NCBI GenBank assembly: GCA_044229175.1
Contig: JBGATM010000001.1
Span: forward strand, 24,282 to 88,281
Direction of reading: 5' to 3'
Origin: Vicinamibacteria bacterium
Lineage (GTDB): Bacteria; Acidobacteriota; Vicinamibacteria; Fen-336; JAGNNV01
Length of the DNA: 64,000 nucleotides
In this document: positions 1 to 64,000 of the stretch, piece after piece
Layout: the number at the start of each line of letters is the position of its first letter
Position numbering within the stretch: position 1 is the stretch's first letter
Notes under the pieces: generated by a model
The model's database searches: none
What the model saw: only the letters and a program-made list of their open reading frames with translations
What the model was told of the DNA's origin: nothing
Position numbers and translations under genes: made by a program

Positions 1-770
1 GCACTCTTGGACGCGCGGCTTCGATCGTCGCGGTCAGCGAGGCCATGCGGGCCGAGCTGGTCGCGATGGGGGTGCGAAGCGACCGCGTGTCCGTGGTGCG
101 CGAAGCCATCCAGCTGACGGAACCGCCGACCGGGGATCGCGCGAGCCTCCGGAAGCAGCTGGGTCTGCCTCAACGCACAACCGTCGTGTTCCTCGGTCGC
201 CTGTCTCATGTGAAGGGCGCCGACGTGCTCATGCGCGCGGTCGGTGCGGGCGTGCTGGAGGAGACGAACTCGCAGCTGGTGTTTCTCGGCAGTGGGAACA
301 TGGAAGACTCCCTGAGAGAAGCCGCGCGAGCGATTCCGGGCGACCGCGTGCGGTTCGAGGGCTTCGTGCCGCACCACCGGGTCTCCGAATGGCTCGGGGC
401 CAGCGATCTTCTCGTCCTGCCCAGCCGGTCCGAGGGGTTGCCCCTTGCCCTGATCGAAGCCCTCTCGCTCGGGGTTCCCGTGGTGGCTTCGAGCGTCGGC
501 GGCATTCCTGAAATCGTCACCGCTGGGGAGACGGGATGGCTGGTGCCCCCCGAAGACGCTGGGGCTCTGGAGCGAGCGCTGCGCCTAGCACTGACAGACC
601 CGGAGGCGCTCGAACGCATGGGTCGGGCCGGCCGCAGGCTCGTGGCGGAGGGCGGGTTCGATGGCGGTCGGCTCGGGGACGATCTGAGCCGGCTCTATTC
701 CGAGGTGCTGTCCTCGCGCAAGGCCTTCAGCACCGCCTCCGACGCCACCTCGTCCCAGTCGAAGCGGTAG
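1..770 (+). CDS. Glycosyltransferase family 1 (GT4), C-terminal part; 5' end lies outside the window
   Basis: ORF 45..770 has no plausible N-terminal domain and continues upstream in frame. The translation shows the GT4 C-terminal domain motif (GFVP...LLVLPSRSEGLPLALIEALSLGVPVVAS..GGIPEIV). Confidence 0.8.
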   Translation, partial: TLGRAASIVAVSEAMRAELVAMGVRSDRVSVVREAIQLTEPPTGDRASLRKQLGLPQRTTVVFLGRLSHVKGADVLMRAVGAGVLEETNSQLVFLGSGNMEDSLREAARAIPGDRVRFEGFVPHHRVSEWLGASDLLVLPSRSEGLPLALIEALSLGVPVVASSVGGIPEIVTAGETGWLVPPEDAGALERALRLALTDPEALERMGRAGRRLVAEGGFDGGRLGDDLSRLYSEVLSSRKAFSTASDATSSQSKR

Positions 771-1783
771 GCCCGTGATCGGTCCATCGCACGACGGGCC
801 AGGTCTGCGCGCGCGAGGGGCTTGGCTTCGAGTTCGTCGAGGCGTGCCGCCAGGGCCCGCGCGTCGCCGAACGGAAACAACATCGCATCGTCCCCCAACG
901 TCTCCTCGACGCCGGGAACGCGCGATCCCAGGCAGGGAAGGCCGGCGGCCATGCCTTCCAGGAGACCGTTCGGACTGCCTTCGTGGCGCGAGCTGACGAC
1001 GAGGACATCGATCGCCGATAGAAACATGTTGCGATCCACCCAGCCGAGCAGGTGGGCGCGATCGGCCTTCACAAGATCAGCCGCGCGCGTGCGCAACGAC
1101 GCCTCGTATGGCGTCGAGGATCCGAAGCCGGAAATGGCCAGGTGCACCGAGCGTGTTCCCCGCACGCCGTCGATCACGGTCTCGAGCGACTTGATGGGTG
1201 CGAGCAGGCCCAGAGCGCCCGCGATAAAGGCATCCTGCGGAAGGTTCAACCGCGCCCGCGCCGTTGTGCGATCGATGAGACGAGGCTCGGGGGCGTCGTT
1301 TGGGATGAGGAGCGGGTTGATCGATGCCGGCGCGACGCCTCTTGAAACGGCGATGACCAGAGTGCTGGCCCGAAGCGCGAGACGTTCAGTCCACTCCACG
1401 CAGGCTCGACGGAGCGGCCCCGAACCTCGAGATCTTTCCTGTTCGAGCCAGCTCCCCCGGAGAAAGGTGACGAGTCTCCGCCCGGACCGGAACGGAAGCA
1501 GGAGCGCGGCGTAAACCGACCCAAAGGCCAGAAACCCATCCACTCGCTCGGCCCGCGCCACCCGGGCCGCCAACCGCCCGGCCGAGAGCAGTCTGAAGAG
1601 GGAAACCGGCCCGCTCCCTCCCTCCAGATGGTGAAACACGAGGCCGGGCACCGGCGTTTCGGTCGTGGCCTGGGTGACGGCATGCACGGTCACGCCTCGA
1701 TGGGCCAGGGCGGCATGGAGCCGGGCCAGGCGCTCGTAACAGCCGCCGCGAGGAGGTCCCGCGTACAGGGAGAGGATCTTCAC
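695..1783 (-). CDS. Glycosyltransferase family 1 (GT4)
   Basis: A GTG start at VKILSLYAG gives a ~362-aa protein. The C-terminal domain carries the EGSPNGLLEGMAAGLPCL motif. Its stop sits 76 bp inside the convergent upstream glycosyltransferase and 10 bp downstream of the asnB-like stop. Confidence 0.75.
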   Translation of the reverse strand: MKILSLYAGPPRGGCYERLARLHAALAHRGVTVHAVTQATTETPVPGLVFHHLEGGSGPVSLFRLLSAGRLAARVARAERVDGFLAFGSVYAALLLPFRSGRRLVTFLRGSWLEQERSRGSGPLRRACVEWTERLALRASTLVIAVSRGVAPASINPLLIPNDAPEPRLIDRTTARARLNLPQDAFIAGALGLLAPIKSLETVIDGVRGTRSVHLAISGFGSSTPYEASLRTRAADLVKADRAHLLGWVDRNMFLSAIDVLVVSSRHEGSPNGLLEGMAAGLPCLGSRVPGVEETLGDDAMLFPFGDARALAARLDELEAKPLARADLARRAMDRSRAYRFDWDEVASEAVLKALREDSTSE

Positions 1784-1793
1784 GCCTTGCCTA

Positions 1794-3653
1794 TCACGTC
1801 GACCGCGAGGCATCCACGAATTCGAGGAACCACAGCTCCAGGCACAGCAGGGCCCAGAGCCGGTACCCGTGGACCTCATGGCCGGACGCATGATCGGAGA
1901 TCATCTTCTCCACCGCTCTTGGCTCGAACAGACCCCGTTCGCGAGCCCGTCGAGAGAGAAGGGTGTCGCGGACCATGGGTTGCAGTTCGCCCGCGAACCA
2001 GTCGTTGATCGGGATCCCGAAGCCCATCTTGGGTCTGTCGATTACTGAGGCGGGAAGATGCTTTCGAGCCAGAGCCTTGAGGACAAGTTTGCCTTCGGAG
2101 TGGTTCGCGCTGACCCTGTCCGGCAGGCGCAGCGCCCATTCGACGAGTTCATGGTCGAGGAGCGGCGAGCGTCCTTCGAGGGAGTTGGCCATGGTGGCGA
2201 TGTCGACCTTGGTGAGAATGTCCCCGGGCAGGTAGGTCATGGCGTCGGCGTACTGAAGGAGCCTCACGCCCACGGACTCGCCTGACTCTTCCATGAAAGA
2301 GTACAGAAACTCGAAGGAGTCGGTGGCGTCGACCTCGTGCCGCATGGCCTTCGTGTAGACCTCGGTCTTCTGCTCGGGAGAGAAGTAAGACATCAAACGC
2401 GCATACGCCTGCCTGGGGGGGAGACCGGCGCCCGCGAAAGCGCGCCGAACACGGGGGGGAAGGGCTCGCCATCGTGAGAGCGCGCGTGCCGCGGGACCAA
2501 ACGGCATCAGCACGCGGGCGAGCTTGAAATAGTGAAGCGCCCGGTACCGGTCGTAGCCCGCGAAGAACTCGTCGCCCCCGTCGCCGTTTAGAGCCACGGT
2601 GACGTGCTCGCGCGTCAGCTTCGCGAGGTAGTACGAGGGCAGCGCGGAGGAGTCGGCGTACGGTTCGCCGTAATGCCGCACCAGTTTCGGCAGCACCTCC
2701 GCCGCGTTCGACTTCACCACGAACTCGTGATGATCGGTCGCGTATCGCTCCGCCACCGCGCGGGCGTGGGGGAGTTCGTTGAAACCGCTCTCTTCGAAAC
2801 CGATGGAGAAGGTCTTCACCTTCGTGAACTCCGACATGAGGGCCACGATCAGGGATGAGTCGACGCCGCCCGAGAGAAAGGCGCCGAGAGGAACCTCGCT
2901 CATGAGCCGTTTGCGCACCGCCTCCTTGAGACGCCGTTCGGTCTCGTTGACCGCGTCCTCCATGGTGAGGTCGAGTCGCGGCGTGCAGCTCGGCTGCCAG
3001 TAGCGGGAGATCTTCGCCGACCCGCCCTCGAAGACCAGGACGTGCGCGGGCGGAAGCTTCCGGATCGCCTTGAAGCCCGAGGCGGGCGCGGGAACGTACT
3101 GGTAGGTCAGGTAGTCGTGGATGGCGCGCCGGTCCACGTCCCTCGATACACGCCGGTCCGCGAGGACCGCCGAGAACTCGCTCCCAAAAGTGATCCGGCC
3201 CTGCGACTCCGCGTAGACGAGCGGTTTCTTGCCCAGCCGATCACGCCCGAGCAGCAGTCGCTGCTGGTCTTCGTCCCAGATCGCGAAGGCGAACATGCCG
3301 TGGAGGTGCTTCGGAATGTCGTCGCCCCACTGCTCGTAGCCGTGGACGATGGTCTCCACGTCGGAATGGGTCTTGAAGCGGTGGCCGAGCGATTCGAGCT
3401 CGCGGCGCAGGTCGAGGTAGTTGTAGATCTCGCCGTTGCACATGACGTGGATCCGGCCGGTTTCGTTGGAGATGGGCTGGCCGCCGCCCGCCACGTCGAT
3501 GATCGAGAGGCGGCGAAACGAGAAGCCCGCGCGCCCGAAAACCTCCACCCGCCCGTCATCGGGGCCGCGATGGGTGATCGTCTGTCCCATCCGCTCCAGA
3601 AGCTCACGCGAAGGAGACCCCTCCGCCTCGACGATACCCGCGATTCCGCACAT
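1794..3653 (-). CDS. asnB: Asparagine synthase (glutamine-hydrolysing), AsnB/WbpS-like amidotransferase
   Basis: The N-terminal MCGIAG nucleophile marks a class II glutamine amidotransferase. The SGGVDSS PP-loop of the synthetase domain is present. Length is 619 aa. Confidence 0.9.
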   Translation of the reverse strand: MCGIAGIVEAEGSPSRELLERMGQTITHRGPDDGRVEVFGRAGFSFRRLSIIDVAGGGQPISNETGRIHVMCNGEIYNYLDLRRELESLGHRFKTHSDVETIVHGYEQWGDDIPKHLHGMFAFAIWDEDQQRLLLGRDRLGKKPLVYAESQGRITFGSEFSAVLADRRVSRDVDRRAIHDYLTYQYVPAPASGFKAIRKLPPAHVLVFEGGSAKISRYWQPSCTPRLDLTMEDAVNETERRLKEAVRKRLMSEVPLGAFLSGGVDSSLIVALMSEFTKVKTFSIGFEESGFNELPHARAVAERYATDHHEFVVKSNAAEVLPKLVRHYGEPYADSSALPSYYLAKLTREHVTVALNGDGGDEFFAGYDRYRALHYFKLARVLMPFGPAARALSRWRALPPRVRRAFAGAGLPPRQAYARLMSYFSPEQKTEVYTKAMRHEVDATDSFEFLYSFMEESGESVGVRLLQYADAMTYLPGDILTKVDIATMANSLEGRSPLLDHELVEWALRLPDRVSANHSEGKLVLKALARKHLPASVIDRPKMGFGIPINDWFAGELQPMVRDTLLSRRARERGLFEPRAVEKMISDHASGHEVHGYRLWALLCLELWFLEFVDASRST

Positions 3654-3679
3654 GGAACCGCAAGGTTACCTTCCGCCTG

Positions 3680-4429
3680 CTACCCGAACAGCAGGACGAA
3701 GCCCACCTTGAACGCGAGGTAGATGACCCAGGGGATGCCGACACCCCACAACCCCGAGCTCAGGCCACGCTTGCCCGCGACCGCGAAACCGGAGGCGAAC
3801 AGGAAGAGAGTCCACAAGGAGAACAGGTCGAAGCTCGAGAGCAGGCTCCAGATCCATCGGGACATGCTGCCGACCTCGAAGAAGATCGTGGGGTTCGCCT
3901 GGATGATCTGGTTGGGATCCACATTCCAGTCGCCCTTGAGCCAGAAGACCAGGAGCATGACCGGAGTCTGGACCAGACCGATGGCCGCGAAGGTCCAGGC
4001 GATGACGGCGAGCGAGTGCATGAAAGACACGTCCGCGGCCATGAAGAACCGGAAGATGAACATGAAGATTCCGGCGAGGATCAGGTCGATCAGCACCGGC
4101 ACGAAGAAGGGAGCGATGCGGCCCCAGGTCCGCACGAACCGGGCCTGGGTATTGATGATCTGCTCCACCTGTTCGGCGGGAAGCTGCTGGATTCGCGAGT
4201 TCTGTTCCATCTGCGCCTTCATGAACTCCCGGGCATCCATCTTCTCGAGCCAGACGGAAGTGAAGAGCACGCCCATCGCGACTTGAAGGACGATGGCCAT
4301 CCACACCCGCGACTTCACGAAGATCTTCGCAAAGGTCTCCACGGGTTCGAAGTAGAGGTTGAACAGATTCCCGAGGAACGAACCGGAGTCGGCGCCTTCG
4401 GCGGCCGGGGCGTCTGGAGTTTCGGTCAC
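3680..4429 (-). CDS. Yip1-like polytopic membrane protein
   Basis: A 249-aa protein with a cytoplasmic N-terminus (FLGNLFNLYFEPVETFAKI) followed by about 5 hydrophobic helices. The gaps to the neighbouring genes are 22-26 bp. Confidence 0.45.
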   Translation of the reverse strand: MTETPDAPAAEGADSGSFLGNLFNLYFEPVETFAKIFVKSRVWMAIVLQVAMGVLFTSVWLEKMDAREFMKAQMEQNSRIQQLPAEQVEQIINTQARFVRTWGRIAPFFVPVLIDLILAGIFMFIFRFFMAADVSFMHSLAVIAWTFAAIGLVQTPVMLLVFWLKGDWNVDPNQIIQANPTIFFEVGSMSRWIWSLLSSFDLFSLWTLFLFASGFAVAGKRGLSSGLWGVGIPWVIYLAFKVGFVLLFG

Positions 4430-4451
4430 GAGGGTCTCCTCGCGGCCGAAT

Positions 4452-5702
4452 CTACTCGTATCTGAGGGCGTCGATGGGGTCGAGCTTGGCCGCTTTGAGG
4501 GCGGGCCACAGGCCGAAGAACAGGCCGACCGCGAGCGACGACACGAAGGCCGCGCCCACCCACTGGGGCTGGAAGGCCGCGGGGAAGGGGGAGAGGGCGT
4601 TCACGATCGACGCGAAGCCGCCGCCGATGGCGATGCCCAGGAGCCCTCCCACGCCGGTGAGAGTCATGGCCTCGGTCAGGAACTGCCAGAGGATGTCGCG
4701 TCGTTTCGCTCCGAGCGCCTTGCGGATGCCGATCTCGCGCGTCCTCTCCGTGACCGAGACGAGCATGATGTTCATGACCCCGACCCCGCCCACCACCAGC
4801 CCGATCGACGAGATGGCGATCATCACCAGGTAGATGCCGCCGGTGATCTGGTTGTAGAGGTCGGTGATGGCGTCCTGGGTGAAGACCGCGAAGGTGTCCT
4901 TGGCGAAGAACTTCAGCCGGCGCTTGCGCCTCAGGGTCTCGCGGATCTGCTCCTCGGCCTGGGCGAGGCGCTCGGGCGAGACCGCCTTGATGTCCGCGGC
5001 GTAGCCCTGCAGCCCCATGAAGTTAGCGGGAGGAAGGCTCTTGAGCGGCGCCAGAATGAAGTTGTCCCGGTCGATGAAGAGGAACTTGCCCTGCCGCTCG
5101 GTCACCCCGATCACCCGGAACTTCCGCCCGTCGATGGAGAGCTCCTTGTCGAGAGGGTCGAGTCCCGGAAAGACCGCGTCCACGATCGCGGGACCGATCA
5201 CCACCACCGGGGCCGAGCGCGAGGTCTCGCTCTCGTTGAAGAACCGACCTCTCTCCACGAAGACGTTGTGCACGCCCTCGTAGTCGGGCGTGGTTCCGAA
5301 CACCTGCGCGGAGTTGATCCGGAGATCCTTGTACTTGATCATGTCCGCGCGGACGAACTCGAGCGGGCTGATCGAGGAGATGTAGGACAGCTCGCGGATG
5401 GCCTTGACCTCCTCGTCCGACAGGAGCTTCCGTCTTCGACGTTCCTCCGGGGTCAGATTCTCGCCGGGCTGGAAGGGCCGCACCAGGATGAAGGCCGATC
5501 CCAGCTTGTTGAGCTGGGAGGACAGGGAGTTGTTGAGACCCGCGATGATGGACGACACCACTGACACGGTCATGATGCCCATGACCACCCCCAGAATGGT
5601 GAGGGAGGCGCGCATCTTGTAGGACACGAGGGAGGAGAGGCCCATCTTGATGGCCTCCCACAGGCCGAAGAGCGCGATCCGGAACGACCCCTTTCGAGCC
5701 AT
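4452..5702 (-). CDS. ABC transporter permease, MacB/FtsX family (periplasmic domain plus C-terminal FtsX 3-TM)
   Basis: The internal start MARKGSFRIALFGLWEAIK is aa 208 of the ORF. The 416-aa protein has an N-terminal TM, a large periplasmic domain and a C-terminal FtsX-like domain. The 5' part of the 623-aa ORF overlaps the upstream gene and is rejected. Confidence 0.85.
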   Translation of the reverse strand: MARKGSFRIALFGLWEAIKMGLSSLVSYKMRASLTILGVVMGIMTVSVVSSIIAGLNNSLSSQLNKLGSAFILVRPFQPGENLTPEERRRRKLLSDEEVKAIRELSYISSISPLEFVRADMIKYKDLRINSAQVFGTTPDYEGVHNVFVERGRFFNESETSRSAPVVVIGPAIVDAVFPGLDPLDKELSIDGRKFRVIGVTERQGKFLFIDRDNFILAPLKSLPPANFMGLQGYAADIKAVSPERLAQAEEQIRETLRRKRRLKFFAKDTFAVFTQDAITDLYNQITGGIYLVMIAISSIGLVVGGVGVMNIMLVSVTERTREIGIRKALGAKRRDILWQFLTEAMTLTGVGGLLGIAIGGGFASIVNALSPFPAAFQPQWVGAAFVSSLAVGLFFGLWPALKAAKLDPIDALRYE

Positions 5703-5704
5703 GG

Positions 5705-6946
5705 CTATTCGCTCCTCAGGGCGACCACAGGGTCGAGGGCGGCCGCGCGCGAAGCGGGATAGATCCCGGCCACCAGGCCCACCACGGTGGAGGAAATCAC
5801 GGCGATCGCGACCGCCCAGAGCTGGACGGGAGCGGAGAATTCGTCGCCCACGAAACCCGACATCAGCTTGCCGACCGCGAAGGAGAACACCGAGGCCGCG
5901 ACGACGCCGAGCAGGCCTCCGATGCCGGTGAGGAGCACCGATTCGACGATGAACTGGCTCTGGATGTCCCGGCGGCGCGCGCCCAGGGCCTTGCGGACGC
6001 CGATCTCCTTGATGCGCTCGGTGACCGAGACCAGCATGATGTTCATGACCACCACACCGCCCACCAGCAGACTGATCCCGGTGACCACCAGGGTCACCAC
6101 GTAGATGCCCTGAGTGGCGCTGTTCCACAGGTCCATGACACTCTCGCCGGTTTCGATGTTGAAATCGTCGGGGTCGGTGTAGGAAAGGTGTCGACGATTG
6201 CGCAGGGCGAGCCTCGCCTGGTCCTGGGCCAGCTCGAACACCGCCATGGACTTGGCCTCGACCTGGATGGTCACCGACCTCCTCGACCCGAAAGCCTTCC
6301 GGAAGGTGGTGATCGGAACCCACACGAAATCGTCCTGGGTCTGGCCGAAGACCTTGCCCTTCTTCTCCCCGACTCCGACCACGCGGAACCGGTTTCCGTC
6401 GATGATGATCTCCTTGCCCAGAGGTTCGGCATTCGGGAAGAGCGCATCCACGATGTCGGTCCCGATGACCGCGACGGGTCGGGCGGAATCGATGTCGTCG
6501 TTGATCAGGTGACGGCCGGTCATGAGATCCCGGATGGCGCCGATGCGGGAGTAGTTCTCGGTGATGCCCAGGACCTGGGCGCCCTCGTGGCGCACCGAGC
6601 CGTACTTCACGGTGCGGCCGGTCACCAGCACGCCCCCGACCTCGGAGCAGTACGTGCAGGCCTCCCTGACCAGGTCGATGTCGCGCAGGACCAGGTCCTT
6701 GCGCTTGTTCATTTCCCGGAACTGCTCGAACGACACGATGACCTGAGGGAACTTCTGGATGGTGAAACTCTTCGTTCCCAGGGCCAGGACCTTGTCGGCC
6801 ATGTATCGGTCGAGCCCGTCGGTGATCGCCACCACCGCGATGACCGAGGCGATGCCGATCACCACCCCGAGGATGGTGAGCACGGACCGGAGCTTGTTCG
6901 CCTTCACCGAGGCGATGGCGATGCTGATCGCTTCATGAAACGGCAT
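5705..6946 (-). CDS. ABC transporter permease, MacB/FtsX family (second, different paralog)
   Basis: A 413-aa protein with the same architecture as its neighbour. Its stop lies 2 bp from the downstream start. Confidence 0.85.
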   Translation of the reverse strand: MPFHEAISIAIASVKANKLRSVLTILGVVIGIASVIAVVAITDGLDRYMADKVLALGTKSFTIQKFPQVIVSFEQFREMNKRKDLVLRDIDLVREACTYCSEVGGVLVTGRTVKYGSVRHEGAQVLGITENYSRIGAIRDLMTGRHLINDDIDSARPVAVIGTDIVDALFPNAEPLGKEIIIDGNRFRVVGVGEKKGKVFGQTQDDFVWVPITTFRKAFGSRRSVTIQVEAKSMAVFELAQDQARLALRNRRHLSYTDPDDFNIETGESVMDLWNSATQGIYVVTLVVTGISLLVGGVVVMNIMLVSVTERIKEIGVRKALGARRRDIQSQFIVESVLLTGIGGLLGVVAASVFSFAVGKLMSGFVGDEFSAPVQLWAVAIAVISSTVVGLVAGIYPASRAAALDPVVALRSE

Positions 6947-6986
6947 CAGGGGCGTTCCTCGACGAAGCGGGCGGAAAGCGCCAGCC

Positions 6987-7700
6987 TCAAGCCTTCTTCA
7001 GGCTCAATTCGTCGCTGGCGATTTTGCCATCGCGGATCATGATGACCCGATGCGCGTGCTCGGCGATGTCCCGCTCGTGGGTGACCAGGATGATGGTGTT
7101 TCCGGCCTCGTGCAGGCGCTCGAACAGACGCATGATCTCCTCGCCGGTGGTGGAGTCGAGGTTTCCCGTGGGCTCGTCGGCGAGCAGGATGGCGGGCCCC
7201 ATGACCAGGGCGCGGGCGATGGCCACGCGCTGACGCTGGCCGCCCGACAGCTCGTTGGGCTTGTGGCTCATGCGGCTGCCCAGCTCGACCTTCTCGAGGG
7301 CCTGGCGGGCCCGGTCCATGCGCTCGCTCTTGGAGATGCCCGCGTAGACGAGGGGCAGCTCGACGTTTTCGAGGGCGGAGGCGCGCGGGAGCAGGTTGAA
7401 GGTCTGGAAAACGAAGCCGATCTCCTTGTTGCGGACTTCGGCTAAGGCATCGTCGCTCATCTTCGACACCAGCTGGTTCCGCAGGTAGTACTCGCCCTGC
7501 GAAGGCGTGTCGAGGCATCCGATGAGATTCATGAGCGTCGATTTGCCCGAACCCGAGGGGCCCATGATGGCGAGGTACTCGTTGGGCTGGATCTCGAAGG
7601 AGACGCCGCGCAGGGCGTGGATGGTCTCCTCGCCCATCTGGTAGGTGCGCCACAGATCGACGCACCGGATGATCGATGAGGCTTCGCTCGTGGCCGTCAC
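6987..7700 (-). CDS. ABC transporter ATP-binding protein (MacB/LolD-type ATPase)
   Basis: Walker A (GPSGSGKST), ABC signature (LSGGQRQR) and Walker B ([11 protein letters not shown]) are present. The stop overlaps the adaptor gene start. Confidence 0.9.
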
Positions 7701-8995
7701 TTGGAAGCCTTGTTCTTGGACTGATCCTCGAACTTGAGCAGCGCCTCGTTGCGCAGGGTTCGAAGGGTTCGATACGAACCGATGACGATCTCATCGCCGT
7801 CCTTGACGCCCTCGGTGATCTCGATGTCGGTGTCGCCCACGATTCCCGTCTTCACGGTCTTGAAGACGGCCTTCCCGTTTACGACCACGAAGACGCCTTC
7901 CTTCTCTTCGAGCTTCGCGGTTCGCGCGGGCGCGTTCGGGTTGTCGCCCGGACCGGACTGACCGATCGCGGGGTCCACGACCTTGCCGTCCTTGTCGACC
8001 TGGCGAACCACGACCGCCTGAATGGGGACGGCGGTGGTGCCCTCGCGGCGGGCGGTGATGACGTCCGCGGTGGCGTTCAAGCCCGGGCGCAGGGTGGCCG
8101 GCGGATCCTTGAGGGTGACCGTGACCTTGAAGTCCTTGGCCTGGTTGGAATTGTTCACGTTGGACGCGGTGGTGGCGGCGGCGCCGCGCGGAATCGCGGA
8201 GGAGCCGATCTCCGTCACCTCGCCCTTGATGATCGTGCCTTCGAGCGCATCGACGCGCACCTCGGCGGTCTGCCCCAGGGCGAGGTTCCGGATGTCCGTC
8301 TCGTCGACCAGGATCTCGACTTCCATGACCGAGAGATCGGCGACCACGCAGATGACGGTGGGCGAGAAGCTCTGGGCGCCGATGACGGTCTCGCCCTCTT
8401 CCTTCTGGAGACTGGTGACCACGCCGTCCATGGGGGCCATGACCGTGGTCTTGCCGAGGTCGTCCTGGGTGGTGGCCACCACCGCCGCCTGCTGGGCGAT
8501 GCGCTTGCGCTGCGACTCGACCGCGGCCTGCTTCATCTTGAACTCGGACTCGGCCTGTTCGAGGACCTGGTCGGAGACCAGCTTGTCCGCATGCATCTTC
8601 TTCTGCCGCTCGAGCGACTGGCGGCTCTGCTCGAGGTCGGCGAGCGTGCGATCGAGATCGGACCTCGAGGCCGCGAGACTCGCTTCGGACTGCCGCGCGC
8701 CTTCTTCGTACCGCTTGGCGTCGATCCGGGCCAGGATCTGGCCGCGCTTCACGCGATCGCCTTCCTTGATCAGCAACCGAACGATACGGCCGGCCACGTC
8801 GGAGGAGACGTTCACGAACTTCTTCGGTCGGATTTCGCCGGAGGCGGACACCTTGGAGACGAGGTCCTTCTTGCCGACCTTGCCGGTCTGGACCTCGACC
8901 TTCTTCCCGCTGGCCCGGGCGACGCTACCCGCGATCACGCCGCCGATCACCACGAGCGCCCCGATGAACAGCGCGATTTTCTTGCCCTTCGACAT
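7697..8995 (-). CDS. Efflux periplasmic adaptor subunit (MacA/HlyD family)
   Basis: Start chosen at [16 protein letters not shown] (aa 12 of the ORF), preceded by GGAGG. The protein has an N-terminal TM, a coiled-coil-rich middle and a beta-barrel C-terminus typical of membrane fusion proteins. Confidence 0.85.
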
Positions 8996-9146
8996 GAATC
9001 CTCCAGAATTGCCGGCCAGAGCTTCCATCTCCTGGAGAAACCTTCAGAAACTCCATGGACCGTGGACGAGACCAGACCTTCGTCCAACAATACGAATACG
9101 GAACGTGCCGCGCTTAAGTTCCGAGCGCGTTATCTTACGTGCGCCC

Positions 9147-9644
9147 ATGGAGATGGACCAAGACCACGAGAAACAAGCCCCCCGGGGGCGGCTCGAGTCG
9201 ATCCAGATCTCGAACGGAGGCGTGCCGAAGAGGAATGTTGCCTCCGCCATCGAGGTCATGCCGTCCGGTCTGGTCGGAGACCGCCAGCGCGACCTTCGTT
9301 TCCACGGGGGACCGGATCGGGCCGTGTGTCTCTTCTCGCAAGAGCAGATCGACGCGCTGCGGGCGGAGGGCCATCCGATCGATCGCGGCACCACGGGCGA
9401 AAATCTCACCATTTCCGGGCTGGATTGGAATCTCGTGCGGCCCGGGGCGCGCCTCGAGGTGGGAGAGGTCACGCTCGAGATCACCCGGCCCGCGCATCCC
9501 TGCCGGAATATCGCGGGATCTTTCGCGGATGGCGACTTTTCCCGGCTCTCCGCGAAGATCCACCCTGGCCGCGGCCGGATGTACGCCCGGGTCCTCACCC
9601 CGGGAACGATTCGACCCGGAGATCCCGTAACCGCGCAGACTTAA
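9147..9644 (+). CDS. MOSC domain-containing protein (YiiM-like)
   Basis: A 166-aa product from the internal start MEMDQDHEKQ. The MOSC signature (GDRQRDLRFHGGPDRAV..GENLTISG..EITRPAHPCRNI) is present. The upstream part of the 540-aa ORF is antisense to the macA-like gene and is rejected. Confidence 0.75.
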   Translation: MEMDQDHEKQAPRGRLESIQISNGGVPKRNVASAIEVMPSGLVGDRQRDLRFHGGPDRAVCLFSQEQIDALRAEGHPIDRGTTGENLTISGLDWNLVRPGARLEVGEVTLEITRPAHPCRNIAGSFADGDFSRLSAKIHPGRGRMYARVLTPGTIRPGDPVTAQT

Positions 9645-9797
9645 CGGACGGCTGTCCTCGGTTTCCCCTTCTTGTCATCGGAGCGGGACAATTCAGGCCT
9701 CCCAGACCCCCTTCCCGGGATGACGCATCGGCACACGGTTTGCTATGAGTTCAGTCGGCAGGGTCTCTTCCGGAGCCTGCCGATGAGGTTTCAAGCC

Positions 9798-10922
9798 ATG
9801 AAGACACTAAAAGTCATCGGAATGGTCCCCCTGGTCCTGATTGCCGCGACCGCTTTCTCTCAAGGCGATGATCGCGCCGTTCCCCGTGGCGGCGGAGGTG
9901 GGGGCGGCGATTCATCCGCGGGCGCCCGGCACACCGGGGGCGGCGGCGGCGGAGCCCCGCAAGGCGGGGGCGGAGCCCACCAGGGCGGTGGCGGTTCGTG
10001 GAGCGGAAGCTCATATCAGTCGGGCGCGGAGGGTCGCCGTCCGCGGCCCGGCACGGGGACTGGCAACCGCGATCGGTACGGCAATGAGTACAACCACTAC
10101 TACGGCCGCTATCCGTACTACTACGGCTACGGCGGTTATTACGGCTATCCCTACTCCTATTCCTACAGCCCATACGCCTATTGGGGCTATCCGGGCTATG
10201 GGTGGGGCTTTGGCCTCGGCTATGGCTACGGCTACGGCGCGTGGGGCTATGGCGATTACTACGGTTATTACCCCGCGCCCTACTATGGCGGCGGGTATCG
10301 AGAGACGAATGTCGCGCAGATCCGAACCCTGGTCGATCCGCCCAAGACCCGGGTCTATGTCGACGGCTACTACGCCGGCGTCGCGGACGATTTCGACGGC
10401 ATGTTCCAGCGTCTGAGCGTCTCGCCCGGCCGCCACGACATCGCTCTGAAGCTCGAGGGATACGCCTCGCACACCTTCTCCGTCTACGCCGGAGGCGCGG
10501 AGACCATCAAGCTTCGCTGGGACATGGTCAAAGGCACGGGCGAGACCCGGGAGACCATCGGCGAGGAATACGCCCGTCCCCTGGATCAAGGCCCCCCACC
10601 TGCTCGTGAGCTGCCTCAGAGTGAACCCCCGCGCGCCCGGCCGGAACCGGGCCGCGAGGTCGATTCTCCGCGCGTCGACCAGCCTGTGATTCAGATGTCC
10701 CAGGCCGGCCGCGGCGAAGTCCTCTTCGACATCCTCCCCCTCGACGCCTCGGTCTACATCGATGGCGAGTTCCACGGCAAGGCGTCGCAGCTGACGCAGG
10801 TCCAGCTACCGTTCGGCCGTCACCGCATCGAGGTCGTCCGTCCGGGCTACCGCACCGAAGAGACCGAGATCAACGTCGACGCCGACGGTCGGAAGATCGT
10901 GGTCAAGCTCGACCGGAGGTAG
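9798..10922 (+). CDS. Secreted Gly- and Tyr/Gly-rich protein with two PEGA domains
   Basis: Start at MKTLKVIGMVPLVLIAATAFSQG (signal peptide). Then come a poly-Gly tract and a 74-aa region that is about 45% Tyr and 35% Gly (YGYGGYYGYPYSYSYSPYAYWGYPGYGWGFGLGYGYGYGAWGYGDYYGYY). Two PEGA-like beta domains follow (TRVYVDGYYAG...GRHDIALKLEGY and ASVYIDGEFHG...GRHRIEVVRPGY). Confidence 0.7.
   Translation: MKTLKVIGMVPLVLIAATAFSQGDDRAVPRGGGGGGGDSSAGARHTGGGGGGAPQGGGGAHQGGGGSWSGSSYQSGAEGRRPRPGTGTGNRDRYGNEYNHYYGRYPYYYGYGGYYGYPYSYSYSPYAYWGYPGYGWGFGLGYGYGYGAWGYGDYYGYYPAPYYGGGYRETNVAQIRTLVDPPKTRVYVDGYYAGVADDFDGMFQRLSVSPGRHDIALKLEGYASHTFSVYAGGAETIKLRWDMVKGTGETRETIGEEYARPLDQGPPPARELPQSEPPRARPEPGREVDSPRVDQPVIQMSQAGRGEVLFDILPLDASVYIDGEFHGKASQLTQVQLPFGRHRIEVVRPGYRTEETEINVDADGRKIVVKLDRR
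10077..10298 (+). repeat. Low-complexity GGCTAC/GGCTAT-type tandem tract encoding the Tyr/Gly-rich region
   Basis: Visible ggctacggc / ggctatggc reiteration in the DNA, corresponding to aa 136-209 of the ORF. Confidence 0.6.
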
Positions 10923-10968
10923 AGCCCCGTAAAAGCCGGCCCTTCGGGGCCGGCGTCCGCCTGCTTCC

Positions 10969-12003
10969 CTACTGAGATCCGGCCGCGGTCGCGAGAGTCG
11001 GGTTCGTCGGGGGCGGTACGCCGAGGAGCGACCGGTAGAACTCACCGGCCACCGCGGAGGCGGCGGCGCCGTTGCCCCCGCGAACGAAGGCCACGACCAC
11101 CATCTCCGAACGCGGGTAGCCGAGAGAAGACGCGAACCAGCCGACGCCCGCGCACGATCCGGTCTTCCCGGAAGCCACGAAACCGGGGTCGAAGGCGCGT
11201 TGTGCGCTTCCCTCGGTCACGGAAGAGAAGAGTCCGGGGGCGAGGAGCGCCAGGGTGGGAGGTGCGGACAGGTGCGACCGCTCCTTCGTTTTGACCGCCT
11301 GGGGTCCGACGAACTGCGGTTCGTTGACCACGCCGCCGTTCACCAGGGCGGACATGAGCACGGCGAGCTGCATGGCGGAGGTCTTGACGCCTTGAGCATG
11401 CGACGACATATGGCCGACACCGAGACTCGGGATGGAGGAAGGAATCACGCCCGCGGTCTCGCCCGGCACGTTGATGCCGGTCGGGGAGCCCAGGCCGAGC
11501 TTCTGCGCGTAGGCGCGCACGGTCTCGAACCCCAGTCGCTCACCCACCCATTCGAAATAGGTGTTGCAGGAGACCGCGAGGGCGCGCCGCAAGTCGATGG
11601 GACCGTGCCCCGGGCTGATCCAGCAGCCGTCGGTGCAATTGAAGCGCGACTCGGGCGTGATGATGCCTTCGGTCAGTCCGGCCACCGCCACCACGAGCTT
11701 GAAGACCGAACAGGGCTGATAGGCGGTGAGAAGGCCGGACTGGGGATTGCCGATGGTGAGGACGCGGCCGGTCCAGGGGTCCATGGCGACGAGGGCGACG
11801 TTCGGCCGGTTGCGGATGGCCACCCGCGCGGCTTCTCCCACTCTCAGATCGAAGACGGACGCCTCGGGCGGAGTCAGGATCGAGACGGGAATCCACCGCG
11901 CCGGCGCGCTCTTTCGAGCTTTCGGGGCCGCGAACGCAGGCCCGCCCAGCAAGGGCAGGAGACACCCGAGGGCCAGGATTCGCGTCGGTTTTCGGAAGGA
12001 CAT
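10969..12003 (-). CDS. Penicillin-binding transpeptidase-domain protein / serine beta-lactamase-like, secreted
   Basis: Start at MSFRKPTRILALGCLLPLLGGPAFA (signal peptide; aa 95 of the ORF). SxxK (SVFK), SxN (SCN) and KTG (SGKTGS) motifs are all present. Length is 344 aa. Confidence 0.65.
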   Translation of the reverse strand: MSFRKPTRILALGCLLPLLGGPAFAAPKARKSAPARWIPVSILTPPEASVFDLRVGEAARVAIRNRPNVALVAMDPWTGRVLTIGNPQSGLLTAYQPCSVFKLVVAVAGLTEGIITPESRFNCTDGCWISPGHGPIDLRRALAVSCNTYFEWVGERLGFETVRAYAQKLGLGSPTGINVPGETAGVIPSSIPSLGVGHMSSHAQGVKTSAMQLAVLMSALVNGGVVNEPQFVGPQAVKTKERSHLSAPPTLALLAPGLFSSVTEGSAQRAFDPGFVASGKTGSCAGVGWFASSLGYPRSEMVVVAFVRGGNGAAASAVAGEFYRSLLGVPPPTNPTLATAAGSQ

Positions 12004-12175
12004 GGGCGGTGAAGCCCTGAAGCTATCACGACCCCCTAGTCCCAGGTTTCGCCGGGGCGGCGGTACACTCCCGTTCCCGAAGCGACGAGTCCCCGGGGCG
12101 GGGGTGCGGTTCGCCCCTTCGGCGTCTTCGAAAACCGCGCCACTTCTGCCCGCCTTGTTCAAAAGGAACTGCTCA

Positions 12176-13573
12176 ATGAAACGTTTTGGTCTGGCCCCGG
12201 CCCTCCTCGCCCTTCTCGCCTCCAATGCCCTCGCGGATCTCGACAAGAACGCGAAGAAATGGGTCGACGAAGTGCGGCCCATCATCCTTCCCGAGGAAGA
12301 GAAGTCCTACAAGGGCCTCAAGAACAACGCCGACGCCGCCGAATTCCAGAAGATCTTCTGGGCCCGTCGCGATCCGAACCTCGACACCCCCGAGAACGAG
12401 TACCAGGCCGAGTACCTGAAGCTCGTGGCCGAGGTCGATACGAAGTTCAAGGTGGCCGGCCGGGCGGGTTCGCAGACCGACTGCGGACGCCTTTACATCC
12501 TCCTCGGCGCCCCCGACGCGGTAAAGAAGGAGACGACGTCGGAGGTGTCCTTCCGCTCCCCGGAAACCTGGACCTACAAGGACCGGCCCACCATGACGTT
12601 CAAGGGCGGCTCGATCGAGATCCCCCTCGACGGCACCTGCATGCTGCCCCAGGGAAATCGCTTCGCCGAGCAGCTGAACCGGCTCGCCGAGTTCAAGGTC
12701 GTCCAGACCAACCTGTCGTACAAGTTCGATTCGAAGGGCGGCCTCGTGAAGCTCGTCGATCTGCTCCCCAAGCCCACGCCCGTGCAGGCTCTGCTCAAGG
12801 AGCCGCGCAAGGACTTCGAACTCAACGCGAAGCCGATCATGGAGATCCGTTCCCAGGACGGCGCCTCGGTATTCGTCGCCGGACTCATCCAGGGCGACGC
12901 CACCGGCCTCACCGTGACGGACGCGGGCGGGAAGAAGGTGGCGAAAGTGGTGGTTTCGGTTCATTCCTCCGACAAGGAAGGCCGGGTGCTCAAGTCGGCG
13001 GACCGCGAGGTCACGGCCGAAGTCGTCGACAACAAGTTCGTTTCCGGGTTCGGCATGCCGCTTCGTCCGGGTGAGCACACCATGAAGGTCGGGGCGATCG
13101 ATCCCAAGTCGAGCAAGGGCGCGGTGGCTCAGATGACGTTCAAGACCCAGGACTACGGCGTCGAACTCACGGTGTCTCCGGTCATGGTCCTGGCCGACAT
13201 CCAGGAGGGGACGACCCCCGCGAAGGACGATCCTCTCTTCGACTTCACCTTCGGCGCCACCAAGTTCGTGCCGCGTTACGGCAACGTGTTCAAGAAGAGC
13301 GAGTCGGTGACGCTTCTGGCCGCGATCTACGGCGCGGTGAAGGACGAAGCGGGGAAGATCTCGGTGACCGGCGGCTTCCAGATCCTCAAGGACGGCAAGA
13401 CCCTCGCCAAGGCCCCGGATCAGACCTACGACGTCGAGCCCGCGACACCCTCCGCGGGTCCGGTGCCGCTTGGCGGTTACGCTCCCGGCAAGTACATCGC
13501 GCAGCTTCGTCTTCGCGACAACGTGGCGAAGAAGGACCACGTCAAGGAAACCGAGTTCGAGATTATTCCCTAG
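12176..13573 (+). CDS. GWxTD-domain secreted protein
   Basis: Start at MKRFGLAPALLALLASNALA, preceded by AAAAGGAA. The motif IFWARRDPNLDTPENEY...GSQTDCGRLYILLGAPD fits the GWxTD pattern with W replaced by S; this domain is characteristic of Acidobacteria. Confidence 0.5.
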   Translation: MKRFGLAPALLALLASNALADLDKNAKKWVDEVRPIILPEEEKSYKGLKNNADAAEFQKIFWARRDPNLDTPENEYQAEYLKLVAEVDTKFKVAGRAGSQTDCGRLYILLGAPDAVKKETTSEVSFRSPETWTYKDRPTMTFKGGSIEIPLDGTCMLPQGNRFAEQLNRLAEFKVVQTNLSYKFDSKGGLVKLVDLLPKPTPVQALLKEPRKDFELNAKPIMEIRSQDGASVFVAGLIQGDATGLTVTDAGGKKVAKVVVSVHSSDKEGRVLKSADREVTAEVVDNKFVSGFGMPLRPGEHTMKVGAIDPKSSKGAVAQMTFKTQDYGVELTVSPVMVLADIQEGTTPAKDDPLFDFTFGATKFVPRYGNVFKKSESVTLLAAIYGAVKDEAGKISVTGGFQILKDGKTLAKAPDQTYDVEPATPSAGPVPLGGYAPGKYIAQLRLRDNVAKKDHVKETEFEIIP

Positions 13574-13689
13574 TCCGTCGCTGGGACCGTCAGAACCGCG
13601 ACCGCCGCACTGCGAACCCCGCACCGCGAACCCGCCCGGTGAGCCACGCACAGCGCGTTACCCCACGACCAGGCTCGTGCTGTCCGTCC

Positions 13690-13766
13690 AGTATTCCCCT
13701 CACGTCATTGCGAGGAGGCCAGTCCGTCCGCTATCCGACGAAGCAACCCCCTCCCACCACTACCAA
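13690..13766. repeat. Dispersed intergenic repeat, copy A (~77 bp)
   Basis: It shares conserved blocks with copy B at about 27085: tcacgtcattgcgaggag, cgacgaagcaaccccctc and ccactaccaa, in the same order, spacing and orientation. Confidence 0.6.
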
Positions 13767-13817
13767 CCCGGGGCGTTTCTCCCAATCGCCACGTCCGAAG
13801 GACGTGAGCGCTCGCGG

Positions 13818-14816
13818 CTAGCTTGCCTGCAGCCCGGTGATCGCGATGGCGTCGACGATGTCTTCGACCGAGCAGCCTCGCGAGAGGTCGTTGGCGGGTT
13901 TCGCGAGGCCCTGAAGGATCGGGCCCACGGCGCGGGCGCCGCCGAGGCGTTCCGCCATCTTGTAGCCGATGTTTCCGGAGTCGAGGTCGGGGAAGATGAG
14001 GACGTTCGCCCGCCCGCCCACCTCGGACCCCGGAGCCTTGGAGGCGGCGACGCTCGGGACGAGGGCCGCGTCGAGCTGCAGTTCGCCGTCCAGTTTGAGG
14101 CTCGGATAGCGCTCGCGGGCGATGTCGAAAGCGGCGCGGACCTTGCGCACCCGCGGATGATCGGCGCTGCCCTTGGTCGAAAACGAGAGCAGAGCGACGA
14201 GCGGCTCGACCCCGAGGAACTTCCTCGCGTTCCCGCTCGCGAGCCAGGCGATCTCCGCGAGCTCGCCCGGAGTGGGGTCGGGATTCACCCCGCAGTCCGC
14301 GAAGATGAGGCTGCCCGAGGCGCCGACACTCTGGTTGCCGGTCTCCATCAGGAAGAACGACGAAATCTTCGAAATGCCCTCCGCCACGCCGATGCCGCGC
14401 AGCGCCGCGCGCAGGGTTTCCGCGGTGGTGGACCGCGCCCCGGCCACGAAGCCGTCGAAGGTTTGAAGCGACACCCCGATGGCCGCGAAGAGCATGGCTC
14501 CGCGAACGTGGTCGGCCGCCTCGGACTCGGACATCCCGCGCGCGCGCGTCCGTTCCAGGTAGAAGCGCTTCGCGGTCTCGTGCTCCTTGCCGGAGGTGGG
14601 CGCTTCCACGAGATCGATCCCGGCGAGGTCGACGCCGAGGGCCGAAGCCGCGGATCGAACCTTCGACGGGTCCGCGCTCACCAGGGAAATGCGCGCGAGG
14701 CCCGCCTTCGTCGCGAGGGCGGCCGCCTGCAACGTGCGCGGCTCGTCCGCCTCCGGCAGGGCGATCCTCTTCGGCTTCCTGGCCGCTTCGTCGCGGATCC
14801 TTCGAAGGGCGCTCAT
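13818..14816 (-). CDS. pta: Phosphate acetyltransferase (PTA_PTB family)
   Basis: Start at [22 protein letters not shown] (aa 23 of the ORF). The Pta core is typical (GVSLQTFDG..., [30 protein letters not shown]). Length is 332 aa. Confidence 0.85.
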
Positions 14817-14869
14817 CGACGGAGAGTTAACCACAGGAAGGTCCCGAAGTAGGACAGAATCACCCGCGA

Positions 14870-15766
14870 ATGTCCGACCCACTGAACTACCACCACCTTC
14901 GCTACTTCTGGGCGGTGGTCCGTGAAGGCGGCATCACCCGGGCGAGCGAAAGACTCCACGTCTCGCAGCCCGCGATCAGCGCGCAGCTGCGCGAGCTCGA
15001 GCGCGCTCTCGGCGCCCGGCTGTACACGCGCTCGGGGCGGTCGATCGTTCTCACCGACGTGGGGCGGCTCGTCTTTCAGTACGCGGAGCAGATCTTCGGC
15101 ATCGGCAAGGAGCTCGTGGAGGTGGTGACCGGACGCGCGGCGCCTCGCCCGCGCGCGTTGTCCATCGGCATCGTGGACGCGGTTCCGAAACTCATCGTGT
15201 ATCGGCTGGTCGAGCCCGCCCTGCGCCTGACCCCCGCGGTTCGCGTGGTGTGCGTCGAGGGCAAGCTCGACCGCCTGCTCGCCGATCTCGCCACCCATCA
15301 CCTGGACCTCGTCCTCTCCGACGCGCCCGCGCCCGCCTCGGCGAAGGTCCGGGCCTATTCGCACCTTCTCGGCGAGAGCGGCGTCGGCTTCTTCGGGGTG
15401 CCCTCCTTTCGCGGACTCAGGCGGGATTTTCCGAAATCCCTTTCCGGGGTCCCGCTGCTCATGCCCGCGGAGGCCGCGACCCTGCGGCGCTCGATCGACC
15501 GATGGTTCGAGAGCCACGAGGTGACGCCCAGCATCGTGGGCGAATTCGAGGACAGCGCGCTCATGAAGGTCTTCGGTCAGAAGGGCCTCGGGGTATTCCC
15601 CGCGCCCCTGGCCCTCGCGCGGGACATCAAGGCCCAGTACGGCGCGGAGCTCGTGGGCCGGCTCCTGGGTCTGACCGAGCGCGCCTACGCCATCACGGTC
15701 GAGCGGCGGCTCAAGCATCCGGCCGCGGTGGCGATCTCCGAGAGCGCCATGGCGCTCTTCCGCTGA
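14870..15766 (+). CDS. LysR-family transcriptional regulator (NhaR-like)
   Basis: An N-terminal HTH ([40 protein letters not shown]) and a LysR substrate-binding domain. It is divergent from pta across a 53-bp spacer. Confidence 0.85.
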
Positions 15767-15802
15767 GCCTCGCTTCAAGGCCCTTATGATCCTGCGCCAC
15801 CC

Positions 15803-16906
15803 ATGAAAGCGCCCCGCGTCTACGTCACCGCCGACATTGGCCGGGAAGCGATCCTTCGCCTGTCGGGGGCCGGCTTCGAGGTGGAGGTCTATCCCAGCGT
15901 GGAGCCGCCCAGCTACGAAGAGCTCACCGCGAAGATCGAGTCCGGAATCGACGGGCTCGTGACCACCATCCGCGACCGGATCGACGAGGCGCTCCTTGCG
16001 AAGGGTGAAGCCGCGGGACTGAAGATCGTGGCCCAGGTGGCGGTGGGCTACGACAACATCGATGTTCCCGCGGCCACGCGTCACGGGATTCCCGTCGCGA
16101 ATACGCCGGACGTCCTCTCCGACGCCACCGCGGAATTCGCCTTCTTCATGATGGGCGACGTGGCCCGCAAGCTCTATCCGTCCGAGGATCTGGTGCGCAG
16201 CGGCCGCTGGGGCGTGTGGCACCCGCATCACCCCTGGCTGGGCGACAACGTGGCGGGCAAGACGGTGGCGGTGATCGGCACGGGTCGCATCGGCAAGGCG
16301 TTCGTCCACAAGTGCGCGGGATTCGACATGGACGTGCTCTGCTATTCGCGCACCCGCGACGAGAAGTTCAGGGCCGATGTCCAGCGCGTCATGGACCTGC
16401 GCGCCGAACTCGGTTTCGGAAAGCGGCGCACCATCGAATACGCGACCCTCGAAGAAGCGCTGGCCACCGCGGATTTCGTGTCCCTTCACGTGCCCCTCAT
16501 CAAGACGGGTCCCGACGCCACCGTCCATTTCATGAACGAGACGCGCCTTCGCCAGATGAAGCGCAACGCGTATCTGATCAACACCACGCGCGGCCCGGTG
16601 GTGGACGAGGATGCCCTGGCCCGCGCTCTGCTGGACGGGGTGATCGCGGGCGCCGCGCTCGATGTCTTCGCCAAAGAGCCCCTGCCCATGGATTCGCCGC
16701 TGCGCGACGAACGCCTGTTCCTCAAACTCAGGCTCTTCAACCATCTCGGCTCGGGCACGTACGAGACGCGCCTGTCGCCGGACCCGAACATCGGGATGGC
16801 CGGCCGCGCCGTGCAGTCCGTCATCGATCGTCTGGGAGGCGCCGACCCCCGGCAGATGGCCTGGGTCGTGAATCGATCCAACCTTCAGGGAGTCTTCGCC
16901 GGATGA
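15803..16906 (+). CDS. D-isomer-specific 2-hydroxyacid dehydrogenase (glyoxylate/hydroxypyruvate reductase-like)
   Basis: Rossmann motif GKTVAVIGTGRIGKAF and catalytic-domain conservation; length 367 aa. Confidence 0.85.
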   Translation: MKAPRVYVTADIGREAILRLSGAGFEVEVYPSVEPPSYEELTAKIESGIDGLVTTIRDRIDEALLAKGEAAGLKIVAQVAVGYDNIDVPAATRHGIPVANTPDVLSDATAEFAFFMMGDVARKLYPSEDLVRSGRWGVWHPHHPWLGDNVAGKTVAVIGTGRIGKAFVHKCAGFDMDVLCYSRTRDEKFRADVQRVMDLRAELGFGKRRTIEYATLEEALATADFVSLHVPLIKTGPDATVHFMNETRLRQMKRNAYLINTTRGPVVDEDALARALLDGVIAGAALDVFAKEPLPMDSPLRDERLFLKLRLFNHLGSGTYETRLSPDPNIGMAGRAVQSVIDRLGGADPRQMAWVVNRSNLQGVFAG

Positions 16907-19296
16907 TGAAAAGGAACACCCAGCGACTTCTGATCGCGTTACTGACGAGCGCGGTGGCGGCCGCGGACGCGTTGGCCCGGCAGAAGGATCCGCCGCCCGA
17001 GCCCTCACCCACGCCGGCTGCGCGATCCCAGGCCGAGGTCACGAAGGCCCTTCCCACCGCGGGCTCGCTCACCGCACGCGTGGTGCAGCTCAATTCCGGC
17101 CTGGTGCTCGAGCGCGAGGAGAGTTCCGGTCTCTTTCCCGCCGAACCGTCGCGCTTCGCGTTCCGCGGCGGGTCGTGGACGCAGTCCCGCATCGAGATCG
17201 ACGGCTTCGACGTCACCGACCCGATCTTCGGCGGCCGGGCCCTGGTCTGGGGTGCGGTCGAGCTGGGCGAGGTCGACGTTCGCACCGACTCGAAGGGGAC
17301 CGTGCTCGTTCACGATCATCCCGGCTCTCATGCCCCTGGCCGCACGCGCGTCCTGCTCCAGGGGAACCTGGGTCTGTTCGACTCGAAGGGGACTACCGCA
17401 GACCCGATCCCTTCGCTCGCGCGCGGGCACTCTCAGTTCGACGGGGTGCTGGCCGCTTCCGGCGCGTCCTCGACGGGCGCCACGAACTGGAGCGGCGCGC
17501 TTTCCGGGGCGGACGTGTCCCGCTCGGAGCGCGACTCCGATCTCGAACGCGCGACCCAGAGGCTTGGTTTCGAAGGTCGGTTGAACCACATGACGGGCGA
17601 CGATTCGTTCCGTGGTCTCGCGATGTACCAGGGTCGCCGCATGCCCTTCGGTTTCACCGCCACGGAAACACGGAGCACCGGCCTGTTGCTGGGCGCCGGG
17701 TGGGCGAGGCAGCACTCCCACGCGGTCCGGTTTCCGAGCCTGGGGGAGAGAAACGAGACCACGCTCAACGTGAGCTACCTGCGCGGAACCACCGACGATC
17801 CCGCCTTCGGATCGCCGTTGCCCTTCGAGCGCCTGGTGGACGGCCCCCCCGACTTCCAGGTCCCTTATCAATCGGTCGCCCAGCGGTTCGCGATCGAGGC
17901 CGCCCGGCGGGGATGGAACCTGGGCGATGTCGTGTCCTCGTCGGTGGTGGCGCGCTTCAGCCGGAGCCTGGGCCAGCGCGACCTTGCGGGAGGGACCTTC
18001 CAGGGCCTCGAAAGACTGCACGGCACCTCCGCCCGCCAGTGGACGTACTCCGCCGCCGCGCCCTCGCGCCTGGGCGAGACGCGCGCGAGCCTCAGCCTGG
18101 GCCTGGGCTACGGCCTTTCCGAGCGCACCCGGGTGAGCGGCGCGGTCGAACTGCAGCATGTGGCGGTGAGCGACCGTGACGGCGAGAAGATCCTCGGTTC
18201 CACGAAGGTCCTTCCCGAACTCCGCTTCGAATGGACGAAGAGCGAGGCCACGAGCTTCTACGCCGAGGCGTCGATCGGCACGGCTCCGACGCCTCTCTCG
18301 AGTTACGAGGCGGCGGCGAGCCACGCCCCCGCGGTGAGCGCCCGGCTCTGGCGGGACGCCAATCGCGACGGCCTCGCGTCACCCTCGGAACTGGGCATCG
18401 AGGTGGCGCGCCGCGGACCGGACTCGCTTTCCGTCGATCCCGATCTGTCCCTCCCCACCATGCGTCGGGTCATCGTCGGCTTCCGGACCAGGGTGCGGGG
18501 CATCGGCATTCACGCCACCGCGTTCGCGCGCCGCGACCGGGATCTCATCGAAACCGCACTCGACCCGCAAGGCTCTGAGATCGCGCGCGTCCGCAACATC
18601 CCCGATCCCTCCGGCGACATCGTGGGCGCGTCCGACGATCAGATCCTGCCCATCATCGAGGAGAGCCTCCGCTCTTTCACCCAGTCGAAGTACCTGCTCA
18701 CCAATCCCGCCGACCACGACGCGCTGGGAGAGGGGGCCGAGCTTGGTTTCGAGACCAACTCGAAGCACGTCCACTGGGGCCTCATCGGCGCGGCGTTCCG
18801 CGATTCGGGCCGCGGCGGCAACCGCAGCCTGCGGGTGGGGGAGAACGATTTCGGCGTGGTGGGCGAGAGCTTCGACCGCACGAACGCCGACACCTACGGC
18901 TACGGCCGCCTCTTTTTCGACCGCGCCTACAGCCTGCGCATGTATCTGACCGCGAACGATGTCCGCGGTTTCACCTTCGGCGCGATCGGCCGCTACGACG
19001 ACGGCCAGCCCTTCGCGCGCCTGGTGATCCAGAACGATCTTCCCCAGGGGCCCGACTTCGTGCAGGCGATACCGCGCGGCCGCGCGCGGCTTCACTACAC
19101 CCTCTCGGTGGACGCCCGCCTCGCGAAGCGCTTCAACGCGGGCGGGGCCAGCGTCGAGGTCTCGGCCTCGGTGTTCAATGCCCTCGGCTCGCAGTTCGAG
19201 GCGGAGGAGCAGATCGTCTGGCAGGCCGACTACCGGAGGATCACCATGGTCCAGCCGCCGCGCGCCTTCGTGATCGGCGTGCGCATCGAGCGGTAG
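16903..19296 (+). CDS. Outer-membrane beta-barrel protein, TonB-dependent-receptor-like
   Basis: Start at MMKRNTQRLLIALLTSAVAAADA overlaps the upstream stop as ATGA. It has a plug-like segment (RIEIDGFDVTDPIFGG) and a long region of alternating beta strands. The C-terminus is not aromatic, so the call is weak. Confidence 0.4.
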   Translation: MMKRNTQRLLIALLTSAVAAADALARQKDPPPEPSPTPAARSQAEVTKALPTAGSLTARVVQLNSGLVLEREESSGLFPAEPSRFAFRGGSWTQSRIEIDGFDVTDPIFGGRALVWGAVELGEVDVRTDSKGTVLVHDHPGSHAPGRTRVLLQGNLGLFDSKGTTADPIPSLARGHSQFDGVLAASGASSTGATNWSGALSGADVSRSERDSDLERATQRLGFEGRLNHMTGDDSFRGLAMYQGRRMPFGFTATETRSTGLLLGAGWARQHSHAVRFPSLGERNETTLNVSYLRGTTDDPAFGSPLPFERLVDGPPDFQVPYQSVAQRFAIEAARRGWNLGDVVSSSVVARFSRSLGQRDLAGGTFQGLERLHGTSARQWTYSAAAPSRLGETRASLSLGLGYGLSERTRVSGAVELQHVAVSDRDGEKILGSTKVLPELRFEWTKSEATSFYAEASIGTAPTPLSSYEAAASHAPAVSARLWRDANRDGLASPSELGIEVARRGPDSLSVDPDLSLPTMRRVIVGFRTRVRGIGIHATAFARRDRDLIETALDPQGSEIARVRNIPDPSGDIVGASDDQILPIIEESLRSFTQSKYLLTNPADHDALGEGAELGFETNSKHVHWGLIGAAFRDSGRGGNRSLRVGENDFGVVGESFDRTNADTYGYGRLFFDRAYSLRMYLTANDVRGFTFGAIGRYDDGQPFARLVIQNDLPQGPDFVQAIPRGRARLHYTLSVDARLAKRFNAGGASVEVSASVFNALGSQFEAEEQIVWQADYRRITMVQPPRAFVIGVRIER

Positions 19297-19430
19297 GCGC
19301 CGCGGCCCTGGACTACCGGCCGGAATGAAGCCGGGCGACGAAGCCCGTCAGCCGCGGGTCGCCGGGACGCAGGAAGAGCCGCCGCCGGCCCACGATCGAC
19401 GGGCAATCGCGGGCCAGCGGCGAAATGCGA

Positions 19431-22400
19431 CTAGGGAAGCGGGACCGGACACGCTCCGGCGTTCGGGCCGAGCGCGGTGAAGGGTGTGTTCGTGATTCCG
19501 CTGACGCTGATGTCGTCGATGTCCCAGCCGGGAGCCCCGGTCGACTCGTCGGCGCCGACGCGGAAGCGGATCCGGACGTCCTGATTCGCGTAGGCGGTTC
19601 CGAGGTTCCGGGTCACCGTGGCGAAGTTGGGCCACCCGGTCATGCGGTTGACGAAGGCGGGCCGGCTGGCGCCGATCGGGGCCGAGGTTGAGGCGTTGGT
19701 GGAACCGTTGTAGGCGCCGACGCCGATGTCGACCCAGGTGGCCCCGCCGTCGGTGGTGAGCTCGACCACGCCGCCGTCCCAACCCCCGCCCTCGAATGCG
19801 AAGCGATGGGAGAAGGAGAGAATCAGCGGGTCGGTCCCCACATGCAGGATCGGTGAGACCAGGACCTGCTCGTCGGGAAGGTCGCCCTTCTCGCCATCGG
19901 TCTGCCCGTTGTTGTCCGGTCCCCAGAAGACGTGTCGCGTGGGCGACAGGGCTCGCCGCTGCCAGGCCGCGATATTGGGCGCGGTGGTCGGGTCGCCCAG
20001 GATCGACCAGCCGTGGTTCGCCGACTCGACCGACTCGGTGGACGAGGAAGCCGCGATTTCATCGTAGTTGACGCGGTGGGTCGAAACCACGTTGAAGGCG
20101 CCAGGCAGCCCAAGTTCGGGGGCGTCGATGGACAGGGTGAAGTCGGTCTGGTCCGGGCCGGCCGCGCCGCTCAGGGCCACCTTGATGAATCCCGTGCTCT
20201 CATCGTTCTTCTGGACCGGTGGGAAATGGAGAATGTTCCCCTCGGGGAAGGTGACGAGCGGATTGCTGGACGAGAGCGTGATCGTGACGTGGTTGACGTT
20301 GTTGGGACCCTGGTTCTTGAGGGTGACGGTCAGCCGCCCGGTTTCGCCATTGTCGAGGACGCCGTCATCGCAGGCGCCGTCATCGGTCAGCACCGCGTTC
20401 ACCAGTTCGAGCTGAGACAGTTCCCAGATTCCCCGGCCGTAGGTCGCGATCCGGATGAAACCGCCGTCTGGAGGCATGTAGATGTCGTTCACGCGCACGG
20501 TGGGAAGGCCGTTGCCGTAGGGTTCCCAGCTGTCGCCGCCATCGGTGGTGCGGTAGATCCCCACGTGGGTGGCCGCATAGATCGTGTTCCGCGCGGCGTC
20601 GCGCGGATCGAAGTAGACCCGGGTCACCGGCAGGTCGGGAAGGCCGGTCTGCTTCACCGCGTACGTGGCCGTCGACCACGGGGCGGCCGGACTGGCGATC
20701 GAAGCCTTGATCACCCGGACCGCGCCGGTGGCCTGGGCCACCGAGGTGATCCAGAGGTTCTGGTTGTCCTGCCAGGTCACGTTGGTCACGAAGCCCTGGT
20801 ACCCCGGCACCTTGGTGATGAGGTCGATGTCGGTCCAGGTCGCGCCGCCGTCGGTGGAAACGTCGATGAAACCGCCTCCGGCCCCGACCGCGATCCGGTT
20901 CAGATCGCTGGGGCTGACCCCGAGGTTGTATGGGCTCGAGCGGAAGCGCCGCGCGCTCGGCAGCCCCGGTGAGGTGGGAGCGATGGCGGAAGCGATTCGT
21001 GTCCAGCTGAGGCCGCCGTTGACGCTTCGCCATACCCGCGAGTTCGAGAAGTGGAAGAAGACGCGGCCGCTCGGATCCAGGCTCGCGGGAGCGGGAACGA
21101 TCGCAGTGAAGAAGCCGAAACCCACGTCGCTCAAGCCCGAAGTGGCCGAGGCCCAGTTTTGGAAAACCTCGGGAGGAGTGTTGCTGAGATTCGTCCTCAT
21201 GCTCGAACCCTGCGCGCTGCCGATGACGGTGTTGGTGTTCCCCTGGCTGTATGCCGTCCCCATGCCATCGCCGCCGATCACCTGGTTGTGGATGGTCCCG
21301 TTGTCGGTGCGAAGGCGGGTGCCGTTGTCCTGGGTGCCGCCGATGACCAGATTCGGGAACGCGGGATTGCCGGCGGCGGTGTAGTACAAGTGGGTGGCAA
21401 GACCGTTGTTCTTGTCGCTGCTGAAAGTGACGCCGTTGTCGGTGGTGATGTTGAGGCCGCCGTCGTTGCCCAGGATCACGGTGGGCGTCCCCGTGGTCTT
21501 GAACGCGGCGGCGTGATGGTCGGCGTGCGCGTAGGGGAGGGTGGGGAACTGGCTGTAGAGCCACCAGGTATTGAGGCTCCAGGTTCCCCCGCCATTGGTC
21601 GACTTCGCCGTGGCCAGGTTGCCGCCGATCCAGACAGTGTTGCGGGTGGCGTCCGTGGGATCCACCAGGACCATCTGGTCGTACCAGCACTGACTCTGGC
21701 AGATGTTCATGTTCGGCATCGAAGAGTTGGCATTGGTCGGGATCTTGGTCGAGTTCACGCCGTTCGCCACCCAGGTCTGTCCCCCGTCGGTCGAGCGGTA
21801 GACATCCTTCATCTCGGCGTCGCCCACCGTGCTCGAGTAGGCATAGACGACCGCGTCTCCAGGGACCGCGACCCCTAGCGTGGTTCGGCCGTTGGCGTTG
21901 AACACGCCTCCGGCGTTGCTGATCGGGGCCCAGGTGGCGCCGCGGTCGGTGGACCGGTAGAGGGTGGTCGCGAAAGTGCATCGCAGGCCGACATTGGCCG
22001 TCGCGCAGGGCTGAGCGGAGGCGAGCCACCCCGCGCTGGTGCGCTCGATGCTCCACACCGACTGGCCGGAGAAGACGGCGATGGCGCTGTACGTCCGGCC
22101 CTCGTCCGCCGATCGGTACAAGCCGTTGTCGGTGGCCACGAGCACGATGTCGCGGTTGGTGCTGGTGTCGACCTTCACGTCGCGAACCGAAACCGCATTT
22201 CCCAGTTCGATGATGGGCTCCCAGGAGACCCCGCCGTTTCGGGACTTCGTCATGGCCCCGCCCACCAGGATCTGGTCGTAGGGATCGCCGAGGCCGAGAT
22301 ACAGAGTGTTCGGATTGCTGCCGAAGGCGACCGAACCGCCTCCCGTGGTCGGCAGGTCGTCGGTCAGGACATTCCAGGTGGTGACGCTGGAGGTCCAGTT

Positions 22401-22853
22401 GTTCGTCCGCCAGAGACCGCCGCCCGAAGTCAGGAAATAGACGATGTCCGGATTGGTGGGATGGGGAAGGATGGTGCGGGCGCGGCCGCTGTCGCGCACC
22501 TTGCCGGTGAAGCTCCCGTTCTGCTCGTAATCCGCGCCGGTGGGACCGATGTTGACCCACTTCGGTCCGGGGGCGTTCTTCTTGTCCGAATGCCGCCTCC
22601 CTTCCTTGATCGCGTTCTGGCGGAAGGTGGAAGTGACCACGCCCCAGGCCTGGCGCTGCCATTCCAGTCGGGCGGTGGCATCGTCCTGCTCGGCCCCCCC
22701 TCGGTTGGCCTCCGCCCCGGCCTGGCCGGGAACGGTGCGTTCGGTGGAATCCGCCGGCCGAACTTCCTGGGTTTGCGGCGAGCCGGTTGCAGCGATGCCG
22801 AGGAGGGCGACGCCGAAAACCAAAGATGTCTTCATTGACTGTATTGCTCTCAT
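19431..22853 (-). CDS. Secreted BNR/Asp-box repeat beta-propeller protein with C-terminal lectin/MAM-like domain
   Basis: Start at MRAIQSMKTSLVFGVALLGIAATG, preceded by AGGAG. At least 8 Asp-box repeats (SxDxGxTW: SRNGGVSW, SADEGRTY, STDRGATW, STDGGQTW, STNGGGTW, STDGGATW, TTDGGDSW, TTDGGATW) are present. Length is 1140 aa. Confidence 0.6.
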   Translation of the reverse strand: MRAIQSMKTSLVFGVALLGIAATGSPQTQEVRPADSTERTVPGQAGAEANRGGAEQDDATARLEWQRQAWGVVTSTFRQNAIKEGRRHSDKKNAPGPKWVNIGPTGADYEQNGSFTGKVRDSGRARTILPHPTNPDIVYFLTSGGGLWRTNNWTSSVTTWNVLTDDLPTTGGGSVAFGSNPNTLYLGLGDPYDQILVGGAMTKSRNGGVSWEPIIELGNAVSVRDVKVDTSTNRDIVLVATDNGLYRSADEGRTYSAIAVFSGQSVWSIERTSAGWLASAQPCATANVGLRCTFATTLYRSTDRGATWAPISNAGGVFNANGRTTLGVAVPGDAVVYAYSSTVGDAEMKDVYRSTDGGQTWVANGVNSTKIPTNANSSMPNMNICQSQCWYDQMVLVDPTDATRNTVWIGGNLATAKSTNGGGTWSLNTWWLYSQFPTLPYAHADHHAAAFKTTGTPTVILGNDGGLNITTDNGVTFSSDKNNGLATHLYYTAAGNPAFPNLVIGGTQDNGTRLRTDNGTIHNQVIGGDGMGTAYSQGNTNTVIGSAQGSSMRTNLSNTPPEVFQNWASATSGLSDVGFGFFTAIVPAPASLDPSGRVFFHFSNSRVWRSVNGGLSWTRIASAIAPTSPGLPSARRFRSSPYNLGVSPSDLNRIAVGAGGGFIDVSTDGGATWTDIDLITKVPGYQGFVTNVTWQDNQNLWITSVAQATGAVRVIKASIASPAAPWSTATYAVKQTGLPDLPVTRVYFDPRDAARNTIYAATHVGIYRTTDGGDSWEPYGNGLPTVRVNDIYMPPDGGFIRIATYGRGIWELSQLELVNAVLTDDGACDDGVLDNGETGRLTVTLKNQGPNNVNHVTITLSSSNPLVTFPEGNILHFPPVQKNDESTGFIKVALSGAAGPDQTDFTLSIDAPELGLPGAFNVVSTHRVNYDEIAASSSTESVESANHGWSILGDPTTAPNIAAWQRRALSPTRHVFWGPDNNGQTDGEKGDLPDEQVLVSPILHVGTDPLILSFSHRFAFEGGGWDGGVVELTTDGGATWVDIGVGAYNGSTNASTSAPIGASRPAFVNRMTGWPNFATVTRNLGTAYANQDVRIRFRVGADESTGAPGWDIDDISVSGITNTPFTALGPNAGACPVPLP

Positions 22854-23006
22854 GGGACTCCTCTTGGTGAAGGAATGGGCTGCCTGGAGACGGGGCGACC
22901 ACGGGTCGCAGCCGGCTCGGACTGGATTCTCAACATACGCCGCCCATGAGGGGTCGTCAACGCCGGCGTCCAGGTTCGGGGCGCCGCTCGGCGACACCAA
23001 ACGTGC

Positions 23007-25307
23007 CTAGCGGTTCGCGCGAAGGCCGTTCACGAAACGGACGACCTGCGGGTCGCCGGGACGTAGAGAAAGCAGCGTCTCCGCCCACTTCAAGGCGCGG
23101 TCCTTCTCTCCCTTCTGCGCATAGAAGACGGCGAGGGCATAGGCCACGTTTGGATCCGCGGGGTCGAGGCGTTGCGCCTCGAGGAGGGCCTTCTCGGCGG
23201 ATGCGCTCTGACCCGTCTGCTGCAGGGCGAGGCCGTAGTTGTAGTGAACGCTCGCGCGGTTCGGCAGCAGTTTCGTCGCTTTTCCCAGGGCCTCCGTGGC
23301 CTCTTTCATGCGCTTCTCCTCGGCCAGCAGCAAACCGAGGGAGTACTGAAGCTCCCCGATCTGGGGAAGGCGCTTCAGTCCCTCGGTCAGCACCCGCACC
23401 GCGTCTTCGTTGCGTGAGAGGGCGTTGTACAGGCGGGCGAGATTGGCGCGCGCGGGAGTGAAGTCCGGATCGATCCTGAGGGCCTGGAGGTAGTGCTCCT
23501 CCGCGAGCGTCGGCCGTGCGGTGTTTTCGTAGACCACGGCCAGGTTGAGGTGAGCGCCCGGCATGTCCAGCGCGAAGGTCTGAGTCCCGATGTATTCGGT
23601 CAGAGCCGCCTGGAAGGCCGGACGGGCGCTTTGTCCCAGCTGATCGAGGGGCACGAACGACAGGTTCCTGGCCGCGGTGGTTCGCACGGAGCGGACCGGA
23701 TCGGTGAGGAGCGGGGTCAGAGTCTCGACGCGCTGGGCCACGCTCAGGCCGTCCACGGCATTGGCCGCGGCGGTGCGGACCTCGGCATCGGCGTCTCGGG
23801 CTGCCCCGATCCGCTCGGCGGCTCCGACCACGGGCTCGCCTCTCAGCTGCTCCAGGGCACTCGCGCGCACGATGGCCGGCATGGCCCGGTTGGCAATGAG
23901 CCGGGCCAGCGCCTCATTTCCCGACGGCTGACCCGCGCGCGCCGCCGCGAAGGCCTCGCCGTAGTGCGTTCCCTGCTTGCGCACGGGTCCGTACCACTTG
24001 ACCACGGCGTCGGCGGACCATTGCGCTTTCTTGCCGACGTGGCAGGTCGTGCACGCGTCGGGCACGCCGATCTTCACCGCGAGGTCGGGGCGCGGGATCC
24101 TTATGCTGTGGTCGGGACGGAGCTGAATTCCCATGTAGGCCCGGGCCGGCATGTGGCAGGTGACGCACGAGGCGCCTTTGGAGCCTTCCTTGTGGAAGTG
24201 ATGCTTGGGCGAATCGAAATTCCCGGCCGCACTGGGAAAACTCGGATTCGGATCCGGCTTGTGGCACTGGATGCAGACCTCGTTGCCCGGCAGCCTGAGT
24301 TTGCCGGTGTGGGCGTTGTGGCAGTTCGTACAGGTGACGCCGCGCTGGAACATGAGACTCTGACGGAACGAGCCGTCCACGTACACCTCTTCGAGTTGCT
24401 GGCCGTCGGGGTAGTAGAGCCTGTCGACCAGGAGGCTCGGCAGGTAGTTGTCGAGCACCGGCTCGCCGGGCGCGGGCCGGGGCGTGAGTTCACTGCGCCT
24501 CATATGGCAGGGCGCGCAGAATTCCGTCCTCCGTCGCGCATCCGCGCCGCGGATGTCCACGGTCAGGGCGTGAGGCTCCCGGGGCGGGGACGAGGGCCTC
24601 TGGCCCGCGCCCCTCAGACTCGTCTCCCATTCGACGTGCCGGCTTCCCGGCCCATGGCAGGCCTGGCAGGAGACGTTGTCCTCCGCCCATCGCGACGCGA
24701 AGGTGTCGGTCTTCGGGTCGTAACGTTTCTCATAGTCGGTGGTGTGACAGACGAGGCACATGGTGTTCGCGGTCTGGTACCGGCCGGTCCAGTGCAGGAC
24801 ATCGCCCGGGGGCGCCTTCTCGTTCGGATAGAGGTGGAACCACTTCCGGTTCGGGCCGTCCCACGCGATAGTGAGGGGCTGCAGCCTTCCCCCCGGCATT
24901 TCGATCAGGTACTGCTGCAGGGGCTCGAGGCCGAAGGTGTACTTGATCTGGAAGTCCGAGGGCTTTCCGTTAGCCCCTTCGATGTTCACGAAGAATTTGT
25001 CGCCGCGCTTGAAGAAACGCGCGGTGACGCCCCGGTCGGTGAAGGACGTGTTCTTGAAATCCCCCCGGACCGTCTCTTCCGTGGGCAGGGCCATGGCCTT
25101 CGCGTGGTGAGAGCCCCGCCACTGCCGCGCCTCTTCCTGATGGCAGCCGAGGCAGGCTCCGTTCTCCACGTACGCCGCGGGAACGGGTTGCGGGCCGGGC
25201 GAGGGCGCCGTTCCCTTTCCCCGCTGTAACCACCAGACCGCGGCGCCGGTGAGCACGGCCGCGAATCCGAGGGCGGCGAGGAGCCCCAGGGCGAGTCTTC
25301 GGACCAT
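23007..25307 (-). CDS. Multiheme c-type cytochrome (8 CxxCH) fused to HEAT and TPR repeat domains
   Basis: N-terminal TM/signal, then CLGCH, CLVCH, CQACH, CAPCH, CTNCH, CIQCH, CVTCH and CTTCH. HEAT-like and TPR repeats (AYALAVFYAQKGEKDRALKWAE) follow C-terminally. Length is 766 aa. Confidence 0.75.
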   Translation of the reverse strand: MVRRLALGLLAALGFAAVLTGAAVWWLQRGKGTAPSPGPQPVPAAYVENGACLGCHQEEARQWRGSHHAKAMALPTEETVRGDFKNTSFTDRGVTARFFKRGDKFFVNIEGANGKPSDFQIKYTFGLEPLQQYLIEMPGGRLQPLTIAWDGPNRKWFHLYPNEKAPPGDVLHWTGRYQTANTMCLVCHTTDYEKRYDPKTDTFASRWAEDNVSCQACHGPGSRHVEWETSLRGAGQRPSSPPREPHALTVDIRGADARRRTEFCAPCHMRRSELTPRPAPGEPVLDNYLPSLLVDRLYYPDGQQLEEVYVDGSFRQSLMFQRGVTCTNCHNAHTGKLRLPGNEVCIQCHKPDPNPSFPSAAGNFDSPKHHFHKEGSKGASCVTCHMPARAYMGIQLRPDHSIRIPRPDLAVKIGVPDACTTCHVGKKAQWSADAVVKWYGPVRKQGTHYGEAFAAARAGQPSGNEALARLIANRAMPAIVRASALEQLRGEPVVGAAERIGAARDADAEVRTAAANAVDGLSVAQRVETLTPLLTDPVRSVRTTAARNLSFVPLDQLGQSARPAFQAALTEYIGTQTFALDMPGAHLNLAVVYENTARPTLAEEHYLQALRIDPDFTPARANLARLYNALSRNEDAVRVLTEGLKRLPQIGELQYSLGLLLAEEKRMKEATEALGKATKLLPNRASVHYNYGLALQQTGQSASAEKALLEAQRLDPADPNVAYALAVFYAQKGEKDRALKWAETLLSLRPGDPQVVRFVNGLRANR

Positions 25308-27013
25308 CAGCGACCGACGGCGGCCCCGTCGCGGTCACGACGGTCCGAGGCGCCTTCGAGGAGCCTTTCGGCCTTGTTCCACACGATGCCCTGGGCCACG
25401 CCCTGAGCGAAGGGATTCTCGCCGGTGGCATGGCCCCGCTGGTTCAGGATGGCGAGGGTGTCGGGCGAGACGCCGTTCTTCTCGAACTCGATGCGGTCGG
25501 GCAGCCACTGGTGGTGGAACCGGGGGAAGTCGACCGCGTCCTGGATGTTCATGCCGAAGTCCACGACGTTGAGGATGGTCAGCAGGACGGTGTTGATGAT
25601 GGTCCTTCCGCCCGGCGAGCCGATGACCATGAAGAGATCCCCATCCTTCGCGAGGATGGTGGGCGTCATCGATGACAGCATCCGCTTGCCGGGCTGGGCC
25701 AGATTGGGCTCGGTGCCGATCAGTCCCTTGTCGTCGGTGAGGCCCGGACCGGCGTTGAAGTCGCCCATCTCGTTGTTGAGGAGGAACCCGGCCCCCGGGA
25801 CCACGATCTTCGAGCCGTAGCCCGCTTCGAGGGTGTAGGTCATGGAGACCGCGTTCAGGTCCTGATCGACCACCGACAGATGCGTGGTCTCGTCGCTCTC
25901 CGCCGGCCACTCGAACGTGGTGGGCGTCGACACCGAGGCCTTGTCCTCGCGAATGGTCTTGCGCAGGTCCGTCGCGTATTCCTTCGAGGTCAGGCGCGCG
26001 ATCGGCAGGTTCGGATTGAACGCGGGGTCGCCCAGGTAGCGGGCCCGATCGGCAAAGGCGCGCCGCATGGCCTCGGTGATGCGGTGAATGGTGGCCGCCG
26101 AGCGGGGACCGTCCTTGGCGAGGTCGTAACCCTCGAGCACGTTCAGCATTTCGATGAGCGCGGTCCCGCCCGAGCTGATGGGGGGCATGCTGACCACCTC
26201 GTAGCCGCGGTACGTTCCGATCACGGCCGGCCGCTTCTTCGGCGCGTAGGCTTTGAGGTCCGCCTCCGTGATGAGTCCTCCATTCGCCTTCATCTCCCTG
26301 GCGATGAGCCTCGCGGTCTCGCCCTCGTAGAAGCCGCGCGGTCCTTCAACGGCGATGCGCTGAAGAGTTTCGGCGAGGTCGGGCTGCTTGAGCAGGTCGC
26401 CCATCTCGTAGGGCACGCCGTTGCGCGAGAACTGCGCTATCGAGGCGGGATACTTCTTCATGCGGGGCAGAACGCTCTTGAGCGAGCGGGCCAGGCCGTC
26501 GGTGACGATGAAGCCCTCCCGCGCGAGGACGACCGCGGGCTCCACCAGGCGCCGCCAGGGCATCTTCTTCGAGCCCATCTCCGCCCAGGCCGCGTAGAGG
26601 CCGGCCACCGTCCCGGGCACGCCCACCGCGACGTGGGAATTGTGGTGAAGCTCCGCGTCGTATTTTCCGTCCTTGAGGAACATCTGCGGGTTCGCGAGTG
26701 CCGGTGCGGTCTCCCGGAAGTCGTAGGTGGCGCTCGTTCCATTGGCCAGCCGGTTCACGAGGAAGCCTCCGCCCCCGATGTTCCCCGCGGTGGGATGCAC
26801 CACCGCGAGCGCGAAGGCGGTGGCGACGGCCGCGTCGACCGCGTTGCCGCCGTCCCTGAGCACATCCGCGCCCACCCGCGAGGCGATGACAGATTGCGAC
26901 GCCACCATCCCGCTCCTGGCTCGAACCGGCTGTCCGGCCCGGGCCGACGGCGGCAGAGCCGTGACCCCGAAGGCCGCCACGAGAAGGAGCGATGTGAAGC
27001 GGGACGCGCGCAT
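25307..27013 (-). CDS. ggt: Gamma-glutamyltransferase
   Basis: Signal peptide plus the GGT family core, including the autocatalytic Thr region (TTHLSVVD) and GGF/GSPGG motifs. Its stop overlaps the cytochrome gene start (ATGA). Confidence 0.9.
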   Translation of the reverse strand: MRASRFTSLLLVAAFGVTALPPSARAGQPVRARSGMVASQSVIASRVGADVLRDGGNAVDAAVATAFALAVVHPTAGNIGGGGFLVNRLANGTSATYDFRETAPALANPQMFLKDGKYDAELHHNSHVAVGVPGTVAGLYAAWAEMGSKKMPWRRLVEPAVVLAREGFIVTDGLARSLKSVLPRMKKYPASIAQFSRNGVPYEMGDLLKQPDLAETLQRIAVEGPRGFYEGETARLIAREMKANGGLITEADLKAYAPKKRPAVIGTYRGYEVVSMPPISSGGTALIEMLNVLEGYDLAKDGPRSAATIHRITEAMRRAFADRARYLGDPAFNPNLPIARLTSKEYATDLRKTIREDKASVSTPTTFEWPAESDETTHLSVVDQDLNAVSMTYTLEAGYGSKIVVPGAGFLLNNEMGDFNAGPGLTDDKGLIGTEPNLAQPGKRMLSSMTPTILAKDGDLFMVIGSPGGRTIINTVLLTILNVVDFGMNIQDAVDFPRFHHQWLPDRIEFEKNGVSPDTLAILNQRGHATGENPFAQGVAQGIVWNKAERLLEGASDRRDRDGAAVGR

Positions 27014-27084
27014 GATTCTTTTCCTCCGGAGGGACGCTCCATCTTACGAGCCCCGCGCCCCACCACCGAGCCCGGGCAGCGAGA

Positions 27085-27161
27085 AGTATCCCTCTCACGT
27101 CATTGCGAGGAGCCACTCCGTTTTGCAGTGCGACGAAGCAACCCCCTCTCGCCACTACCAA
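27085..27161. repeat. Dispersed intergenic repeat, copy B (~77 bp)
   Basis: See copy A at 13690. It lies in the divergent region between ggt and the downstream secreted-protein gene. Confidence 0.6.
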
Positions 27162-27189
27162 GCACGCCTCGGCCATTTATCCTCAACCC

Positions 27190-27900
27190 ATGATCCGCCT
27201 CTTCGTCATCCTGGGTGTCCTGCTCGCCGGAGCATCCAAGGCCGCGGCGCAGGAGCCTCCCCCCGCCCAGTGGCTGAGGCTCGATCCCCTGCCGGGGGAG
27301 ATGAAGCTCACCGCGCGCGAGAGTTTCGACGGCGTGCCGCCGCGTTTCGTCCTGCTCACCGACGGCTCGGTCTTCGTGGGGGGGCGCCGGGAGGTGCTGC
27401 GCGGTTTCCTCGACAAGACAGAGATGCAGGCCATCTCCACGCGACTCGACCTGGCGATGAAGTCCGTGGGCCGGGCCTCTCCGCCCACTCTCGTCATGGG
27501 CCAGGGCCCGGGTGAAGGCGAGGGTTCCGCCATCTTCAGGTTCTCGGCGCTGCTCGGTGCGCCCCTGCAGGTCGTGGTTATGGGCAGGCTCCCTCCGGCG
27601 GGCGGTCCGGCCCTGATGCCCCTGCCCGATTTCATCCGCTATCTCGTGGGGTTTCGCCATCCTTCGCTCAAGCCCTGGGATCCCTCCGAGTTCACGATGA
27701 TGGTCCGCGAGAAGACGCTGACGGGAGGCTGCCGCGCCCCGAAGGGGCTTCCTTCCCTCGCCCAGGCCGTGGGCGTGGAGACCACGGTATCCGAGAGGCT
27801 GACCCGGAGCTTCCCCACCGGCCCCGACATGACTCAGGTGTGCGAAGGTTCCAGGCGATACACGGTGGTGTTCAGGCCCCTCATCCCCGGGGGCCGCTAG
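27190..27900 (+). CDS. Hypothetical secreted protein
   Basis: Start at MIRLFVILGVLLAGASKAAAQEP (signal peptide). I recognise no family. Length is 236 aa. Confidence 0.5.
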   Translation: MIRLFVILGVLLAGASKAAAQEPPPAQWLRLDPLPGEMKLTARESFDGVPPRFVLLTDGSVFVGGRREVLRGFLDKTEMQAISTRLDLAMKSVGRASPPTLVMGQGPGEGEGSAIFRFSALLGAPLQVVVMGRLPPAGGPALMPLPDFIRYLVGFRHPSLKPWDPSEFTMMVREKTLTGGCRAPKGLPSLAQAVGVETTVSERLTRSFPTGPDMTQVCEGSRRYTVVFRPLIPGGR

Positions 27901-28055
27901 AACGTTCATGGCGACTGAATCGAACCTCGAGGTTTTCTAGTCATGGCCCGGTCCCCGGCCTGTGCCTCCTCGGCGCGGTCTACTTCACGTTCCGCTCGTA
28001 GCGGGCCCGAAGTGGCGGGCGAGTAGACTCCCCATCCCCTCCCGTCGAGGGTCGT

Positions 28056-30701
28056 TTGCAGTCTCGAAAGCAAGTAGCCAGCGTGTCCTTCACCACCGAC
28101 GTTCTGCTCAAAGACGGCGAGTCCCTGCGCATTCGCGCGGTTCGCCCCGACGACCGGGAGCTCCTGGACCGGGAGTTTCCCCCCGGGCTCCAGGATCATG
28201 ACTTCGACCGCGACTTCGGCCTCGTGGCGACCCAGGGCTCGGGGGAAGAACAGATCGTGGGCTTCGGCCGTTTCCATCGGCTCGAGGCGGCCCCCGACGC
28301 GGTGCCGCGCGCGGAGTTCGCCCTGTCCGTGGCCGATGCCTGGCGGCAGCGTGGTGTGGGGACGGCGCTTCTCGAACAGATGACGAGTGCCGCGTCGCGC
28401 CTCGGGATCGAGCGCTTCGAAGCCGATGTGCTTCCCGGGGCGCCGGTGATGGTGGATCTCCTCGCGCATCTCGGCTTCGACATCGGGAGCGAGACGCGCG
28501 CGGGCGTCATCCGCCCCTGGTTTCCCGTCCGCCTCACCGAGGCGTCCCGAAGGGCCATCGACGCGCGGGCCTCCGCAGCCTCCGCCCGGAGCGTCCGCGC
28601 CCTCTTCGAACCGCGGTCCGTCGCCCTTCTCGGCGCGTCGCGAAAGACCCTCACCATCAGCGGCACCCTGCTCCGGAACCTTCGCGAGAGCTTCAAGGGC
28701 GCCATCTACCCCGTGAACTCCGCGGGAGGGGAGATCCAGGGCCTGCCCGCGTTCACGAGTGTGGCCGCCATCGGAAGACCCATCGACCTCGGCATCATCG
28801 CGGTGCCCGCGGCGGGGGTCCTCCAGGCGGTGCGCGAGTGCGCGGAGGCGGGAGCGAGCGGCGTGGTGGTGATCTCCGCGGGCTTCGGGGAAATGGGACC
28901 CGAGGGCACCGCCGAGCAGGAGCGGCTGCGCGACTTCGTGCGCCGCTCCGGCATGCGCATGGTGGGCCCGAACTGCATGGGCATCCTCAACACGGATCCG
29001 CGGGTCGGGCTGAACGCGACCTTCGCGCCGACCTCGGCCCCCCCGGGGAACGTGGGGATGCTGTCGCAGAGCGGATCGCTCGGCGTCGCCATCCTGGAGC
29101 ACGCGCACGACCTTCACATCGGCATCTCGACCTTCGTCTCGGTGGGAAACAAGGCCGATGTCTCGGGCAACGATCTGCTCGCGTTCTGGAAGGACGATCC
29201 GCGCACCGACGTCATCGCGCTCTACCTCGAGAGCTTCGGGAATCCGCGGCGGTTCGCGCGCCTCGCCCCCGAAGTGGCGAGGCGCAAGCCCATCGTGGCG
29301 GTGAAGGCGGGCCGGTCCGCCGCGGGCACCCGGGCCGCGTCCTCGCACTCCGCGTCGCTCGCGTGCCTCGACGTGGGCGTCGACGCGCTCTTCGAGCAGG
29401 CCGGGGTCATTCGCACCAGCACCCTCGAAGAACTCTTCGACGTGGTGGCCCTCCTCTCCACCCAGCCCTCGCCCGAAGGACCTCGGGTGGGCGTAGTCAC
29501 GAACGCCGGCGGTCCCGGCATCCTCCTCGCCGACGCCTGCGAGGCGCAGGGCCTCGTCCTCCCTGAACTGGACGCTCGGTCCCTGGAACAGCTGAGATCG
29601 TTCCTGCCCGCCGCCGCCGGCTTCAAGAATCCCATCGACATGATCGCGTCCGCGACCCCCGAACAGTACGAGCGAACCATCGAGGTTGTGGGCCGGGATC
29701 CAAACGTCGACGCGGTGATCGTGGTCTTCGTGCCCCCCCTCGTGACCACGGCCGAGGAGATCGCGGTCGCGGTGGCGCGGAGCGCTTCGACCGTGCCCGC
29801 GCACAAGACGGTGCTGACCGTGTTCCTCGCGAGCAAAGGCGCGCCGCCCATGCTTCCCTCCGGCGGCCGGGGTCGTCTTCCCTCCTACACGTTCCCCGAG
29901 AACGCCGCGCGCGCCCTCGGCGCCGCTCTCAAGTATCGACGCTGGCGCGACCGCCCCGCGGGCGAGGTGGTGCGCCTGAGCGATGAACAGCGCGCGGAAG
30001 CCCGCCTCATCGTCGAGAAGTCGCTTGACGCCAGAAGCGAACGCCACTGGCTGGAGACCGAGGACGTACGCGCTCTGCTCGAGGTTGCGGGGATCGCCAT
30101 GGCGGACACCCGGGTCGCGTCCCCCGAGGACGCGGCCGCAGTTGCGCGCGCCATGGGCTTCCCGCTGGTCGCGAAGGCGGTGGCCCCCGGCCTCGTGCAC
30201 AAGACCGACGTGGGGGGGGTCGCCCTCAATCTACGCAGCGAGGCGGAGGTTTCCGCCGCGGTCACCGCCATGCGCGGCCGCCTGACCACTGCGGGCTTCG
30301 CGCTCGAGAAGGTGATCCTGCAGAGGCAGATCGAGGGGGGTCTCGAAGCCCTCGTCGGCGTGGTGGTCGATCCCACGTTTGGTCCCCTCCTGGTCTGCGG
30401 CATCGGCGGCGTCCAGGTCGAACTCCTGCGCGATGTGTCGTTCCATCTGCCCCCGGTGAGCGACCTCGACGCCGGGGAAATGATCGATCGCCTGAGGTTG
30501 CGGCCGCTCTTCGACGGATATCGGGGGAGTCCGCCCACCGATCGGGCCGCGCTGATCACCCTGCTCCAGCGACTCTCGGCCCTGGTCGAGGAGATGCCCG
30601 AACTGCGGGAACTGGACCTGAATCCGGTCAAGGTGATGCGCCCCGGCGAGGGAGCCATCGTCGTCGATGCGAGGATCCTCGTGGGCCGCCCCGGGTCGTG
30701 A
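28056..30701 (+). CDS. GNAT acetyltransferase fused to an ADP-forming acyl-CoA synthetase (CoA-binding, succinyl-CoA-synthetase-like and ATP-grasp domains)
   Basis: The N-terminus carries a GNAT signature (RQRGVGTALLEQM), followed by a CoA-binding domain (ALLGASRK..IYPVN) and a C-terminal ATP-grasp. The start is uncertain: TTG at 28056 or GTG at 28083. Confidence 0.75.
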   Translation: MQSRKQVASVSFTTDVLLKDGESLRIRAVRPDDRELLDREFPPGLQDHDFDRDFGLVATQGSGEEQIVGFGRFHRLEAAPDAVPRAEFALSVADAWRQRGVGTALLEQMTSAASRLGIERFEADVLPGAPVMVDLLAHLGFDIGSETRAGVIRPWFPVRLTEASRRAIDARASAASARSVRALFEPRSVALLGASRKTLTISGTLLRNLRESFKGAIYPVNSAGGEIQGLPAFTSVAAIGRPIDLGIIAVPAAGVLQAVRECAEAGASGVVVISAGFGEMGPEGTAEQERLRDFVRRSGMRMVGPNCMGILNTDPRVGLNATFAPTSAPPGNVGMLSQSGSLGVAILEHAHDLHIGISTFVSVGNKADVSGNDLLAFWKDDPRTDVIALYLESFGNPRRFARLAPEVARRKPIVAVKAGRSAAGTRAASSHSASLACLDVGVDALFEQAGVIRTSTLEELFDVVALLSTQPSPEGPRVGVVTNAGGPGILLADACEAQGLVLPELDARSLEQLRSFLPAAAGFKNPIDMIASATPEQYERTIEVVGRDPNVDAVIVVFVPPLVTTAEEIAVAVARSASTVPAHKTVLTVFLASKGAPPMLPSGGRGRLPSYTFPENAARALGAALKYRRWRDRPAGEVVRLSDEQRAEARLIVEKSLDARSERHWLETEDVRALLEVAGIAMADTRVASPEDAAAVARAMGFPLVAKAVAPGLVHKTDVGGVALNLRSEAEVSAAVTAMRGRLTTAGFALEKVILQRQIEGGLEALVGVVVDPTFGPLLVCGIGGVQVELLRDVSFHLPPVSDLDAGEMIDRLRLRPLFDGYRGSPPTDRAALITLLQRLSALVEEMPELRELDLNPVKVMRPGEGAIVVDARILVGRPGS

Positions 30702-31054
30702 CCGCGCTTCACGCGAGCACGGGAATTCTCACCGTCCTCGCTTTCTGGGCGTTGTGGTACTTCCTGGATCCGCCGTTACGTCCGGAGGGTGTGTCGTGGC
30801 CCCGTCTGCTCCTGTGGATCTTCACGCCTCTCGGCATGTACCTCTTCCTCTCTCGCCACCGCGAACCGCCTTCCACCATGGGGTCTCCAGTCGGAAACGA
30901 GGGTGTGGTCGCGGAGGCCGCGCCGCTCGAAGTGGAGGTCTTCGGATCTTTCTGGCACGCCCGATCGGTTCGCCCGGAGGAACTTCGAAAAGGCGATCGC
31001 GTCCGCGTGGTCGACCGCGACGGTCTGACCCTTCTGGTCGAGCGCCTCTCCTGA
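30698..31054 (+). CDS. NfeD-family short membrane protein (OB-fold C-terminus)
   Basis: Two TM helices, then a soluble beta domain (GDRVRVVDRDGLTLLVE). Its start overlaps the upstream stop. Confidence 0.55.
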   Translation: MTALHASTGILTVLAFWALWYFLDPPLRPEGVSWPRLLLWIFTPLGMYLFLSRHREPPSTMGSPVGNEGVVAEAAPLEVEVFGSFWHARSVRPEELRKGDRVRVVDRDGLTLLVERLS

Positions 31055-31076
31055 CCGCTTACAATCGCTTTTCAGC

Positions 31077-31871
31077 ATGACGCGCTCCCAGGTTCTCGAG
31101 GTCGTTGGAAGCGACCGCGACGAGCGAGCCCTCGTCGACGCCATCGACTTCGACCGCCTTCCGCGGCACGTGGCCATCATCATGGATGGCAACGGACGCT
31201 GGGCCAAGAGCCGTTTCCTCCCCCGCCTCGAAGGTCATCGGGCGGGGGTCGAGTCGGTCCGCTCCACCGTCGAGACCGCGGCGCGCCTCGGGCTCGAAGC
31301 CCTCACCGTCTATGCCTTCTCGACCGAGAACTGGAAACGGCCCAACGACGAGGTGTCCGGCCTCATGGGTCTCCTCAAGCTCTACATCCGCCGGGAACTG
31401 CGGACGCTCCAGGAGAACAACATCAGGTTTGGCGTGGTGGGTGGTCTCGACGGCCTCCCGAAAGATGTCCAGGACGAACTCCGGCGCGGCATCACGGAGA
31501 CCGCGCACCTGACCGGCCTTCAGTTCTCCCTGGCCCTCAACTACTCGGGCCGTTCCGAGCTCACCGACGTGGTGCGCCGCATCGCCCTCGAGGCAAAGGT
31601 CGGCACCCTCGATCCGGCCACGATCGATGAAGCCACCATCGAGAAGCACCTGTTCACCGCCCACCTGCCCGAACCGGATCTCCTGATCCGCACCAGCGGC
31701 GAGCTGCGCGTGTCCAATTTCCTCCTCTGGCAGATCGCGTACGCGGAGATCTGGGTCACCGACGTGCTGTGGCCCGACTTCCGGCGCCGGCACCTGCTCC
31801 AGGCCATCGCCGATTTCCAGAAGAGAGAACGCCGCTACGGCGGCATCACCGCGGCCACCTCGCGGGCATGA
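31077..31871 (+). CDS. uppS: Isoprenyl transferase / undecaprenyl-diphosphate synthase
   Basis: HVAIIMDGNGRWA and ALTVYAFSTENWKRP motifs. Confidence 0.9.
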   Translation: MTRSQVLEVVGSDRDERALVDAIDFDRLPRHVAIIMDGNGRWAKSRFLPRLEGHRAGVESVRSTVETAARLGLEALTVYAFSTENWKRPNDEVSGLMGLLKLYIRRELRTLQENNIRFGVVGGLDGLPKDVQDELRRGITETAHLTGLQFSLALNYSGRSELTDVVRRIALEAKVGTLDPATIDEATIEKHLFTAHLPEPDLLIRTSGELRVSNFLLWQIAYAEIWVTDVLWPDFRRRHLLQAIADFQKRERRYGGITAATSRA

Positions 31872-32704
31872 GCCTGTTCTCCTCGAACCTCTTCCGGAGG
31901 GTCGCGACCGCGGTGGTGGTTCTTCCCGTGGTGGTGGCCATGATCGCCCTCTTCCCCCAGCGCGGCCCGTGGATCCTGGCCGCGATCCTCTGCGTTCTCG
32001 GAGTGAGCGAAGCCCACACCCTGCTCGCCCGCGGAGGCCTCCACGCCTCGCACATCTCGTTTCTCCCCGGCATCGCCCTCTTCTTCGAGATGGCGGGAAC
32101 TCCCGACGCGGCCCACGCCTTTCCCATCACCGGGCTCCCCATCGTGGCCGCGGTGGCCGCGGCGTTCGTCGCGGTATCGCGCGCGGACCGTTTCGGCATT
32201 CCCGTTCTCGCCGCGGAGGGCGCGGGTGCGTTGTGCGGGCTCCTGATCGGACTCGGCGCCGGCTCCTTCGCGGCCCTTTCGAGCCTGCCCCCGATCGAGG
32301 AAGGCACGTCGCGCATCGCCCTGCTGCTCGCCGTGGTCATCTCCTCCGACGTGTTCGCGTATTTCACCGGCCACGCCTTCGGCCGCCACAAGCTCGCGCC
32401 CCAGGTTTCGCCGGGCAAGACCGTGGAGGGGGCGATCGGGGGGCTCGTGGGGGCGGCGCTCGCGAGCGCGCTCGTGGCCACCCTGCTCTTCCCGGATCAG
32501 TCGCCGGGGCTCGTGGTCATGATCGGGGTGCTGGTGGCGATCGCCGGCATCGTGGGCGACCTGCTGGAGAGTCTGTTCAAGCGCTTCGTCGGGGCCAAAG
32601 ACTCGGGAACCCTCTTCCCGGGGCATGGCGGGGCCCTCGATCGCATGGACGCATTCATCCTCGCCGCTCCTCTCCTCTACGCGTTCTTCCGGACCGTTTC
32701 CTGA
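31868..32704 (+). CDS. cdsA: Phosphatidate cytidylyltransferase
   Basis: Start at MSLFSSNLF overlaps the uppS stop (ATGA). A polytopic membrane protein with the CdsA C-terminal signature (SLFKRFVGAKDSGTLFPGHGGALDRMD). Confidence 0.85.
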   Translation: MSLFSSNLFRRVATAVVVLPVVVAMIALFPQRGPWILAAILCVLGVSEAHTLLARGGLHASHISFLPGIALFFEMAGTPDAAHAFPITGLPIVAAVAAAFVAVSRADRFGIPVLAAEGAGALCGLLIGLGAGSFAALSSLPPIEEGTSRIALLLAVVISSDVFAYFTGHAFGRHKLAPQVSPGKTVEGAIGGLVGAALASALVATLLFPDQSPGLVVMIGVLVAIAGIVGDLLESLFKRFVGAKDSGTLFPGHGGALDRMDAFILAAPLLYAFFRTVS

Positions 32705-32777
32705 GCCGTTCCAACCGGGGTGAGCGCGTAAGATCGAAGGCCCCTCGTTTGTGAGGGAGTTCTTTAAGAGGTATGGA

Positions 32778-33917
32778 ATGGACTTCGAACTGAGCGCGGA
32801 TCAGCGGCTCCTCAAGAAAACCGTCCGCGATTTCGCCGAACGCGAGTTGAAGCCGAATTCCCGGGCGTGGGACGAGGCTCAGCAGTTCCCTCGCGAAATT
32901 TTCAGGAAACTGGGCGAGCTGGGACTGCTCGCCGTGGTGTTCCCCGAGGAATACGGCGGCTCGGGCATGTCGACGGTGGACTACACCATCGTCATCGAGG
33001 AACTCGCTCGGGTCGACGCGGGTGTGGCCTTGTCGACCGCGGCCCACAACTCTCTCTCCTCCGGCCACATCTTTCTGGCCGGCAGCGAGGAACAGAAGAA
33101 GAAGTACCTTCCCAAGCTCGCCACCGGCGAATTCGTGGGAGCCTGGGGCCTCACCGAGAACAGCGCCGGCTCGGACGCCAGCGGCACCAAGACCGTCGCG
33201 GTCAAGGACGGAGACTCCTGGATCCTGAACGGGTCGAAGACCTTCATCACCAACGCGAGCTTCGCCGAGGTCGCGGTCATCATGGCCGTCACCGACAAGA
33301 CCAAGGGGAACAAGGGCATCTCCGCCTTCCTGGTGGACCGCGGGACCAAAGGCTTCCGGCCGGGCAAGAAGGAAGACAAGCTGGGGGTGCGCTCGTCCGA
33401 CACTTCCGAGCTGATTCTCGAGGATTGCCGCATCCCCTCCGGCAACCTGCTTGGCGAACTCAACAAGGGCTTCATCGACACCCTGAAGATCCTCGATCGC
33501 GGGCGCATCGGCATCGCGGCGTTCTCGATCGGCATCGCCCAGGGCGCTTTCGAAGCGGCGCTTTCCTACGCGAAGGGCCGCAAGCAGTTCAATCAGGCCA
33601 TCGCCGAATTCCAGGGTATCCAGTTCAAGCTTTCCGAGATGGCCATGAAGATCGACGCGGCCCGGCTGCTCATGTTGCGCGCGGCGGCGCTGCGCGACCA
33701 GGGCAAGGAGCACAAGACGGAATCGGCCATGGCGAAACTCTTTGCGAGCGAGATGTCGGTGGAAGTGGCGCTCGAGGCCATCCAGATCCACGGCGGCTAC
33801 GGCTTCGTGAAGGACTATCCGGTGGAGCGCGCGTTGCGCGACTCCAAGCTCGGCACCATCGGCGAAGGCACGAGCGAAATCCAGAAACTCGTGATCGCGC
33901 GGTCCCTTCTCGCTTAA
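32778..33917 (+). CDS. Acyl-CoA dehydrogenase
   Basis: Start at MDFELSADQ after AGAGG. The ACAD fold carries a catalytic Glu region (IGEGTSEIQ) and FAD-binding motifs. Confidence 0.9.
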   Translation: MDFELSADQRLLKKTVRDFAERELKPNSRAWDEAQQFPREIFRKLGELGLLAVVFPEEYGGSGMSTVDYTIVIEELARVDAGVALSTAAHNSLSSGHIFLAGSEEQKKKYLPKLATGEFVGAWGLTENSAGSDASGTKTVAVKDGDSWILNGSKTFITNASFAEVAVIMAVTDKTKGNKGISAFLVDRGTKGFRPGKKEDKLGVRSSDTSELILEDCRIPSGNLLGELNKGFIDTLKILDRGRIGIAAFSIGIAQGAFEAALSYAKGRKQFNQAIAEFQGIQFKLSEMAMKIDAARLLMLRAAALRDQGKEHKTESAMAKLFASEMSVEVALEAIQIHGGYGFVKDYPVERALRDSKLGTIGEGTSEIQKLVIARSLLA

Positions 33918-33948
33918 CGTCGGCCCGGGACGCACCCTTTCTAGTCGC

Positions 33949-34908
33949 ATGAACCTGCCCGAAGACAAGGACATCCTGCGCGGCGACATCCGCGCGGTGG
34001 CGCGGGCGATCCGCGCGGTGGAGGACGACTGGCCCGGTTCCCGCGCTCTTCTGACCCGCCTCTTCCCGCACGCCGGCCGCGCCCTGACCCTCGGGATCAC
34101 CGGGCCTCCCGGAGCGGGGAAGTCGACGCTGGTCGACCGCCTGACCACGCATTTCCGCAAGGCGGGGAAGACGGTGGGCGTGGTGGCCGTCGATCCCACG
34201 TCTCCGTTTTCCGGCGGCGCCATCCTGGGCGACCGGATCCGCATGCAGAACCACGCGACCGACGATGGCGTCTTCATCCGGTCGATGGCGACCCGCGGCG
34301 CGCTCGGAGGTCTCTCCGCCACCACCATGGCCGCTCTCCTCGTGCTCGACGCCTCGTCGAAGGACGTCCTGATCGTCGAGACCGTGGGCGTCGGGCAGGA
34401 TGAAGTCGATATCGCCTCGGAAGCCGACCTCGCGATCGTGGTCCTCGTCCCCGGCCTCGGCGACGAGGTTCAAGCGCTCAAGGCCGGCATCATGGAGATC
34501 GCGGACCTGTTCGTGGTGAACAAGGCCGATCGTGACGGCGCGGATCGCCTGGCCTCCGAGATCGAGATGATGCTCTCTCTCACCGGCGACACGAAAGGCG
34601 ACCGGCCGCCCGTAGTGCGCACCGTGGCCTCGACGAGCCAGGGCATCGAGGAACTCGCGAAGACCATCGAAGAGGTCCGCGCCCGTCGTGAACAAAGCGG
34701 CGAGCTCGCGGCCCGTCGCCGCGAGAGGCTGCTGCGACAGTTCGAGGCTCAGGTGGAAGGACTGCTGCGCGAAAAAGTGCGCCGCCGCATCGACGCCCTC
34801 GATTCCAGCCTGCGCCTGCGCGAACGGGTCCAGAATCGGCTGATCGATCCCTATTCGGCGGCGGATGAGACCCTGGCCGGCATCGAAATGACCCCGGAGA
34901 CTCCATGA
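33949..34908 (+). CDS. meaB: Methylmalonyl-CoA mutase-associated GTPase MeaB/ArgK
   Basis: P-loop GITGPPGAGKSTL, switch region VETVGVGQ and NKAD motif. Confidence 0.85.
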   Translation: MNLPEDKDILRGDIRAVARAIRAVEDDWPGSRALLTRLFPHAGRALTLGITGPPGAGKSTLVDRLTTHFRKAGKTVGVVAVDPTSPFSGGAILGDRIRMQNHATDDGVFIRSMATRGALGGLSATTMAALLVLDASSKDVLIVETVGVGQDEVDIASEADLAIVVLVPGLGDEVQALKAGIMEIADLFVVNKADRDGADRLASEIEMMLSLTGDTKGDRPPVVRTVASTSQGIEELAKTIEEVRARREQSGELAARRRERLLRQFEAQVEGLLREKVRRRIDALDSSLRLRERVQNRLIDPYSAADETLAGIEMTPETP

Positions 34909-35297
34909 TTCTGAAGATCGACCATCTTGGCATCGCGGTGAAGGACATGGCCGAGGCCCGGCGCGCCTACGAGGCCCTCGGCTTCAGGATCGAAGCCGAG
35001 CATGACGTGCCCACCGAGAAGGTGAAGGCCGCCTTCATCACCGTGGGCGAATCCCACCTCGAGCTTCTCGAGCCGACCGACCCGTCATCGGTGATCGCGA
35101 AGTTTCTCGAGAAGCGTTCCGGTCTGCACCACATCTGCGTGCTGGTCGACGACATCGAGAAGTCCATGGCCGAGATGAAGGCGGCGGGCGCGCAGCTTCT
35201 CGATGAAAAACCGCGGATCGGCGCGGGCGGCTGCCGCGTCGCCTTCATCCACCCGAAGTCCGCGGCCGGCGTCCTTCTCGAACTCAAGCAGGCCTGA
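34905..35297 (+). CDS. Methylmalonyl-CoA epimerase (VOC/glyoxalase family)
   Basis: A 130-aa VOC protein starting MILKIDHLGIAVKD. Its start overlaps the meaB stop. Confidence 0.7.
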   Translation: MILKIDHLGIAVKDMAEARRAYEALGFRIEAEHDVPTEKVKAAFITVGESHLELLEPTDPSSVIAKFLEKRSGLHHICVLVDDIEKSMAEMKAAGAQLLDEKPRIGAGGCRVAFIHPKSAAGVLLELKQA

Positions 35298-35298
35298 A

Positions 35299-36171
35299 AT
35301 GGAAATGAATCACACCGCGGACATCGGCATCATCGGAGGCAGCGGCCTCTACGACATCGAGGGGTTCGAAGCCCAGGGCGAGGCCTTCATCGAGACCCCC
35401 TTCGGAAAACCGTCGGACGCCATCATGGTGGGGACGTTCGGTTCACAAAGTGTCGCCTTCCTGCCCCGCCACGGTCGCGGCCATCGCATCTCGCCTTCCG
35501 AGATCAATTTCCGCGCCAATATCTGGGCCATGAAGTCCCTCGGAGTCCGGTGGATTCTCTCCGTCTCCGCGGTGGGGTCGCTCAAGGAGCAGTACGTCCC
35601 CACCCACATGGTGACGCCCGATCAGTTCATCGACCGGACGTTCGGCCGGAAGGGCACGTTCTTCGAGGGCGGGATCGTGGGCCACGTGGGCTTCGCCCAT
35701 CCGGTCTGCAGACACGTTCACCGGATCCTGGGCGAGGCCTGCCGGCGCGCGGGCGCCACCGTCCACGAGGGCGGCACCTACGTCTGCATGGAAGGGCCGC
35801 AGTTTTCGACCCTCGCCGAGTCGAATCTGTACCGCTCCTGGGGCGCCGATCTCATCGGCATGACCAACCTCCAGGAAGCGAAGCTCGCCAGAGAGGCCGA
35901 GATCTGCTACGCGACCCTGGCCATGGTCACCGACTACGACTGCTGGCATCCCGACCACGACGCGGTCACCGTCGACCAGGTGGTGGCGGTGGTCCGGAAG
36001 AACGCCTCCATGGCAAAGGCCATCCTCAAGGCCGCGGTTGAGCAGTTCCCGGCCCCCCGCGACTGCGAGTGCGAGAGCGCGCTCAAGTTCGCGATCATGA
36101 CCGCGCCCCACCTCATTCCCGAGAAGGTCAAAAAGGACCTGGCTCCCATAATCGGGCGCTACTTGAAATAG
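35299..36171 (+). CDS. mtnP: S-methyl-5'-thioadenosine phosphorylase
   Basis: Start at MEMNHTADIGIIGGSGLY (aa 33 of the ORF). The PNP/MTAP family motif GMT..EAKLAREAEICYA is present. Confidence 0.85.
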   Translation: MEMNHTADIGIIGGSGLYDIEGFEAQGEAFIETPFGKPSDAIMVGTFGSQSVAFLPRHGRGHRISPSEINFRANIWAMKSLGVRWILSVSAVGSLKEQYVPTHMVTPDQFIDRTFGRKGTFFEGGIVGHVGFAHPVCRHVHRILGEACRRAGATVHEGGTYVCMEGPQFSTLAESNLYRSWGADLIGMTNLQEAKLAREAEICYATLAMVTDYDCWHPDHDAVTVDQVVAVVRKNASMAKAILKAAVEQFPAPRDCECESALKFAIMTAPHLIPEKVKKDLAPIIGRYLK

Positions 36172-36258
36172 GCTTCCAGGCCGCGGACGCCTCGATTCTT
36201 CTCGCCACCTCTCTCCACATCCGCCGTTCCCTCACCCAGGAAAAGCACCCAACAAGCC

Positions 36259-37182
36259 ATGTCTGTTCTCGTAGTTGGAAGCGTCGCGTACGACACGCTT
36301 GAAACCCCCGCCGGCCGCGCCGAAAAGGTCCTTGGAGGCTCGGCGTCCTATTTCGCCCTGGCCGCTTCGTATTTCACGGACGTCAACATGGTGGGAGTCG
36401 TGGGCGACGACTTCGGTCCGGAGCAGATGAGTGCTTTCGAGGGCCGGCGGATCGATCTGCAGGGGCTCGAGCACGCGCCCGGGAAAACCTTCCACTGGCA
36501 GGGAAAGTACTCCACCGATCTCAATTCGCGCGAGACCATCTGCACCGATCTGAACGTCTTCGAGCACTTCAAGCCGAAGCTTCCCGAGAGCTATCGCAAG
36601 TCCGATCGCCTCTTCCTCGGCAACATCGAGCCCACCCTGCAGCGTGACGTCCTCGAACAGGTCGATGACCCGCAGCTCGTGGGCTGCGACACCATGAACC
36701 TGTGGATCAACCACCGCCTGGAGGAGCTCAAGAAGACCCTGTCGAAGGTCGAAGTCCTCCTGATCAACGATTCGGAGGCGAAGGAACTCGCGGGGGACTG
36801 GAACGTGATCCGGGCCGCCCGGAAGATCCGCGCCATGGGTCCGAAGACCCTCATCATCAAGAAGGGCGAGCACGGGGCCCTGCTCTTCCAGGAAGACTCG
36901 TGTTTCCTCGCCTCCGCGTTTCCGCTCGAGCACGTGAAGGACCCGACCGGCGCCGGCGACTCTTTCGCGGGCGGCCTCATGGGCTACCTCGACCAGTCGG
37001 ACTCGCACGACGAATCGACCTTCCGCCAGGCCGTCATCATGGGCTCGACCGTGGCGTCGTTCTGCTGCGAGGACTTCGGGGTCGAGCGTCTGCTCACCCT
37101 GACCCAGGACGAGATCCACGACCGGTTCCACGAATTCGCGTCGATGGTCCACTTCGACCGGCTGCCCGTGAGCAACCTTTGA
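36259..37182 (+). CDS. PfkB-family carbohydrate/nucleoside kinase
   Basis: Ribokinase-like fold with the C-terminal DPTGAGDSFAGG signature. Confidence 0.8.
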   Translation: MSVLVVGSVAYDTLETPAGRAEKVLGGSASYFALAASYFTDVNMVGVVGDDFGPEQMSAFEGRRIDLQGLEHAPGKTFHWQGKYSTDLNSRETICTDLNVFEHFKPKLPESYRKSDRLFLGNIEPTLQRDVLEQVDDPQLVGCDTMNLWINHRLEELKKTLSKVEVLLINDSEAKELAGDWNVIRAARKIRAMGPKTLIIKKGEHGALLFQEDSCFLASAFPLEHVKDPTGAGDSFAGGLMGYLDQSDSHDESTFRQAVIMGSTVASFCCEDFGVERLLTLTQDEIHDRFHEFASMVHFDRLPVSNL

Positions 37183-37183
37183 G

Positions 37184-37963
37184 ATGAGCGGGGGCTCGAT
37201 CCGTCGCGACGCGGTTCTCCTGATCGGCTCGATCGCCCTCTCCTACCCGATCGGGCTCGCCCTCGATCCCTGGTTTCTCCTTCCCGCGCTCAACGCTCTG
37301 CCCGCGTGGTGGATCATGACCCGCCGCCTGCGCGCCGGCGATCTTCGCGGCGCGGTGCTGCTGATGCTGGTGTTTCCCCTCGCCCTCGCTGTCTTCGGCA
37401 CGACCAGCCTCGCCCTGTGGCCCACCACCGACGGTTTCCCGCCCCGGGTGTTCAACGGCCCGGAGTACCGCGCGGAGATGTTCCACTGGATCCGCTTCGG
37501 CGGCGGGACGGAAGGGAACTGGCGCCTCTTCCTGCCCCTGCACGTCACCCACCTGGTGGTGTTCGTGCTCGTGAGCCTGCTTTCCGGGAGCCTGGTCTCG
37601 ATCACCGGCGGCGCCGTCCTCGTGAACTACATGAACGCGTACGTGGCCTCGATTCACCGCGCGGGAGCGCCCCTGTGGGCCACGGTTTTCTTCGGCTGGC
37701 AGCCGTATGCGATCTGCCGGGTGGCGGCCTTCTGCATCCTGGGCGTCGTTCTCGCCGGCCCCGTGCTCTCCCGCGTCTTCCGCTATCCGCCTCAGCCGTG
37801 CAAGCACCTGCGCCCCTGGGTGCTCACCGCCTCCTTCCTGATCCTGGCCGACTGGACGACCAAGGCTGCGATCGCGCCTACCTGGGGACGTATCCTGAAC
37901 TCAGCCATTCCCGTGAATCTGCCTCCGGCCCAGCCCGAGAGCCCGCACGCCGGGCATCACTGA
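37184..37963 (+). CDS. Hypothetical polytopic membrane protein
   Basis: Several hydrophobic helices and no family I recognise. Its 3' end overlaps the convergent lpxB by about 7 bp. Confidence 0.45.
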   Translation: MSGGSIRRDAVLLIGSIALSYPIGLALDPWFLLPALNALPAWWIMTRRLRAGDLRGAVLLMLVFPLALAVFGTTSLALWPTTDGFPPRVFNGPEYRAEMFHWIRFGGGTEGNWRLFLPLHVTHLVVFVLVSLLSGSLVSITGGAVLVNYMNAYVASIHRAGAPLWATVFFGWQPYAICRVAAFCILGVVLAGPVLSRVFRYPPQPCKHLRPWVLTASFLILADWTTKAAIAPTWGRILNSAIPVNLPPAQPESPHAGHH

Positions 37964-39081
37964 GACAGGAAACCGGAGACCTCGTCGGCGGCGCGCCGCG
38001 TGGCCCCGCCTCTGCCCAGTTTTTCGCGCACTTCTTCCAGGTTCTTGAGCATCTCGGTTCGTGAGGCGCCCTCGTCGAGGACGCGCAGAGTCTCTTCCGT
38101 GACGCGCGAAGGGGTGAAATCGCCCTGGATCAGCTCCGGCACCACCACGCGGCCGGCGATCAGGTTCACCATCGCGTAGTTCGAGACGCTGAGCAGCGGC
38201 TTGCCCAGCGTGTAGGTCAAAGCGGAGAGCCGATACACGACCACCATGGGGGTGAGAGTGAGCGCGGTCTCGACCGTGGCCGTGCCGGAGGCCACCACCG
38301 CGACTCGCGCGGCCGACAGCACGTCGCGGGTCGCGCCCTCCTTGACGATGACGCCGATTCTCTTGGCCTCCTGAAGCGCGTCCGCGCGCAGATGAGGCGC
38401 GGCGGCCAGGATGAACTGCAGGTCGGGGCGCTTCTCGCGGAGGAGTCTTACCGCGCCCATCATCGGCGGAAGGTTGAATCCCACCTCCTTGTTCCGGCTG
38501 CCGGGGAGGAGGGCGATCACGGGACGATCGCCTTCGAGCCCGAGCTTTCTCGCGATGGCCGCGCGATCCGCGGGGGGCCTCATGTGGTCGATCAGGGGAT
38601 GGCCCACGAACGTCACCGGCACCCCCGCATCGCGATAGATCTGTTCCTCGAACGGGAAGATCACGAGCATTTTCGCGACGTCGCGCTTGACGTCCTTGAT
38701 CCGGCCCCGCCGCCACGCCCAAAGCTGGGGCGACACGTAGTACACCACCGGGATCCCGAGCTTCTTCAGTTCACGGGCCAGCCGCAGGTTGAAGTCTGGA
38801 TAGTCGATCAGGACCGCGACATCCGGCCGGAACCGGGCCGCTTCGGCCACCACCGAATCAAAGAGAGTCTTGATTCGCCTCAGGTGGGAGAGAACTTCGA
38901 ACAGACCCACGACCGCGAGATCCTTGAGATGGGCGAGCAGTCGTACGTGCTCCGCGGCCAGTCGGTCTCCGCCCAGGCCTACCGCTTCGAGATCGGGATG
39001 CTGTTTCCGAAGTTCGGCCACGAGTTCGGCGGCGTAGAACTCGCCCGAAGGTTCGCCGCAGGAGATCAGAAGCCGCGGCAT
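37957..39081 (-). CDS. lpxB: Lipid-A-disaccharide synthase
   Basis: MPRLLISCGEPSGEFYAAEL N-terminus and overall GT19 conservation; length 374 aa. Confidence 0.9.
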   Translation of the reverse strand: MPRLLISCGEPSGEFYAAELVAELRKQHPDLEAVGLGGDRLAAEHVRLLAHLKDLAVVGLFEVLSHLRRIKTLFDSVVAEAARFRPDVAVLIDYPDFNLRLARELKKLGIPVVYYVSPQLWAWRRGRIKDVKRDVAKMLVIFPFEEQIYRDAGVPVTFVGHPLIDHMRPPADRAAIARKLGLEGDRPVIALLPGSRNKEVGFNLPPMMGAVRLLREKRPDLQFILAAAPHLRADALQEAKRIGVIVKEGATRDVLSAARVAVVASGTATVETALTLTPMVVVYRLSALTYTLGKPLLSVSNYAMVNLIAGRVVVPELIQGDFTPSRVTEETLRVLDEGASRTEMLKNLEEVREKLGRGGATRRAADEVSGFLSQ

Positions 39082-39087
39082 TCGTTT

Positions 39088-41052
39088 CTACTTCGCACTC
39101 GTCGTCCCGAAGAGATGCTTGTCGAACCAGTCGAGATTCTCCTGCAGGGCGTGTCGAAGAGCCTTGGGCTTGTTGAGGGAATGGCCGAAGCCCTTGTAGA
39201 GGGCGAGCCGTGTTTCGACCCCCTGATCGCGCAGGCCCTGGTACAGCTCGAAGGCGTCGGAAACCGGGACTCGCTGATCCGCGTCGCCGTGCTGAATGAG
39301 GGTCGGCGCCTTCGCTCCCTTGATATAGGTCATGGGCGAAGTCTTTCGGTAGATCTCGGGGTCGTCCCACGGCGTCGCCTTCAGGTACTGGCGGGTGAAG
39401 GGATGGATGTCGGTGCTCACGTAATACGTGACCCAGTTCGAGATCCCCGCGCCCACCGAGACCGCGCGGAACCGCGCCGAGTCGTGGGTGGTGAGGAACG
39501 CCGAAATGTAGCCGCCCTGGCTCCAGCCCATGACTCCTACCTTCGTCTTGTCCACGATGCCCTTCGCGATCAGGCTGTCGATTCCGGAGATCACGTCCCA
39601 GGCATCGCCCACCCCGAGATTGCGGACGTTCAGCGACCGGAAAGCTTCGCCGTAACCAGCGCTGCCCCGATAGTTGGGCTCGAGGATGAGGGCGCCCTTC
39701 GCGAGCCACGCCTCCATCGGGTAGACGTAGGTCGCGCCGAAGAGGCTCGGCCGTGACACCCCGGTCGGGCCGCCGTGGATGATCACGAGGAGCGGCGCGG
39801 CTGACCCTGCCTTGTATCCCGCGGGCTTTCGCAGCACGCCCTCGATGGTGGCGCCGTCCGTGCTCTTCCACGACACCACCTCGCTGGTTCCGAGGGTCAG
39901 TGAGCCCAGCTCACCGCCCAGGTCCGACAGCTTCTTCGCGGGGCCTCCCGACGCCGCACCCGCGAACACTTCCGGGTAGGCGCTCGCCGAGCTTCCCACG
40001 AAGGCGAGGCTGAGGGCGTCGCCGCTGAACGCGAACCCCGTGGCGATGGGCCGATCGAGGGGAACGCGCGCGACCGCCTTTCCGGCCGGGTCGACCTTGA
40101 AGAGGCCGGCCTCCGTCTTCTGATTGGCGGCGAGGAAGATCCCGTTCCTGGTCCACGCCACCAGACGCAGATCCTCGTCGAAGGAAGCGGTGATCGGAGT
40201 GATCGTCCCGCCCGCGGCCGGGATGGTCGCCACCTTGCCGTTCCGGTAGTAGTAGGACGCGACTTCCTGCATCGCGGTGGCGAAAGCGATCTGCCGGCCA
40301 TCCGGCGAGTAGTGGGGATCGCCGTCCGGGCCGTCCTGGCTCACGAGCGGACGGACGGTCGCGGATGCGGCGTCGACGACCGAGATGTTCGAGGTGACGC
40401 TGAACGAGGGGTCGGTGCTCTGAGTGAAGTCGAAGGCGATCTCGCGATCGTCCGGGGACCAGTCGAAAGCGCCCACCACGAAGGTGCCCGAGGTCAGACG
40501 CTTCGTGACCCCGCTCTCCACCTCGATGACGTGGAGGTGCGCGGGGTTCGTGGCCTCGTCCTCGATGGTCACGTCGCCATAGAGCTTCTGCCTTTCCTTC
40601 ATGGCCTCGGTCTTCGGGTCGGAAGCGACGAAGGCGATCCGCTTCCCATCGTGCGAATAGCCGAAGCGCGACACCCCTTCCTCGGCGCTCGTGAGCTTGC
40701 GCGCCTCGCCCCCCGAAAGGCTCATCACATAGACCTGCCGCTTCCCGTCGCGATCGGAGAGGAACGCCAGCGACGAACCGTCCGGCGAGAAGGCCGGGGC
40801 ATCCGAGGACTTCTTCGATTGCGTGAACGCACGCGACGTTCCGGACCTGACGTCAGCGAGCCAGATCTCGTTCTCGAACGTGTTCTCGTCCCAGTTGGCC
40901 TTGCGGACCACGTAGGCCACGCGGGAGCCGTCTATAGAGATCGCGGGCTGGGAAACCCGCTTGAGCGCCACCATCTCGTCGATGGTGGGCACATGCGTGT
41001 CGGCGAGCGCGAGAGTGGGAAGGAAGATCGCCAGCAGCAAAAGTCGTTTCAT
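39088..41052 (-). CDS. S9-family serine peptidase (prolyl oligopeptidase / acylaminoacyl-peptidase type), secreted
   Basis: Start at MKRLLLLAIFLPTLALA (aa 253 of the ORF). It has an N-terminal beta-propeller and a C-terminal alpha/beta hydrolase with GWSQGG nucleophile. Its start overlaps the upstream paralog's stop (ATGA). Confidence 0.85.
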   Translation of the reverse strand: MKRLLLLAIFLPTLALADTHVPTIDEMVALKRVSQPAISIDGSRVAYVVRKANWDENTFENEIWLADVRSGTSRAFTQSKKSSDAPAFSPDGSSLAFLSDRDGKRQVYVMSLSGGEARKLTSAEEGVSRFGYSHDGKRIAFVASDPKTEAMKERQKLYGDVTIEDEATNPAHLHVIEVESGVTKRLTSGTFVVGAFDWSPDDREIAFDFTQSTDPSFSVTSNISVVDAASATVRPLVSQDGPDGDPHYSPDGRQIAFATAMQEVASYYYRNGKVATIPAAGGTITPITASFDEDLRLVAWTRNGIFLAANQKTEAGLFKVDPAGKAVARVPLDRPIATGFAFSGDALSLAFVGSSASAYPEVFAGAASGGPAKKLSDLGGELGSLTLGTSEVVSWKSTDGATIEGVLRKPAGYKAGSAAPLLVIIHGGPTGVSRPSLFGATYVYPMEAWLAKGALILEPNYRGSAGYGEAFRSLNVRNLGVGDAWDVISGIDSLIAKGIVDKTKVGVMGWSQGGYISAFLTTHDSARFRAVSVGAGISNWVTYYVSTDIHPFTRQYLKATPWDDPEIYRKTSPMTYIKGAKAPTLIQHGDADQRVPVSDAFELYQGLRDQGVETRLALYKGFGHSLNKPKALRHALQENLDWFDKHLFGTTSAK

Positions 41053-43016
41053 TTCACACCCCATTTCGCGAACCATGCGAGTTCTCTCTCGATCTTGTCG
41101 ACCTGGTGGTTGGGCTCGCGGAAGCCGTGCGGCTCGCGCGGATAGGTCACGAACTCGGTCGGCACGCCCAGCTTCTTCAGGCCCAGATACAGTTCCTGCC
41201 CCTGGCTCGTGGGCACGCGGTCGTCGGCCTGGCCGTGGAGGATGAGGGTCGGCGTCTTCACCTTCGTGATCCCGGCCATGGCCGAGGCTGCCCAGTAGGT
41301 GTCCGCCTTCGCATAGGGCGGCCCGCCGAAATAGTCGTCGAGGGTCGAGGGGATGTCGTTCGTCCCGTACATGCTGAAGAGGTTGGTGAGGGCGGCGCCG
41401 CAGCTCGCGGCCTTGAAGCGGGTGGTCTGGGTGATCGACCACGCGCACATGTAGCCGCCGTAGCTCCATCCGTGCAGGGCCATGCGGTCCGGATCGGCGA
41501 CGCCCTTCGCGACGAGAGAGTCGACACCGCTCATGATGTCCTGGAAGTCGCCCCTGCCCCAGTCGTTCACGTTCAGCCTCTGGAAGGCATCGCCGTAGCC
41601 GGTGCTGCCGCGGAAGTTCGGCTGGAACACCGCATATCCCCGTCCGGTGAGAATGTGGTGATAGTTGTTCATGGCGGCGGGGAAGGTGAGGGTGTAGGCA
41701 CCCGAGGGCCCACCATGAACGTGCACGATGAGCGGCAGCTTCTTTCCCGCCGAGCCTTCCGGTCGGTGGAGCAGGCCCTCGATCTCGCGGCCATCCGGCG
41801 CCTTCCACCGCACCACCTCCGTGACGGAGAGAGCGAAGTCGGAGAGCTTCGGATTGAGCGTGGTGAGTCGCCGGGCCGCCGTGGCGGCGATGGGAAGCGA
41901 ACCCGGATCGACGCTTTGCACGTAGACGTCGCTCGGCGAGCGCGGATCCTGACGCAGGTAAACGAGCGAGGGAGCGCTCGTCGCCAGTCCGGGCGAGGAC
42001 ACGGTGAAAGCGCCGCTCATCAGCGCCCGGGGGGCGCCACCCCTGGTCGCTACGGAATAAAGCCGACCTTCGACCCCCACGGTGGCGGTGAAGAGGAGGG
42101 AAGCGCCATCGCCCGACCAGAGAATGGTTCCCGGGTTCAGGTCCACCGGGGTCAGCCGCGTGATGGCGCCCCCGGCCCGGGGAATGATGGCGATCGCGTC
42201 GGTCCCGGTGCGCGGCAGCTTTCCGTCGCGGGTGAGGAAGGCGATGGTCCGGCCGTCGGGAGAGTAGCGCGGCGACGAATCCGCGCCGGAGTTCTCGAAG
42301 AGAACTCTCGGCGCCCCACCCGTCGAGGGCACGATCACGATGTCCGAGGCGCTGCCGTCATCGGCCTTCGGGGTCGGCCTCCGGACCGCAGCGATCTCGG
42401 CGCCGTCTGGAGAAATGCGCGCATCGGAAAGAGTGAAAGCGCCTTCGGTCAATCGCTTCGTTTCTTTGGTCGCCACCTCGATCCGATGCAGATGGGTCAT
42501 GCGGAAGTCCTGATCCACCACGCGTTCATCGTCCTTGGCCTTCGTCCGCTTCTCCTCGTCCTCCGACGGCGCGTCGGCGGAAAGGGCCGCGATCCACGCG
42601 CCATCCGGGCTCCAGGCGAAGCCCGAGACCCCGCCCTTCAGGTCGGAGAGTTTCCAAGGCTCGCCGCCGCGCACGTCGGCGAGGAAGATCTGAGGTTTCT
42701 CTTCACGCTCGGAGATGAACGCGAGCTTCGTGCCGTCCGGGGAGAACTGGGGCGCGCGGTCGTTCTTCGGATGCCGGGTGAAGCGAAAGGGCTCGCCGCC
42801 CCCGGCGCTCACGAGCCAGATGTCGGTCTGGTAGACGTTCTCCTTCGCGTCCACTTCGCTGACCACGAACGCGACCGTGCGCCCATCCGGCGAGACCTGC
42901 GGGTCCTGGGCGGCGCGAATGGTCGGAACATCCTTCGGCTCCATCACGCGGTCGCCCGCGTGGGCGTAGGGCATGGCCGAAAGCAACAGAAGTGCGCTCG
43001 TCAGACATCTCTTCAT
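41049..43016 (-). CDS. S9-family serine peptidase, tandem paralog
   Basis: Signal peptide MKRCLTSALLLLSAMPYAHA, with GWSYGG nucleophile. Confidence 0.85.
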   Translation of the reverse strand: MKRCLTSALLLLSAMPYAHAGDRVMEPKDVPTIRAAQDPQVSPDGRTVAFVVSEVDAKENVYQTDIWLVSAGGGEPFRFTRHPKNDRAPQFSPDGTKLAFISEREEKPQIFLADVRGGEPWKLSDLKGGVSGFAWSPDGAWIAALSADAPSEDEEKRTKAKDDERVVDQDFRMTHLHRIEVATKETKRLTEGAFTLSDARISPDGAEIAAVRRPTPKADDGSASDIVIVPSTGGAPRVLFENSGADSSPRYSPDGRTIAFLTRDGKLPRTGTDAIAIIPRAGGAITRLTPVDLNPGTILWSGDGASLLFTATVGVEGRLYSVATRGGAPRALMSGAFTVSSPGLATSAPSLVYLRQDPRSPSDVYVQSVDPGSLPIAATAARRLTTLNPKLSDFALSVTEVVRWKAPDGREIEGLLHRPEGSAGKKLPLIVHVHGGPSGAYTLTFPAAMNNYHHILTGRGYAVFQPNFRGSTGYGDAFQRLNVNDWGRGDFQDIMSGVDSLVAKGVADPDRMALHGWSYGGYMCAWSITQTTRFKAASCGAALTNLFSMYGTNDIPSTLDDYFGGPPYAKADTYWAASAMAGITKVKTPTLILHGQADDRVPTSQGQELYLGLKKLGVPTEFVTYPREPHGFREPNHQVDKIERELAWFAKWGVK

Positions 43017-43102
43017 TTGGATGATTCCTCGGGAGTTGCGACGTTCCTGCGCGACGTGGTCGTGACAAAGGATACAGACGCCCGGCGCCCGCCTACGCTA
43101 CC

Positions 43103-43810
43103 GTGTCCGCCATGAAACTCACAGGAATCCTCACGGTCATCGCGATGACGTCTGTTGGCTGCGTGCAGGGTGGGGGGCAGGCGCCCGCGGCGGGTGCTTC
43201 GGGGAGCCCCGCCCCGGCAACCCGGGCCGAGTCGAAGAAACCCGTGCCGACCGCGACCGCTCCGGAGCCGGGATCGGCCGAGACCGCCGCGAAGGAGGCG
43301 CCCCCCGCGCGCTCGCGCGTCCGCCTCGACATCCCCGCGGGCACGCTCCTGCCCATAGAAATTCAAACCGCCGTCTCCACCGCCCACAGCCAGAACGGCG
43401 ATCCTGTGCTCGCGGTGTTGACCGAGGATGTCCCCCTTCAGGGTTTCAAACTCGACAAGGGCGCCGAAGTGCGCGGCAAGGTCCTGACCGCAGTGTCCGC
43501 GAAGCGGGTGAAGGGTCGCGCCCATCTGGTCGTCGGCTTCGACGCGGTGATGGTCAAGGGCGAGAAGCTCTCGATCGAGACCGAGCGCATCGACAGCCAG
43601 GCCGCCTCGACCAAGGGCAAGGACACGAAGATCATCGCCGGGGCCGCGGCGGGCGGACTGATCGTCGGCGCCATCAAGGACGGCGGGAAGGGCGCCGCCA
43701 TCGGCACGCTCATCGGCGCGGCCGCGGGCACCGGGGCTGTCCTGATCATGAAAGGCGACGAGGTTGAAATCCCCCGAGGCGCGAGGCTTTCTGTTGCCGT
43801 GACGAAATGA
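43103..43810 (+). CDS. Lipoprotein with C-terminal glycine-zipper segment
   Basis: Lipobox (TSVGC), an Ala/Pro-rich linker, then GAAAGGLIVGAIKDGGKGAAIGTLIGAAAGTGAVLI. Confidence 0.5.
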   Translation: MSAMKLTGILTVIAMTSVGCVQGGGQAPAAGASGSPAPATRAESKKPVPTATAPEPGSAETAAKEAPPARSRVRLDIPAGTLLPIEIQTAVSTAHSQNGDPVLAVLTEDVPLQGFKLDKGAEVRGKVLTAVSAKRVKGRAHLVVGFDAVMVKGEKLSIETERIDSQAASTKGKDTKIIAGAAAGGLIVGAIKDGGKGAAIGTLIGAAAGTGAVLIMKGDEVEIPRGARLSVAVTK

Positions 43811-43824
43811 GGGGATAGCCCTCA
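43808..43824. terminator. Candidate bidirectional hairpin built from the two convergent stop codons
   Basis: tgaggg-gatag-ccctca is a perfect 6-bp stem. TGA of the plus gene forms the left arm; tca (TGA of the minus gene) forms the right arm. Confidence 0.3.
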
Positions 43825-44934
43825 GTTCTGAAGGATGGCTTTGGCGAGCCGTTCGGCCGCGAGGGCCGACGCGATTTCGTTCGGGTGCCGATCCACGGGA
43901 TGCACCCACAGATCGGGCGCCTTTCTCGAGAGCAGCGGTGGCAGCAGATCGGCGAACTCGATGCCTCGATCTTTCGCGAAACCCGCGGTGCGGTCGTGGA
44001 TTTCCTGGAATGGATAGCCGTCGTCCCAGGGCACGAGAAGGGGCCAGAGGGCGAGGATGAACCGTCCGCCCCGATGCTTGAGGGTCGCGTCCATCTCCTT
44101 GATGTACTGACGGGTGACCACGATGCCGGTGCTGTTGAGGTCGCTGCCGAGGGCCTTGTACCAGTCGATCATGATCCGGGTATCGAGCCGGTCCTGGCGG
44201 ATCTTTCGCAGGAGAGCCAGGATCCTCAGGTCGAAGAAGCCGGACTTCGAGGCTCCTTCGGTTCGCCGGACCATGACCAGAGGACTCGACTCCAGCGGAG
44301 GCTGAGCGAGTTCCGGCTTTCGAACCGTGTCGTTGAGGGTCATCCCGTAGATCAGGATGTCCGGCTTCAACGCGAGTATCTCCCGGAACTTGTAGTACAG
44401 GTCGGGGAAGTCGCCGCTTGGAACGCCCGCGTTCAGAACTTCATAGCGCTCCGGCCGGCCCCGGTTGAGCAGCGCCTGCAGCCGGTCCGACACTCGATCC
44501 TCGAGACGCAGGCCCCACCCCATGTTGAAGGAATCGCCCATGAGGACCACCCGGGTGATTCCCTCCCGCTTCTCCTTGAACTCCGGCCCGAGGTAGACGA
44601 GCGAATTGAAGGGCTGCTCGACCGCGAAGTGGCGCTCCGGCAACGCCTTGTCGAGATTCCGCATGCCGATCGATTCGTAGTGGGCGAGTGTGGCCGGATC
44701 GGCGAGATCGATCTTGAAGTACCCGCGGTAATTCGTTGGATAGCACAGGAGAACCAGCGACCCCGGGCGGATGTTCCCCTCGCCGTCGGCCTTCTTGTTG
44801 GCGATCCGCACCACGGGCATATTGGGGGCCGGGCCCAGCAGGCCGAGTCGCAGCGCGCCCTCCACCAGCGTGAGGGCGAGCGGTATCGCGATGAGAAAAG
44901 GAGCCACGAGCCCCGCCACCCGTCGAATTGCCAT
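43822..44934 (-). CDS. SGNH/GDSL-hydrolase-family protein, TM-anchored (AlgJ/AlgX/DltD-like)
   Basis: N-terminal TM (MAIRRVAGLVAPFLIAIPLALTL) and a VVLMGDSFNMGWG block (GDSx nucleophile). Confidence 0.7.
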   Translation of the reverse strand: MAIRRVAGLVAPFLIAIPLALTLVEGALRLGLLGPAPNMPVVRIANKKADGEGNIRPGSLVLLCYPTNYRGYFKIDLADPATLAHYESIGMRNLDKALPERHFAVEQPFNSLVYLGPEFKEKREGITRVVLMGDSFNMGWGLRLEDRVSDRLQALLNRGRPERYEVLNAGVPSGDFPDLYYKFREILALKPDILIYGMTLNDTVRKPELAQPPLESSPLVMVRRTEGASKSGFFDLRILALLRKIRQDRLDTRIMIDWYKALGSDLNSTGIVVTRQYIKEMDATLKHRGGRFILALWPLLVPWDDGYPFQEIHDRTAGFAKDRGIEFADLLPPLLSRKAPDLWVHPVDRHPNEIASALAAERLAKAILQN

Positions 44935-44990
44935 CTCGCTGCAACATATAACAGCTATCGTTCGCCCGTCCTTTTCGCCGCCTCCCGCTC

Positions 44991-46028
44991 ATGTCCTCCC
45001 GCCTTCGACAAGCCGCGTCCACCCTGGTTCCGGTTCTTTCCGCCCTGGTCGTGCTCGCCGTCCTCGCGGAGGCGGCAACCCGCTTCCTGAACCGGTCGGG
45101 GGAGATCTACGACGTTGAAATGTACCGGTACTCCCGCCTCCTCAAGGAGGACGCGCCGCCCGAGGCTCCCGCGATGCATCACTGGCACCGCAAGAACGCG
45201 GAGGCCACCCTCCAGGGTGTCTCGATCCGCACGAACGAACTGCGGATGCGCGACAAGCCTCGAACCGAAAAGCCGGTCCCGGGGATCCGGCGGATTCTGG
45301 TCATGGGCGATTCCATCACCCTCGGCTGGGGCGTGCCTCAGGAACGCAGCTACAGCGCGGTGCTCGAGGCCCGGTTGGCGGAGCGTGGCGAGGGCCGCTA
45401 CGAAGTCCTGAATGCCGGTGTGGGGAACTACACACTCTCCCGGATGATCGGGTACTACGATTTCGCGCTGCAGCGGCTGGAGCCGGAGACCGTCGTCCTG
45501 GCCTTCTATCTCACCAACGCGAGCCGGGAGCAGGAATCCTCCCTGGCCCGCCTGCTGGATACGCCGCTGCACTTTCCGGTTTTTCTCTGGTCGCGCGGGC
45601 TGCGCGTCTACTCGCGATTCTCGAAGGCCGCGAGCTTCCGCGATTACTACCTCGATCTCTATCAGGACGGGGGATCCGAGTACGAGGTGTTCAAGGGGCA
45701 GTTGCGCGAGTTCATCGGCCGGGTGCGCGCGGAGAAGCGGAACCTCCTCCTGGTGAACCTCCCGGATGTCCGCTACGCGTCCACGAAGCCGTATCCGTTT
45801 CAAGCCGTCTCCGACCGCGTGCTCGCGATCGGACGCGACGCGGGTGCTTCGACCCTCGATCTGACCGGGAGCGTTTCGGACCTTCCACCCGAGGTCGCGG
45901 TGAATTCCATCGAGGACCGGCATCCGGCCGCGCTTGCTCATCAGCGGTTCGCCGACGCTATTCTTGACGCCTTGCGCGCGGCCGGCTTCGTCTCGATGCG
46001 ACCCGAATCCCAGGGAGAAATGAAATGA
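44991..46028 (+). CDS. SGNH/GDSL-hydrolase-family protein, TM-anchored (second paralog)
   Basis: N-terminal TM and an ILVMGDSITLGWG block. It is divergent from the first SGNH gene. Confidence 0.7.
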   Translation: MSSRLRQAASTLVPVLSALVVLAVLAEAATRFLNRSGEIYDVEMYRYSRLLKEDAPPEAPAMHHWHRKNAEATLQGVSIRTNELRMRDKPRTEKPVPGIRRILVMGDSITLGWGVPQERSYSAVLEARLAERGEGRYEVLNAGVGNYTLSRMIGYYDFALQRLEPETVVLAFYLTNASREQESSLARLLDTPLHFPVFLWSRGLRVYSRFSKAASFRDYYLDLYQDGGSEYEVFKGQLREFIGRVRAEKRNLLLVNLPDVRYASTKPYPFQAVSDRVLAIGRDAGASTLDLTGSVSDLPPEVAVNSIEDRHPAALAHQRFADAILDALRAAGFVSMRPESQGEMK

Positions 46029-46147
46029 GTTCGTTCTCGAAGAAAGTGTTCCTCCTGACCTTGGGGATAGCCCTCTTGCTCGCGGGCGGTCTGTATTTCC
46101 TTTCCCGGTCGTCGGGCGACCAGCCCTTCAGCTACGCGATCCAATGA
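46025..46147 (+). CDS. Unannotated 40-aa single-TM micro-protein (DltX-like?)
   Basis: MSSFSKKVFLLTLGIALLLAGGLYFLSRSSGDQPFSYAIQ. Its ATG overlaps the upstream stop (ATGA) and its stop overlaps the downstream ATG (ATGA). It is absent from the ORF track because it is under 60 aa. Confidence 0.45.
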   Translation: MSSFSKKVFLLTLGIALLLAGGLYFLSRSSGDQPFSYAIQ

Positions 46148-47280
46148 AGCGGGCGCTCGGCGCCCTCCTGGCTCTGGTCTTTGGCCTGGCCCTGGCCGAG
46201 ATCGCGGTTCGCCTGACCGCGCCCGACCGTTTTGGCTCGCTGCAGCTCCTCCCCTACGACGTCGTGGAGCCCGTGACCGCGGGCATGCGCATCAACGAGG
46301 CCACGAGCTATCTGGTCTTCGAACCCGAACTCGGGTGGGAGGTCGGGCCGAACCGCCATTCCCTGAACGGGCTCTACAACTCGGACGGATGGGGCGCGCG
46401 CGTATCCGTTTCGGCGCGCGAGGGTGTGACGCCCTGGGCGACCGCGTTCGGCGACTCCTTCACCCACGGCGACGATGTGCGCGACGAGGAGACCTGGGCG
46501 GCCCGGCTCGGCGCGTTGGGCCTCCCCACCGTCAACCTCGGCGTGCCCGGTTATGGCGTCGACCAGGCCTGGCTTCGCTATCGGAAACTGAAAGATCGGG
46601 TTCGCTCGCGTGTCGTCCTGATCGGCGTGATGGCCGACAACATCGCGCGCCACCTCAACCGGTATCGGCCGTTCATCACGCCTTCCGAGCGGGTCTTCTT
46701 AGTCAAGCCCAGGTTCGAAATGAGTGAGGGCCGGCTTCGGCTCGTGCCTTCTCCGTTTCAGCGGTTCGACGATTACGCAAGCCCGCCCGAGATCCTCCGA
46801 TCGGCGCTTCGGGAGGTGGGGCTCAAGGACCGCTTCTTCGATCCGCGGTTCTACGAGTCGAGCCCGCTCGATCGATCGAAGCTGTTCCGGATCGCCCGGA
46901 CCCTTCGGCTCGACCCCGCGCGGCACGCGGACTGGAGGCCGCTCTACGCGGACGAGGCCGCGGTGGAGCTGACTCTCGCCATCGTTCGGAGCTTCGTCGA
47001 AGAGGTGCGAGGCGACGGCCGCGAGCCCGTGGTGGTCTTCATCCCCGACCGGAGCGTGGCGCAAGACGTCGCTGCGGGCCGAGTCCCGCCCACCACCGCT
47101 CTTCTCGATCGATTGAAGGCACTCGGCTGTCCGGTCGCGGATCTGACCGCCCCGGTCGCCCGATTTGCTTCGAAGGCGGAGGCCCCCGCCGCTTTTCTGC
47201 CCCACTATTCGCCCGCTCTTTCCGAGGCGGTGGCGAACTACATCGCGGACTGGAAGAAGACGGAGAAGAGTCTTCCGTAG
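46144..47280 (+). CDS. SGNH/GDSL-hydrolase-family protein, TM-anchored, DltD-sized (third paralog)
   Basis: N-terminal TM (MKRALGALLALVFGLALAEIAV) and an AFGDSFTHGDD block. Length is 378 aa. Its 3' end overlaps the convergent MBOAT gene by 43 bp. Confidence 0.65.
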   Translation: MKRALGALLALVFGLALAEIAVRLTAPDRFGSLQLLPYDVVEPVTAGMRINEATSYLVFEPELGWEVGPNRHSLNGLYNSDGWGARVSVSAREGVTPWATAFGDSFTHGDDVRDEETWAARLGALGLPTVNLGVPGYGVDQAWLRYRKLKDRVRSRVVLIGVMADNIARHLNRYRPFITPSERVFLVKPRFEMSEGRLRLVPSPFQRFDDYASPPEILRSALREVGLKDRFFDPRFYESSPLDRSKLFRIARTLRLDPARHADWRPLYADEAAVELTLAIVRSFVEEVRGDGREPVVVFIPDRSVAQDVAAGRVPPTTALLDRLKALGCPVADLTAPVARFASKAEAPAAFLPHYSPALSEAVANYIADWKKTEKSLP

Positions 47281-48383
47281 ACCTCGACGCTGTCGGTGAG
47301 CGTGAACCGGAACGGTACCCAGAGCAGAGTGACGCCCAGGAAGGTCACGAGAATGGCTCCCGCGCGGTAGGCCGGCTGAGACTGAAGCTTCATCCGCTTT
47401 CGAGCGGGCAGGAGGGTCAGGAGTTTTTGCCGGTGGAACTGGTGAGCGGCGAGAAAGACCCCGTGCCCGAGGCCCCACAAGGCGAAGGACAAGCGGTCTC
47501 CGTGCCACATGCCGCACAGGGTCATGGTCGCGAGCGAGGCGAGGCTTCCGGTCAGCAGCGGGCGCTCGGCCAGCCATTTCACGTTCAAGGCCCGGCCCGA
47601 AAGAGGCATGAAGACCTGGTCGCGCAAAAACTGGCTGAGTGAAATGTGCCAGCGCGTCCAGAACTCGCTGATGCTTGTCGAGAGATAGGGCCAGTTGAAG
47701 TTCTCTCCGATGGAGTAGCCGAAAAGCCGCGAGGCGCCAATGGCGAGATCGCTGTAGGCGGAGAAGTCGAGGTAGAGAAAAAGGCTGTAGGCGAGGAGGC
47801 CTGCCCAGAGTTCCGCCGAGGGCGCGGTCCGGTTGAAGTTCGTGTCCGAGAAGGCCCGGAGAGGCTCCACCAGGGCGAGCTTCTTGGCGAGGCCGGTGGC
47901 GATGCGAAGCAGGCTCGCGAACAACTCGGTGCGGGAGAGTGTTTCCGGGACCACGCCCTTCGCGAAGCGAGCGTACGGTTCGATGGGACCGGAGAGAAAG
48001 GTCGGCGGGAAGAGCGCGTATTCGAGCGCCTTCCCCACGGGGAGCGGATCCGCGGCCTTCGAGGCGGCGCGGCACAGGAGGATCAGGCGGAAGGAAACGT
48101 AGGACAGTCCGACCACCTGAAACGCCGGGAGGTGCGCGTACTTGTTGAGGAGCAGACCGAGGAGGGCGAGGCCGATGGCCACCGTGATCCGAAAGGGTCC
48201 CGGGACGAAGCGCAGGGTCAGCAACACGGCCAGAACCAGCGCGAAGTTGATCGCGACCGAGGCCGCCATCGTCCCGTACAAGGCGAGACCGAAGAGCAGG
48301 AGGGAGGCCGCTCGATACACGGGAGGGACGATCTTCCAGTAGAGGACCGCGAAGACCAGGACCGCGAGTGTTCCTGCGATCAC
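47238..48383 (-). CDS. MBOAT-family membrane O-acyltransferase (DltB/AlgI/PatA-like)
   Basis: Polytopic, with the conserved MBOAT His region (WTRWHISLSQFLRDQVFMPL) and WHGDR near the C-terminus. Length is 381 aa. Confidence 0.9.
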   Translation of the reverse strand: MIAGTLAVLVFAVLYWKIVPPVYRAASLLLFGLALYGTMAASVAINFALVLAVLLTLRFVPGPFRITVAIGLALLGLLLNKYAHLPAFQVVGLSYVSFRLILLCRAASKAADPLPVGKALEYALFPPTFLSGPIEPYARFAKGVVPETLSRTELFASLLRIATGLAKKLALVEPLRAFSDTNFNRTAPSAELWAGLLAYSLFLYLDFSAYSDLAIGASRLFGYSIGENFNWPYLSTSISEFWTRWHISLSQFLRDQVFMPLSGRALNVKWLAERPLLTGSLASLATMTLCGMWHGDRLSFALWGLGHGVFLAAHQFHRQKLLTLLPARKRMKLQSQPAYRAGAILVTFLGVTLLWVPFRFTLTDSVEVYGRLFSVFFQSAM

Positions 48384-50059
48384 CCGGCTTCTCCCCGGTG
48401 CGATGCGAGGTACGCGTTCCGATTGTCATTGCGGGCGATCTTGCCGCTCGAGGTCTTGATCAGGTGGCCTTCCTTCACCACGAGCACCTCGGAAAGGGCC
48501 AGATCCATCTGCTGCAAGACGGATTGAACGATCTCTCTCCGGATGGCTCGAGCGCGCACGGGATCGTCGGCCTCCGGACTCTCCACCATGGCGACCGCGC
48601 TCTCCGTCCCCTTCGCTTCGGAGCGGGCGCCAAAGGCGACCACGCGGCCGGCCTTGACTCCTCGCACCGATCCCGCGATCCGCTCGACCTCGTTGGGGAG
48701 GAACTTGCGGCCGCCGACCACGATCAGGTCGTTGTCCCGCCCGAGAACGTACAGTTCGCCGTCCTGGAGGAAACCCAGGTCGCGCGTGAAGTACCACCCA
48801 TCGGCTCGACGAGCCGCGGTCTCCTCGGGCAGACCGAGGTACTCGGCGAAGAGGAAAGGCCCAGAGATCGCGATCTCGCCCACCACACCCTCGCTCACCT
48901 CCCGCCGTCCCTCGTCCACGATTCGGATCCCCACATCACGGATCGCCCGGCCCGACGATGCGAGGACGCGGCGGGTGCTGGGGGCGGGCGCCACCGCGAG
49001 CGGACGGCCTCCGGGTTCGAGACGGGTTCCATCGACATCGACCCGTCGCGGACCGGCGCCGTCGGTCTGGGTGACCGCGAAGACGTTCTCGGCCATGGCG
49101 TACGAGGCCTGGATCGAACCGGCCCGAAAGCCGCGACTCGCGAAGGCTTCGACGAAGCGGTCCATGGACGAGGGCATCACCACCTCCGAGCAGTTCACAA
49201 TCGCGCGAATGCCCTCGAGGGAGGAGGGAGGGACGGCGCCGGCTGCCGCGCCGTGGCGATCCGCGAGAAGGGCGAAGGCGAAGTTCGGCCACCAGGAGAG
49301 GGAAGCCTGCGCCGCCCCCATGTCCTCCACGAATCCGAGGGGATTCAGGATGAAGGACTCGGGCGTCATCGAGCGGCACGAGACTCCGTGGCTGAGCGGC
49401 AGCAGAAACGAGGTCAGAAGCCCCATGTCGTGATAGAGCGGAAGCCAGGTCGCGATGAGGTCGCGGGCGGGGTCGAGGCGGATGGCATTCGCATAGGCGG
49501 TCAGGTGATCGAGGACCGCGTCGTGGGTCAGGGCGACACCCTTGGGCACTCCCGTGCTTCCCGAGGAATGCTGCAGGAAGGCGATCGCCGACGACGGCTC
49601 GGGAGCCCTTCCCACCTGCGACTCCGCCTGCAGATCGGTCACGTCGATCCATCGGACCGCCCGGGTCGTCATTCCGAGCAGGCGTTCCCGCACTTCCTTC
49701 GAAGCCACCACCACGTCGGTCTGGTAGCGGTCGAGGAGCGCTTCGAGGTTTCGCACGTACGTGGGCACGTGCGTCTTGAACGTGGGCAGCGAGAGGTTGG
49801 CGGGCACGAGGTCGGCGGCCATGGCGGCCACGAAACTCGTCCACAGCTCCGGCGAGGTCGGACACAGCACCGGGACGACTTGCCCATGCCCGAGGCCCGA
49901 TCGCTTCAGCCGAAGCGCCGTCCCGGCGATGCGGTGCGCGAGGGCGTTCGCCTCGATCGTCTCCGGAGAGGCGCCCGCGAAGGAATACGCCGCCCGGCAG
50001 TCTCTCGAGGTGAGGGACCGAAGGATGGCGGCGGGGAGCGACTCTTTCGGGTTGCTCAA
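48380..50059 (-). CDS. AMP-dependent synthetase/ligase, fatty-acyl-AMP-ligase-like adenylating enzyme (DltA role)
   Basis: Adenylation core motif FLQHSSGSTGVPKGV. Length is 559 aa. Its stop overlaps the MBOAT start. Confidence 0.85.
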   Translation of the reverse strand: MSNPKESLPAAILRSLTSRDCRAAYSFAGASPETIEANALAHRIAGTALRLKRSGLGHGQVVPVLCPTSPELWTSFVAAMAADLVPANLSLPTFKTHVPTYVRNLEALLDRYQTDVVVASKEVRERLLGMTTRAVRWIDVTDLQAESQVGRAPEPSSAIAFLQHSSGSTGVPKGVALTHDAVLDHLTAYANAIRLDPARDLIATWLPLYHDMGLLTSFLLPLSHGVSCRSMTPESFILNPLGFVEDMGAAQASLSWWPNFAFALLADRHGAAAGAVPPSSLEGIRAIVNCSEVVMPSSMDRFVEAFASRGFRAGSIQASYAMAENVFAVTQTDGAGPRRVDVDGTRLEPGGRPLAVAPAPSTRRVLASSGRAIRDVGIRIVDEGRREVSEGVVGEIAISGPFLFAEYLGLPEETAARRADGWYFTRDLGFLQDGELYVLGRDNDLIVVGGRKFLPNEVERIAGSVRGVKAGRVVAFGARSEAKGTESAVAMVESPEADDPVRARAIRREIVQSVLQQMDLALSEVLVVKEGHLIKTSSGKIARNDNRNAYLASHRGEAG

Positions 50060-50197
50060 AACGTGGCGTACATGAACGCCGTTTCGCCGCCCTGGTCGAG
50101 GGCGAGGGCCAGGAAGAGGATGACACCCACGAGGACGATCAGGAACGTGGTCTGAATCGGCCGGGGCAGGCCGTCGAGATACTGCGCCGGGGCGAAG

Positions 50198-50440
50198 TCA
50201 GCGCGCAGCGGCATCGGTGAGAGCCACGCACTTGTCTATGGTGTCGAGGTCTTCGAGCCCCACCCCGTCGGTCGCCAGATTGAACTCGGTGTGGAGGAAG
50301 GCCAGGAGCCGCACCGCGGAGAAGGAGTCCACGAGACCCGAACTGAAGAGCGCTTCGTCACCCCCGAGATCGAGGTCGGGCTCGTTCAGGAGATCCTTCG
50401 CCACGAACTGACGGATTCGCTGCCGTCGCTCCTCGCTCAT
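50198..50440 (-). CDS. Acyl/peptidyl carrier protein (DltC-like)
   Basis: 80 aa from ATG (90 aa if the GTG at 50470 is used). The phosphopantetheine-attachment site GLVDSFSAVRLLAFL resembles the DltC IIDSF...LLL motif. Confidence 0.75.
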   Translation of the reverse strand: MSEERRQRIRQFVAKDLLNEPDLDLGGDEALFSSGLVDSFSAVRLLAFLHTEFNLATDGVGLEDLDTIDKCVALTDAAAR

Positions 50441-50470
50441 GGGCAAAGTATAGGAGACGGCCGAAGGCAC

Positions 50471-51016
50471 TCAGGCCGGGGGATATTTCGCCGCGAGCTT
50501 CTCCATGGTCTTCATTCCGCGGAAGGTGGCCTTGACCTTGAGGGTTCGTTCGAGGACCGCGTTCGAGATCTTCGATTGGCTCTGCCGCGTCCGACAGATC
50601 CAGTAGAGCTCCGCGCCGTTTGCGTGGAAGTCGTCGATGTCGGTCCGGAGCCCGGTGAGCGCGGCCCGGGTCGCGGCGGGAAGCGGCTCCTTGAGGAGGC
50701 CGACATTGAGCGCGGCCGCGGCTTCCATCTCCGCGGCAGGAAACGGACGGTAGCGGGCGATGGACGACACGCCCTCGAGGGACCGGACGAACGTCGTGAC
50801 CTCGTACCCGAGAACGTCTTCCAGCATCCGCTCGATCTTCCTCTCGATCGCGGCGGGTTCCTTGAGGCGTGTCTCGAAGATCACGTTGCCACTCGCGATG
50901 AAGGTCTCGACCTTCGCGAAGCCCAGGTCCTCGAATCTGGCCCGCAGGACCTCCATCTTCACCACATGACTGCCGCCCACGTTGATGGCGCGCAGAAAGG
51001 CCACGTATCGAGCCAT
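50471..51016 (-). CDS. DUF1697-domain protein
   Basis: MARYVAFLRAINVGGSHVVKMEVLRARFEDLGF...SGNVIF is typical of DUF1697. It sits 3 bp downstream of the potCD stop. Confidence 0.7.
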   Translation of the reverse strand: MARYVAFLRAINVGGSHVVKMEVLRARFEDLGFAKVETFIASGNVIFETRLKEPAAIERKIERMLEDVLGYEVTTFVRSLEGVSSIARYRPFPAAEMEAAAALNVGLLKEPLPAATRAALTGLRTDIDDFHANGAELYWICRTRQSQSKISNAVLERTLKVKATFRGMKTMEKLAAKYPPA

Positions 51017-51019
51017 GAG

Positions 51020-52822
51020 CTAGTCCTTTCCCGATTTCACTTCGGTCCACAGCCGATCGTGCAGGGCCGCGGCCTCGCCCAGATCCTCGAACGGCCGGAG
51101 CTGCTTCATCTGCGCCTCCGACGGGAACATGGCGCGGTTGTCCTGGACGGCTTGCGGGAGCAGCGCCCGCCCCGCGCGCGACGGCGTCGAGTAGCCCGTG
51201 GTGAGACAGATCTCCGCCGCGATCTCCGGTTCCATCACGAAGTCGAGGAATTCAAGGGCGAGGTCGGCATGCGGGGCGTTTTTCGGTATGGCGAGATTGT
51301 CCACGAACACCATGGCCCCTTCCCGGGGGATGGTGAAGCGCACCCAGGGCGCCTCCTTCATGATCTTCGCGATCTGCCCGGACCACGACTGCGCGAGCAG
51401 CACCTCGCCCGAGAGAACCGCATCGTCGAAACTCGCCGAGTCGTAAGCCCGCACCAGCGGCTTCTGGTCGATGAGGACCTTCTGGATCCGTGCGAGCGAC
51501 CCGGGGTCCCGCGTGTTCGGGTTGAGACCGAGCAGCAGCGCGCCGAAACCGATGGCCTCCCGGGCGTCGTCGAGCATGAGGATCCGGCCCTTCCACCTCG
51601 GATCGAGGAGCGCGCTCCACGAGTCGACCGATGCGACCTGTCGGGAGTCGGACGCGATCCCGGTCACCCCCCACAGGTAGGGAATGGAGAAGCGATTCTC
51701 CCGGTCCCAGTTCTGGCCGAGGAAGTCGGGCGCGGTGCCTCCGAGGTGGGGCAATCGGTCGCGGTCGAGCGCTTGGAGAACCCCCGCGCGGATCAGGGGC
51801 GCGAGGGTGTAGGTCGGGGGACAGATCACGTCGTAGCCGGGGTTGCCCGCGAGCATCTTCGACAGCAGCGCCTCGGCAGAGTCGTATACGTCGAGGTTCA
51901 CCTTCGCTCCGGTTCGCTCCTCGAACCTGCGAATGGTCTCGGGGGCGATGTAGTTCGACCACAGGTAGAGATTGAGCTCGCGCTTTCCCTGATGCTGCGA
52001 TCTCGCGAGGACCACCGGGGTGGCGAGGATCGACAATCCCGCGGCCATGGCCAGCATGGAGAGGCGAGGCCGGGACTCGATGAGCGCGGTCGCGAAGAGC
52101 AGGAGGGTGGTGGCCGCGAGCAGGATGGTCGAGGCGGCGGCGATCTCCGGAGAGAGCGAGCTCTTGAGCAGCGAGTAGATGTAGACGGGCAGGGTGGTTC
52201 CGCCCGCCCCCGAGACGAAGGAGGTCACCACGTAGTCGTCGATGGAGAGCGAGAAGGTGAGCAGGGCCGCGGCCACGAGGCCGGGGGCGAGGAGCGGCAG
52301 GGTGACCCGACGAAACACCTGCCCGGCCGAGGCGCCCAGGTCGGCGGCGGCCTCCTCGACATCCACCGGCAAGGCGTGCGCGCGCGCGCGGATCACGAAG
52401 AACGCGAAGGAGAGCGAGAACACCACGTGCGCCGCCACCACCGTGCCGAGGCCGAGGGGAATGAAGAGCCGGGAGAAGAAGGCGAGAAGCGAGGCTCCGA
52501 ACACGATCTCCGGGGTGACCAGGGGCAGGAGGAAGAGCGAGGCGGCCCGCGCGCGGGTCCTCTCGGGGGCGCCTCTCGATCCGAGCGCGGCCGCGGTCGC
52601 GAGGATCACGACGATGAAAGTCGCGGAAGCGCCCACGATCAGGGAGTTCTCCATCGCTCTCATCAGGGGCCCGTTGTCGAGCAGCTTCCGGTACCAGATG
52701 AGGCTCGGTCCGTCGAACGATGCGGACAGGCGCGAGCGCGAGAACGAGAACACCGCGAGGGCGAGAACGGGAAGGTGAAGGAAGAGCAACGTCCCCACCA
52801 GCAGGGCCTGGAGCCGCTTCAT
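51020..52822 (-). CDS. Spermidine/putrescine ABC transporter permease (PotC-like) fused to a periplasmic polyamine-binding protein (PotD-like)
   Basis: Start at MKRLQALLVG (aa 228 of the ORF). A PotC 6-TM core with EAA-loop (AAADLGAS..FRRVTLPL) is followed by a hydrophobic segment (MLAMAAGLSILATPVVLA) and then a PotD-type solute-binding domain. The two parts share one frame with no stop. Length is 600 aa. Confidence 0.75.
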   Translation of the reverse strand: MKRLQALLVGTLLFLHLPVLALAVFSFSRSRLSASFDGPSLIWYRKLLDNGPLMRAMENSLIVGASATFIVVILATAAALGSRGAPERTRARAASLFLLPLVTPEIVFGASLLAFFSRLFIPLGLGTVVAAHVVFSLSFAFFVIRARAHALPVDVEEAAADLGASAGQVFRRVTLPLLAPGLVAAALLTFSLSIDDYVVTSFVSGAGGTTLPVYIYSLLKSSLSPEIAAASTILLAATTLLLFATALIESRPRLSMLAMAAGLSILATPVVLARSQHQGKRELNLYLWSNYIAPETIRRFEERTGAKVNLDVYDSAEALLSKMLAGNPGYDVICPPTYTLAPLIRAGVLQALDRDRLPHLGGTAPDFLGQNWDRENRFSIPYLWGVTGIASDSRQVASVDSWSALLDPRWKGRILMLDDAREAIGFGALLLGLNPNTRDPGSLARIQKVLIDQKPLVRAYDSASFDDAVLSGEVLLAQSWSGQIAKIMKEAPWVRFTIPREGAMVFVDNLAIPKNAPHADLALEFLDFVMEPEIAAEICLTTGYSTPSRAGRALLPQAVQDNRAMFPSEAQMKQLRPFEDLGEAAALHDRLWTEVKSGKD

Positions 52823-53604
52823 TCCTGAGCCCGGGCGAGAAAGCGGCCGAAGAGAAGGAAAGCGGAAAGCGTGAGCACGCTCAGGGTGAAGGCCATGGCC
52901 GAGCCGAAAGCCGGATCGCGGGCCGCGCCGAACTGGCTCGTGATCAGGGTGCCCACCCAGGCCGTCTTCGCCCCCCCGAGGAGATCCGGCACGAGCACGG
53001 ACCCGAGCGCGGGCACGAACACGAGCACGCAACCGGCCACGATCCCCGGGGCGGCGATCGGGATGACCACTTTCGCGAGGGTCTTCCAGGGGCTCGCCCC
53101 CAGATCCCGGGCCGCGTCGACGAGCGACGGATCGATGCGCTCGAGCGCCGCGTAGATGGGGAGGATCATGTACGGCAGCTCGACGTAGAGCTGGCCGATG
53201 GCGACCGCGGTGGTGGTGTAGAGGAGGCTCGGCGCCGGCGATCCGAAGAAAGCGAGGATCTGAGAGAGCAGGCCTCCCGCCCGAAGGAGGAACACCCAGG
53301 CGTACAGCTTCACCAGCACCGAGGTCCACAGGGGCAGGGTGACGAGCAGGAGAAAGGGGCCGCGTGACTGCGCCGGCACCGCGCGCACCAGCGCCCAGGC
53401 CACCGGGAAGCCGACGAGCAGTGTGGCCACGGTGGTGCAAAGGGCCAGCAGCAGGCTGCGCCAGAAGATCGCGGCATAGAGCGGATCGAGGAGCCGCAGC
53501 CACACCGAGCTGTCTCCCGTGCGGGAGAGAAGCATCAGCTGGGGACAGGCGAACAGAACAAGACCGATGACGGCCGCGGGAATCAGGAGCCTTTGCGCCT
53601 TCAT
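52819..53604 (-). CDS. potB: Spermidine/putrescine ABC transporter permease (PotB-like)
   Basis: Start at MKAQRLLIPAAV (aa 147 of the ORF), overlapping the potA stop. EAA-loop DAARDLGASPWKTLAKVVIP. Length is 261 aa. Confidence 0.8.
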   Translation of the reverse strand: MKAQRLLIPAAVIGLVLFACPQLMLLSRTGDSSVWLRLLDPLYAAIFWRSLLLALCTTVATLLVGFPVAWALVRAVPAQSRGPFLLLVTLPLWTSVLVKLYAWVFLLRAGGLLSQILAFFGSPAPSLLYTTTAVAIGQLYVELPYMILPIYAALERIDPSLVDAARDLGASPWKTLAKVVIPIAAPGIVAGCVLVFVPALGSVLVPDLLGGAKTAWVGTLITSQFGAARDPAFGSAMAFTLSVLTLSAFLLFGRFLARAQE

Positions 53605-54668
53605 CTCGAGAGCGCGATCCAGCACGAGGGTTCGATATCGAGGAAGACCCGATCGCCCGCCCGCACCACTTCCCGCGGCGAGACGTTGGCGACGAGCGTG
53701 GTTTCGCCCACGTCGACCTGGCAGCGCGTGGCCTCGCCCAGGTACCGCACGTCGGTGACCGTCCCCGCGATTCCGCCCCCCGAGCGGGACAAGGAGACGT
53801 GCTCTCCGTGAAGGCCGATCGTCACCTCCGCCCCGGCAGGTAGGTCCGCGATCTCGATCCGCGTGAACCCGAGGTCCACGACGGCGCCCCCCGCCCTGTT
53901 CTCGATCACCCGTCCCTCGAGGATGTTCTCCATGCCCACCAGCCGGGCCACGTAGACGCTCGCCGGGTGCTCGAAGATCTCTTCGGGTGGCGCGTACTGA
54001 GCGATGCGACCCTCCCGCATGACCGCGATTCGCGAGGAGCACTCGATGGCCTCCTCGAGGTCGTGGGTCACCAGCACGAAGGTGATGCCGAGGGAGCGCT
54101 GGAGCTGCACCAGTTCCGAGCGCATGGCCGAGCGCAACTGGGCGTCGAGGGCGGCGAGGGGCTCGTCGAGGAGCAGGATGTCCGGCTCGAGAACGAGAGC
54201 GCGGGCGAGGGCCACGCGCTGCCCCTGGCCCCCGGAAATTTCCGAGGTCGCCCGGGAATCGAAGCCCTCGAGGTGGACGGCGCCGAGGGCTTTCGCGACC
54301 CGAGATCGGATCTCAGCATCCGGCCGGTCGCGCAGCCGCAGGCCGAAGGCCACGTTCTCGAAGACCGAAAGGTGGGGAAAGAGCGCGTAGCTCTGGAAGA
54401 CGGTGTGAACGGGCCGAAGGTGGGCTTTCATCGAGGTGACGTCTTTCCCGGAGACCTCGATCCGTCCGGAATCCACTTCATCGAGACCCGCGACGAGCCG
54501 GAGGAGGGTGGTCTTGCCGCAACCCGACGGCCCCAGCAGGGTCACGAACTCCCCGGGCTGCACGTCCAGGCTCACCCGGTCGAGCACGGGCGTGCCCCCG
54601 CGCTTCTTCGAGACGGACTCGACGGCCAGCGAGCCGCGGACTTTTTCGGAAAGAGGAGCTTCGCTCAC
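53601..54668 (-). CDS. potA: Spermidine/putrescine ABC transporter ATP-binding protein
   Basis: Walker A GPSGCGKTT, signature ISGGQGQRVALARAL, Walker B LLLDEPLAALD, plus a C-terminal TOBE-like domain. Confidence 0.9.
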   Translation of the reverse strand: MSEAPLSEKVRGSLAVESVSKKRGGTPVLDRVSLDVQPGEFVTLLGPSGCGKTTLLRLVAGLDEVDSGRIEVSGKDVTSMKAHLRPVHTVFQSYALFPHLSVFENVAFGLRLRDRPDAEIRSRVAKALGAVHLEGFDSRATSEISGGQGQRVALARALVLEPDILLLDEPLAALDAQLRSAMRSELVQLQRSLGITFVLVTHDLEEAIECSSRIAVMREGRIAQYAPPEEIFEHPASVYVARLVGMENILEGRVIENRAGGAVVDLGFTRIEIADLPAGAEVTIGLHGEHVSLSRSGGGIAGTVTDVRYLGEATRCQVDVGETTLVANVSPREVVRAGDRVFLDIEPSCWIALSR

Positions 54669-54792
54669 GATTCGCGGTAGATTATTTCTGAATGGCCTCG
54701 CTTGACTTGGGCGGCCCGCATAAAAGACAGTAGGCGTCAGGTCGCGCTCTCAGAAAGCCCGGACCGAAAGAGCCGCACAAAGGAGAATTCAG

Positions 54793-55077
54793 ATGGGTGA
54801 AGCACTTGGAATGATCGAGACCCGCGGTTTCGTGGCCCTCGTCGAGGCCTCGGACGCGATGGTCAAGGCCGCGAAGGTCGTGATCGTGGGCTGGGAGAAG
54901 ATCGGCTCGGGTTACGTGACCGTGATGTGCCGCGGCGATGTCGCGGCGGTGAAAGCGGCCACCGACGCGGGTGCGGCGGCGGCCCGCCGGGTCGGCGAGC
55001 TGGTTTCCGTCCACGTCATTCCGCGTCCGCACGACAACCTTCAGGACGTCTTCGCCATCGGCAAAGCCGGCAAGTGA
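54793..55077 (+). CDS. Bacterial microcompartment shell protein, BMC-H (PduA/CcmK/EutM family)
   Basis: [29 protein letters not shown]...VHVIPRPH aligns almost residue-for-residue with PduA. A strong SD (AAAGGAG) lies 7 nt upstream. Confidence 0.95.
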
Positions 55078-55145
55078 ACCCACTAGCGCGCGGCCTTCTG
55101 GCCTCGCGCGGCGGGTTCAGCGGAGAAGTCGAGAAGAGTTCATAG

Positions 55146-55430
55146 ATGCAGGTCGGTCGAGTTGTCGGCACTCTCGTCGCCACCCGCAAGGACGAGCGCC
55201 TGGTGGGGACGAAGCTCCTGGTCGTTCGCGTCATGGATCCCGCGTTCAAGGAAGAGCAGGGCTACGTGGTCGCGGTCGACACCGTGAACGCCGGGATCGG
55301 CGACCGGGTCATGCTCGTGGCCGGTTCATCGGCCCGCCTCGCCCAGGGCATGAAGGACGCGCCGGTCGATGCCGCCATCGTCGGAGTGGTCGATCAGGTC
55401 GAACTGGTCAAGTCCGCGACCAAGGCCTGA
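55146..55430 (+). CDS. BMC vertex protein, BMC-P (EutN/CcmL/PduN family), paralog 1
   Basis: MQVGRVVGTLVATRKDERLVGTKLLVV...DAAIVGVVD is the EutN_CcmL fold signature. Confidence 0.9.
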   Translation: MQVGRVVGTLVATRKDERLVGTKLLVVRVMDPAFKEEQGYVVAVDTVNAGIGDRVMLVAGSSARLAQGMKDAPVDAAIVGVVDQVELVKSATKA

Positions 55431-55433
55431 TCC

Positions 55434-55703
55434 ATGCAGCTCGGGATCGTGTGCGGGAACCTGGTGGCGAGCCGTAAGGACGAGCGCCTCGAGGGAATCA
55501 ACCTCCTGGTCATCCAGCCCATCCAGCCTGACGGCTCCGCCACCGGCAAGACGCTCGTCGCCACGGACGCGGTGGGCGCGGGTCCGGGCGAGAGGGTCTT
55601 CTGGGTCAAGTCGAAGGAAGCGGCAAACCCCTTCGAGCCCGTCGAGGTGCCCACCGACGCCACCATCGTGGGCATCGTGGACCTCGTCAACGTGGAGGCC
55701 TGA
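55434..55703 (+). CDS. BMC vertex protein, BMC-P, paralog 2
   Basis: MQLGIVCGNLVASRKDERLEGINLLVIQP...DATIVGIVD. It starts 4 bp after paralog 1. Confidence 0.9.
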   Translation: MQLGIVCGNLVASRKDERLEGINLLVIQPIQPDGSATGKTLVATDAVGAGPGERVFWVKSKEAANPFEPVEVPTDATIVGIVDLVNVEA

Positions 55704-55707
55704 AGGG

Positions 55708-55983
55708 ATGTTGATCGGGCGGGTGATCGGCAACGTCGTGGCCACGAAGAAGAACCTCAAGCTCGACGGCGAGAAGCTCCTGCTCGTGCAGCCCCTCGAA
55801 CTCTCGGGGGCGGCGAAGGGAACTCCCATCATCGCCATCGATCGAATGGGGGCCGGGCCGAAAGAGCGGGTCCTGTACACCCAGGATGGCCGCACCGCGC
55901 AGCAGGTCCTGGGACGGGGTGTCGCCGGGGTCGACGCCGCCATCCTCGGAGTGATCGACGAGATCGATTTCCGCCATGGATGA
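55708..55983 (+). CDS. BMC vertex protein, BMC-P, paralog 3
   Basis: Start at MLIGRVIGNVVATKKNLKLDGEKLLLVQP (aa 114 of the ORF); ...DAAILGVID. Confidence 0.85.
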   Translation: MLIGRVIGNVVATKKNLKLDGEKLLLVQPLELSGAAKGTPIIAIDRMGAGPKERVLYTQDGRTAQQVLGRGVAGVDAAILGVIDEIDFRHG

Positions 55984-56218
55984 CGCCAAGATCGACCTGA
56001 TCGCTCGCGAGGTTCTGCAAAGCCTCAAGAAGGCGCATGCCCACGACGCTCCCGCCAGCCCCTGCGCGCCCGCGAAGCCGGAACCTCAGGCCGTCGTCCC
56101 CCTGCACCCGTCCCTTCGTCTGCTTTCGGTGGCTGGCGGGGTGGTGGGATCGCCCTGCGTGATCGAGCCCGACAAGGCCTGCGTCGGCTCCTTGAAGTGC
56201 CGCACCTTCGGGCACTGA
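55976..56218 (+). CDS. Small Cys-containing protein with encapsulation-peptide-like N-terminal amphipathic helix
   Basis: MDDAKIDLIAREVLQSLKKA, then a Pro/Ala linker, then a 4-Cys C-terminus. Its ATG overlaps the BMC-P3 stop by 8 nt (ATGGATGA). Confidence 0.4.
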   Translation: MDDAKIDLIAREVLQSLKKAHAHDAPASPCAPAKPEPQAVVPLHPSLRLLSVAGGVVGSPCVIEPDKACVGSLKCRTFGH

Positions 56219-56220
56219 GA

Positions 56221-56236
56221 GGCGCGGGTTCGCGCC
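56221..56236. terminator. Candidate GC-rich hairpin between convergent genes
   Basis: ggcgcg-ggtt-cgcgcc is a perfect 6-bp stem with a 4-nt loop. It begins 3 nt after the small-ORF stop and 13 nt before the convergent metallophosphoesterase stop. No U-tract follows. Confidence 0.3.
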
Positions 56237-56248
56237 CCCCGGGCGGCT

Positions 56249-57205
56249 CTAGAAGCAGACTCCGTCGCCGCTGTCGATGACGGTTCCGGAGATGTTGAGG
56301 AAGGACCAGTCGTAGGCTCCCTCCCTCATCACGATGCGCAGCGCGCCGAAATGTTCGTTGGTTCGCGCCGCCGAGTGCGCCACCGGCGGGCGGACGAAAG
56401 CGGTGAGGTCACGACCGCCGGTGCCGACCACGAACAGGCGCAGGCCTTTGGCCGCGTCGGGGACCAGATCCGGGGTCATCAGTACGAAGCGCTCGTAGGA
56501 GTGCTCGTGACCGGACAGCACGATGTCCGCGTTGTTCTCGTACAGCAGTCGCATGAAGGGGAGAAGTGCCGGGGTGTTGCCGTTGGGCCCGGAGGCCTGG
56601 AAAGGGTGATGCATGTAGGCCACCGTGCACTTCTGCTTGTGGGTCAGCAGGTCGGCCTGGAGCCAGCGATACTGGGCGGATCCCACGTTGCACCCTCCGA
56701 TGCTGCTGCAGTTGCTGTTGAGGGCTATGAAGTGCCAGTCGGCGATGTCATAGGAGTACCACCCCTCGGTCCGAGCGCCCACGGCCACGCCCACGCCGGC
56801 GAAGTAGTCGAAGTAGCCGGTGGCGCCCCGCGTCTCGTATTCGTGATTGCCCGGGGTCGGATGGGCGTTCGCGTTCAGCCGGCCCCAGGTGGCGTCGTAG
56901 TTCTTCTTGAACTCGGCCAGCGTTCCCGACTCGTACTGGAGATCGCCCAGAGGCAGGGCGATGACCGCCGGGCGACGCGCGCGTTCGGCGACGATGAGGT
57001 CGGACGTCTCTTTGGACTTGCAGGGCAGCTGGGGGGTGGCGCTGTCGCAGGAGATGTCGCCTGCCGCCATGATCACGGGAAAGTTCGGGGTCGGAGCGGG
57101 CGTGGGCGTGGGCGCCGGGCTGGGCGAGGCGGAGCCGCCGCACGCCGGGAGAAGCAGGCCCGCGAGGAAGAGGAGAACGAACGACGAAAGAATCCAGGAC
57201 TTCAT
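56249..57205 (-). CDS. Metallophosphoesterase (calcineurin-like), lipoprotein
   Basis: Lipobox LLPACGG, and GDISCD...GNHEY...GHEH metallophosphatase motifs. Confidence 0.8.
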   Translation of the reverse strand: MKSWILSSFVLLFLAGLLLPACGGSASPSPAPTPTPAPTPNFPVIMAAGDISCDSATPQLPCKSKETSDLIVAERARRPAVIALPLGDLQYESGTLAEFKKNYDATWGRLNANAHPTPGNHEYETRGATGYFDYFAGVGVAVGARTEGWYSYDIADWHFIALNSNCSSIGGCNVGSAQYRWLQADLLTHKQKCTVAYMHHPFQASGPNGNTPALLPFMRLLYENNADIVLSGHEHSYERFVLMTPDLVPDAAKGLRLFVVGTGGRDLTAFVRPPVAHSAARTNEHFGALRIVMREGAYDWSFLNISGTVIDSGDGVCF

Positions 57206-57254
57206 GAATGAAAGATCGCGGAGGATAGCCGGTCCGGGACTTGCGCCGGTACGG

Positions 57255-59765
57255 CTAGAACCGAAAGCGAACCCCGAAGGTGGGAAGAAAGGGGAGGGCC
57301 GCCGTGGGTTCTTCCACGATGGTCGGCTGGTTGCTCACCGTCGAAGGGCGCAGTTTCGCGTCGTACCGGCCGACGTTCTGCCGGTTGGTGACGTTGATGA
57401 ACTCGAGGTAGAAGAGCCAGCGCGACTTGATCCCGTGCGGCTTCCAGTTGAACCGCAGGTCGATTCTGGAAAACCACGGGTAGCGCCCGTTCAGAAGGTT
57501 CGATACCGAGCCGTAGTCCGCGGTGTAGACCGGAAGCCCGAGCGAGTCCCGCTCCGGGATCAGTTCGGTGGTGTTCCCGTCCCGGTCGACGTCGAGAGTG
57601 TCGGCGGTGGGCACCACGCGAACCCCGAGCGGCGCGGTGCGGGGAAACCCCGACGAGGCCCGGACCGTGAAGCTGAGCTGGACCTTCTCGGAAGCGTTCA
57701 TCTGGCCCACGATCGACAAGGCATGGCGTCGGTCGTACTCGAAGGGAAGGCTCCGGCCGTAAGCCTCTTTGGTGGCCTTGCCGAAACTGTACGAGGCCCA
57801 TCCGGAAAACCGCTGATCCCCTCCCCGCTGGGGCCGGGTGGCCACGAGTTCCAGGCCGTAGGACCTCCCGGAGGCGCCGTTTATGGGCGCGGTGGTGATG
57901 TACTTCTCCCTGGGAATGCTCGATTGGAGCGTGATCGGGAAGTCGTAGCGGGCGAGCCGGGCCTGAAGCTCGGCGTCGGTCTCGAGCGCGCCCACGATCA
58001 GATCCGAGAAATTCTTGTAGTACGCCTCGGCCTTGAAACTCAAGGAAGCGAAGTCCTTCTCGAAACCGAGCGTCGCCTGCCGCGATCGTTCGTTGCGGAG
58101 CCCCAGGGTGGAAAGATCCAGGAAGTAATCCGACTGCAGGAGTTTCTCGATCCCCGGGCTCTGCGAATGAGACCCGTAGGCGGCGCGCCATCTGAAGGTC
58201 TCCCCGCCCCGCACCAGAATGGACGCCCGCGGCTCGACCTCCACCGTTCCGGTGATGGACGACCGCGAGAGGCGCAGCCCGGTCTCTATGGACAGACGCC
58301 TCCCCATGGTCATCCGGTCCTGAATGTAGGCGCCCCATCGATTGGAGGGCAATCGCTCGTCGTAGAAGTCGGGGAGCGCCGCTCCGCCCCGGATCGAGGA
58401 GGGGTTGGCCTCGGAGAGGTTGCGTTCGCCCGTGATGTTGTAGGTGGCGCCGGTGCGGAGACGATGCGCCTCGAAGCCCGCCTCGATCAGGTTCGTGGGC
58501 GAGAGGGCGAAGCTCCAGTCGTTGCGCAGGGAGAGGTCGCGGGTGGCGATGGTCTGGTCGAAGGCGACGTTGATCTGCGTGGTGTTGACCCGTCCGTTCG
58601 ATCGCCTCGACCCGTCCTCGAACTGGGCGTCGACGGCGAGGGTCTGGGCGAAGTCGTAGTACGCGGCGGCGAGGGTCGACGAAAGCCGCGGGCCAAAGAA
58701 GCTCCGCGCCCGCAGACCGTAGACGTCATTCGTCGCGGCGTTGGTGAACGAGCCGCTGTCCGTGCCGTCCCCGGTGAAGGTCGCGTCTCCGGACTCGCGC
58801 GACCGCATTCCGAACAGGGTCAACCGCGTGTTCGTCGAGGCCTCGTAGTTCCCGCGAAACTGGACATCGTTGAAGCCGGGCAGGTTCTCGCCCACGATGC
58901 GATCGGCGACCAGATCGTAGTAGGTGCGCCGGGCGCTCACGATCCAGGAACCCTTGTCCCGGTTCTTCCACGGACCCTCGAGGAGCACGTTGCCGTCCGT
59001 GATCGACAGCGTGGTCGAACCCTGGAGGCCGCGGTCCTTCGCTCCGTCCCGGTTCTCGACCAGGAGAATCGAGGACAGACGATCGCCGTACCGAGCCGAG
59101 AAGGCTCCCGCGGACAAATCGAACTTCTCCACCGTCTCCGGGTTGAAAGCGCTGGTGAGCCCGAACAGACGGTACGGGTTGTGGATCTCGACACCGTCCA
59201 TGAGGGTGAGATTCTGGTCCGGGGTTCCGCCCCGCACCGCGAGCCGCGAGCCGAACTCATCGGTGGCGGCGATCCCGGGGAGGGTCTGGAGCGCCCTGAA
59301 GATGTTGTCGACCGCGCCCGCCACCTGGAGCACCTGCTGGGGCCGGACCGGAATGGACGCGGGGGAGGGGTCGTCCTTCTGAACGCTAAAGACCTCCACG
59401 AGCTCCTCCCGCTTCACGGGCCGATCGAGCAGGAGGATCACGGTGGAGAGCGACTCGACCTCGGAGACCGAGCGAACCACGGGCGGCTGACCTTTGGCCT
59501 TGAGGGTGAAGCGATGAGGGGGCGGTCCTCTTCGAACCGTGAACTGCCCGAGCGCATCGGTGATCACCAGGGAATCGTCGATGCGGACCTCGACGCCTTG
59601 GAGCGGCTCTCCCGAGAGGCTGTCCCGAACCTCGCCCCGGATGTCCTGGACTTCAGGTCCGGAGGAAGCGCGCGCCGGTTCGGCCGCGAGGAGCAGGCTT
59701 CCGGCAAAGATCGCGGCGAAGGTCGCCGGCCCCAGTATGTCTTTCATCCTCACGATTCTACTCAA
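57255..59765 (-). CDS. TonB-dependent receptor with N-terminal carboxypeptidase-regulatory-like domain
   Basis: Signal peptide, a CarbopepD_reg-like segment, a plug (LAVRGGTPDQNLTLMDGVEIHNPYRLFG) and a 22-strand barrel ending in an aromatic residue (FGVRFRF). Confidence 0.85.
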   Translation of the reverse strand: MSRIVRMKDILGPATFAAIFAGSLLLAAEPARASSGPEVQDIRGEVRDSLSGEPLQGVEVRIDDSLVITDALGQFTVRRGPPPHRFTLKAKGQPPVVRSVSEVESLSTVILLLDRPVKREELVEVFSVQKDDPSPASIPVRPQQVLQVAGAVDNIFRALQTLPGIAATDEFGSRLAVRGGTPDQNLTLMDGVEIHNPYRLFGLTSAFNPETVEKFDLSAGAFSARYGDRLSSILLVENRDGAKDRGLQGSTTLSITDGNVLLEGPWKNRDKGSWIVSARRTYYDLVADRIVGENLPGFNDVQFRGNYEASTNTRLTLFGMRSRESGDATFTGDGTDSGSFTNAATNDVYGLRARSFFGPRLSSTLAAAYYDFAQTLAVDAQFEDGSRRSNGRVNTTQINVAFDQTIATRDLSLRNDWSFALSPTNLIEAGFEAHRLRTGATYNITGERNLSEANPSSIRGGAALPDFYDERLPSNRWGAYIQDRMTMGRRLSIETGLRLSRSSITGTVEVEPRASILVRGGETFRWRAAYGSHSQSPGIEKLLQSDYFLDLSTLGLRNERSRQATLGFEKDFASLSFKAEAYYKNFSDLIVGALETDAELQARLARYDFPITLQSSIPREKYITTAPINGASGRSYGLELVATRPQRGGDQRFSGWASYSFGKATKEAYGRSLPFEYDRRHALSIVGQMNASEKVQLSFTVRASSGFPRTAPLGVRVVPTADTLDVDRDGNTTELIPERDSLGLPVYTADYGSVSNLLNGRYPWFSRIDLRFNWKPHGIKSRWLFYLEFINVTNRQNVGRYDAKLRPSTVSNQPTIVEEPTAALPFLPTFGVRFRF

Positions 59766-59778
59766 ATACTACTCAAAA

Positions 59779-60873
59779 TCACACCCTGGGCTGATGTTTC
59801 TTGAGCGCCTTGCTCCCCATGCGATCGGCCGCTTTCTTTTCGATTCGCAGCTTGACGTCTCGGAGCTGGCCGATCGCCGTGGCCTCGCCGCGCAGCTTGG
59901 AGAAGTGGGCGTAGCGCTCCGCGTTCAGCTCGCCGCTCTCCGCGGCGGCCCGCACCGCGCACAGCGGCTCGGTCTGGTGGGTGCAGTCGCGGAATCGGCA
60001 CTTTTCCGCGAGAGCCTCGATGTCCGCGAAGGCGCCGGAGATGTCCGAAGCGCTCGACCACAGCTGCAGTTCGCGCATGCCCGGGGTGTCGATGGCGAGC
60101 GCGCCGCCTTTCAGCCGGAACATCTGACGCTCGGTGGTGGTGTGCCGGCCTTTCGAATCGGCCTCGCGAACCTCGCGGGTGGCCTGGCGTTCTTCGCCGA
60201 GGAGCGCGTTGATGAGGGTCGATTTCCCGGCGCCGGAGGAGCCGAGAAAGGCGATGGTGTCGCCCGCGCCGAGGAGCGCCTCGAGGGCCTCGAGGCCGAT
60301 CCGCGGCTTGGCCGCGATCAGGTGAACCGGCGCGCTGCCCGCCATGACCGCGACTTCGCTCAGGGGCTTGCCGGGGTCGGCGCACTTATCCGACTTGTTC
60401 AAAAGCACGACCGCCCGCGCCCCGCTCTCGCGGGCCAGGATCAGGTAACGCTCCACCCGCCTCGGGGAATAGTCGGAGTCGAGCCCGCACACGATGAACA
60501 CCGTGTCGATGTTGCTGGCCACGATCTGTTCTTCGGTCAAGTGTCCGGCGGCCTTGCGCTTGAAGGCGGTGTTGCGGGGCAGGACGAGCTGAATCACTCC
60601 CCGACCGTGGCGATGACCCTCCTCGCGAATTTCCTTCAAGGCCACGAAATCGCCCACCGCGGGCAGTTCGGAAGCGTGCAGCGCGTTGTGCTTCAGTCGG
60701 CCGGCGGTGGTGGCGATGAGTTCGCCCCTGGCGGTGATCACCCGGAAATACCCGCGATGATCGCGCACCACGCGGGCGGGAAAACAGCCATGGACGTCGG
60801 CGCTCTCGAACTTCCGGTGCCAGGCTTGCGAATATCCCCAGGCCTCGAGCTCGACGGGGTACGGAAACTTCAC
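59779..60873 (-). CDS. rsgA: Ribosome small-subunit-dependent GTPase A
   Basis: Circularly permuted GTPase motifs (NKSD...GSSGAGKSTL) and a C-terminal Zn knuckle (CRFRDCTHQTEPLCAV). Confidence 0.85.
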   Translation of the reverse strand: MKFPYPVELEAWGYSQAWHRKFESADVHGCFPARVVRDHRGYFRVITARGELIATTAGRLKHNALHASELPAVGDFVALKEIREEGHRHGRGVIQLVLPRNTAFKRKAAGHLTEEQIVASNIDTVFIVCGLDSDYSPRRVERYLILARESGARAVVLLNKSDKCADPGKPLSEVAVMAGSAPVHLIAAKPRIGLEALEALLGAGDTIAFLGSSGAGKSTLINALLGEERQATREVREADSKGRHTTTERQMFRLKGGALAIDTPGMRELQLWSSASDISGAFADIEALAEKCRFRDCTHQTEPLCAVRAAAESGELNAERYAHFSKLRGEATAIGQLRDVKLRIEKKAADRMGSKALKKHQPRV

Positions 60874-61289
60874 GGATTCACGGTGAAACTTGTCTTGAAG
60901 TCGATGGCGGGGTCGAGGGAGTGCCAGACCGAGCAGTACTTCTCACGAGACAACTCGATGGCCCGGGCGATTCGATCGGCCGGCACGTCGCCGGTCACCA
61001 GGAAATGGAGATCGACGCCGGTGATCTTCCGCGGCGAGGCGTCCGCGCGGAACACCCGCATGTCGCAGGTGAGCGACTTGACGGGAAAGCGGCCCTTCTC
61101 GATGACGTCCACCACGTCGATACCCATGCAGCCGGCGAGGGCGAAGGCCAGCGCCTGGGGGGGCGAGGGGGCGGTCTCGCGCCTGCCGTCCATGGTTATG
61201 GAAACCCCGCCGTCCGAGGTTCCGGAGAAGCGCTGGCCGCCCTGCCAGGTGAGGTTCAAAGCGAAGTCGGCCTTGGGTGTGGTGGTCAT
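60870..61289 (-). CDS. OsmC/Ohr-family protein
   Basis: Start at MTTTPKADFALNLTWQGG (aa 88 of the ORF). It has the OsmC Cys pair context (ALAGCMGIDV...REKYCSV). Length is 139 aa. The stop overlaps the rsgA start. Confidence 0.75.
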   Translation of the reverse strand: MTTTPKADFALNLTWQGGQRFSGTSDGGVSITMDGRRETAPSPPQALAFALAGCMGIDVVDVIEKGRFPVKSLTCDMRVFRADASPRKITGVDLHFLVTGDVPADRIARAIELSREKYCSVWHSLDPAIDFKTSFTVNP

Positions 61290-61407
61290 GATCAAAGCCA
61301 ATGGTAGCGATCCCGGAGCGTTCTCCCCAAGGCGCGCCGCGCCCGTCCGAAGGACCGTTGCCCATAAACTCCGCGATCCGCGAGGGTTCGAAGCCCCGCT
61401 CCACGCC

Positions 61408-63858
61408 ATGAGAGTCATGAAATTCGGAGGGACTTCGGTCGGCTCGGCCGACCGCATCCGGGGCGTGCTTCGCCTGGTTTCGGAAGCCTCCGGAGCCTCG
61501 CGCGTCATCGCGGTGGTCTCCGCCTTCGGTGGGGTCACAAACGCGCTCATCGACGCGTCGCGCCAGGCCCTCGCGGGATCGTCGGAATGGCGCGCCGATG
61601 TTCAGGCGATCGCCAAGCGTCACGCGGATGCGGTCCTCGAGCTCGTGGGTCCCGGGGAGCGCGCCTCTCTTCTCCAGGTCATCGAGCAGGCCCACGGCGA
61701 CCTGCGCGAACTGCTGCATGGCGTCTCCCTGGTTCACGAGTGCACGCCGCGAACCCTCGACAGCATCGTCAGTTTCGGAGAGCGCCTCTCCGCGCAGGTG
61801 GTCGCCGCGGCTTTTCGCGAGCAGGGCCTCTCCGCGCGCGCCGTGGATGCGCGCTCCCTGGTGGTGACCGACCGGGCTTTCGGCGCGGCGCGAGTCGACT
61901 TCGGCAGGACGAACGCCCGCATCCGCGATTGGTGGAAGGAAGAGACCGCGCTCCCCGTGGTCACGGGTTTCGTTGGCGCCACGGAATCGGGCGAGACCAC
62001 GACCCTCGGCCGCGGCGGATCCGACTACACCGCCGCCATATTCGGCGCCGCCCTTTTGGCCGAGGCCATCGAGATCTGGACCGACGTCGACGGAGTGATG
62101 AGCGCCGATCCGCGGATCGTCTCGACCGCGTTCTCCCTGGGCTCCCTTCGCTACGACGAGCTCATGGAACTTTCGCACTTCGGGGCCAAGGTGGTGTATC
62201 CGCCGACCGTGCACCCGGCCCGTGCCGCGAACATTCCCCTCGTCATCAAGAACACGCTGAATCCGACGTTTACGGGAACCAGGATTTCCGAGGAGGCTTC
62301 ACCCGCGCCCCTGGGGGTGCGGGGCGTGGCCTCGATCCCGGACGTGGCCCTCCTTCGCCTCGAGGGCGACGGGATGGTGGGCGTGCCCGGCATCGCCATG
62401 CGCCTGTTCGGGGCCCTGGCCCGGCGGGAGGTCAGCGTGATCCTCATCTCCCAGGCATCCTCCGAGCATTCGATCTGCTTCGCCATCGAGCCGGGCGCGG
62501 TGGCGCGCGCCCGGGAGAGCGTCGCCGCCGAGTTCGCGCTCGAGCGACAGGCCGGCCTCATCGATGACCTGGTGATCGAGCCGGAGATGAGCGTCATCGC
62601 GGTGGTGGGCGCGGCCATGCGCGAGACCCCGGGAAGCGCGGGCCGGATCTTCGGGGTCCTCGGCGAAGCCCACGTGAACGTGCGCGCCATCGCCCAGGGC
62701 TCGTCCGAACTCAACATCTCGTGCGTGGTCGGCCGGGACGACGAGAAGCGCGCAGTAAGCGCGATCCACGAGGCGTTCTTCGCCGACCACCGAACCGTTT
62801 CCGTCTTCATCGCCGGACTCGGTCGGGTGGGCCGAAGGCTGGTGGAGCAGATGACCGCGCAGTCCGATGGCCTCCGCGCGCGCGCCGGGCTTCGGCTCGA
62901 CATCGACGGCGCCTCGACCAGCCGCCACCTCCTGATCCGAACCTCGGGGATTCAAGGCGCCGGACTTCGGCAGACCGTCGAATCCGAAGGGCAGCCGGCC
63001 GATCTCGAGGCCCTGGTCCGCGCCGCCATCTCCAGCCGGCGTTCGAGCGCGGTGTTCGTCGACTGCACGGACAGCGAGGAGACCACGCGCCACTATGCCC
63101 GCCTGCTCGATGCCGGGGTTCACGTGGTGTCGGCCAACAAACGCCCGTTCGGCGGCGATCTGTCGACCTACAAGGCGATCAAGGCCGGACGCCGCCGCGG
63201 CCGGGGGGCTCTCTTCCACGAGACCACGGTGGGCGCGGCCCTTCCCGTGGTGGGGACGCTCTCGGACCTGGTGCGCACGGGCGACCGGATCCGGAGGATC
63301 GAGGGCGCCCTTTCCGGCACGCTGGGGTTTCTGATGACCAAGGTGACCGACGGCGTCGCCTTCAGCGTGGCTCTCAAGGAGGCGCACGCCCTCGGCTACA
63401 CCGAGCCGAATCCGCGCGAGGACCTTTCGGGCTCGGACGTGGCCCGCAAGATCCTGATCCTCGCGCGCGAAGCCGGCATGGCCATCGAAACCTCCGCGGT
63501 GGAGCGACACTCGCTCCTGCCCTGGCCGGAGTGGGACGCGATGCCCATCGACGAATTCTGGAAGCGCCTCCCCGAACTCGACGCCGGCATCGAGAAGCGC
63601 GCCCGCGAAGCTTCGCTCGAGGGAGGCCGGCTGTCCTACCTCGCTCGCGTGGTGGACGGAGTCGCCGAGGTGGGCCTGCGGCGGGTGGAACGGACGAGCC
63701 CCTTCGCCTCGCTCCGCGGGGGGGACAACATGGTCGCGTTCTGGACCGATCGCTACCCCGAGTCGCCGCTGGTCGTGCGCGGCCCCGGCGCCGGTCCGGA
63801 AGTCACCGCCTCGGGTGTGTTCGCGGACATCATCCGCGCGGCTTCCCTCGCGCGTTAG
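61408..63858 (+). CDS. thrA: Bifunctional aspartokinase / homoserine dehydrogenase
   Basis: Start at MRVMKFGGTSVGS (aspartokinase N-terminus). ACT domains are followed by a homoserine dehydrogenase domain (GLGRVGRRLVEQ...; LGYTEPNPREDLSGSDVARK). The upstream part of the 1439-aa ORF is antisense to other genes and is rejected. Confidence 0.9.
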   Translation: MRVMKFGGTSVGSADRIRGVLRLVSEASGASRVIAVVSAFGGVTNALIDASRQALAGSSEWRADVQAIAKRHADAVLELVGPGERASLLQVIEQAHGDLRELLHGVSLVHECTPRTLDSIVSFGERLSAQVVAAAFREQGLSARAVDARSLVVTDRAFGAARVDFGRTNARIRDWWKEETALPVVTGFVGATESGETTTLGRGGSDYTAAIFGAALLAEAIEIWTDVDGVMSADPRIVSTAFSLGSLRYDELMELSHFGAKVVYPPTVHPARAANIPLVIKNTLNPTFTGTRISEEASPAPLGVRGVASIPDVALLRLEGDGMVGVPGIAMRLFGALARREVSVILISQASSEHSICFAIEPGAVARARESVAAEFALERQAGLIDDLVIEPEMSVIAVVGAAMRETPGSAGRIFGVLGEAHVNVRAIAQGSSELNISCVVGRDDEKRAVSAIHEAFFADHRTVSVFIAGLGRVGRRLVEQMTAQSDGLRARAGLRLDIDGASTSRHLLIRTSGIQGAGLRQTVESEGQPADLEALVRAAISSRRSSAVFVDCTDSEETTRHYARLLDAGVHVVSANKRPFGGDLSTYKAIKAGRRRGRGALFHETTVGAALPVVGTLSDLVRTGDRIRRIEGALSGTLGFLMTKVTDGVAFSVALKEAHALGYTEPNPREDLSGSDVARKILILAREAGMAIETSAVERHSLLPWPEWDAMPIDEFWKRLPELDAGIEKRAREASLEGGRLSYLARVVDGVAEVGLRRVERTSPFASLRGGDNMVAFWTDRYPESPLVVRGPGAGPEVTASGVFADIIRAASLAR

Positions 63859-63872
63859 CAGTCGGCGCGCCT

Positions 63873-64000
63873 ACCGTCGCCAGGTGACGCGTCCAAGACT
63901 CTCGCGGTAGGCCGCGAGGCCGTGGAACACGAGCGCCGACCCGAGCCCCCCGGTGACCGCGGTGACGAGCGCGAGTGACAGACCGATGGCCTGCTTATCG
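63873..64000 (-). CDS. 3' end of a minus-strand gene whose start lies outside the window (hydrophobic C-terminus)
   Basis: The reverse-strand frame reads ...DKQAIGLSLALVTAVTGGLGSALVFHGLAAYRESLGRVTWRR and stops at 63873-63875. Only 42 codons are in the window. Confidence 0.3.

Follow-up and report, generated by a model that had tools for sequence, protein, structure and literature searches.

We found that positions 46025-46147 of a 64,000-nucleotide stretch of a Vicinamibacteria genome (contig JBGATM010000001.1; hereafter the window) are a real gene, which encodes a strongly conserved membrane microprotein of 40 amino acids. The bacterium is an uncultured diderm, and the gene lies in what appears to be a Dlt-like cluster for envelope acylation, in which two different microproteins seem to act as tyrosine "acyl shuttles" (Table 1). 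The explanation that we consider best overall, and to which we give about an even chance, is that the 40-aa protein is an inner-membrane protein of N-in/C-out orientation that serves as the second tyrosine-tail microprotein of the cluster, with Tyr37 as an acyl-tyrosine station.

Table 1. Positions of the microprotein genes and of their neighbours in the window
Feature	Position	Strand	Remarks
370-aa membrane-anchored SGNH/GDSL protein	43822..44934	-	Pfam Lipase_GDSL_2, 34.2 bits
345-aa membrane-anchored SGNH/GDSL protein	44991..46028	+	Pfam Lipase_GDSL_2, 46.5 bits
Shine-Dalgarno element GGGAG	46013..46017	+	7 nt 5' of the micro-ORF ATG
40-aa single-pass membrane microprotein (this work)	46025..46147	+	based on sequence, translation, homologs, dN/dS and AF2
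378-aa membrane-anchored SGNH-fold protein (AFGDSFTHGDD)	46144..47280	+	start overlaps the micro-ORF stop (ATGA)
381-aa DltB-like MBOAT	47238..48383	-	Pfam MBOAT, 81.5 bits; GTG start overlaps the ligase stop (GTGA)
559-aa adenylating enzyme of fatty-acyl-AMP-ligase (FAAL) type	48380..50059	-	Pfam AMP-binding, 143.8 bits; TTG start overlaps the stop of the 52-aa ORF
52-aa single-pass microprotein, ends GGETAFMYATF	50056..50214	-	missed by the initial annotation; 8 homologs
80-aa phosphopantetheine carrier protein (Ser in GLVDSFS)	50198..50440	-	Pfam PP-binding, 22.6 bits (cutoff 20.8)

The product of the gene, MSSFSKKVFLLTLGIALLLAGGLYFLSRSSGDQPFSYAIQ, is specified by 40 codons followed by TGA, and our translation agrees with that of an initial annotation, which had been made from the letters of the window alone. 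That annotation called the gene unannotated, which is true of the track of open reading frames that it worked from, but JGI and other gene callers give a 40-aa hypothetical protein in syntenic contigs. The two ATGA junctions that it described are present as such: the ATG at 46025-46027 overlaps the TGA (46026-46028) of the 345-aa SGNH gene, and the TGA at 46145-46147 overlaps the ATG (46144-46146) of the 378-aa SGNH gene. Its picture of a basic N-terminus, one transmembrane (TM) helix and a DQPFSYAIQ tail also matches the translation and the predictions, which make residues 1-7 a basic cytoplasmic segment, residues 8-26 the TM helix and residues 27-40 a periplasmic tail. Residues 8-26 are the best 19-residue hydrophobic window (KD 2.37), the N-side carries a net charge of +2 against 0 for the C-side, and the positive-inside rule (N-side minus C-side charge) is obeyed by every family member in our architecture table. 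When modelled alone by AF2 the protein forms a helix over residues 3-29, followed by a low-confidence flexible tail (residues 30-40). The tail ends in PFSYAIQ, and Tyr37 is thus the fourth residue from the C-terminus.

The status of the micro-ORF as a gene rests on its low dN/dS, a coding signature in the sense frame alone, a conserved Shine-Dalgarno element and the calls made by other pipelines. Pairwise dN/dS was 0.00-0.18 at a dS of 0.19-2.3 among eight distinct DNA versions. With synonymous sites close to saturation, pooled pN/pS was 0.12 in the sense frame compared with 0.31-6.3 in the other five, and the variable columns fell 11/5/35 on the three codon positions, which means that 35 of the 40 third positions vary; in this six-frame control the coding signature was confined to the sense frame. 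A GGAG(A/G) element spaced 4-9 nt from the start was found in all lineages examined. Spurious open reading frames do abound in GC-rich genomes and this one is short, which could make it a chance product of a GC-rich intergenic or overlap region, or else part of the 345-aa SGNH gene, as a C-terminal extension in a shifted frame. The probability that we leave to either is very small. The chance origin is effectively refuted by the dN/dS and the frame control. The frameshift is ruled out because the frame relative to the upstream gene differs among relatives (the two genes overlap by ATGA in the window and locus L008 and are separated by a 1-nt spacer in L001, L006 and L007) and because the micro-ORF has its own Shine-Dalgarno element. 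Additionally, the micro-ORF is a stand-alone gene in locus L009, which speaks against both.

Nine homologs of the 40-aa protein share 80-95% identity with it and have PF[ST]YAIQ without exception, and P34, F35 and Y37 remain unchanged across lineages at ~45-50% identity, whereas the TM residues drift. The pattern of a TM helix followed by a tyrosine fourth from the stop is an uncommon one, occurring in 26 of 24,761 stop-to-stop segments from ~1.5 Mb of loci, and all but one of these 26 belong to the 40-aa family, to the family of the 52-aa protein discussed below or to DUF5989-like ORFs. The 40-aa family is itself rare, with four clusters among 1.84 billion representatives, all from uncultured lineages. 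A scan of metagenomes gave four close relatives only, and scanning a genome collection with the micro-ORF profile gave 43 pattern matches, none of which was confirmed. Searches of PDB sequences with the profiles of both micro-ORFs and with DltX of Bacillus thuringiensis (Bt) returned chance matches only, and the PDB has no DltX chain. NCBIfam has no model of the two microproteins, of DltX or of DUF5989, and an Rfam search of the whole window gave no match.

Recurrence of the micro-ORF at the same position in syntenic loci, which had been suggested as a check, is what we see: it recurs in five diverged lineages and directly follows a gene of the 345-aa SGNH type in four of them (the window clade, L010/L098, L096/L097 and the P0106 contig). 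In L009 it has been relocated beside the carrier operon, in the divergent promoter region of that operon. The MBOAT/FAAL/carrier block adjoins the micro-ORF region in every locus long enough to judge, and both micro-ORFs are present in every locus that spans both positions (L002-L004, L006, L007, L009 and L010). A functional link of the SGNH genes to this block, for which the initial annotation had made the likeness to DltX the condition, is supported by the synteny, kept down to ~45% identity, and by the relocation in L009. On the L096 contig the visible neighbours of the family member include a carbamoyltransferase, and there is no MBOAT within the contig.

The rest of the locus gives these two genes a context that fits the MBOAT-SGNH (Dlt/PatAB) class, as it combines an MBOAT carrying the conserved His with separate membrane-anchored SGNH proteins that have the catalytic Ser. 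All three SGNH proteins have a GDS motif and an N-terminal anchor, and the SGNH fold of the locus was modelled at a pLDDT of 90. Upstream of the micro-ORF the conserved neighbour is the 345-aa protein, which has the GDS Ser motif ILVMGDSITLGWG and DRHP as block V; the divergently transcribed 370-aa paralog of this protein is kept in syntenic loci. The 378-aa protein downstream had been called DltD-like, a label that finds no support in the sequence or in the fold ranking. Scanning genomes with its profile gave relatives in many phyla at no more than 37% identity (best full-length match), almost none of which adjoin an MBOAT, and judged by these sequences its family is much broader than the micro-ORF/MBOAT system.

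The MBOAT carries the RWHISLS and GMWHG motifs with the conserved His and scores 172 bits against the DltB model TIGR04091, which is under the cutoff of 375. Its nearest solved structures are those of DltB (6BUG and 8JEM, E 1e-25, aligned up to chain residue 407 of 425). It ends where DltB ends, with a C-terminus (...FSVFFQSAM) that has no fused FxYxxF shuttle; the tyrosine hexapeptide of the class is found instead on the microproteins (FMYATF and FSYAIQ). The donor side is of the Dlt type, with a carrier protein (PP-binding) and an adenylating enzyme (AMP-binding) that would make its thioester. The 80-aa carrier, which has weak NCBIfam matches to DltC and OlsHI-ACP, is also called as 80 aa in L002-L006. 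For the ligase the best NCBIfam matches are the FAAL subfamilies PRK07768 and PRK09192, with no DltA model among the best 25. Given that the ligase is of FAAL type rather than DltA type, the acyl group of the locus is probably not D-Ala.

The likeness of the 40-aa protein to DltX deserves a closer look. DltX carries a C-terminal FXYXXF "acyl shuttle" motif in which the Tyr is invariant (PMC12148441), and in Bt407 it has 48 residues, ends in FIYNEF and is encoded within the operon dltXABCD (PMC5541007). The description of DltX in the initial annotation, as a small protein with a P-F-x-Y-x-x-F-like C-terminal motif, is thus essentially right by both papers (PMC12148441, PMC5541007). Like DltX (PF12459/DUF3687; ~45-50 aa by the usual description), the 40-aa protein falls in the range of ~40-50 residues and has a single TM helix, a predicted N-in/C-out topology and a flexible extracytoplasmic tail. 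Its gene likewise shares a cluster with genes for an adenylating enzyme and its carrier, for a DltB-like MBOAT and for SGNH proteins anchored in the membrane. The two proteins are in register, with ten residues from the end of the TM helix to the Tyr, Phe at -6 and Tyr at -4 as in FIYNEF, and F35 and Y37 are invariant in all 11 aligned family members.

The claim that the 40-aa protein resembles DltX therefore stands for the architecture, but it does not extend to the sequence family, the last residue or the operon. In hmmscan, PF12459 did not match the window ORF at E<=0.1, nor four of its relatives or three proteins of the 52-aa family at E<=1, while Bt407 DltX, our positive control, scored 75.7 bits (E 2e-21). 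In place of the terminal Phe the family has Gln in 10 of the 11 members and Arg in the other. Unlike dltX, which heads a ligase operon, the gene lies between SGNH genes on the plus strand, with the ligase, MBOAT and carrier operon on the minus strand. By sequence, then, the 40-aa protein is not a member of the DltX family. The host also differs from that of the Gram-positive Dlt pathway, being diderm (lpxB is nearby), as does the ligase, which is of FAAL type and not DltA, and the locus carries an additional and more canonical DltX-like protein.

This is the 52-aa protein, encoded between the carrier and the FAAL-type ligase, upstream of the DltB-like MBOAT. Its C-terminus, FMYATF, is a perfect FxYxxF, and its gene is translationally coupled on both sides, through a 17-nt overlap with the carrier gene and a TTGA junction with the ligase gene. 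The last 11 residues are invariant in its eight homologs (69-98% identity), and L009 and L010 have equivalents that end in TPFMYLAF and VPFLYIGF. Since it has both the perfect motif and the position in the carrier-ligase-MBOAT operon, the 52-aa ORF is the canonical DltX counterpart of the locus, and a better one than the 40-aa ORF. The two microproteins share their design and the register of the Tyr, and their genes co-occur. They differ in that the 52-aa protein ends in FxYxxF and the 40-aa protein in FxYxxQ, in the longer and variable N-terminus of the former with its conserved LPR..QT motif, and in their operons, that of the 40-aa gene being the SGNH operon. Using hhalign, RSSGDQPFSYA of the 40-aa tail pairs Tyr-to-Tyr with DQGGETAFMYA of the 52-aa tail, and no homology beyond the tail was detectable (probability 47%, 11 columns).

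The initial annotation had implied that the 40-aa protein is the sole or true DltX equivalent, taking the acyl group from the MBOAT, which would leave the 52-aa ORF some other task. The DltX-like architecture and the conserved membership of the gene in the cluster are in keeping with this. We nevertheless find it very unlikely given the exact FxYxxF and the invariant last 11 residues of the 52-aa ORF, its coupling inside the carrier-ligase-MBOAT operon, as for dltX in dltXABCD (PMC5541007), and the location of the 40-aa gene on the opposite strand in the SGNH operon. With a better DltX counterpart in the locus, the 40-aa protein is most likely a second tyrosine-tail protein dedicated to the SGNH enzymes, either a shuttle or a docking subunit, and a FxYxxQ variant of the motif.

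In the mechanism that we propose, the FAAL-type ligase would adenylate a carboxylic acid, probably a fatty acid, and load it onto the 80-aa carrier. The DltB-like MBOAT would then carry the acyl group through the membrane to Tyr49 in the 52-aa microprotein, from which the membrane-anchored SGNH enzymes could accept it on their catalytic Ser and deliver it to a periplasmic acceptor. The 40-aa protein, presumably made in stoichiometric coupling with two SGNH enzymes, could pair through its TM helix with the membrane anchor of the enzyme of the 345-aa type, and its flexible PFSYAIQ tail would enter the active site of an SGNH enzyme, much as DltX places its tail in DltD. Tyr37 may then be a second acyl-tyrosine station, acting as a relay between SGNH enzymes or as a branch point at which a single MBOAT supplies a further SGNH enzyme or acceptor. 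What our data show is that the 40-aa ORF is coding, what its architecture is, that it is conserved and to which genes it is linked; the acylation of Tyr37 and the TM pairing are what we infer by analogy with DltX/DltD and PatA/PatB. An O-acylated FIYANF peptide has been used as an acyl donor for PatB. A mechanistic precedent exists in the acyl-Tyr shuttle and its Tyr-to-Ser transfer (PMC12148441), and in DltX the tail binds the DltD active site, with the TM helices of DltX and DltD in contact (PMC13653941). One fully specified form, a two-station relay from carrier to Tyr49, SGNH Ser, Tyr37 (FxYxxQ), a second SGNH Ser and the acceptor, or else parallel shuttles that serve different SGNH enzymes or acceptors, we regard as unlikely.

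Several points count against a second shuttle. These include the terminal Gln or Arg in place of Phe, the missing Pfam match to DltX with only a sub-threshold one to DUF5989, the rarity of a family confined to uncultured lineages and the L096 contig with its lack of an MBOAT. The known mechanism could also do without a second shuttle, as the locus already has a canonical one. Some of the same evidence favours a non-catalytic subunit for docking, assembly or regulation, whose Tyr37 would never be acylated and whose conserved tail would bind an SGNH enzyme at its TM anchor and in its active-site cleft, scaffolding an MBOAT-SGNH complex or gating or inhibiting the SGNH enzyme. Besides the changed terminal residue and the presence of the 52-aa shuttle, the coupled translation with both flanking SGNH genes points to a complex of fixed stoichiometry, and DltX too acts as a protein-protein connector, its tail binding DltE as well as DltD (PMC13653941). 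However, the residues that are invariant are the chemically relevant P-F-x-Y, in the DltX register and on the same ten-residue tether, and an invariant Tyr at -4 is not obviously needed for pure docking. We take this to be a possible, if not very likely, alternative to the acyl-tyrosine station.

A further reading comes from DUF5989 (PF19451), which matches the window ORF at 20.1 bits (E 6.7e-4; residues 5-39 on profile positions 14-48 of 49), under the gathering threshold of 27. Two of four relatives score 15.2 and 12.7 bits (E 0.023 and 0.14) and the other two have no match, compared with 89 bits for a real DUF5989 member in L080 and 97 bits for a DUF5989 consensus. DUF5989 proteins are also small and single-pass, end in PFxYxx-hydrophobic (PFIYTLF) and are encoded beside SGNH homologs (L080 and L086), but the 40-aa protein ends in Gln and does not have their N-terminal ELWxFxxxRKKWWL segment. 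DUF5989 may be of the SxtK type, and sxtL encodes a GDSL-type protein; our literature search found no mention of DUF5989. The 40-aa protein could therefore be a DUF5989/SxtK-like SGNH partner, from a family of small TM proteins with PFxYxxF ends that accompany SGNH enzymes and donors such as carbamoyltransferases. It would then be independent of the MBOAT, and the adjacency of the MBOAT block would be coincidental or secondary. This would account for the weak Pfam matches, the shared ending, the DUF5989-like ORFs near homologs of the 378-aa SGNH protein in L080 and L086 and the carbamoyltransferase near the L096 family member, and the same layout of carbamoyltransferase, small ORF and sxtL is seen in sxtI-J-K(165 bp)-L (PMC2679770). 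Against it, every match is under the Pfam gathering score and two to three relatives have none, the MBOAT/FAAL/carrier block lies next to the gene wherever a locus extends far enough to tell, the gene has moved to the promoter region of the carrier operon in L009, and a carbamoyltransferase is absent from the window. We consider this reading quite unlikely.

The acyl-Tyr shuttle mechanism, with DltX as a free protein and the motif fused in PatA, was worked out only between 2023 and 2025. To our knowledge, the descriptions so far give each MBOAT a single shuttle and confine free microproteins to the Dlt pathway of Gram-positive bacteria. In PatA/AlgI-type MBOATs a fused C-terminal Tyr, fourth from the end and after the last TM helix, takes the acyl group and passes it to the SGNH Ser, and the non-Dlt MBOAT pathways are stated to have no DltX-like microprotein (PMC12148441). 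One such fused shuttle is seen in the MBOAT of L022, which ends in ...TTQFIYFQF. In contrast, the present locus has its shuttle motif on a separate microprotein, and its MBOAT ends like DltB. A literature search found no system of FAAL, MBOAT and SGNH.

The locus therefore places a canonical shuttle, as a free protein, in a diderm MBOAT system that is fed by FAAL and ACP, and adds a second, strongly conserved and SGNH-linked tyrosine-tail microprotein with a different terminal residue. ORFs of less than 60 aa beside SGNH or MBOAT genes merit systematic calling, and microproteins of the DUF5989 type may act as shuttles elsewhere among SGNH systems. Acylation of Tyr37, if it occurs, would mean that an acyl relay outside the membrane need not be limited to a single tyrosine station. 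This would offer a simple model, open to testing, of the way in which several SGNH transferases are served by one MBOAT, as in the AlgI/AlgJ/AlgX problem. Should the two-station or the parallel-shuttle reading be true, the locus would encode the first MBOAT-SGNH lipidation system of a Gram-negative envelope that depends on a carrier protein and has more than one shuttle.

The 40-aa micro-ORF is a real gene. The initial annotation had described it as a 40-codon ORF with ATGA coupling on both sides, and the window sequence and its translation bear this out throughout. Nine homologs, each 40 aa long and 80-95% identical, came from a word-indexed search of 5.8 billion proteins; they keep MSSFSK... 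at one end and ...PF[ST]YAIQ at the other without change, with conservative substitutions in the helix. Conservation at the same position, which had been left to be checked, was found in the syntenic contigs L001-L008 of relatives, where gene callers already predict the micro-ORF between the same two SGNH genes. Its eight distinct DNA versions gave pairwise dN/dS values of 0.00-0.18 with dS up to 0.19-2.3, a pooled pN/pS of 0.12 in the sense frame as compared to 0.31-6.3 in the other five, and 11/5/35 variable alignment columns at codon positions 1/2/3. A Shine-Dalgarno GGGAG lies 7 nt 5' of the start in the window, and every relative compared has a GGAG(A/G) element ahead of its start. Since this element is found everywhere and the offset to the upstream gene varies (ATGA overlap for L008 as for the window, a single spacer nucleotide for L001, L006 and L007), the micro-ORF is initiated independently and a frameshifted extension of the upstream SGNH gene is excluded. 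The 40-aa protein is probably made in a fixed ratio with the two SGNH enzymes. In L006 the 378-aa and 370-aa SGNH genes are fragmented (8783-9920 and 11147-12107), probably by indel errors of long-read assembly, with the 40-aa and 52-aa ORFs intact.

Features of the cluster in window coordinates
Feature	Coordinates	Strand	Remarks
Third SGNH gene	43822-44934	-	divergent from the 345-aa SGNH gene
Its anchor motif	44840-44934	-	LVEGALRL, within this anchor stretch
345-aa SGNH gene	44991-46028	+	upstream; its TGA overlaps the micro-ORF ATG
Its anchor motif	44991-45090	+	LAEAATRF, within this anchor stretch
40-aa micro-ORF	46025-46147	+	ATG start, 40 codons; product MSSFSKKVFLLTLGIALLLAGGLYFLSRSSGDQPFSYAIQ
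378-aa SGNH gene	46144-47280	+	downstream; its ATG overlaps the micro-ORF TGA
Its anchor motif	46144-46220	+	LAEIAVRL, within this anchor stretch
MBOAT, 381 aa	47238-48383	-
FAAL-type adenylating enzyme, 559 aa	48380-50059	-
52-aa ORF	50056-50214	-	product MPLRADFAPAQYLDGLPRPIQTTFLIVLVGVILFLALALDQGGETAFMYATF; end GGETAFMYATF, a perfect FxYxxF
PP-binding carrier, 80 aa	50198-50440	-

When 1.84 billion cluster representatives were searched exhaustively with HMMER, the family profile added just three further microprotein clusters (P0104, P0106 and P0108, 38-45 aa), and uncalled or relocated copies exist besides these (L009, L010/L011 and others). In L010 (7868-7996, +) and L011 the homolog keeps its position and ends in PFSYAVR. 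No in-frame ATG, GTG or TTG precedes its helix, and in L010 translation could plausibly begin only at a CTG that lies 4 nt downstream of a strong GAGGAGGG; the homolog either uses a non-canonical start codon or is a decaying copy, despite the intact tail. L009 has no micro-ORF between its two SGNH genes but carries a 42-aa copy (…PFSYVLQ), divergently transcribed, some 240 bp away from the carrier gene. This copy overlaps at its 3' end, convergently, with the gene of a 686-aa polytopic membrane protein (L009 12985-15045, -) that lacks both a Pfam match and a window homolog. In L096/L097, L098 and the P0106 contig the micro-ORF again follows an SGNH345-type gene, the class of its upstream neighbor, and these SGNH proteins are 44-60% identical among the lineages carrying the family. 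F9, T12, G14, L23, S29 and the tail residues P34, F35 and Y37 are invariant, and Q40 is nearly so.

The facing operon holds a second micro-ORF, which fell below the 60-aa track limit as the first did and had been overlooked. Its four genes are translationally coupled in the order carrier, 52-aa ORF, FAAL and MBOAT (17-nt overlap, TTGA, GTGA). The 52-aa ORF is conserved in all syntenic loci; eight homologs are 69-98% identical with the final 11 residues invariant, and equivalents occur in L009 (…TPFMYLAF) and L010 (…VPFLYIGF). The MBOAT resembles DltB most closely (TIGR04091, 172 bits; PDB 6BUG/8JEM, E 1e-25), and its C-terminus stops where DltB stops, with no fused shuttle motif. The 43-nt overlap of the 3' ends of the convergent 378-aa SGNH and MBOAT genes (47238-47280), kept in L002, L003, L004, L007 and L008, leaves no space for terminators between the operons. 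A few kilobases away is lpxB, which identifies the host as diderm. In a part of L002 syntenic with the window beyond ~54.7 kb, and within a few kilobases of the cluster, bacterial microcompartment shell genes (4232-5422; three EutN/CcmL and one BMC) adjoin an ABC transporter of the spermidine/putrescine type.

DltX ends in an FXYXXF 'acyl shuttle', whose invariant Tyr is acylated by DltB from DltC and hands the acyl group to a Ser of the SGNH protein DltD; in PatA and other MBOATs the same hexapeptide is fused to two extra helices, and those pathways are said to have no DltX-like microprotein (PMC12148441). The tail of DltX binds in the catalytic pocket of DltD, and the TM helices of the two touch in AF3 models (PMC13653941). 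We right-justified B. thuringiensis DltX (Bt407, MERLKEIWSRPLTQWVAKTVYYLAILFALLWLYGFHDTNTSTFIYNEF; PMC5541007), the 52-aa protein and all 40-aa family members. All have a single TM helix behind a positive-inside N-terminus, a spacing of exactly 10 residues between the end of the helix and the Tyr, the Tyr itself fourth from the C-terminus, and Phe at -6. Run on the family alignment, AF2 gives the 40-aa protein a helix at residues 3-29 and a flexible tail. Its tail is FxYxxQ, whereas that of the 52-aa protein is FxYxxF, and in a profile-profile comparison of the two families only the tails align, Tyr-to-Tyr (probability 47%). Neither protein matches PF12459, on which Bt DltX, as control, reaches 75.7 bits. 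The suggested resemblance to DltX holds for the architecture but not for the PF12459 match or the final residue, and the initial reading is partly supported: the 40-aa ORF works like, or at least has the build of, DltX. Judged by sequence, neither microprotein belongs to the DltX family. The 52-aa protein is the best fit for the canonical DltX role of acyl acceptor from the MBOAT, and the 40-aa protein is not the primary DltX equivalent of the locus but its second Tyr-tail microprotein.

The tail pattern is specific. A TM helix followed by 4-14 residues and then a Tyr fourth from the stop was matched by 26 of 24,761 stop-to-stop segments 30 aa or longer (six frames, window and 95 fetched loci), all but one being 40-aa family, 52-aa family or DUF5989-like ORFs. 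With Phe at -6 added, unrelated loci yield a single DUF5989 ORF (L080) and a single fused MBOAT C-terminus (L022, …FIYFQF). The 40-aa ORF itself matches DUF5989, whose consensus ends in PFIYTLF, across helix and tail at a sub-threshold 20.1 bits (GA 27; E 6.7e-4). DUF5989 (PF19451) microproteins in a Gemmatimonadales MAG (L080 1554-1730, -) and a Nitrospira MAG (L086, ending 3179, +) have one TM helix and DltX-like tails (PFIYTLF and PAIYSIF) and adjoin homologs of the 378-aa SGNH. We found no mention of DUF5989 in the literature searched, and it could represent an acyl-shuttle family that has gone unrecognised.

In L096, a diverged lineage (793-8383, +), an SGNH345 gene and the micro-ORF are followed by a 726-aa ALGX-like protein, a 148-aa protein, possibly a lipoprotein, and an SGNH380 gene, with a carbamoyltransferase (3-617, -; Carbam_trans_N, 192 bits) divergent from the block; the contig ends before reaching the point where an MBOAT could show. 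This block resembles the saxitoxin block sxtI-sxtJ-sxtK-sxtL, in which sxtL is a GDSL-type gene. The sxtI-J-K-L layout, with sxtK of 165 bp (PMC2679770), and the L080, L086 and L096 loci suggest that the 40-aa protein could be a DUF5989/SxtK-like SGNH partner independent of the MBOAT, a reading we consider rather improbable.

The downstream SGNH protein, called DltD-like in the initial annotation, has a confident SGNH-fold model (pLDDT 90.3) and weak AlgJ and AlgX profile matches, and is not DltD. Its wider family spans many phyla (at most 37% identity for the best full-length match) and usually lies away from any MBOAT, so the full seven-gene system is limited to a narrow group of uncultured lineages. 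The N-terminal anchors of all three SGNH proteins share the motif L-x-E-x-x-x-R-(L/F), a consensus also of the wider family, and its membrane-embedded Glu/Arg pair could be a contact site for a partner helix. By analogy with DltX, we give about even chances to a model in which the 40-aa protein would pair with the SGNH345-type membrane anchor and offer Tyr37 as a second acyl station, either as a relay between SGNH enzymes or in a parallel branch that serves a second SGNH or acceptor. That it is instead a docking or regulatory subunit and never acylated is the main rival, though an unlikely one. Because the ligase is of FAAL type and not DltA, a fatty acid is the probable acyl group. What is new here is the presence of two free Tyr-tail microproteins, FxYxxF and FxYxxQ, in an MBOAT-SGNH system that depends on a carrier and belongs to a Gram-negative organism.

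What the first reader, a model, noticed from the sequence alone, without database searches (positions are those of the whole stretch)
50471..54668. Polyamine ABC importer genes co-oriented and tightly packed with the carrier/ligase/MBOAT block
On the minus strand the order is potA - potB - potC::potD - DUF1697 - carrier protein - FAAL-like ligase - MBOAT.
- The junctions are 4-bp overlaps or 3-bp gaps, except a 138-bp gap before the ligase.
- This predicts co-transcription of a spermidine/putrescine-type importer with an acylation machine.
- The polyamine may be the acceptor or the acyl-group partner (e.g. acyl-polyamine or polyamine-decorated envelope polymer), or the linkage may be coincidental. 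Either outcome is testable.
- DUF1697 has no known function and sits exactly at the junction.
Basis: inference. Interest (0 to 1): 0.55.

Follow-up and report, generated by a model that had tools for sequence, protein, structure and literature searches.

The report
Polyamine importer beside inserted envelope-acylation cassette
A polyamine-type importer operon in an uncultured soil acidobacterium is followed directly by a gene cassette for acylating a cell-envelope polymer, but related genomes show the two are separate modules that came together in one small lineage, so the cassette is the more interesting part.

Summary
On the minus strand potA, potB, a potC::potD fusion, DUF1697, a carrier protein, a FAAL-like ligase and a DltB-like MBOAT are co-oriented and tightly packed. 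It holds a conserved 52-aa membrane microprotein gene ending FMYATF, which fits the FxYxxF "acyl shuttle" motif of DltX.

The proposed functional link between polyamine import and acylation is not supported:
- The arrangement recurs in three related Vicinamibacteria contigs (ligase 61-76% identical).
- Four other relatives share the same colinear neighbourhood and lack the cassette. Three of them keep pot-DUF1697.
- 0 of 160 more distant ligase loci carry potB, potC, potD or DUF1697.
- The PotD ligand-contact positions are the same with and without the cassette.

The ~6.6-kb block (43822-50440) is therefore an accessory insertion downstream of a resident pot-DUF1697 operon. It holds the carrier, microprotein, ligase, MBOAT, three SGNH proteins and a second microprotein ending FSYAIQ. 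Co-transcription is possible, but an invariant CTATACT block 6 nt before the carrier gene hints at a separate promoter.

The cassette looks like a Dlt-type acyl relay with a FAAL-like ligase in place of DltA. I rate it a new variant of a known kind.

The parts
53601..54668 (-). potA-like ABC ATPase (355 aa)
   Evidence: Pfam ABC_tran 123 bits and TOBE_2. The best NCBIfam hit is PotA at 347.6 bits, below the 482 cut-off.
52819..53604 (-). potB-like permease (261 aa); 4-bp overlap with potA
   Evidence: Pfam BPD_transp_1. NCBIfam PotB 202 bits, below the 348 cut-off. Start codon mapped.
51020..52822 (-). potC::potD fusion (600 aa): permease, an extra transmembrane tether, then a PotD/PotF-type binding domain
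   Evidence: Pfam BPD_transp_1 (residues 78-245) and SBP_bac_8 (297-566). PDB PotD/PotF structures match at E 1e-50 to 1e-59. The E. coli PotD positions E171, D257, D168, W34, Y37, Y85, W229 and Y293 are kept; E36 is N and W255 is F. 488 fusion homologues were found, and the named ones are Vicinamibacteria.
50471..51016 (-). DUF1697 protein (181 aa); last gene of the resident pot operon
50441..50470 (-). DUF1697-carrier spacer (30 nt) holding the invariant CTATACT block; left boundary of the inserted cassette
   Evidence: In an alignment of four lineages, the only invariant run in the spacer is CTATACT, 6 nt upstream of the ATG. The fold is not significant, z = 0.13. No consensus promoter or terminator was called.
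50198..50440 (-). Acyl carrier protein (80 aa, DltC-like role)
   Evidence: Pfam PP-binding 23.1 bits against a 20.8 cut-off. Weak NCBIfam hits to the ACP_for_OlsHI and DltC models, both below cut-off. The LVDSFS serine motif is visible in the sequence.
50056..50214 (-).
   Evidence: Translation. It is called as a gene in all related contigs. The C-terminal 18 aa (LALALD[Q/S]GGETAFMYATF) are nearly invariant, differing only at one Q/S position, while the DNA differs mostly at third codon positions. The FxYxxF acyl-shuttle motif is defined in PMC12148441. There is no Pfam or NCBIfam hit.
48380..50059 (-). FAAL-like adenylating ligase (559 aa)
   Evidence: Pfam AMP-binding 144 bits. NCBIfam fatty acyl-AMP ligase and long-chain ligase subfamilies at 304-324 bits, below their cut-offs. 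The best PDB hit is the E. coli FAAL 3PBK at E 4e-52, and the alignment runs without deletion through the FAAL insertion region.
47238..48383 (-). Short DltB-type MBOAT (381 aa) with no C-terminal shuttle motif
   Evidence: Pfam MBOAT 81.5 bits. The only NCBIfam hit is LTA_dltB at 172 bits, below the 375 cut-off. The only PDB hits are DltB 6BUG and 8JEM at E 1e-25, with the WHISLS and GMWHG histidine motifs conserved.
46144..47280 (+). SGNH/GDSL protein 1 (378 aa, N-terminal membrane anchor); convergent with the MBOAT, 43-bp 3' overlap
   Evidence: Pfam Lipase_GDSL_2 28.6 bits, below the 32.9 cut-off. GDS motif and N-terminal hydrophobic helix are visible in the sequence. Conserved in L007, L009 and L010.
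46025..46147 (+). Microprotein 2 (40 aa, one transmembrane helix, C-terminus PFSYAIQ), translationally coupled between two SGNH genes
   Evidence: Conserved in L007 (PFSYAIK), L009 (PFSYAIQ) and L010 (PFTYVLQ), with 16-17 synonymous against 6-7 non-synonymous codon changes. Weak DUF5989 hit at 20 bits, below the 27 cut-off.
44991..46028 (+). SGNH/GDSL protein 2 (345 aa, N-terminal anchor)
   Evidence: Pfam Lipase_GDSL_2 46.5 bits. Weak NCBIfam hit to the LA_2486 family GDSL esterase.
43822..44934 (-). SGNH/GDSL protein 3 (370 aa, N-terminal anchor); right boundary of the cassette
   Evidence: Pfam Lipase_GDSL_2 34.2 bits. Present in L007 and L009. In cassette-less L174 and L173 the next window gene (43103-43810) directly follows DUF1697 or potCD.

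Best explanation
Two independent modules lie end to end.

Module 1, the resident operon. It comprises potA, potB, potC::potD and DUF1697. It is a PotABCD-type ABC importer for a di- or polyamine. The binding protein is tethered to the permease, and the operon ends with a cytoplasmic DUF1697 protein of unknown, probably ligand-binding, role. Its position next to a BMC shell mini-locus is ancestral in this Vicinamibacteria lineage.

Module 2, the accessory cassette (about 43822-50440, ~6.6 kb). It is present in only some members of the lineage and works like the Dlt pathway. The steps below are inferred, not shown:
1. The FAAL-like ligase adenylates a carboxylic acid, probably a fatty or other organic acid and not D-alanine, and loads it on the 80-aa carrier protein.
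2. The short DltB-type MBOAT passes the acyl group across the membrane to the tyrosine in the C-terminal FMYATF motif of the 52-aa microprotein.
3. Membrane-anchored SGNH proteins take the acyl group and esterify an envelope or exopolysaccharide polymer.
4. The second microprotein (FSYAIQ), encoded between two SGNH genes, may be a second shuttle serving a particular SGNH transferase.

The cassette landed, or was retained, directly downstream of DUF1697. It may be read through from the pot promoter or use its own promoter at the conserved CTATACT block. Nothing indicates that polyamine is its substrate or acceptor.

Shown: gene content, motifs, and the presence/absence pattern across relatives. 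Inferred: the chemistry, the acyl group, the acceptor and the transcription units.
For: - Gene families.
- The microprotein carries the FxYxxF motif. It and microprotein 2 are the only ORFs in the 64-kb window with one transmembrane helix plus a C-terminus fitting F.Y..[FYWLIMQ]. The motif's role is described in PMC12148441.
- Purifying selection acts on both microproteins.
- The cassette is absent from the colinear relatives L173, L174, L176 and L177, where the flanking genes abut.
- The cassette core occurs elsewhere without pot or DUF1697. That holds for 0 of 160 distant loci. L010 and the P0025 locus lie in GT4/flippase/PMT_2 polysaccharide clusters.
- At least 24 distant loci, mainly Chloroflexota, combine a carrier, ligase and MBOAT with a micro-ORF ending WIYQGF. 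18 others have the motif fused to a long MBOAT.
- The PotD ligand positions do not differ between cassette-bearing and cassette-less lineages.
- In a PotD-domain NJ tree the basal lineages have pot-DUF1697 only.
- The DUF1697 fold has no acyltransferase similarity.
Against: - Within the cassette-bearing subclade the 29-37-bp DUF1697-carrier spacer and the co-orientation are maintained in all four lineages. No terminator is detectable. Co-expression with pot is therefore plausible and could be selected.
- Only eight lineages were sampled, all from metagenome contigs. The NJ tree has no support values, and L176 is a frameshift-ridden assembly.
- The acyl group and the acceptor are unknown.
- The microproteins do not hit the Pfam DltX model, so the shuttle role rests on motif, topology and gene position.
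Confidence: 0.7

Rival explanations
1. Regulatory coupling. The cassette was recruited into the pot operon so that polyamine uptake and envelope acylation are co-expressed as one response, for example surface-charge or stress homeostasis. No metabolite is shared between them.
For: - Co-orientation, a 30-bp spacer and no terminator-like site or stable hairpin at the junction.
- The arrangement is retained in four lineages down to 61-64% ligase identity.
- By analogy from general knowledge, Dlt-type modification and polyamines both affect envelope charge.
Against: - The cassette is missing from closely related genomes that keep pot-DUF1697.
- Retention in four lineages is explained by common descent from one insertion.
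- Half the cassette cannot belong to the pot transcript: SGNH2, microprotein 2 and SGNH1 are on the other strand, and SGNH3 follows a divergent 56-bp gap.
- The conserved CTATACT block suggests a separate promoter.
Confidence: 0.17
2. Substrate supply. The Pot-like transporter imports the acid that the ligase activates, such as an omega-amino acid or another amine-bearing carboxylate. That compound is then loaded on the carrier and attached to the envelope polymer, giving a D-alanine-like cationic decoration.
For: - The NCBIfam PotA, PotB and PotD equivalog cut-offs are not reached, so specificity is open.
- E36 of E. coli PotD, one of the three acidic amine anchors, is replaced by Asn.
- The ligase substrate is unknown.
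Against: - The same binding-site residues occur in cassette-less relatives.
- The pot operon is older than the cassette at this site.
- Cassette homologues elsewhere never have a pot-type transporter within 10 kb.
- The ligase is FAAL-like, not amino-acid-type.
Confidence: 0.06
3. Polyamine as acceptor. Imported polyamine is N-acylated in the cytoplasm from the acyl-carrier protein, yielding acyl-polyamines or a polyamine-decorated lipid or polymer, with DUF1697 as the missing transferase.
For: DUF1697 has no known function and sits between the two modules.
Against: - The DUF1697 model matches only 2HIY and generic ferredoxin-like/ACT/HMA domains, with no acyltransferase or condensation fold.
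- DUF1697 occurs with pot in genomes that have no carrier or ligase, and it is absent from all 160 other cassette loci.
- The MBOAT, shuttle and SGNH parts point to an extracytoplasmic acceptor (PMC12148441).
Confidence: 0.04

Closest known systems
Dlt pathway of Gram-positive bacteria (DltX-DltA-DltB-DltC-DltD; D-alanylation of teichoic acids)
   Same: - A carrier protein loaded by an adenylating ligase.
- A short MBOAT whose only PDB and NCBIfam relatives are DltB.
- A separate single-pass microprotein ending in FxYxxF (FMYATF), encoded in the same operon.
- Membrane-anchored SGNH proteins as the presumed final transferases.
   Different: - The ligase is FAAL-like, not DltA, so the cargo is probably not D-alanine.
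- The host is a diderm acidobacterium, which is not expected to have teichoic acids.
- There are three SGNH paralogues and a second microprotein ending FSYAIQ.
- The microproteins do not match the Pfam DltX profile.
- All equivalog cut-offs are missed.
PatA/PatB, AlgI/AlgJ/AlgX and related MBOAT-SGNH polymer O-acetylation systems
   Same: An MBOAT plus an SGNH transferase, with an acyl-tyrosine shuttle motif (PMC12148441). Distant ligase-linked loci show the fused form, a long MBOAT ending FMYRNF or similar.
   Different: Those systems use acyl-CoA directly, carry the motif on the MBOAT itself, and have no carrier protein or ligase. Here the motif is on a separate microprotein and the donor is a dedicated acyl-carrier protein.
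E. coli PotABCD / PotFGHI polyamine ABC importers
   Same: - Gene order: ATPase, permease, permease, binding protein.
- PDB PotD/PotF match at E 1e-50 to 1e-59.
- 9 of the 13 E. coli PotD ligand-contact residues are identical, including E171 and D257.
   Different: - PotC and PotD are fused into one 600-aa protein. The NCBIfam model of the Mycoplasma permease/binding-protein fusion MMSYN1_0195 also hits, below cut-off.
- E36 is Asn and W255 is Phe.
- The equivalog cut-offs are not reached.
- A DUF1697 gene is appended to the operon.
DUF1697 (PF08002; structure 2HIY, S. pneumoniae SP0830)
   Different: No function is known for any member; the paper library has two incidental mentions. The linkage to a pot operon seen here is limited to this lineage in the loci I sampled.

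Membership tests
PotABCD-type polyamine ABC importer | Four-component architecture: ATPase, two permeases and a PotD/PotF-family binding protein in one operon | tested here: met
   Pfam and NCBIfam domain hits. 4-bp overlaps between the genes. PotC and PotD are fused.
PotABCD-type polyamine ABC importer | Scores above the curated equivalog cut-offs for PotA, PotB, PotC and PotD | tested here: not met
   PotA 347.6 against 482; PotB 202.3 against 348; PotD 200.3 against 582; PotC 171.1 against 326.
PotABCD-type polyamine ABC importer | Acidic and aromatic ligand-contact residues of E. coli PotD (Glu36, Glu171 and Asp257 contact the three amines) | tested here: inconclusive
   E171, D257, D168, W34, Y37, Y85, W229 and Y293 are kept. 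E36 is N, W255 is F, S83 is P and Q327 is F (alignment; table). The role of the three acids comes from PMC4096761. The rest of the residue list is from memory of Sugiyama et al. 1996.
PotABCD-type polyamine ABC importer | Polyamine binding and uptake activity | not testable with these tools
   Needs ITC or DSF of the PotD domain and uptake assays.
Dlt-type acyl relay (carrier, MBOAT, shuttle microprotein, SGNH) | Short DltB-type MBOAT with the conserved catalytic histidine and no C-terminal shuttle motif | tested here: met
   381 aa. The only PDB hits are DltB 6BUG and 8JEM, with WHISLS and GMWHG conserved. The C-terminus lacks FxYxxF. NCBIfam LTA_dltB 172 bits is below the 375 cut-off, so it is not an equivalog.
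Dlt-type acyl relay (carrier, MBOAT, shuttle microprotein, SGNH) | Separate single-pass microprotein with a C-terminal FxYxxF acyl-shuttle motif encoded in the operon | tested here: met
   The 52-aa ORF ends FMYATF and has one hydrophobic helix. It is conserved in L007-L009, with FLYIGF in L010 and FVYAGF in L011. The motif is defined in PMC12148441.
Dlt-type acyl relay (carrier, MBOAT, shuttle microprotein, SGNH) | Sequence-profile membership of the microprotein in the DltX family | tested here: not met
   No Pfam or NCBIfam hit for microprotein 1, even at E up to 10.
Dlt-type acyl relay (carrier, MBOAT, shuttle microprotein, SGNH) | DltA-type D-alanine--carrier protein ligase | tested here: not met
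   The best matches are FAAL and long-chain acyl ligase families and PDB 3PBK. No DltA model is among the top hits.
Dlt-type acyl relay (carrier, MBOAT, shuttle microprotein, SGNH) | Dedicated phosphopantetheinyl carrier protein | tested here: met
   PP-binding 23.1 bits against a 20.8 cut-off. The DltC model scores only 21.9 against 68.
Dlt-type acyl relay (carrier, MBOAT, shuttle microprotein, SGNH) | Membrane-anchored SGNH transferase (DltD role) | tested here: inconclusive
   Three SGNH/GDSL proteins have N-terminal hydrophobic anchors and GDS motifs. None hits a DltD model. Transferase activity was not tested.
Dlt-type acyl relay (carrier, MBOAT, shuttle microprotein, SGNH) | Acyl-tyrosine intermediate and acylated polymer product | not testable with these tools
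   Needs biochemistry.
Fatty acyl-AMP ligase (FAAL) | Closest relatives are FAALs, and the FAAL-specific insertion is retained | tested here: inconclusive
   Top PDB hit 3PBK at E 4e-52. The alignment is continuous through 3PBK residues ~350-385. NCBIfam FAAL subfamily 304 bits is below the 600 cut-off. The insertion boundaries are recalled from memory.
DUF1697 (PF08002) | Pfam gathering score, and the 2HIY fold | tested here: met
Single operon potA-to-MBOAT (co-transcription) | Same strand, short or overlapping junctions, no intrinsic terminator | tested here: met
Single operon potA-to-MBOAT (co-transcription) | No internal promoter; one continuous transcript | not testable with these tools
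   An invariant CTATACT block 6 nt upstream of the carrier ATG in four lineages is a hint of an internal -10 element. Transcript data are needed.
Conserved functional gene neighbourhood (pot + cassette) | Linkage maintained across divergent lineages and in both directions | tested here: not met
   The linkage is present in 4 lineages. It is absent from 4 colinear relatives and from 160 of 160 distant cassette or ligase loci.

The most novel reading that the evidence does not exclude
The cassette, not the pot linkage, may be the discovery. It could represent an uncharacterised and widespread family of carrier-protein-dependent MBOAT acyl relays outside the Firmicutes, seen here in Acidobacteriota and Chloroflexota. 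In this family a FAAL-like ligase supplies a fatty or other organic acyl group. A free-standing DltX-like microprotein ferries it to SGNH transferases that decorate an exopolysaccharide or LPS. In the Vicinamibacteria version, two different shuttle microproteins (FMYATF and FSYAIQ) may route the acyl group to different SGNH transferases. This would contradict the published generalisation that MBOAT/SGNH pathways other than Dlt lack a carrier protein and a DltX-like microprotein (PMC12148441).
Probability: 0.35. Interest if true: 0.6.

Novelty: new variant of a known kind. Interest (0 to 1): 0.35.

Why it matters
The pot-acylation adjacency is a lineage-specific juxtaposition. It should not be used to infer acyl-polyamine chemistry or a function for DUF1697. 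Tight packing alone would have misled here.

The cassette is worth more attention for three reasons:
- It extends the recently solved Dlt/PatAB acyl-tyrosine shuttle mechanism to diderm soil phyla.
- It has a different activating enzyme, and so probably a different and possibly lipidic cargo.
- It has an unusual double-microprotein, triple-SGNH layout.

If the relay model is confirmed, it would identify a new type of envelope or exopolysaccharide acylation in abundant but uncultured Acidobacteria. It would also give a simple sequence signature for finding such systems: a micro-ORF with one transmembrane helix ending [F/W]xYxx[F/Q], next to an MBOAT, a carrier protein and a ligase.

The only robust new lead for DUF1697 is its stable linkage to a polyamine-type importer in this lineage.

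Tried and rejected
- **Genome collection scan.** The ligase alignment returned 80 loci, none closer than 42% identity. The lineage is not represented, so the scan served only as a negative survey for pot and DUF1697.
- **Metagenome collection scan.** The window ligase again returned only relatives at 49% identity or lower.
- **Whole-library HMMER search with the 52-aa microprotein.** Four hits: two are true family members, one is a repetitive 564-aa protein and one is a 1813-aa protein with no aligned stretch. The protein is too short for this approach.
- **Rfam scan of 42000-57000 at E up to 0.1.** Nothing found, so no riboswitch or leader RNA.
- **Consensus promoter and terminator scan.** No sigma-70 site, and two terminator-like sites, fewer than chance and neither at a gene junction.
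- **Repeat search across the cassette borders.** No flanking direct or inverted repeats that would mark a mobile element. The longest inverted pair is SGNH paralogy.
- **Base composition.** Not anomalous across the cassette.
- **Raw tblastx synteny.** Too noisy at 66% GC; replaced by ORF-level tblastn.
- **The weak NCBIfam hit of the carrier to ACP_for_OlsHI.** I followed it to the planctomycete ornithine-lipid papers and dropped it. The score is 31 bits against a 130 cut-off, and no GH3-like OlsH is present.
- **Literature searches.** Neither "MBOAT + fatty acyl-AMP ligase + acyl carrier protein" nor DltX-like/DltB-like terms found a description of such cassettes. DUF1697 has only two incidental mentions.
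- **DUF1697 as an acyltransferase.** Rejected on its fold.


Full report
**1. What is in the sequence**

The window has about 66% GC. By exact protein look-up it comes from an uncultured Vicinamibacteria (Acidobacteriota) genome. The potC::potD protein belongs to a 90%-identity cluster whose named members are all "Vicinamibacteria bacterium" MAGs.

On the minus strand I confirm the following genes:
- potA, 54668-53601: ABC_tran + TOBE_2.
- potB, 53604-52819.
- A 600-aa potC::potD fusion, 52822-51020: BPD_transp_1 followed by SBP_bac_8.
- DUF1697, 51016-50471: 125 bits.
- A carrier protein, 50440-50198: PP-binding.
- A FAAL-like ligase, 50059-48380.
- An MBOAT, 48383-47238.

One point is wrong. 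The "138-bp gap" before the ligase holds a 52-aa ORF (50214-50056). It overlaps the carrier gene by 17 bp and the ligase by 4 bp. Its translation is MPLRADFAPAQYLDGLPRPIQTTFLIVLVGVILFLALALDQGGETAFMYATF. Gene callers find it in every related contig. Its C-terminal 18 residues are the same in lineages whose ligases are only 61-76% identical, apart from one Q/S position. In that part the DNA differences fall mainly on third codon positions. It is a real gene.

**2. What the acylation block is**

The MBOAT is short, at 381 aa. Its only solved-structure relatives are DltB (6BUG and 8JEM, E 1e-25), with the WH..S and G.WHG histidine motifs conserved. Its only NCBIfam hit is the DltB model, below cut-off.

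The microprotein has one hydrophobic helix and ends in FMYATF. According to PMC12148441, FxYxxF is the "acyl shuttle" motif. In the Dlt pathway it sits on the microprotein DltX, and its tyrosine carries the acyl group from DltB to the SGNH protein DltD. In other MBOAT systems the motif is fused to the C-terminus of a longer MBOAT.

The block therefore has the split, Dlt-type architecture of carrier, ligase, short MBOAT and free microprotein. The ligase, however, is not DltA. Its best relatives are fatty acyl-AMP ligases (PDB 3PBK, E 4e-52; NCBIfam FAAL and long-chain ligase subfamilies). It aligns without deletion through the region of 3PBK that holds the FAAL insertion.

Three SGNH/GDSL proteins lie next to the MBOAT: 46144-47280 (+), 44991-46028 (+) and 43822-44934 (-). 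Each has an N-terminal membrane anchor and a GDS motif.

Between the two plus-strand SGNH genes is a second microprotein (46025-46147), joined to each by a 4-bp overlap. Its sequence is MSSFSKKVFLLTLGIALLLAGGLYFLSRSSGDQPFSYAIQ. It is conserved in L007, L009 and L010, with 16-17 synonymous against 6-7 non-synonymous codon changes.

These two ORFs are the only ones in the 64-kb window that combine a transmembrane helix with a C-terminus fitting F.Y..[FYWLIMQ]. Neither hits the Pfam DltX model. Microprotein 2 hits DUF5989 weakly, below cut-off.

**3. Is the pot linkage conserved?**

*Forward test, anchored on the ligase.* Three contigs whose ligases are 61-76% identical have the same order:
- L009 shows potA-potB-potCD-DUF1697-carrier-microprotein-ligase-MBOAT.
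- L008 is the same up to the ligase, with a methyltransferase inserted between potCD and DUF1697. The called ligase is truncated at 353 aa and no MBOAT is found on the contig.
- L007 starts within potCD.

At 50% identity or lower the core carrier-microprotein-ligase-MBOAT persists without pot or DUF1697:
- L010 and the P0025 locus lie among GT4 glycosyltransferases, a flippase and PMT_2 glycosyltransferases.
- L011 lies elsewhere.

Across 160 further loci from the genome and metagenome collections (ligase 31-49% identical, 2.17 Mb), 72 have an MBOAT and 71 a carrier protein. None has potB, potC, potD or DUF1697.

*Reverse test, anchored on potCD.* The fusion is common in Vicinamibacteria, with 488 homologues. 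I looked at four relatives with PotCD 76-85% identical. ORF-level comparison of L173 and L174 with the window, and the called gene order in L176 and L177, show the same colinear neighbourhood. It runs TonB-dependent receptor, (metallophosphatase in three of the four) small ORF, three BMC-P genes and one BMC-H gene, then divergently potA-potB-potCD, and further on LpxB and the genes beyond it. None of the four has the cassette:
- In L174 and L177, DUF1697 is followed directly by the homologue of window gene 43103-43810 and then by the S9 peptidases.
- L176 has a beta-lactamase-family gene at that spot.
- L173 lacks DUF1697 and the peptidases as well.

Window 43822-50440 is therefore a ~6.6-kb presence/absence block at a variable site downstream of a resident pot(-DUF1697) operon.

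A rough NJ tree of the PotD domain has no support values, and L176 is a partial sequence. It places the DUF1697-only lineages L174 and L177 basally. It interleaves cassette-bearing lineages with the cassette-less L173 and L176. That pattern suggests one gain and later losses.

The 13 positions that contact spermidine in E. coli PotD are identical in the window, L007, L008, L009 and cassette-less L173.

I found no flanking repeats and no compositional anomaly marking the block.

**4. The transporter and DUF1697**

The PotD domain matches solved PotD and PotF structures at E 1e-50 to 1e-59. Of the three acidic residues that hold the three amines of spermidine in E. coli PotD (Glu36, Glu171, Asp257; PMC4096761), Glu171 and Asp257 are kept and Glu36 is Asn. 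Most of the aromatic box is kept, with W255 replaced by Phe. A di- or polyamine ligand is plausible. The exact ligand is open, and all NCBIfam equivalog cut-offs are missed.

**5. Transcription**

No consensus terminator or promoter lies at any gene junction in 46500-55500. There is no Rfam element. The DUF1697-carrier spacer has no significant structure (z = 0.13). Read-through from pot into the carrier-to-MBOAT genes is therefore plausible.

Two observations limit the single-operon picture:
- The spacer diverges among the four lineages except for an invariant CTATACT ending 6 nt before the ATG. This could be a -10 element for a leaderless or short-leader transcript. Distant cassettes (L010, L094) have a TTGACT about 30 nt before their carrier start.
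- SGNH2, microprotein 2 and SGNH1 are on the opposite strand, convergent with the MBOAT with a 43-bp 3' overlap. SGNH3 is divergent from SGNH2. The "acylation machine" is therefore at least three transcription units.

**6. Mechanism and rivals**

*Best explanation (about 0.7).* Two independent modules are juxtaposed:
- The importer takes up a polyamine-type cation.
- The cassette runs a Dlt-like relay. The ligase loads an organic or fatty acyl group on the carrier protein. The MBOAT moves it to the Tyr of the microprotein's FMYATF motif. The SGNH proteins then transfer it to an extracytoplasmic glycan. The polysaccharide-cluster context of relatives supports a glycan acceptor.
- The second microprotein may be a second shuttle.
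- All chemical steps are inferred from homology and motif.

*Rivals.*
- Selected co-regulation without shared chemistry (about 0.17).
- The transporter supplies an amine-bearing acid to the ligase (about 0.06).
- Cytoplasmic N-acylation of polyamine with DUF1697 as the transferase (about 0.04).

The last two are disfavoured by the presence/absence pattern, by the unchanged binding site, by the outward-facing topology of the relay, and by the DUF1697 fold. A polyamine also lacks a carboxylate for adenylation.

**7. Comparison with known systems, and novelty**

The pot part is an ordinary PotABCD-type system with a permease-binding protein fusion. The linkage to the cassette is a lineage-restricted accident of insertion and deserves a low score.

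The cassette is a variant of the Dlt pathway with these differences:
- A FAAL-like ligase replaces DltA.
- The host is a diderm.
- There are three SGNH proteins and two shuttle-type microproteins.

The architecture is not unique to this window. At least 24 distant loci, mostly Chloroflexota, combine a carrier, ligase and MBOAT with a micro-ORF ending WIYQGF; in L018 the order is microprotein, MBOAT, two unknown proteins, carrier, ligase. 18 further loci carry the motif fused to a long MBOAT.

PMC12148441 states that MBOAT/SGNH pathways other than Dlt lack a carrier protein and a DltX-like microprotein. I found no paper describing these cassettes in the searchable library. The original 2023 DltX paper was not in that library, so I cannot exclude that they are mentioned there.

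I rate the whole as a new variant of a known kind, with interest 0.35. The novel case is that the cassette family is a widespread uncharacterised acyl relay with a lipidic cargo. I give it probability about 0.35 and interest 0.6 if true.

Noticed in passing
window 54793-56218 (+): BMC-H 54793-55077; BMC-P 55146-55430, 55434-55703, 55708-55983; ~80-aa ORF 55976-56218: A minimal microcompartment shell locus (one BMC-H, three EutN/CcmL-type BMC-P and a small ORF) is transcribed divergently from potA across a 124-bp gap. No signature enzyme is adjacent. A metallophosphatase and a TonB-dependent receptor lie beyond it. The shell block next to pot is conserved in all relatives sampled (L001, L008, L173, L174, L176, L177).
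   Followed up: partly
window 46025-46147 (+): A second conserved 40-aa membrane microprotein ending PFSYAIQ lies between two SGNH genes, with 4-bp overlaps on both sides. The same SGNH-microprotein-SGNH trio occurs in L007, L009, L010 and the P0025 locus. It hits DUF5989 weakly, at 20 bits against a 27 cut-off.
   Followed up: partly
window 50447-50453 (-), within the DUF1697-carrier spacer: CTATACT is the only invariant run in an otherwise divergent spacer across four lineages. It ends 6 nt upstream of the carrier ATG. It may be a -10 element of a leaderless transcript.
   Followed up: partly
L018 5806-5964 and about 24 other loci (e.g. L020, L032, L041, L095, L128): Mostly Chloroflexota loci holding a carrier, a FAAL-like ligase and an MBOAT also carry a ~40-55-aa ORF ending (P)xWIYQGF just upstream of the MBOAT. 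This looks like a second, large family of DltX-like shuttle microproteins outside the Firmicutes.
   Followed up: partly
L008 7997-9046; L176 12738-13904: The site just downstream of potCD/DUF1697 is variable. A class I methyltransferase is inserted between potCD and DUF1697 in L008. A beta-lactamase-family gene follows DUF1697 in L176. The acylation cassette sits there in the window. It looks like a small insertion hot-spot.
   Followed up: no
window 47238-47280: The 3' ends of the MBOAT (-) and SGNH1 (+) genes overlap convergently by 43 bp. The same overlap appears in L002, L007 and L009.
   Followed up: no
window 51020-52822 (-): The potC::potD fusion, a binding protein tethered to the permease by an extra transmembrane helix, is the standard form in Vicinamibacteria. 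There are 488 homologues, in a tight group at 76-92% identity and a second group near 52%.
   Followed up: partly
window 39091-43016 (-): Two tandem S9-family (prolyl oligopeptidase/Tricorn-like) peptidase genes lie downstream of the cassette. They are present in L174, L176 and L177 and absent from L173.
   Followed up: no

What the first reader, a model, noticed from the sequence alone, without database searches (positions are those of the whole stretch)
51020..52822. In-frame fusion of PotC-type permease with PotD-type periplasmic binding protein
- A 6-TM PotC-like core with EAA loop is followed, without a stop codon, by a signal-peptide-like hydrophobic segment (MLAMAAGLSILATPVVLA) and a full PotD-like solute-binding domain.
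- The extra segment would act as a seventh TM, placing the binding domain in the periplasm tethered to its permease.
- There is no separate potD elsewhere in the operon.
- Tethered binding domains are known but uncommon in Gram-negative Pot systems.
Basis: seen in the sequence. Interest (0 to 1): 0.5.

Follow-up and report, generated by a model that had tools for sequence, protein, structure and literature searches.

The report
Polyamine transporter with built-in binding domain
One gene in a soil acidobacterium really does join a membrane channel subunit of a polyamine uptake pump to its normally free-floating capture protein, but the same fusion is conserved in related bacteria and occurs in several other lineages, so it is a genuine, fairly ordinary example of a known design.

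Summary
Window 52822..51020 (minus strand) is one 600-aa ORF with four parts:
- a PotC-type permease, aa 1-250, with six TM helices and an EAA loop
- a short Arg-rich loop and a seventh hydrophobic helix, aa 254-275
- a 7-residue linker
- a complete PotD-type binding domain, aa 283-600

It is the last transporter gene of a translationally coupled potA-potB-potCD operon. No other PotD-like gene lies in the 64-kb window.

It is not a sequencing artefact. More than 100 independent homologs at 50-92% identity have the same continuous ~600-aa architecture. At least 39 species-representative genomes, almost all Acidobacteriota, carry it as one ORF behind potA-potB.

More distant fused versions occur in Clostridium, Verrucomicrobiota and others, and a PotC-X-D fusion is catalogued for Mycoplasma.

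Most PotD ligand residues and all the PotC translocation-path and scoop-loop residues examined are retained. This points to polyamine uptake through a single binding domain tethered to the PotB/PotC heterodimer.

Two things remain open. The signal-peptide-like junction (TPVVLA|R) might be cleaved rather than kept as an anchor. The exact substrate is unknown, because the E36/D39 acidic position is never acidic in this family.

It is a new member of a known kind, of low to moderate interest.

The parts
53601..54668 (-). potA-type ABC ATPase (355 aa; ABC_tran + TOBE_2)
   Evidence: Pfam ABC_tran 1.7e-35 and TOBE_2. The best NCBIfam match is PotA NF006987 at 347.6 bits, below the equivalog cut-off of 482. 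Its stop overlaps the potB start.
52819..53604 (-). potB-type permease (261 aa), heterodimer partner, no fused binding domain
   Evidence: Pfam BPD_transp_1. PDB best hit is E. coli PotB 8y5i_B, E 2e-48. D226 is kept as D207, while F222, Y223 and K241 are changed to V, L and T.
51020..52822 (-). potCD fusion gene, 600 aa plus stop; the ATG overlaps the potB stop (ATGA)
   Evidence: Conserved as one ORF in homologs.
52073..52822 (-). PotC-type transmembrane domain, aa 1-250 (six TM helices)
   Evidence: Aligned to 8y5f_C residues 13-252. AF2 helices. Translocation-path residues are kept: E105 (PotC D108), D195 (D198), F139 (F142), L188 (L191), Y216 (Y219), and scoop-loop K220 (K223) (with PMC11414716).
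52280..52360 (-). EAA / coupling-helix loop, aa 155-181
   Evidence: Sequence VEEAAADLGASAGQVFRRVTLPLLAPG. Invariant columns are E157, A158, A159, D161, L162, G163, A164, V173, T174, L175, P176 and P180.
51998..52072 (-). Junction: cytoplasmic SRPR loop (aa 250-253) plus the seventh hydrophobic helix (aa 254-275, LSMLAMAAGLSILATPVVLA). This is a relic signal peptide acting as signal-anchor.
   Evidence: Hydropathy. AF2 helix 252-277, pLDDT ~88-91. The layout is conserved in 112 homologs with invariant L266 and P269. In split relatives the PotD signal peptide starts right after the potC stop.
51977..51997 (-). Short linker, aa 276-282 (RSQHQGKRE region)
   Evidence: Low conservation and variable length, up to ~6 extra residues in some homologs. 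AF2 pLDDT 67 for aa 271-280.
51023..51976 (-). PotD-type substrate-binding domain, aa 283-600
   Evidence: Pfam SBP_bac_8. PDB sequence hits to VcPotD1, PotD, SpuD/E and PotF at 1e-58 to 1e-49. Foldseek TM-score 0.89-0.93 (normalised to target) against VcPotD1 and PotD. Ligand residues mapped.
50471..51016 (-). DUF1697 gene 3 nt downstream, same strand. Probably co-transcribed, but not a conserved part of the system.
   Evidence: Pfam DUF1697 3e-36. Found downstream of potCD only in the closest relatives: L001, L005-L008, L010.

Best explanation
This is the membrane part of a PotABCD-type (type I) ABC importer for a polyamine or a closely related cationic amine. The substrate-binding protein is made as the C-terminal domain of the PotC-type permease.

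The six-helix PotC core ends in the cytoplasm. A short Arg-rich loop and a seventh helix, a former PotD signal peptide now used as a signal-anchor, carry the chain back across the inner membrane. The PotD-like domain therefore folds in the periplasm, held to the transporter by about 7 residues.

The complex would be PotA2-PotB-PotCD with exactly one tethered binding domain. This domain captures the substrate and docks on PotB/PotC. The PotC scoop loop (K220) then displaces the ligand into the acidic translocation path (E105, D195), driven by ATP binding in PotA, as in E. coli PotD-PotABC.

The fusion most likely arose by loss of the potC stop codon in a tightly packed potC-potD junction in an ancestor within Acidobacteriota, and it has been kept since.

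Shown: the fusion, its conservation, domain identities, retained residues and the operon. Inferred: the topology, the uncleaved tether, the substrate and the origin.
For: - Single ORF with both domains.
- The same architecture in 112 of the 120 top homologs at 50-92% identity. It is also present in 39 complete and 7 truncated species-representative loci, with potA-potB upstream in most fused loci (a few lack a detectable potA) and no separate potD within 6 kb.
- The seventh segment is confidently helical. It follows a conserved positively charged loop.
- PotC is six-helix in the solved complex, with its coupling helix cytosolic (PMC11414716).
- PotD ligand residues W34, Y37, Y85, D168, E171, W229, D257 and Y293 are invariant across the family. 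T35 becomes S, and W255 becomes F as in PotF.
- PotC path and scoop residues are retained.
- 30 of 113 family members have Pro at +1 of the would-be signal peptidase site, which argues that at least these stay uncleaved.
- Split relatives place the PotD signal peptide immediately after the potC stop, in frame, in 20 of 31 loci. One substitution would therefore create this fusion (the sample is biased towards in-frame pairs).
- Covalently tethered binding domains with an anchoring helix are established in OpuA (PMC7673798), and are stated to occur in some Gram-negatives (PMC8025302).
Against: - No experiment or coordinate-level model shows that the domain stays attached, or that a 7-residue linker can reach the docking position.
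- In E. coli the PotD N-lobe, where the N-terminus lies, sits over PotB rather than PotC.
- The query's own subclade has a good (-3,-1) site, VLA|R.
- The charge balance around the seventh helix alone is ambiguous, about +1.4 on both flanks.
- NCBIfam scores for PotA, PotC and PotD are all below the equivalog cut-offs.
- The E36 (PotD) / D39 (PotF) position is N, A, G or S and never acidic.
- Three of the four PotB gate residues differ from E. coli.
- For these last three reasons the substrate may not be spermidine or putrescine.
Confidence: 0.72

Rival explanations
1. Polyprotein reading. The hydrophobic junction is still a working internal signal peptide. Signal peptidase I cuts after VLA275, releasing a free periplasmic PotD made in 1:1 ratio with PotC, which keeps a seventh helix.
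For: - The junction has the n-h-c layout of a Sec signal peptide: RPR, then about 14 hydrophobic residues, then TPVVLA with Pro at -6, Val at -3 and Ala at -1.
- P269 is invariant across 38 diverse members.
- 83 of 113 members satisfy a simple (-3,-1) rule.
Against: - 30 of 113 members have Pro at +1 or otherwise fail the rule, yet keep the same architecture.
- The uncharged stretch averages 22 residues, which is anchor-like rather than the 7-15 of cleaved h-regions (the cut-off comes from general knowledge).
- Arg at +1 and Lys/Arg within +8 are unfavourable just after a cleaved Sec signal (general knowledge).
- A free binding protein limited to 1:1 with its transporter would be inefficient.
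- Small residues are common at helix ends by chance.
Confidence: 0.15
2. Same tethered importer, but the substrate is not a classical polyamine. It could be another amine, an acetylated or carboxylated polyamine derivative, or GABA-like.
For: - The acidic residue that holds one terminal amine (PotD E36 / PotF D39) is N290 here, and N, A, G or S in all 113 members.
- Q327 is replaced by F or I.
- PotB gate residues F222, Y223 and K241 are replaced.
- All NCBIfam equivalog cut-offs are missed.
Against: - Eight of the 13 PotD contact residues are identical and invariant, including D168, E171 and D257, three of the four acidic residues that contact spermidine's amines in the complex. Two more are conservative or PotF-like.
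- PotC acidic path residues and the scoop Lys are kept.
- The closest solved structures are all polyamine receptors.
Confidence: 0.2
3. Artefact: a sequencing or assembly error removed a stop codon or shifted the frame between separate potC and potD genes.
For: Split relatives differ from the fused form by as little as one stop codon.
Against: Continuous 599-601-aa ORFs occur in dozens of independent assemblies from four data sources at 76-92% identity, and in more distant clades. The junction itself is conserved in sequence.
Confidence: 0.01
4. Dual products: besides the fusion, an internal start at M255 or M258 gives a separate PotD precursor with its own signal peptide.
For: Two in-frame ATG codons sit at the start of the hydrophobic segment.
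Against: These Met positions are not conserved outside the closest relatives. No Shine-Dalgarno-like purine run precedes either ATG (read). The resulting signal peptide would lack a charged n-region.
Confidence: 0.04

Closest known systems
E. coli PotD-PotABC spermidine importer (PDB 8Y5F-8Y5I; PMC11414716)
   Same: - Same gene order: potA-potB-potC-potD.
- PotA, PotB, PotC and PotD are each the best solved-structure match.
- Six-helix PotC core and EAA loop.
- Scoop-loop Lys and acidic translocation residues retained.
- Most PotD ligand residues retained.
   Different: - Here PotC and PotD are one polypeptide joined by a seventh helix.
- E36 is replaced by Asn.
- W255 is Phe, as in PotF.
- PotB gate residues F222, Y223 and K241 are changed.
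- Identity is only about 30-35%.
Lactococcus lactis OpuA (OpuABC: TMD with C-terminal fused substrate-binding domain; PMC7673798)
   Same: A type I ABC importer whose binding domain is covalently attached to the C-terminal side of the permease through an anchoring transmembrane helix. The tether raises the local concentration of the receptor.
   Different: - OpuA is a homodimer and so carries two binding domains; here a PotB/PotCD heterodimer carries one.
- Different family (OTCN versus polyamine/POPT) and different binding-protein cluster.
- OpuA has an extra scaffold domain and CBS regulation.
- Its host is Gram-positive.
GlnPQ of Gram-positive bacteria (tandem fused binding domains; PMC8025302)
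   Same: Binding domains are tethered to the translocator. Linker length is functionally relevant.
   Different: - GlnP carries two binding domains in tandem, so the homodimer has four.
- Different substrate family.
Mycoplasma PotC-X-D fusion (MMSYN1_0195; NCBIfam NF043073; PMC4993169)
   Same: A spermidine/putrescine permease and its binding protein are encoded as one protein downstream of potA and potB. It is the catalogued precedent for a PotC-PotD fusion.
   Different: - The Mycoplasma protein is about 1021 aa, with an inserted domain of unknown function.
- The window protein is 600 aa and scores 177 bits against a cut-off of 1250, in two stretches.
- The host has no wall and no outer membrane.
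Lipoprotein PotD of Gram-positives and spirochetes (e.g. Treponema pallidum TpPotD, PDB 2v84)
   Same: The polyamine receptor is kept at the membrane surface rather than diffusing freely. Some fused homologs from other lineages even keep a lipobox after the seventh segment.
   Different: The anchoring there is by lipid on a separate gene product. Here it is by peptide bond to the permease, and there is no Cys in the junction.

Membership tests
PotABCD-type polyamine ABC importer (type I importer, polyamine/opine/phosphonate family) | Operon with a PotA-type ATPase, two BPD_transp_1 permeases with EAA loops, and a PotD/PotF-type cluster-D binding protein | tested here: met
   (domains); the best solved matches are PotC, PotD and PotB. 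Gene order is potA-potB-potC(D), with overlapping start and stop codons.
PotABCD-type polyamine ABC importer (type I importer, polyamine/opine/phosphonate family) | Scores above the curated NCBIfam equivalog cut-offs for PotA, PotC and PotD | tested here: not met
   PotA 347.6 against 482, PotC 171.1 against 326, PotD 200.3 against 582. It is a family relative, not an equivalog of the E. coli proteins.
PotABCD-type polyamine ABC importer (type I importer, polyamine/opine/phosphonate family) | Polyamine-contact residues of the binding protein and of the translocation path | tested here: inconclusive
   - Eight of the 13 PotD contacts are identical and invariant. T35 is S, W255 is F (as in PotF), E36 is N, Q327 is F, and S83 is P.
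- The PotC residues D108, D198, F142, L191, Y219 and K223 are all kept or conservative.
- Only one of four PotB gate residues is kept.
PotABCD-type polyamine ABC importer (type I importer, polyamine/opine/phosphonate family) | Binds and imports spermidine or putrescine | not testable with these tools
   Needs binding and transport assays.
ABC importers with a substrate-binding domain covalently fused to the permease (OpuA/GlnPQ type) | Permease and binding domain in one polypeptide | tested here: met
   Conserved in homologs.
ABC importers with a substrate-binding domain covalently fused to the permease (OpuA/GlnPQ type) | An additional membrane-spanning anchor between the cytoplasmic end of the permease core and the external binding domain | tested here: met
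   Hydropathy segment at aa 254-275. AF2 helix 252-277, pLDDT ~88-91. Conserved across the family.
ABC importers with a substrate-binding domain covalently fused to the permease (OpuA/GlnPQ type) | The mature protein stays uncleaved, so the domain is truly tethered | not testable with these tools
   Only indirect evidence is available. 30 of 113 members have Pro at +1 of the candidate site, while 83 of 113, including the query, fit the (-3,-1) rule.
ABC importers with a substrate-binding domain covalently fused to the permease (OpuA/GlnPQ type) | Homodimeric permease giving two or four binding domains per complex | tested here: not met
   A separate PotB permease without a binding domain is encoded upstream, which implies one binding domain per heterodimeric complex.
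Mycoplasma-type PotCD (NCBIfam NF043073, MMSYN1_0195) | A protein of about 1000 aa with permease, inserted middle domain and binding domain, scoring above 1250 bits | tested here: not met
   177 bits in two stretches, with the best stretch covering only profile positions 13-241 of 1021. The window protein has 600 aa and no inserted domain.

The most novel reading that the evidence does not exclude
Within one protein family the relic signal peptide is an evolutionary switch. In the query's subclade (TPVVLA|R) signal peptidase I would still cut it, so a single gene would yield stoichiometric PotC plus free PotD. In the subclades with Pro at +1 it would be a permanent anchor. That would be a natural series linking free and tethered binding proteins, and a bacterial membrane-protein 'polyprotein' processed by signal peptidase.
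Probability: 0.12. Interest if true: 0.5.

Novelty: new member of a known kind. Interest (0 to 1): 0.22.

Why it matters
- It shows that covalent tethering of the binding protein, usually presented as a Gram-positive and archaeal solution, is the standard form of the Pot-type importer across a large part of the diderm soil phylum Acidobacteriota. It also occurs in several other lineages, probably through repeated fusion.
- Only PotC carries the domain, so the complex has exactly one receptor. This makes a simple natural system for studying how a tether affects docking and transport in a heterodimeric type I importer.
- There is an annotation lesson. NCBI names these proteins only 'extracellular solute-binding protein' and JGI mostly 'permease protein'. 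Genome-scale transporter counts therefore miss one of the two functions.
- None of this overturns current understanding.

Tried and rejected
The tool gives no coordinates or PAE, so I could not measure whether the 7-residue linker reaches the docking position.
- The afdb50 fold search for full-length structural twins was not available.
- The van der Heide & Poolman 2002 review and the OpuF paper are not held. Statements about them rest on my own knowledge.
- All 31 split potC|potD loci turned out to be in the same reading frame. I reject this as a biological signal. The 80 loci were ranked by tblastn with a fused query, which favours in-frame pairs that give one long alignment through the stop.
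- The positive-inside rule applied to helix 7 alone is uninformative, because both flanks have equal charge. The topology argument therefore rests on homology to solved PotC.
- DUF1697 as a conserved fourth component is rejected. It lies downstream only in the closest relatives.
- An internal start at M255 or M258 is rejected as a conserved feature.
- Monophyly of the acidobacterial fusions is unresolved. One NJ tree shows them as a clade sister to the split Thermoanaerobaculia-type loci. A second tree, with other lineages added, nests the split loci inside. Neither tree has support values.
Full report
**Observation**

Window 52822..51020 (minus strand) is a single 600-codon ORF. Its ATG overlaps the TGA of the upstream permease gene as ATGA, and that gene's ATG in turn overlaps the stop of the ATPase gene. 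The operon is:
- potA, 54668..53601
- potB, 53604..52819
- the fused gene, 52822..51020
- a DUF1697 gene 3 nt further on, 51016..50471

Pfam places BPD_transp_1 at aa 78-245 and SBP_bac_8 at aa 297-566 of the same protein. NCBIfam's best matches are PotC (aa 11-249, 171 bits) and PotD (aa 272-599, 200 bits). It also gives a weak hit to the Mycoplasma 'permease/substrate-binding protein' model NF043073.

Against solved structures:
- aa 10-249 align to E. coli PotC (8y5f_C residues 13-252 of 264, E 2e-37)
- aa 277-599 align to polyamine receptors: VcPotD1 1e-58, E. coli PotD 6e-56, SpuD/E, PotF

The 64-kb window contains no other PotD-like sequence (tblastn, next best E 0.36).

**Anatomy of the junction**

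Hydropathy gives six TM segments that match PotC, plus a seventh at aa 254-275, LSMLAMAAGLSILATPVVLA. AlphaFold2, run on a 38-sequence family alignment (mean pLDDT 81, pTM 0.69), predicts the following:
- a helix at 252-277 with pLDDT about 88-91
- a weaker linker (pLDDT 67 for aa 271-280)
- the first strand of the binding domain at 282-288

The binding-domain part superposes on VcPotD1, S. pneumoniae PotD and E. coli PotD with TM-scores of 0.89-0.93 normalised to the target.

Solved PotC has six helices and its coupling helix contacts cytosolic PotA (PMC11414716). That both PotC termini are cytoplasmic I take from the type I importer fold, not from the text I read. On that basis one further membrane crossing puts aa 276-600 in the periplasm. 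This is where a binding protein must be in order to dock on the transporter.

The junction looks like a signal peptide:
- a positive n-region (SRPR)
- about 14 hydrophobic residues
- a c-region, TPVVLA, with Pro at -6, Val at -3 and Ala at -1

**Not an artefact; conserved**

The word-indexed protein search returned 730 relatives. Of the best 120, 112 are 580-650 aa and carry both Pfam domains. Their identity to the query runs from 92% down to about 50%, and they come from ENA, Logan, NCBI and JGI assemblies. The named ones are Vicinamibacteria MAGs.

Aligned, all show the same layout:
- TM6
- an Arg-rich loop
- an uncharged stretch of 17-34 residues (mean 22), with invariant L266 and P269
- a small residue
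- a variable linker, lengthened by up to ~6 residues in some members
- the conserved start of the binding domain, LN(L/V)Y(L/I)WSNYI

A scan of one genome per GTDB species gave 80 loci. My own ORF check found:
- one stop-free ORF spanning both domains in 39 loci
- 7 more that cross the junction but are cut by contig ends
- separate potC and potD genes in 31 loci

The fused loci are labelled Vicinamibacteria, Blastocatellia, Terriglobia or unclassified Acidobacteriota. A few MAG contigs are labelled Clostridia, Acidimicrobiia or Byssovorax and nest among the acidobacterial sequences. The split loci are Thermoanaerobaculia, the Bacillus cereus group, Proteobacteria, Treponema, Chlamydiales and Verrucomicrobiota.

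potA and potB precede the fused gene in most fused loci; a few lack a detectable potA in the flank. None has a separate potD within 6 kb. DUF1697 follows only in the closest relatives.

**Wider distribution**

An exhaustive HMMER search of 1.84 billion cluster representatives found 27,832 relatives. The best 150 include about 24 representatives of 580-760 aa that match the query end to end at 28-44% identity. All of those with a C-terminal binding domain show the same 'TM6 - basic loop - hydrophobic segment - binding domain' junction.

Cluster look-ups name Blastocatellia, a Verrucomicrobiota MAG and cultured Clostridium (a 614-aa 'MULTISPECIES: extracellular solute-binding protein [Clostridium]', including C. 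botulinum).

The neighbour-joining trees carry no support values:
- In the first, the acidobacterial fusions group together with the split Thermoanaerobaculia-type loci as sister.
- In the second, those split loci are nested inside the fused group.
- The fused representatives from other lineages are scattered among split genes.

This suggests the fusion has arisen more than once.

In split relatives the PotD signal peptide often begins directly after the potC stop, in the same frame. A single stop-codon substitution would therefore create exactly this protein. The all-in-frame result itself is a selection bias of the tblastn ranking.

**Function**

The ligand-contact residues of E. coli PotD map as follows:

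| PotD residue | In the query / family |
|---|---|
| W34, Y37, Y85, D168, E171, W229, D257, Y293 | identical in the query and invariant in 113 family members |
| T35 | Ser |
| W255 | Phe, as PotF F276 |
| E36 (PotF D39) | Asn here; N, A, G or S across the family, never acidic |
| Q327 | Phe or Ile |
| S83 | Pro, Ser or Thr |

Y85 and D168 are PotD-type rather than PotF-type residues.

In the PotC part, the residues that line the spermidine path or gate it in the cryo-EM structures are kept (roles from PMC11414716):
- D108 as E105
- D198 as D195
- F142 as F139
- L191 as L188
- Y219 as Y216
- scoop-loop K223 as K220

In PotB, D226 is kept, but F222, Y223 and K241 become V, L and T.

All NCBIfam equivalog cut-offs are missed. 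The system is therefore best described as a Pot-family importer for a polyamine or a close relative, probably spermidine-like. One amine-binding position is altered across the whole family.

**Mechanism**

Inferred by homology to PotD-PotABC, the steps are:
1. The tethered domain closes on the substrate.
2. It docks on PotB/PotC.
3. ATP binding to PotA opens the permease outward.
4. The PotC scoop loop, with K220, enters the cleft and displaces the ligand into the acidic path.

Because only PotC carries the domain, the complex has a single receptor. This differs from homodimeric OpuA, which has two, and from GlnPQ, which has four.

One open geometric point remains. In E. coli the PotD N-lobe, which contains the N-terminus, sits over PotB. 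Helix 7 and the 7-residue linker must therefore be placed so that the domain can still dock. I could not test this, because the tool returns no coordinates.

**Rival: cleavage**

The query's subclade has a textbook (-3,-1) site, VLA|R. In all, 83 of 113 members pass a simple rule. The other 30 do not, typically PFLLA-P with Pro at +1, which is incompatible with signal peptidase I. Those members keep the same architecture.

The long uncharged stretch and the basic residues just after the site also favour a permanent anchor. I put cleavage at about 15%.

The other rivals are weaker:
- Internal initiation at M255 or M258 is unsupported. The Met positions are not conserved and there is no Shine-Dalgarno-like sequence.
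- A sequencing artefact is excluded.

**Comparison with what is known**

- Covalent fusion of a binding domain to the permease through an anchoring helix is established for OpuA (PMC7673798) and GlnPQ.
- A PotC-X-D fusion is recorded for the minimal Mycoplasma genome (PMC4993169) and has its own NCBIfam model.
- The plain PotC-helix-PotD form seen here is present in public databases under incomplete names. I found no paper describing it.

It is therefore a new member of a known kind.

**Verdict**

The finding is real and correctly interpreted, but it is ordinary in kind. Its modest interest lies in three things: conservation across Acidobacteriota, the one-receptor stoichiometry, and the unresolved tether-versus-cleavage question. 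Interest 0.22.

Noticed in passing
window 54793-55983 (+): Divergent from potA lies a bacterial-microcompartment shell cluster. It has one BMC-H gene (PF00936, 54793-55077) followed by three consecutive EutN/CcmL pentamer-type genes: 55146-55430, 55434-55703, and a third at about 55703-55983 seen only as an ORF. Three vertex-protein paralogs in a row in a Vicinamibacteria-like genome is unusual.
   Followed up: partly
window 44991-50470: A dlt/alginate-like O-acylation gene set. On the minus strand are an AMP-binding ligase (48380-50059), a small phosphopantetheine carrier protein (50198-50470) and an MBOAT membrane acyltransferase (47238-48383). On the plus strand are two SGNH/GDSL proteins (44991-46028, 46144-47280). 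It resembles DltA/DltC/DltB/DltD, but in a diderm.
   Followed up: partly
proteins P0123, P0134, P0172: Some fused PotC-PotD proteins from other lineages keep a lipobox-like motif right after the seventh hydrophobic segment (LGLAAC, LLSAC, LSLAGC). This suggests an internal lipoprotein signal that could be processed by Lgt/LspA, which would turn the fusion into a permease plus a lipoprotein.
   Followed up: no
L022 7212-7214, L032 7173-7175, L042 7186-7188 and 17 other split loci: In many genomes potC and potD are in the same frame, with only one stop codon between the end of PotC and the PotD signal peptide. Fused and split forms are thus one substitution apart. The sample is biased towards in-frame pairs by the way the loci were ranked.
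   Followed up: partly
L026, L035 (labelled Clostridia), L031 (Acidimicrobiia), L046 (Byssovorax): These MAG contigs carry fused genes that nest among acidobacterial sequences in the trees. The cause is either horizontal transfer or mis-binned contigs.
   Followed up: no
protein P0160 (728 aa): This representative has the PotD-like domain near its N-terminus (aa 50-351 match query aa 280-578), which implies the opposite domain order (binding domain first).
   Followed up: no
window 50471-51016 (-): A DUF1697 gene sits 3 nt after the potCD stop. The same placement is seen in the closest Vicinamibacteria relatives only. Its function is unknown, and any link to polyamine transport is untested.
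   Followed up: partly
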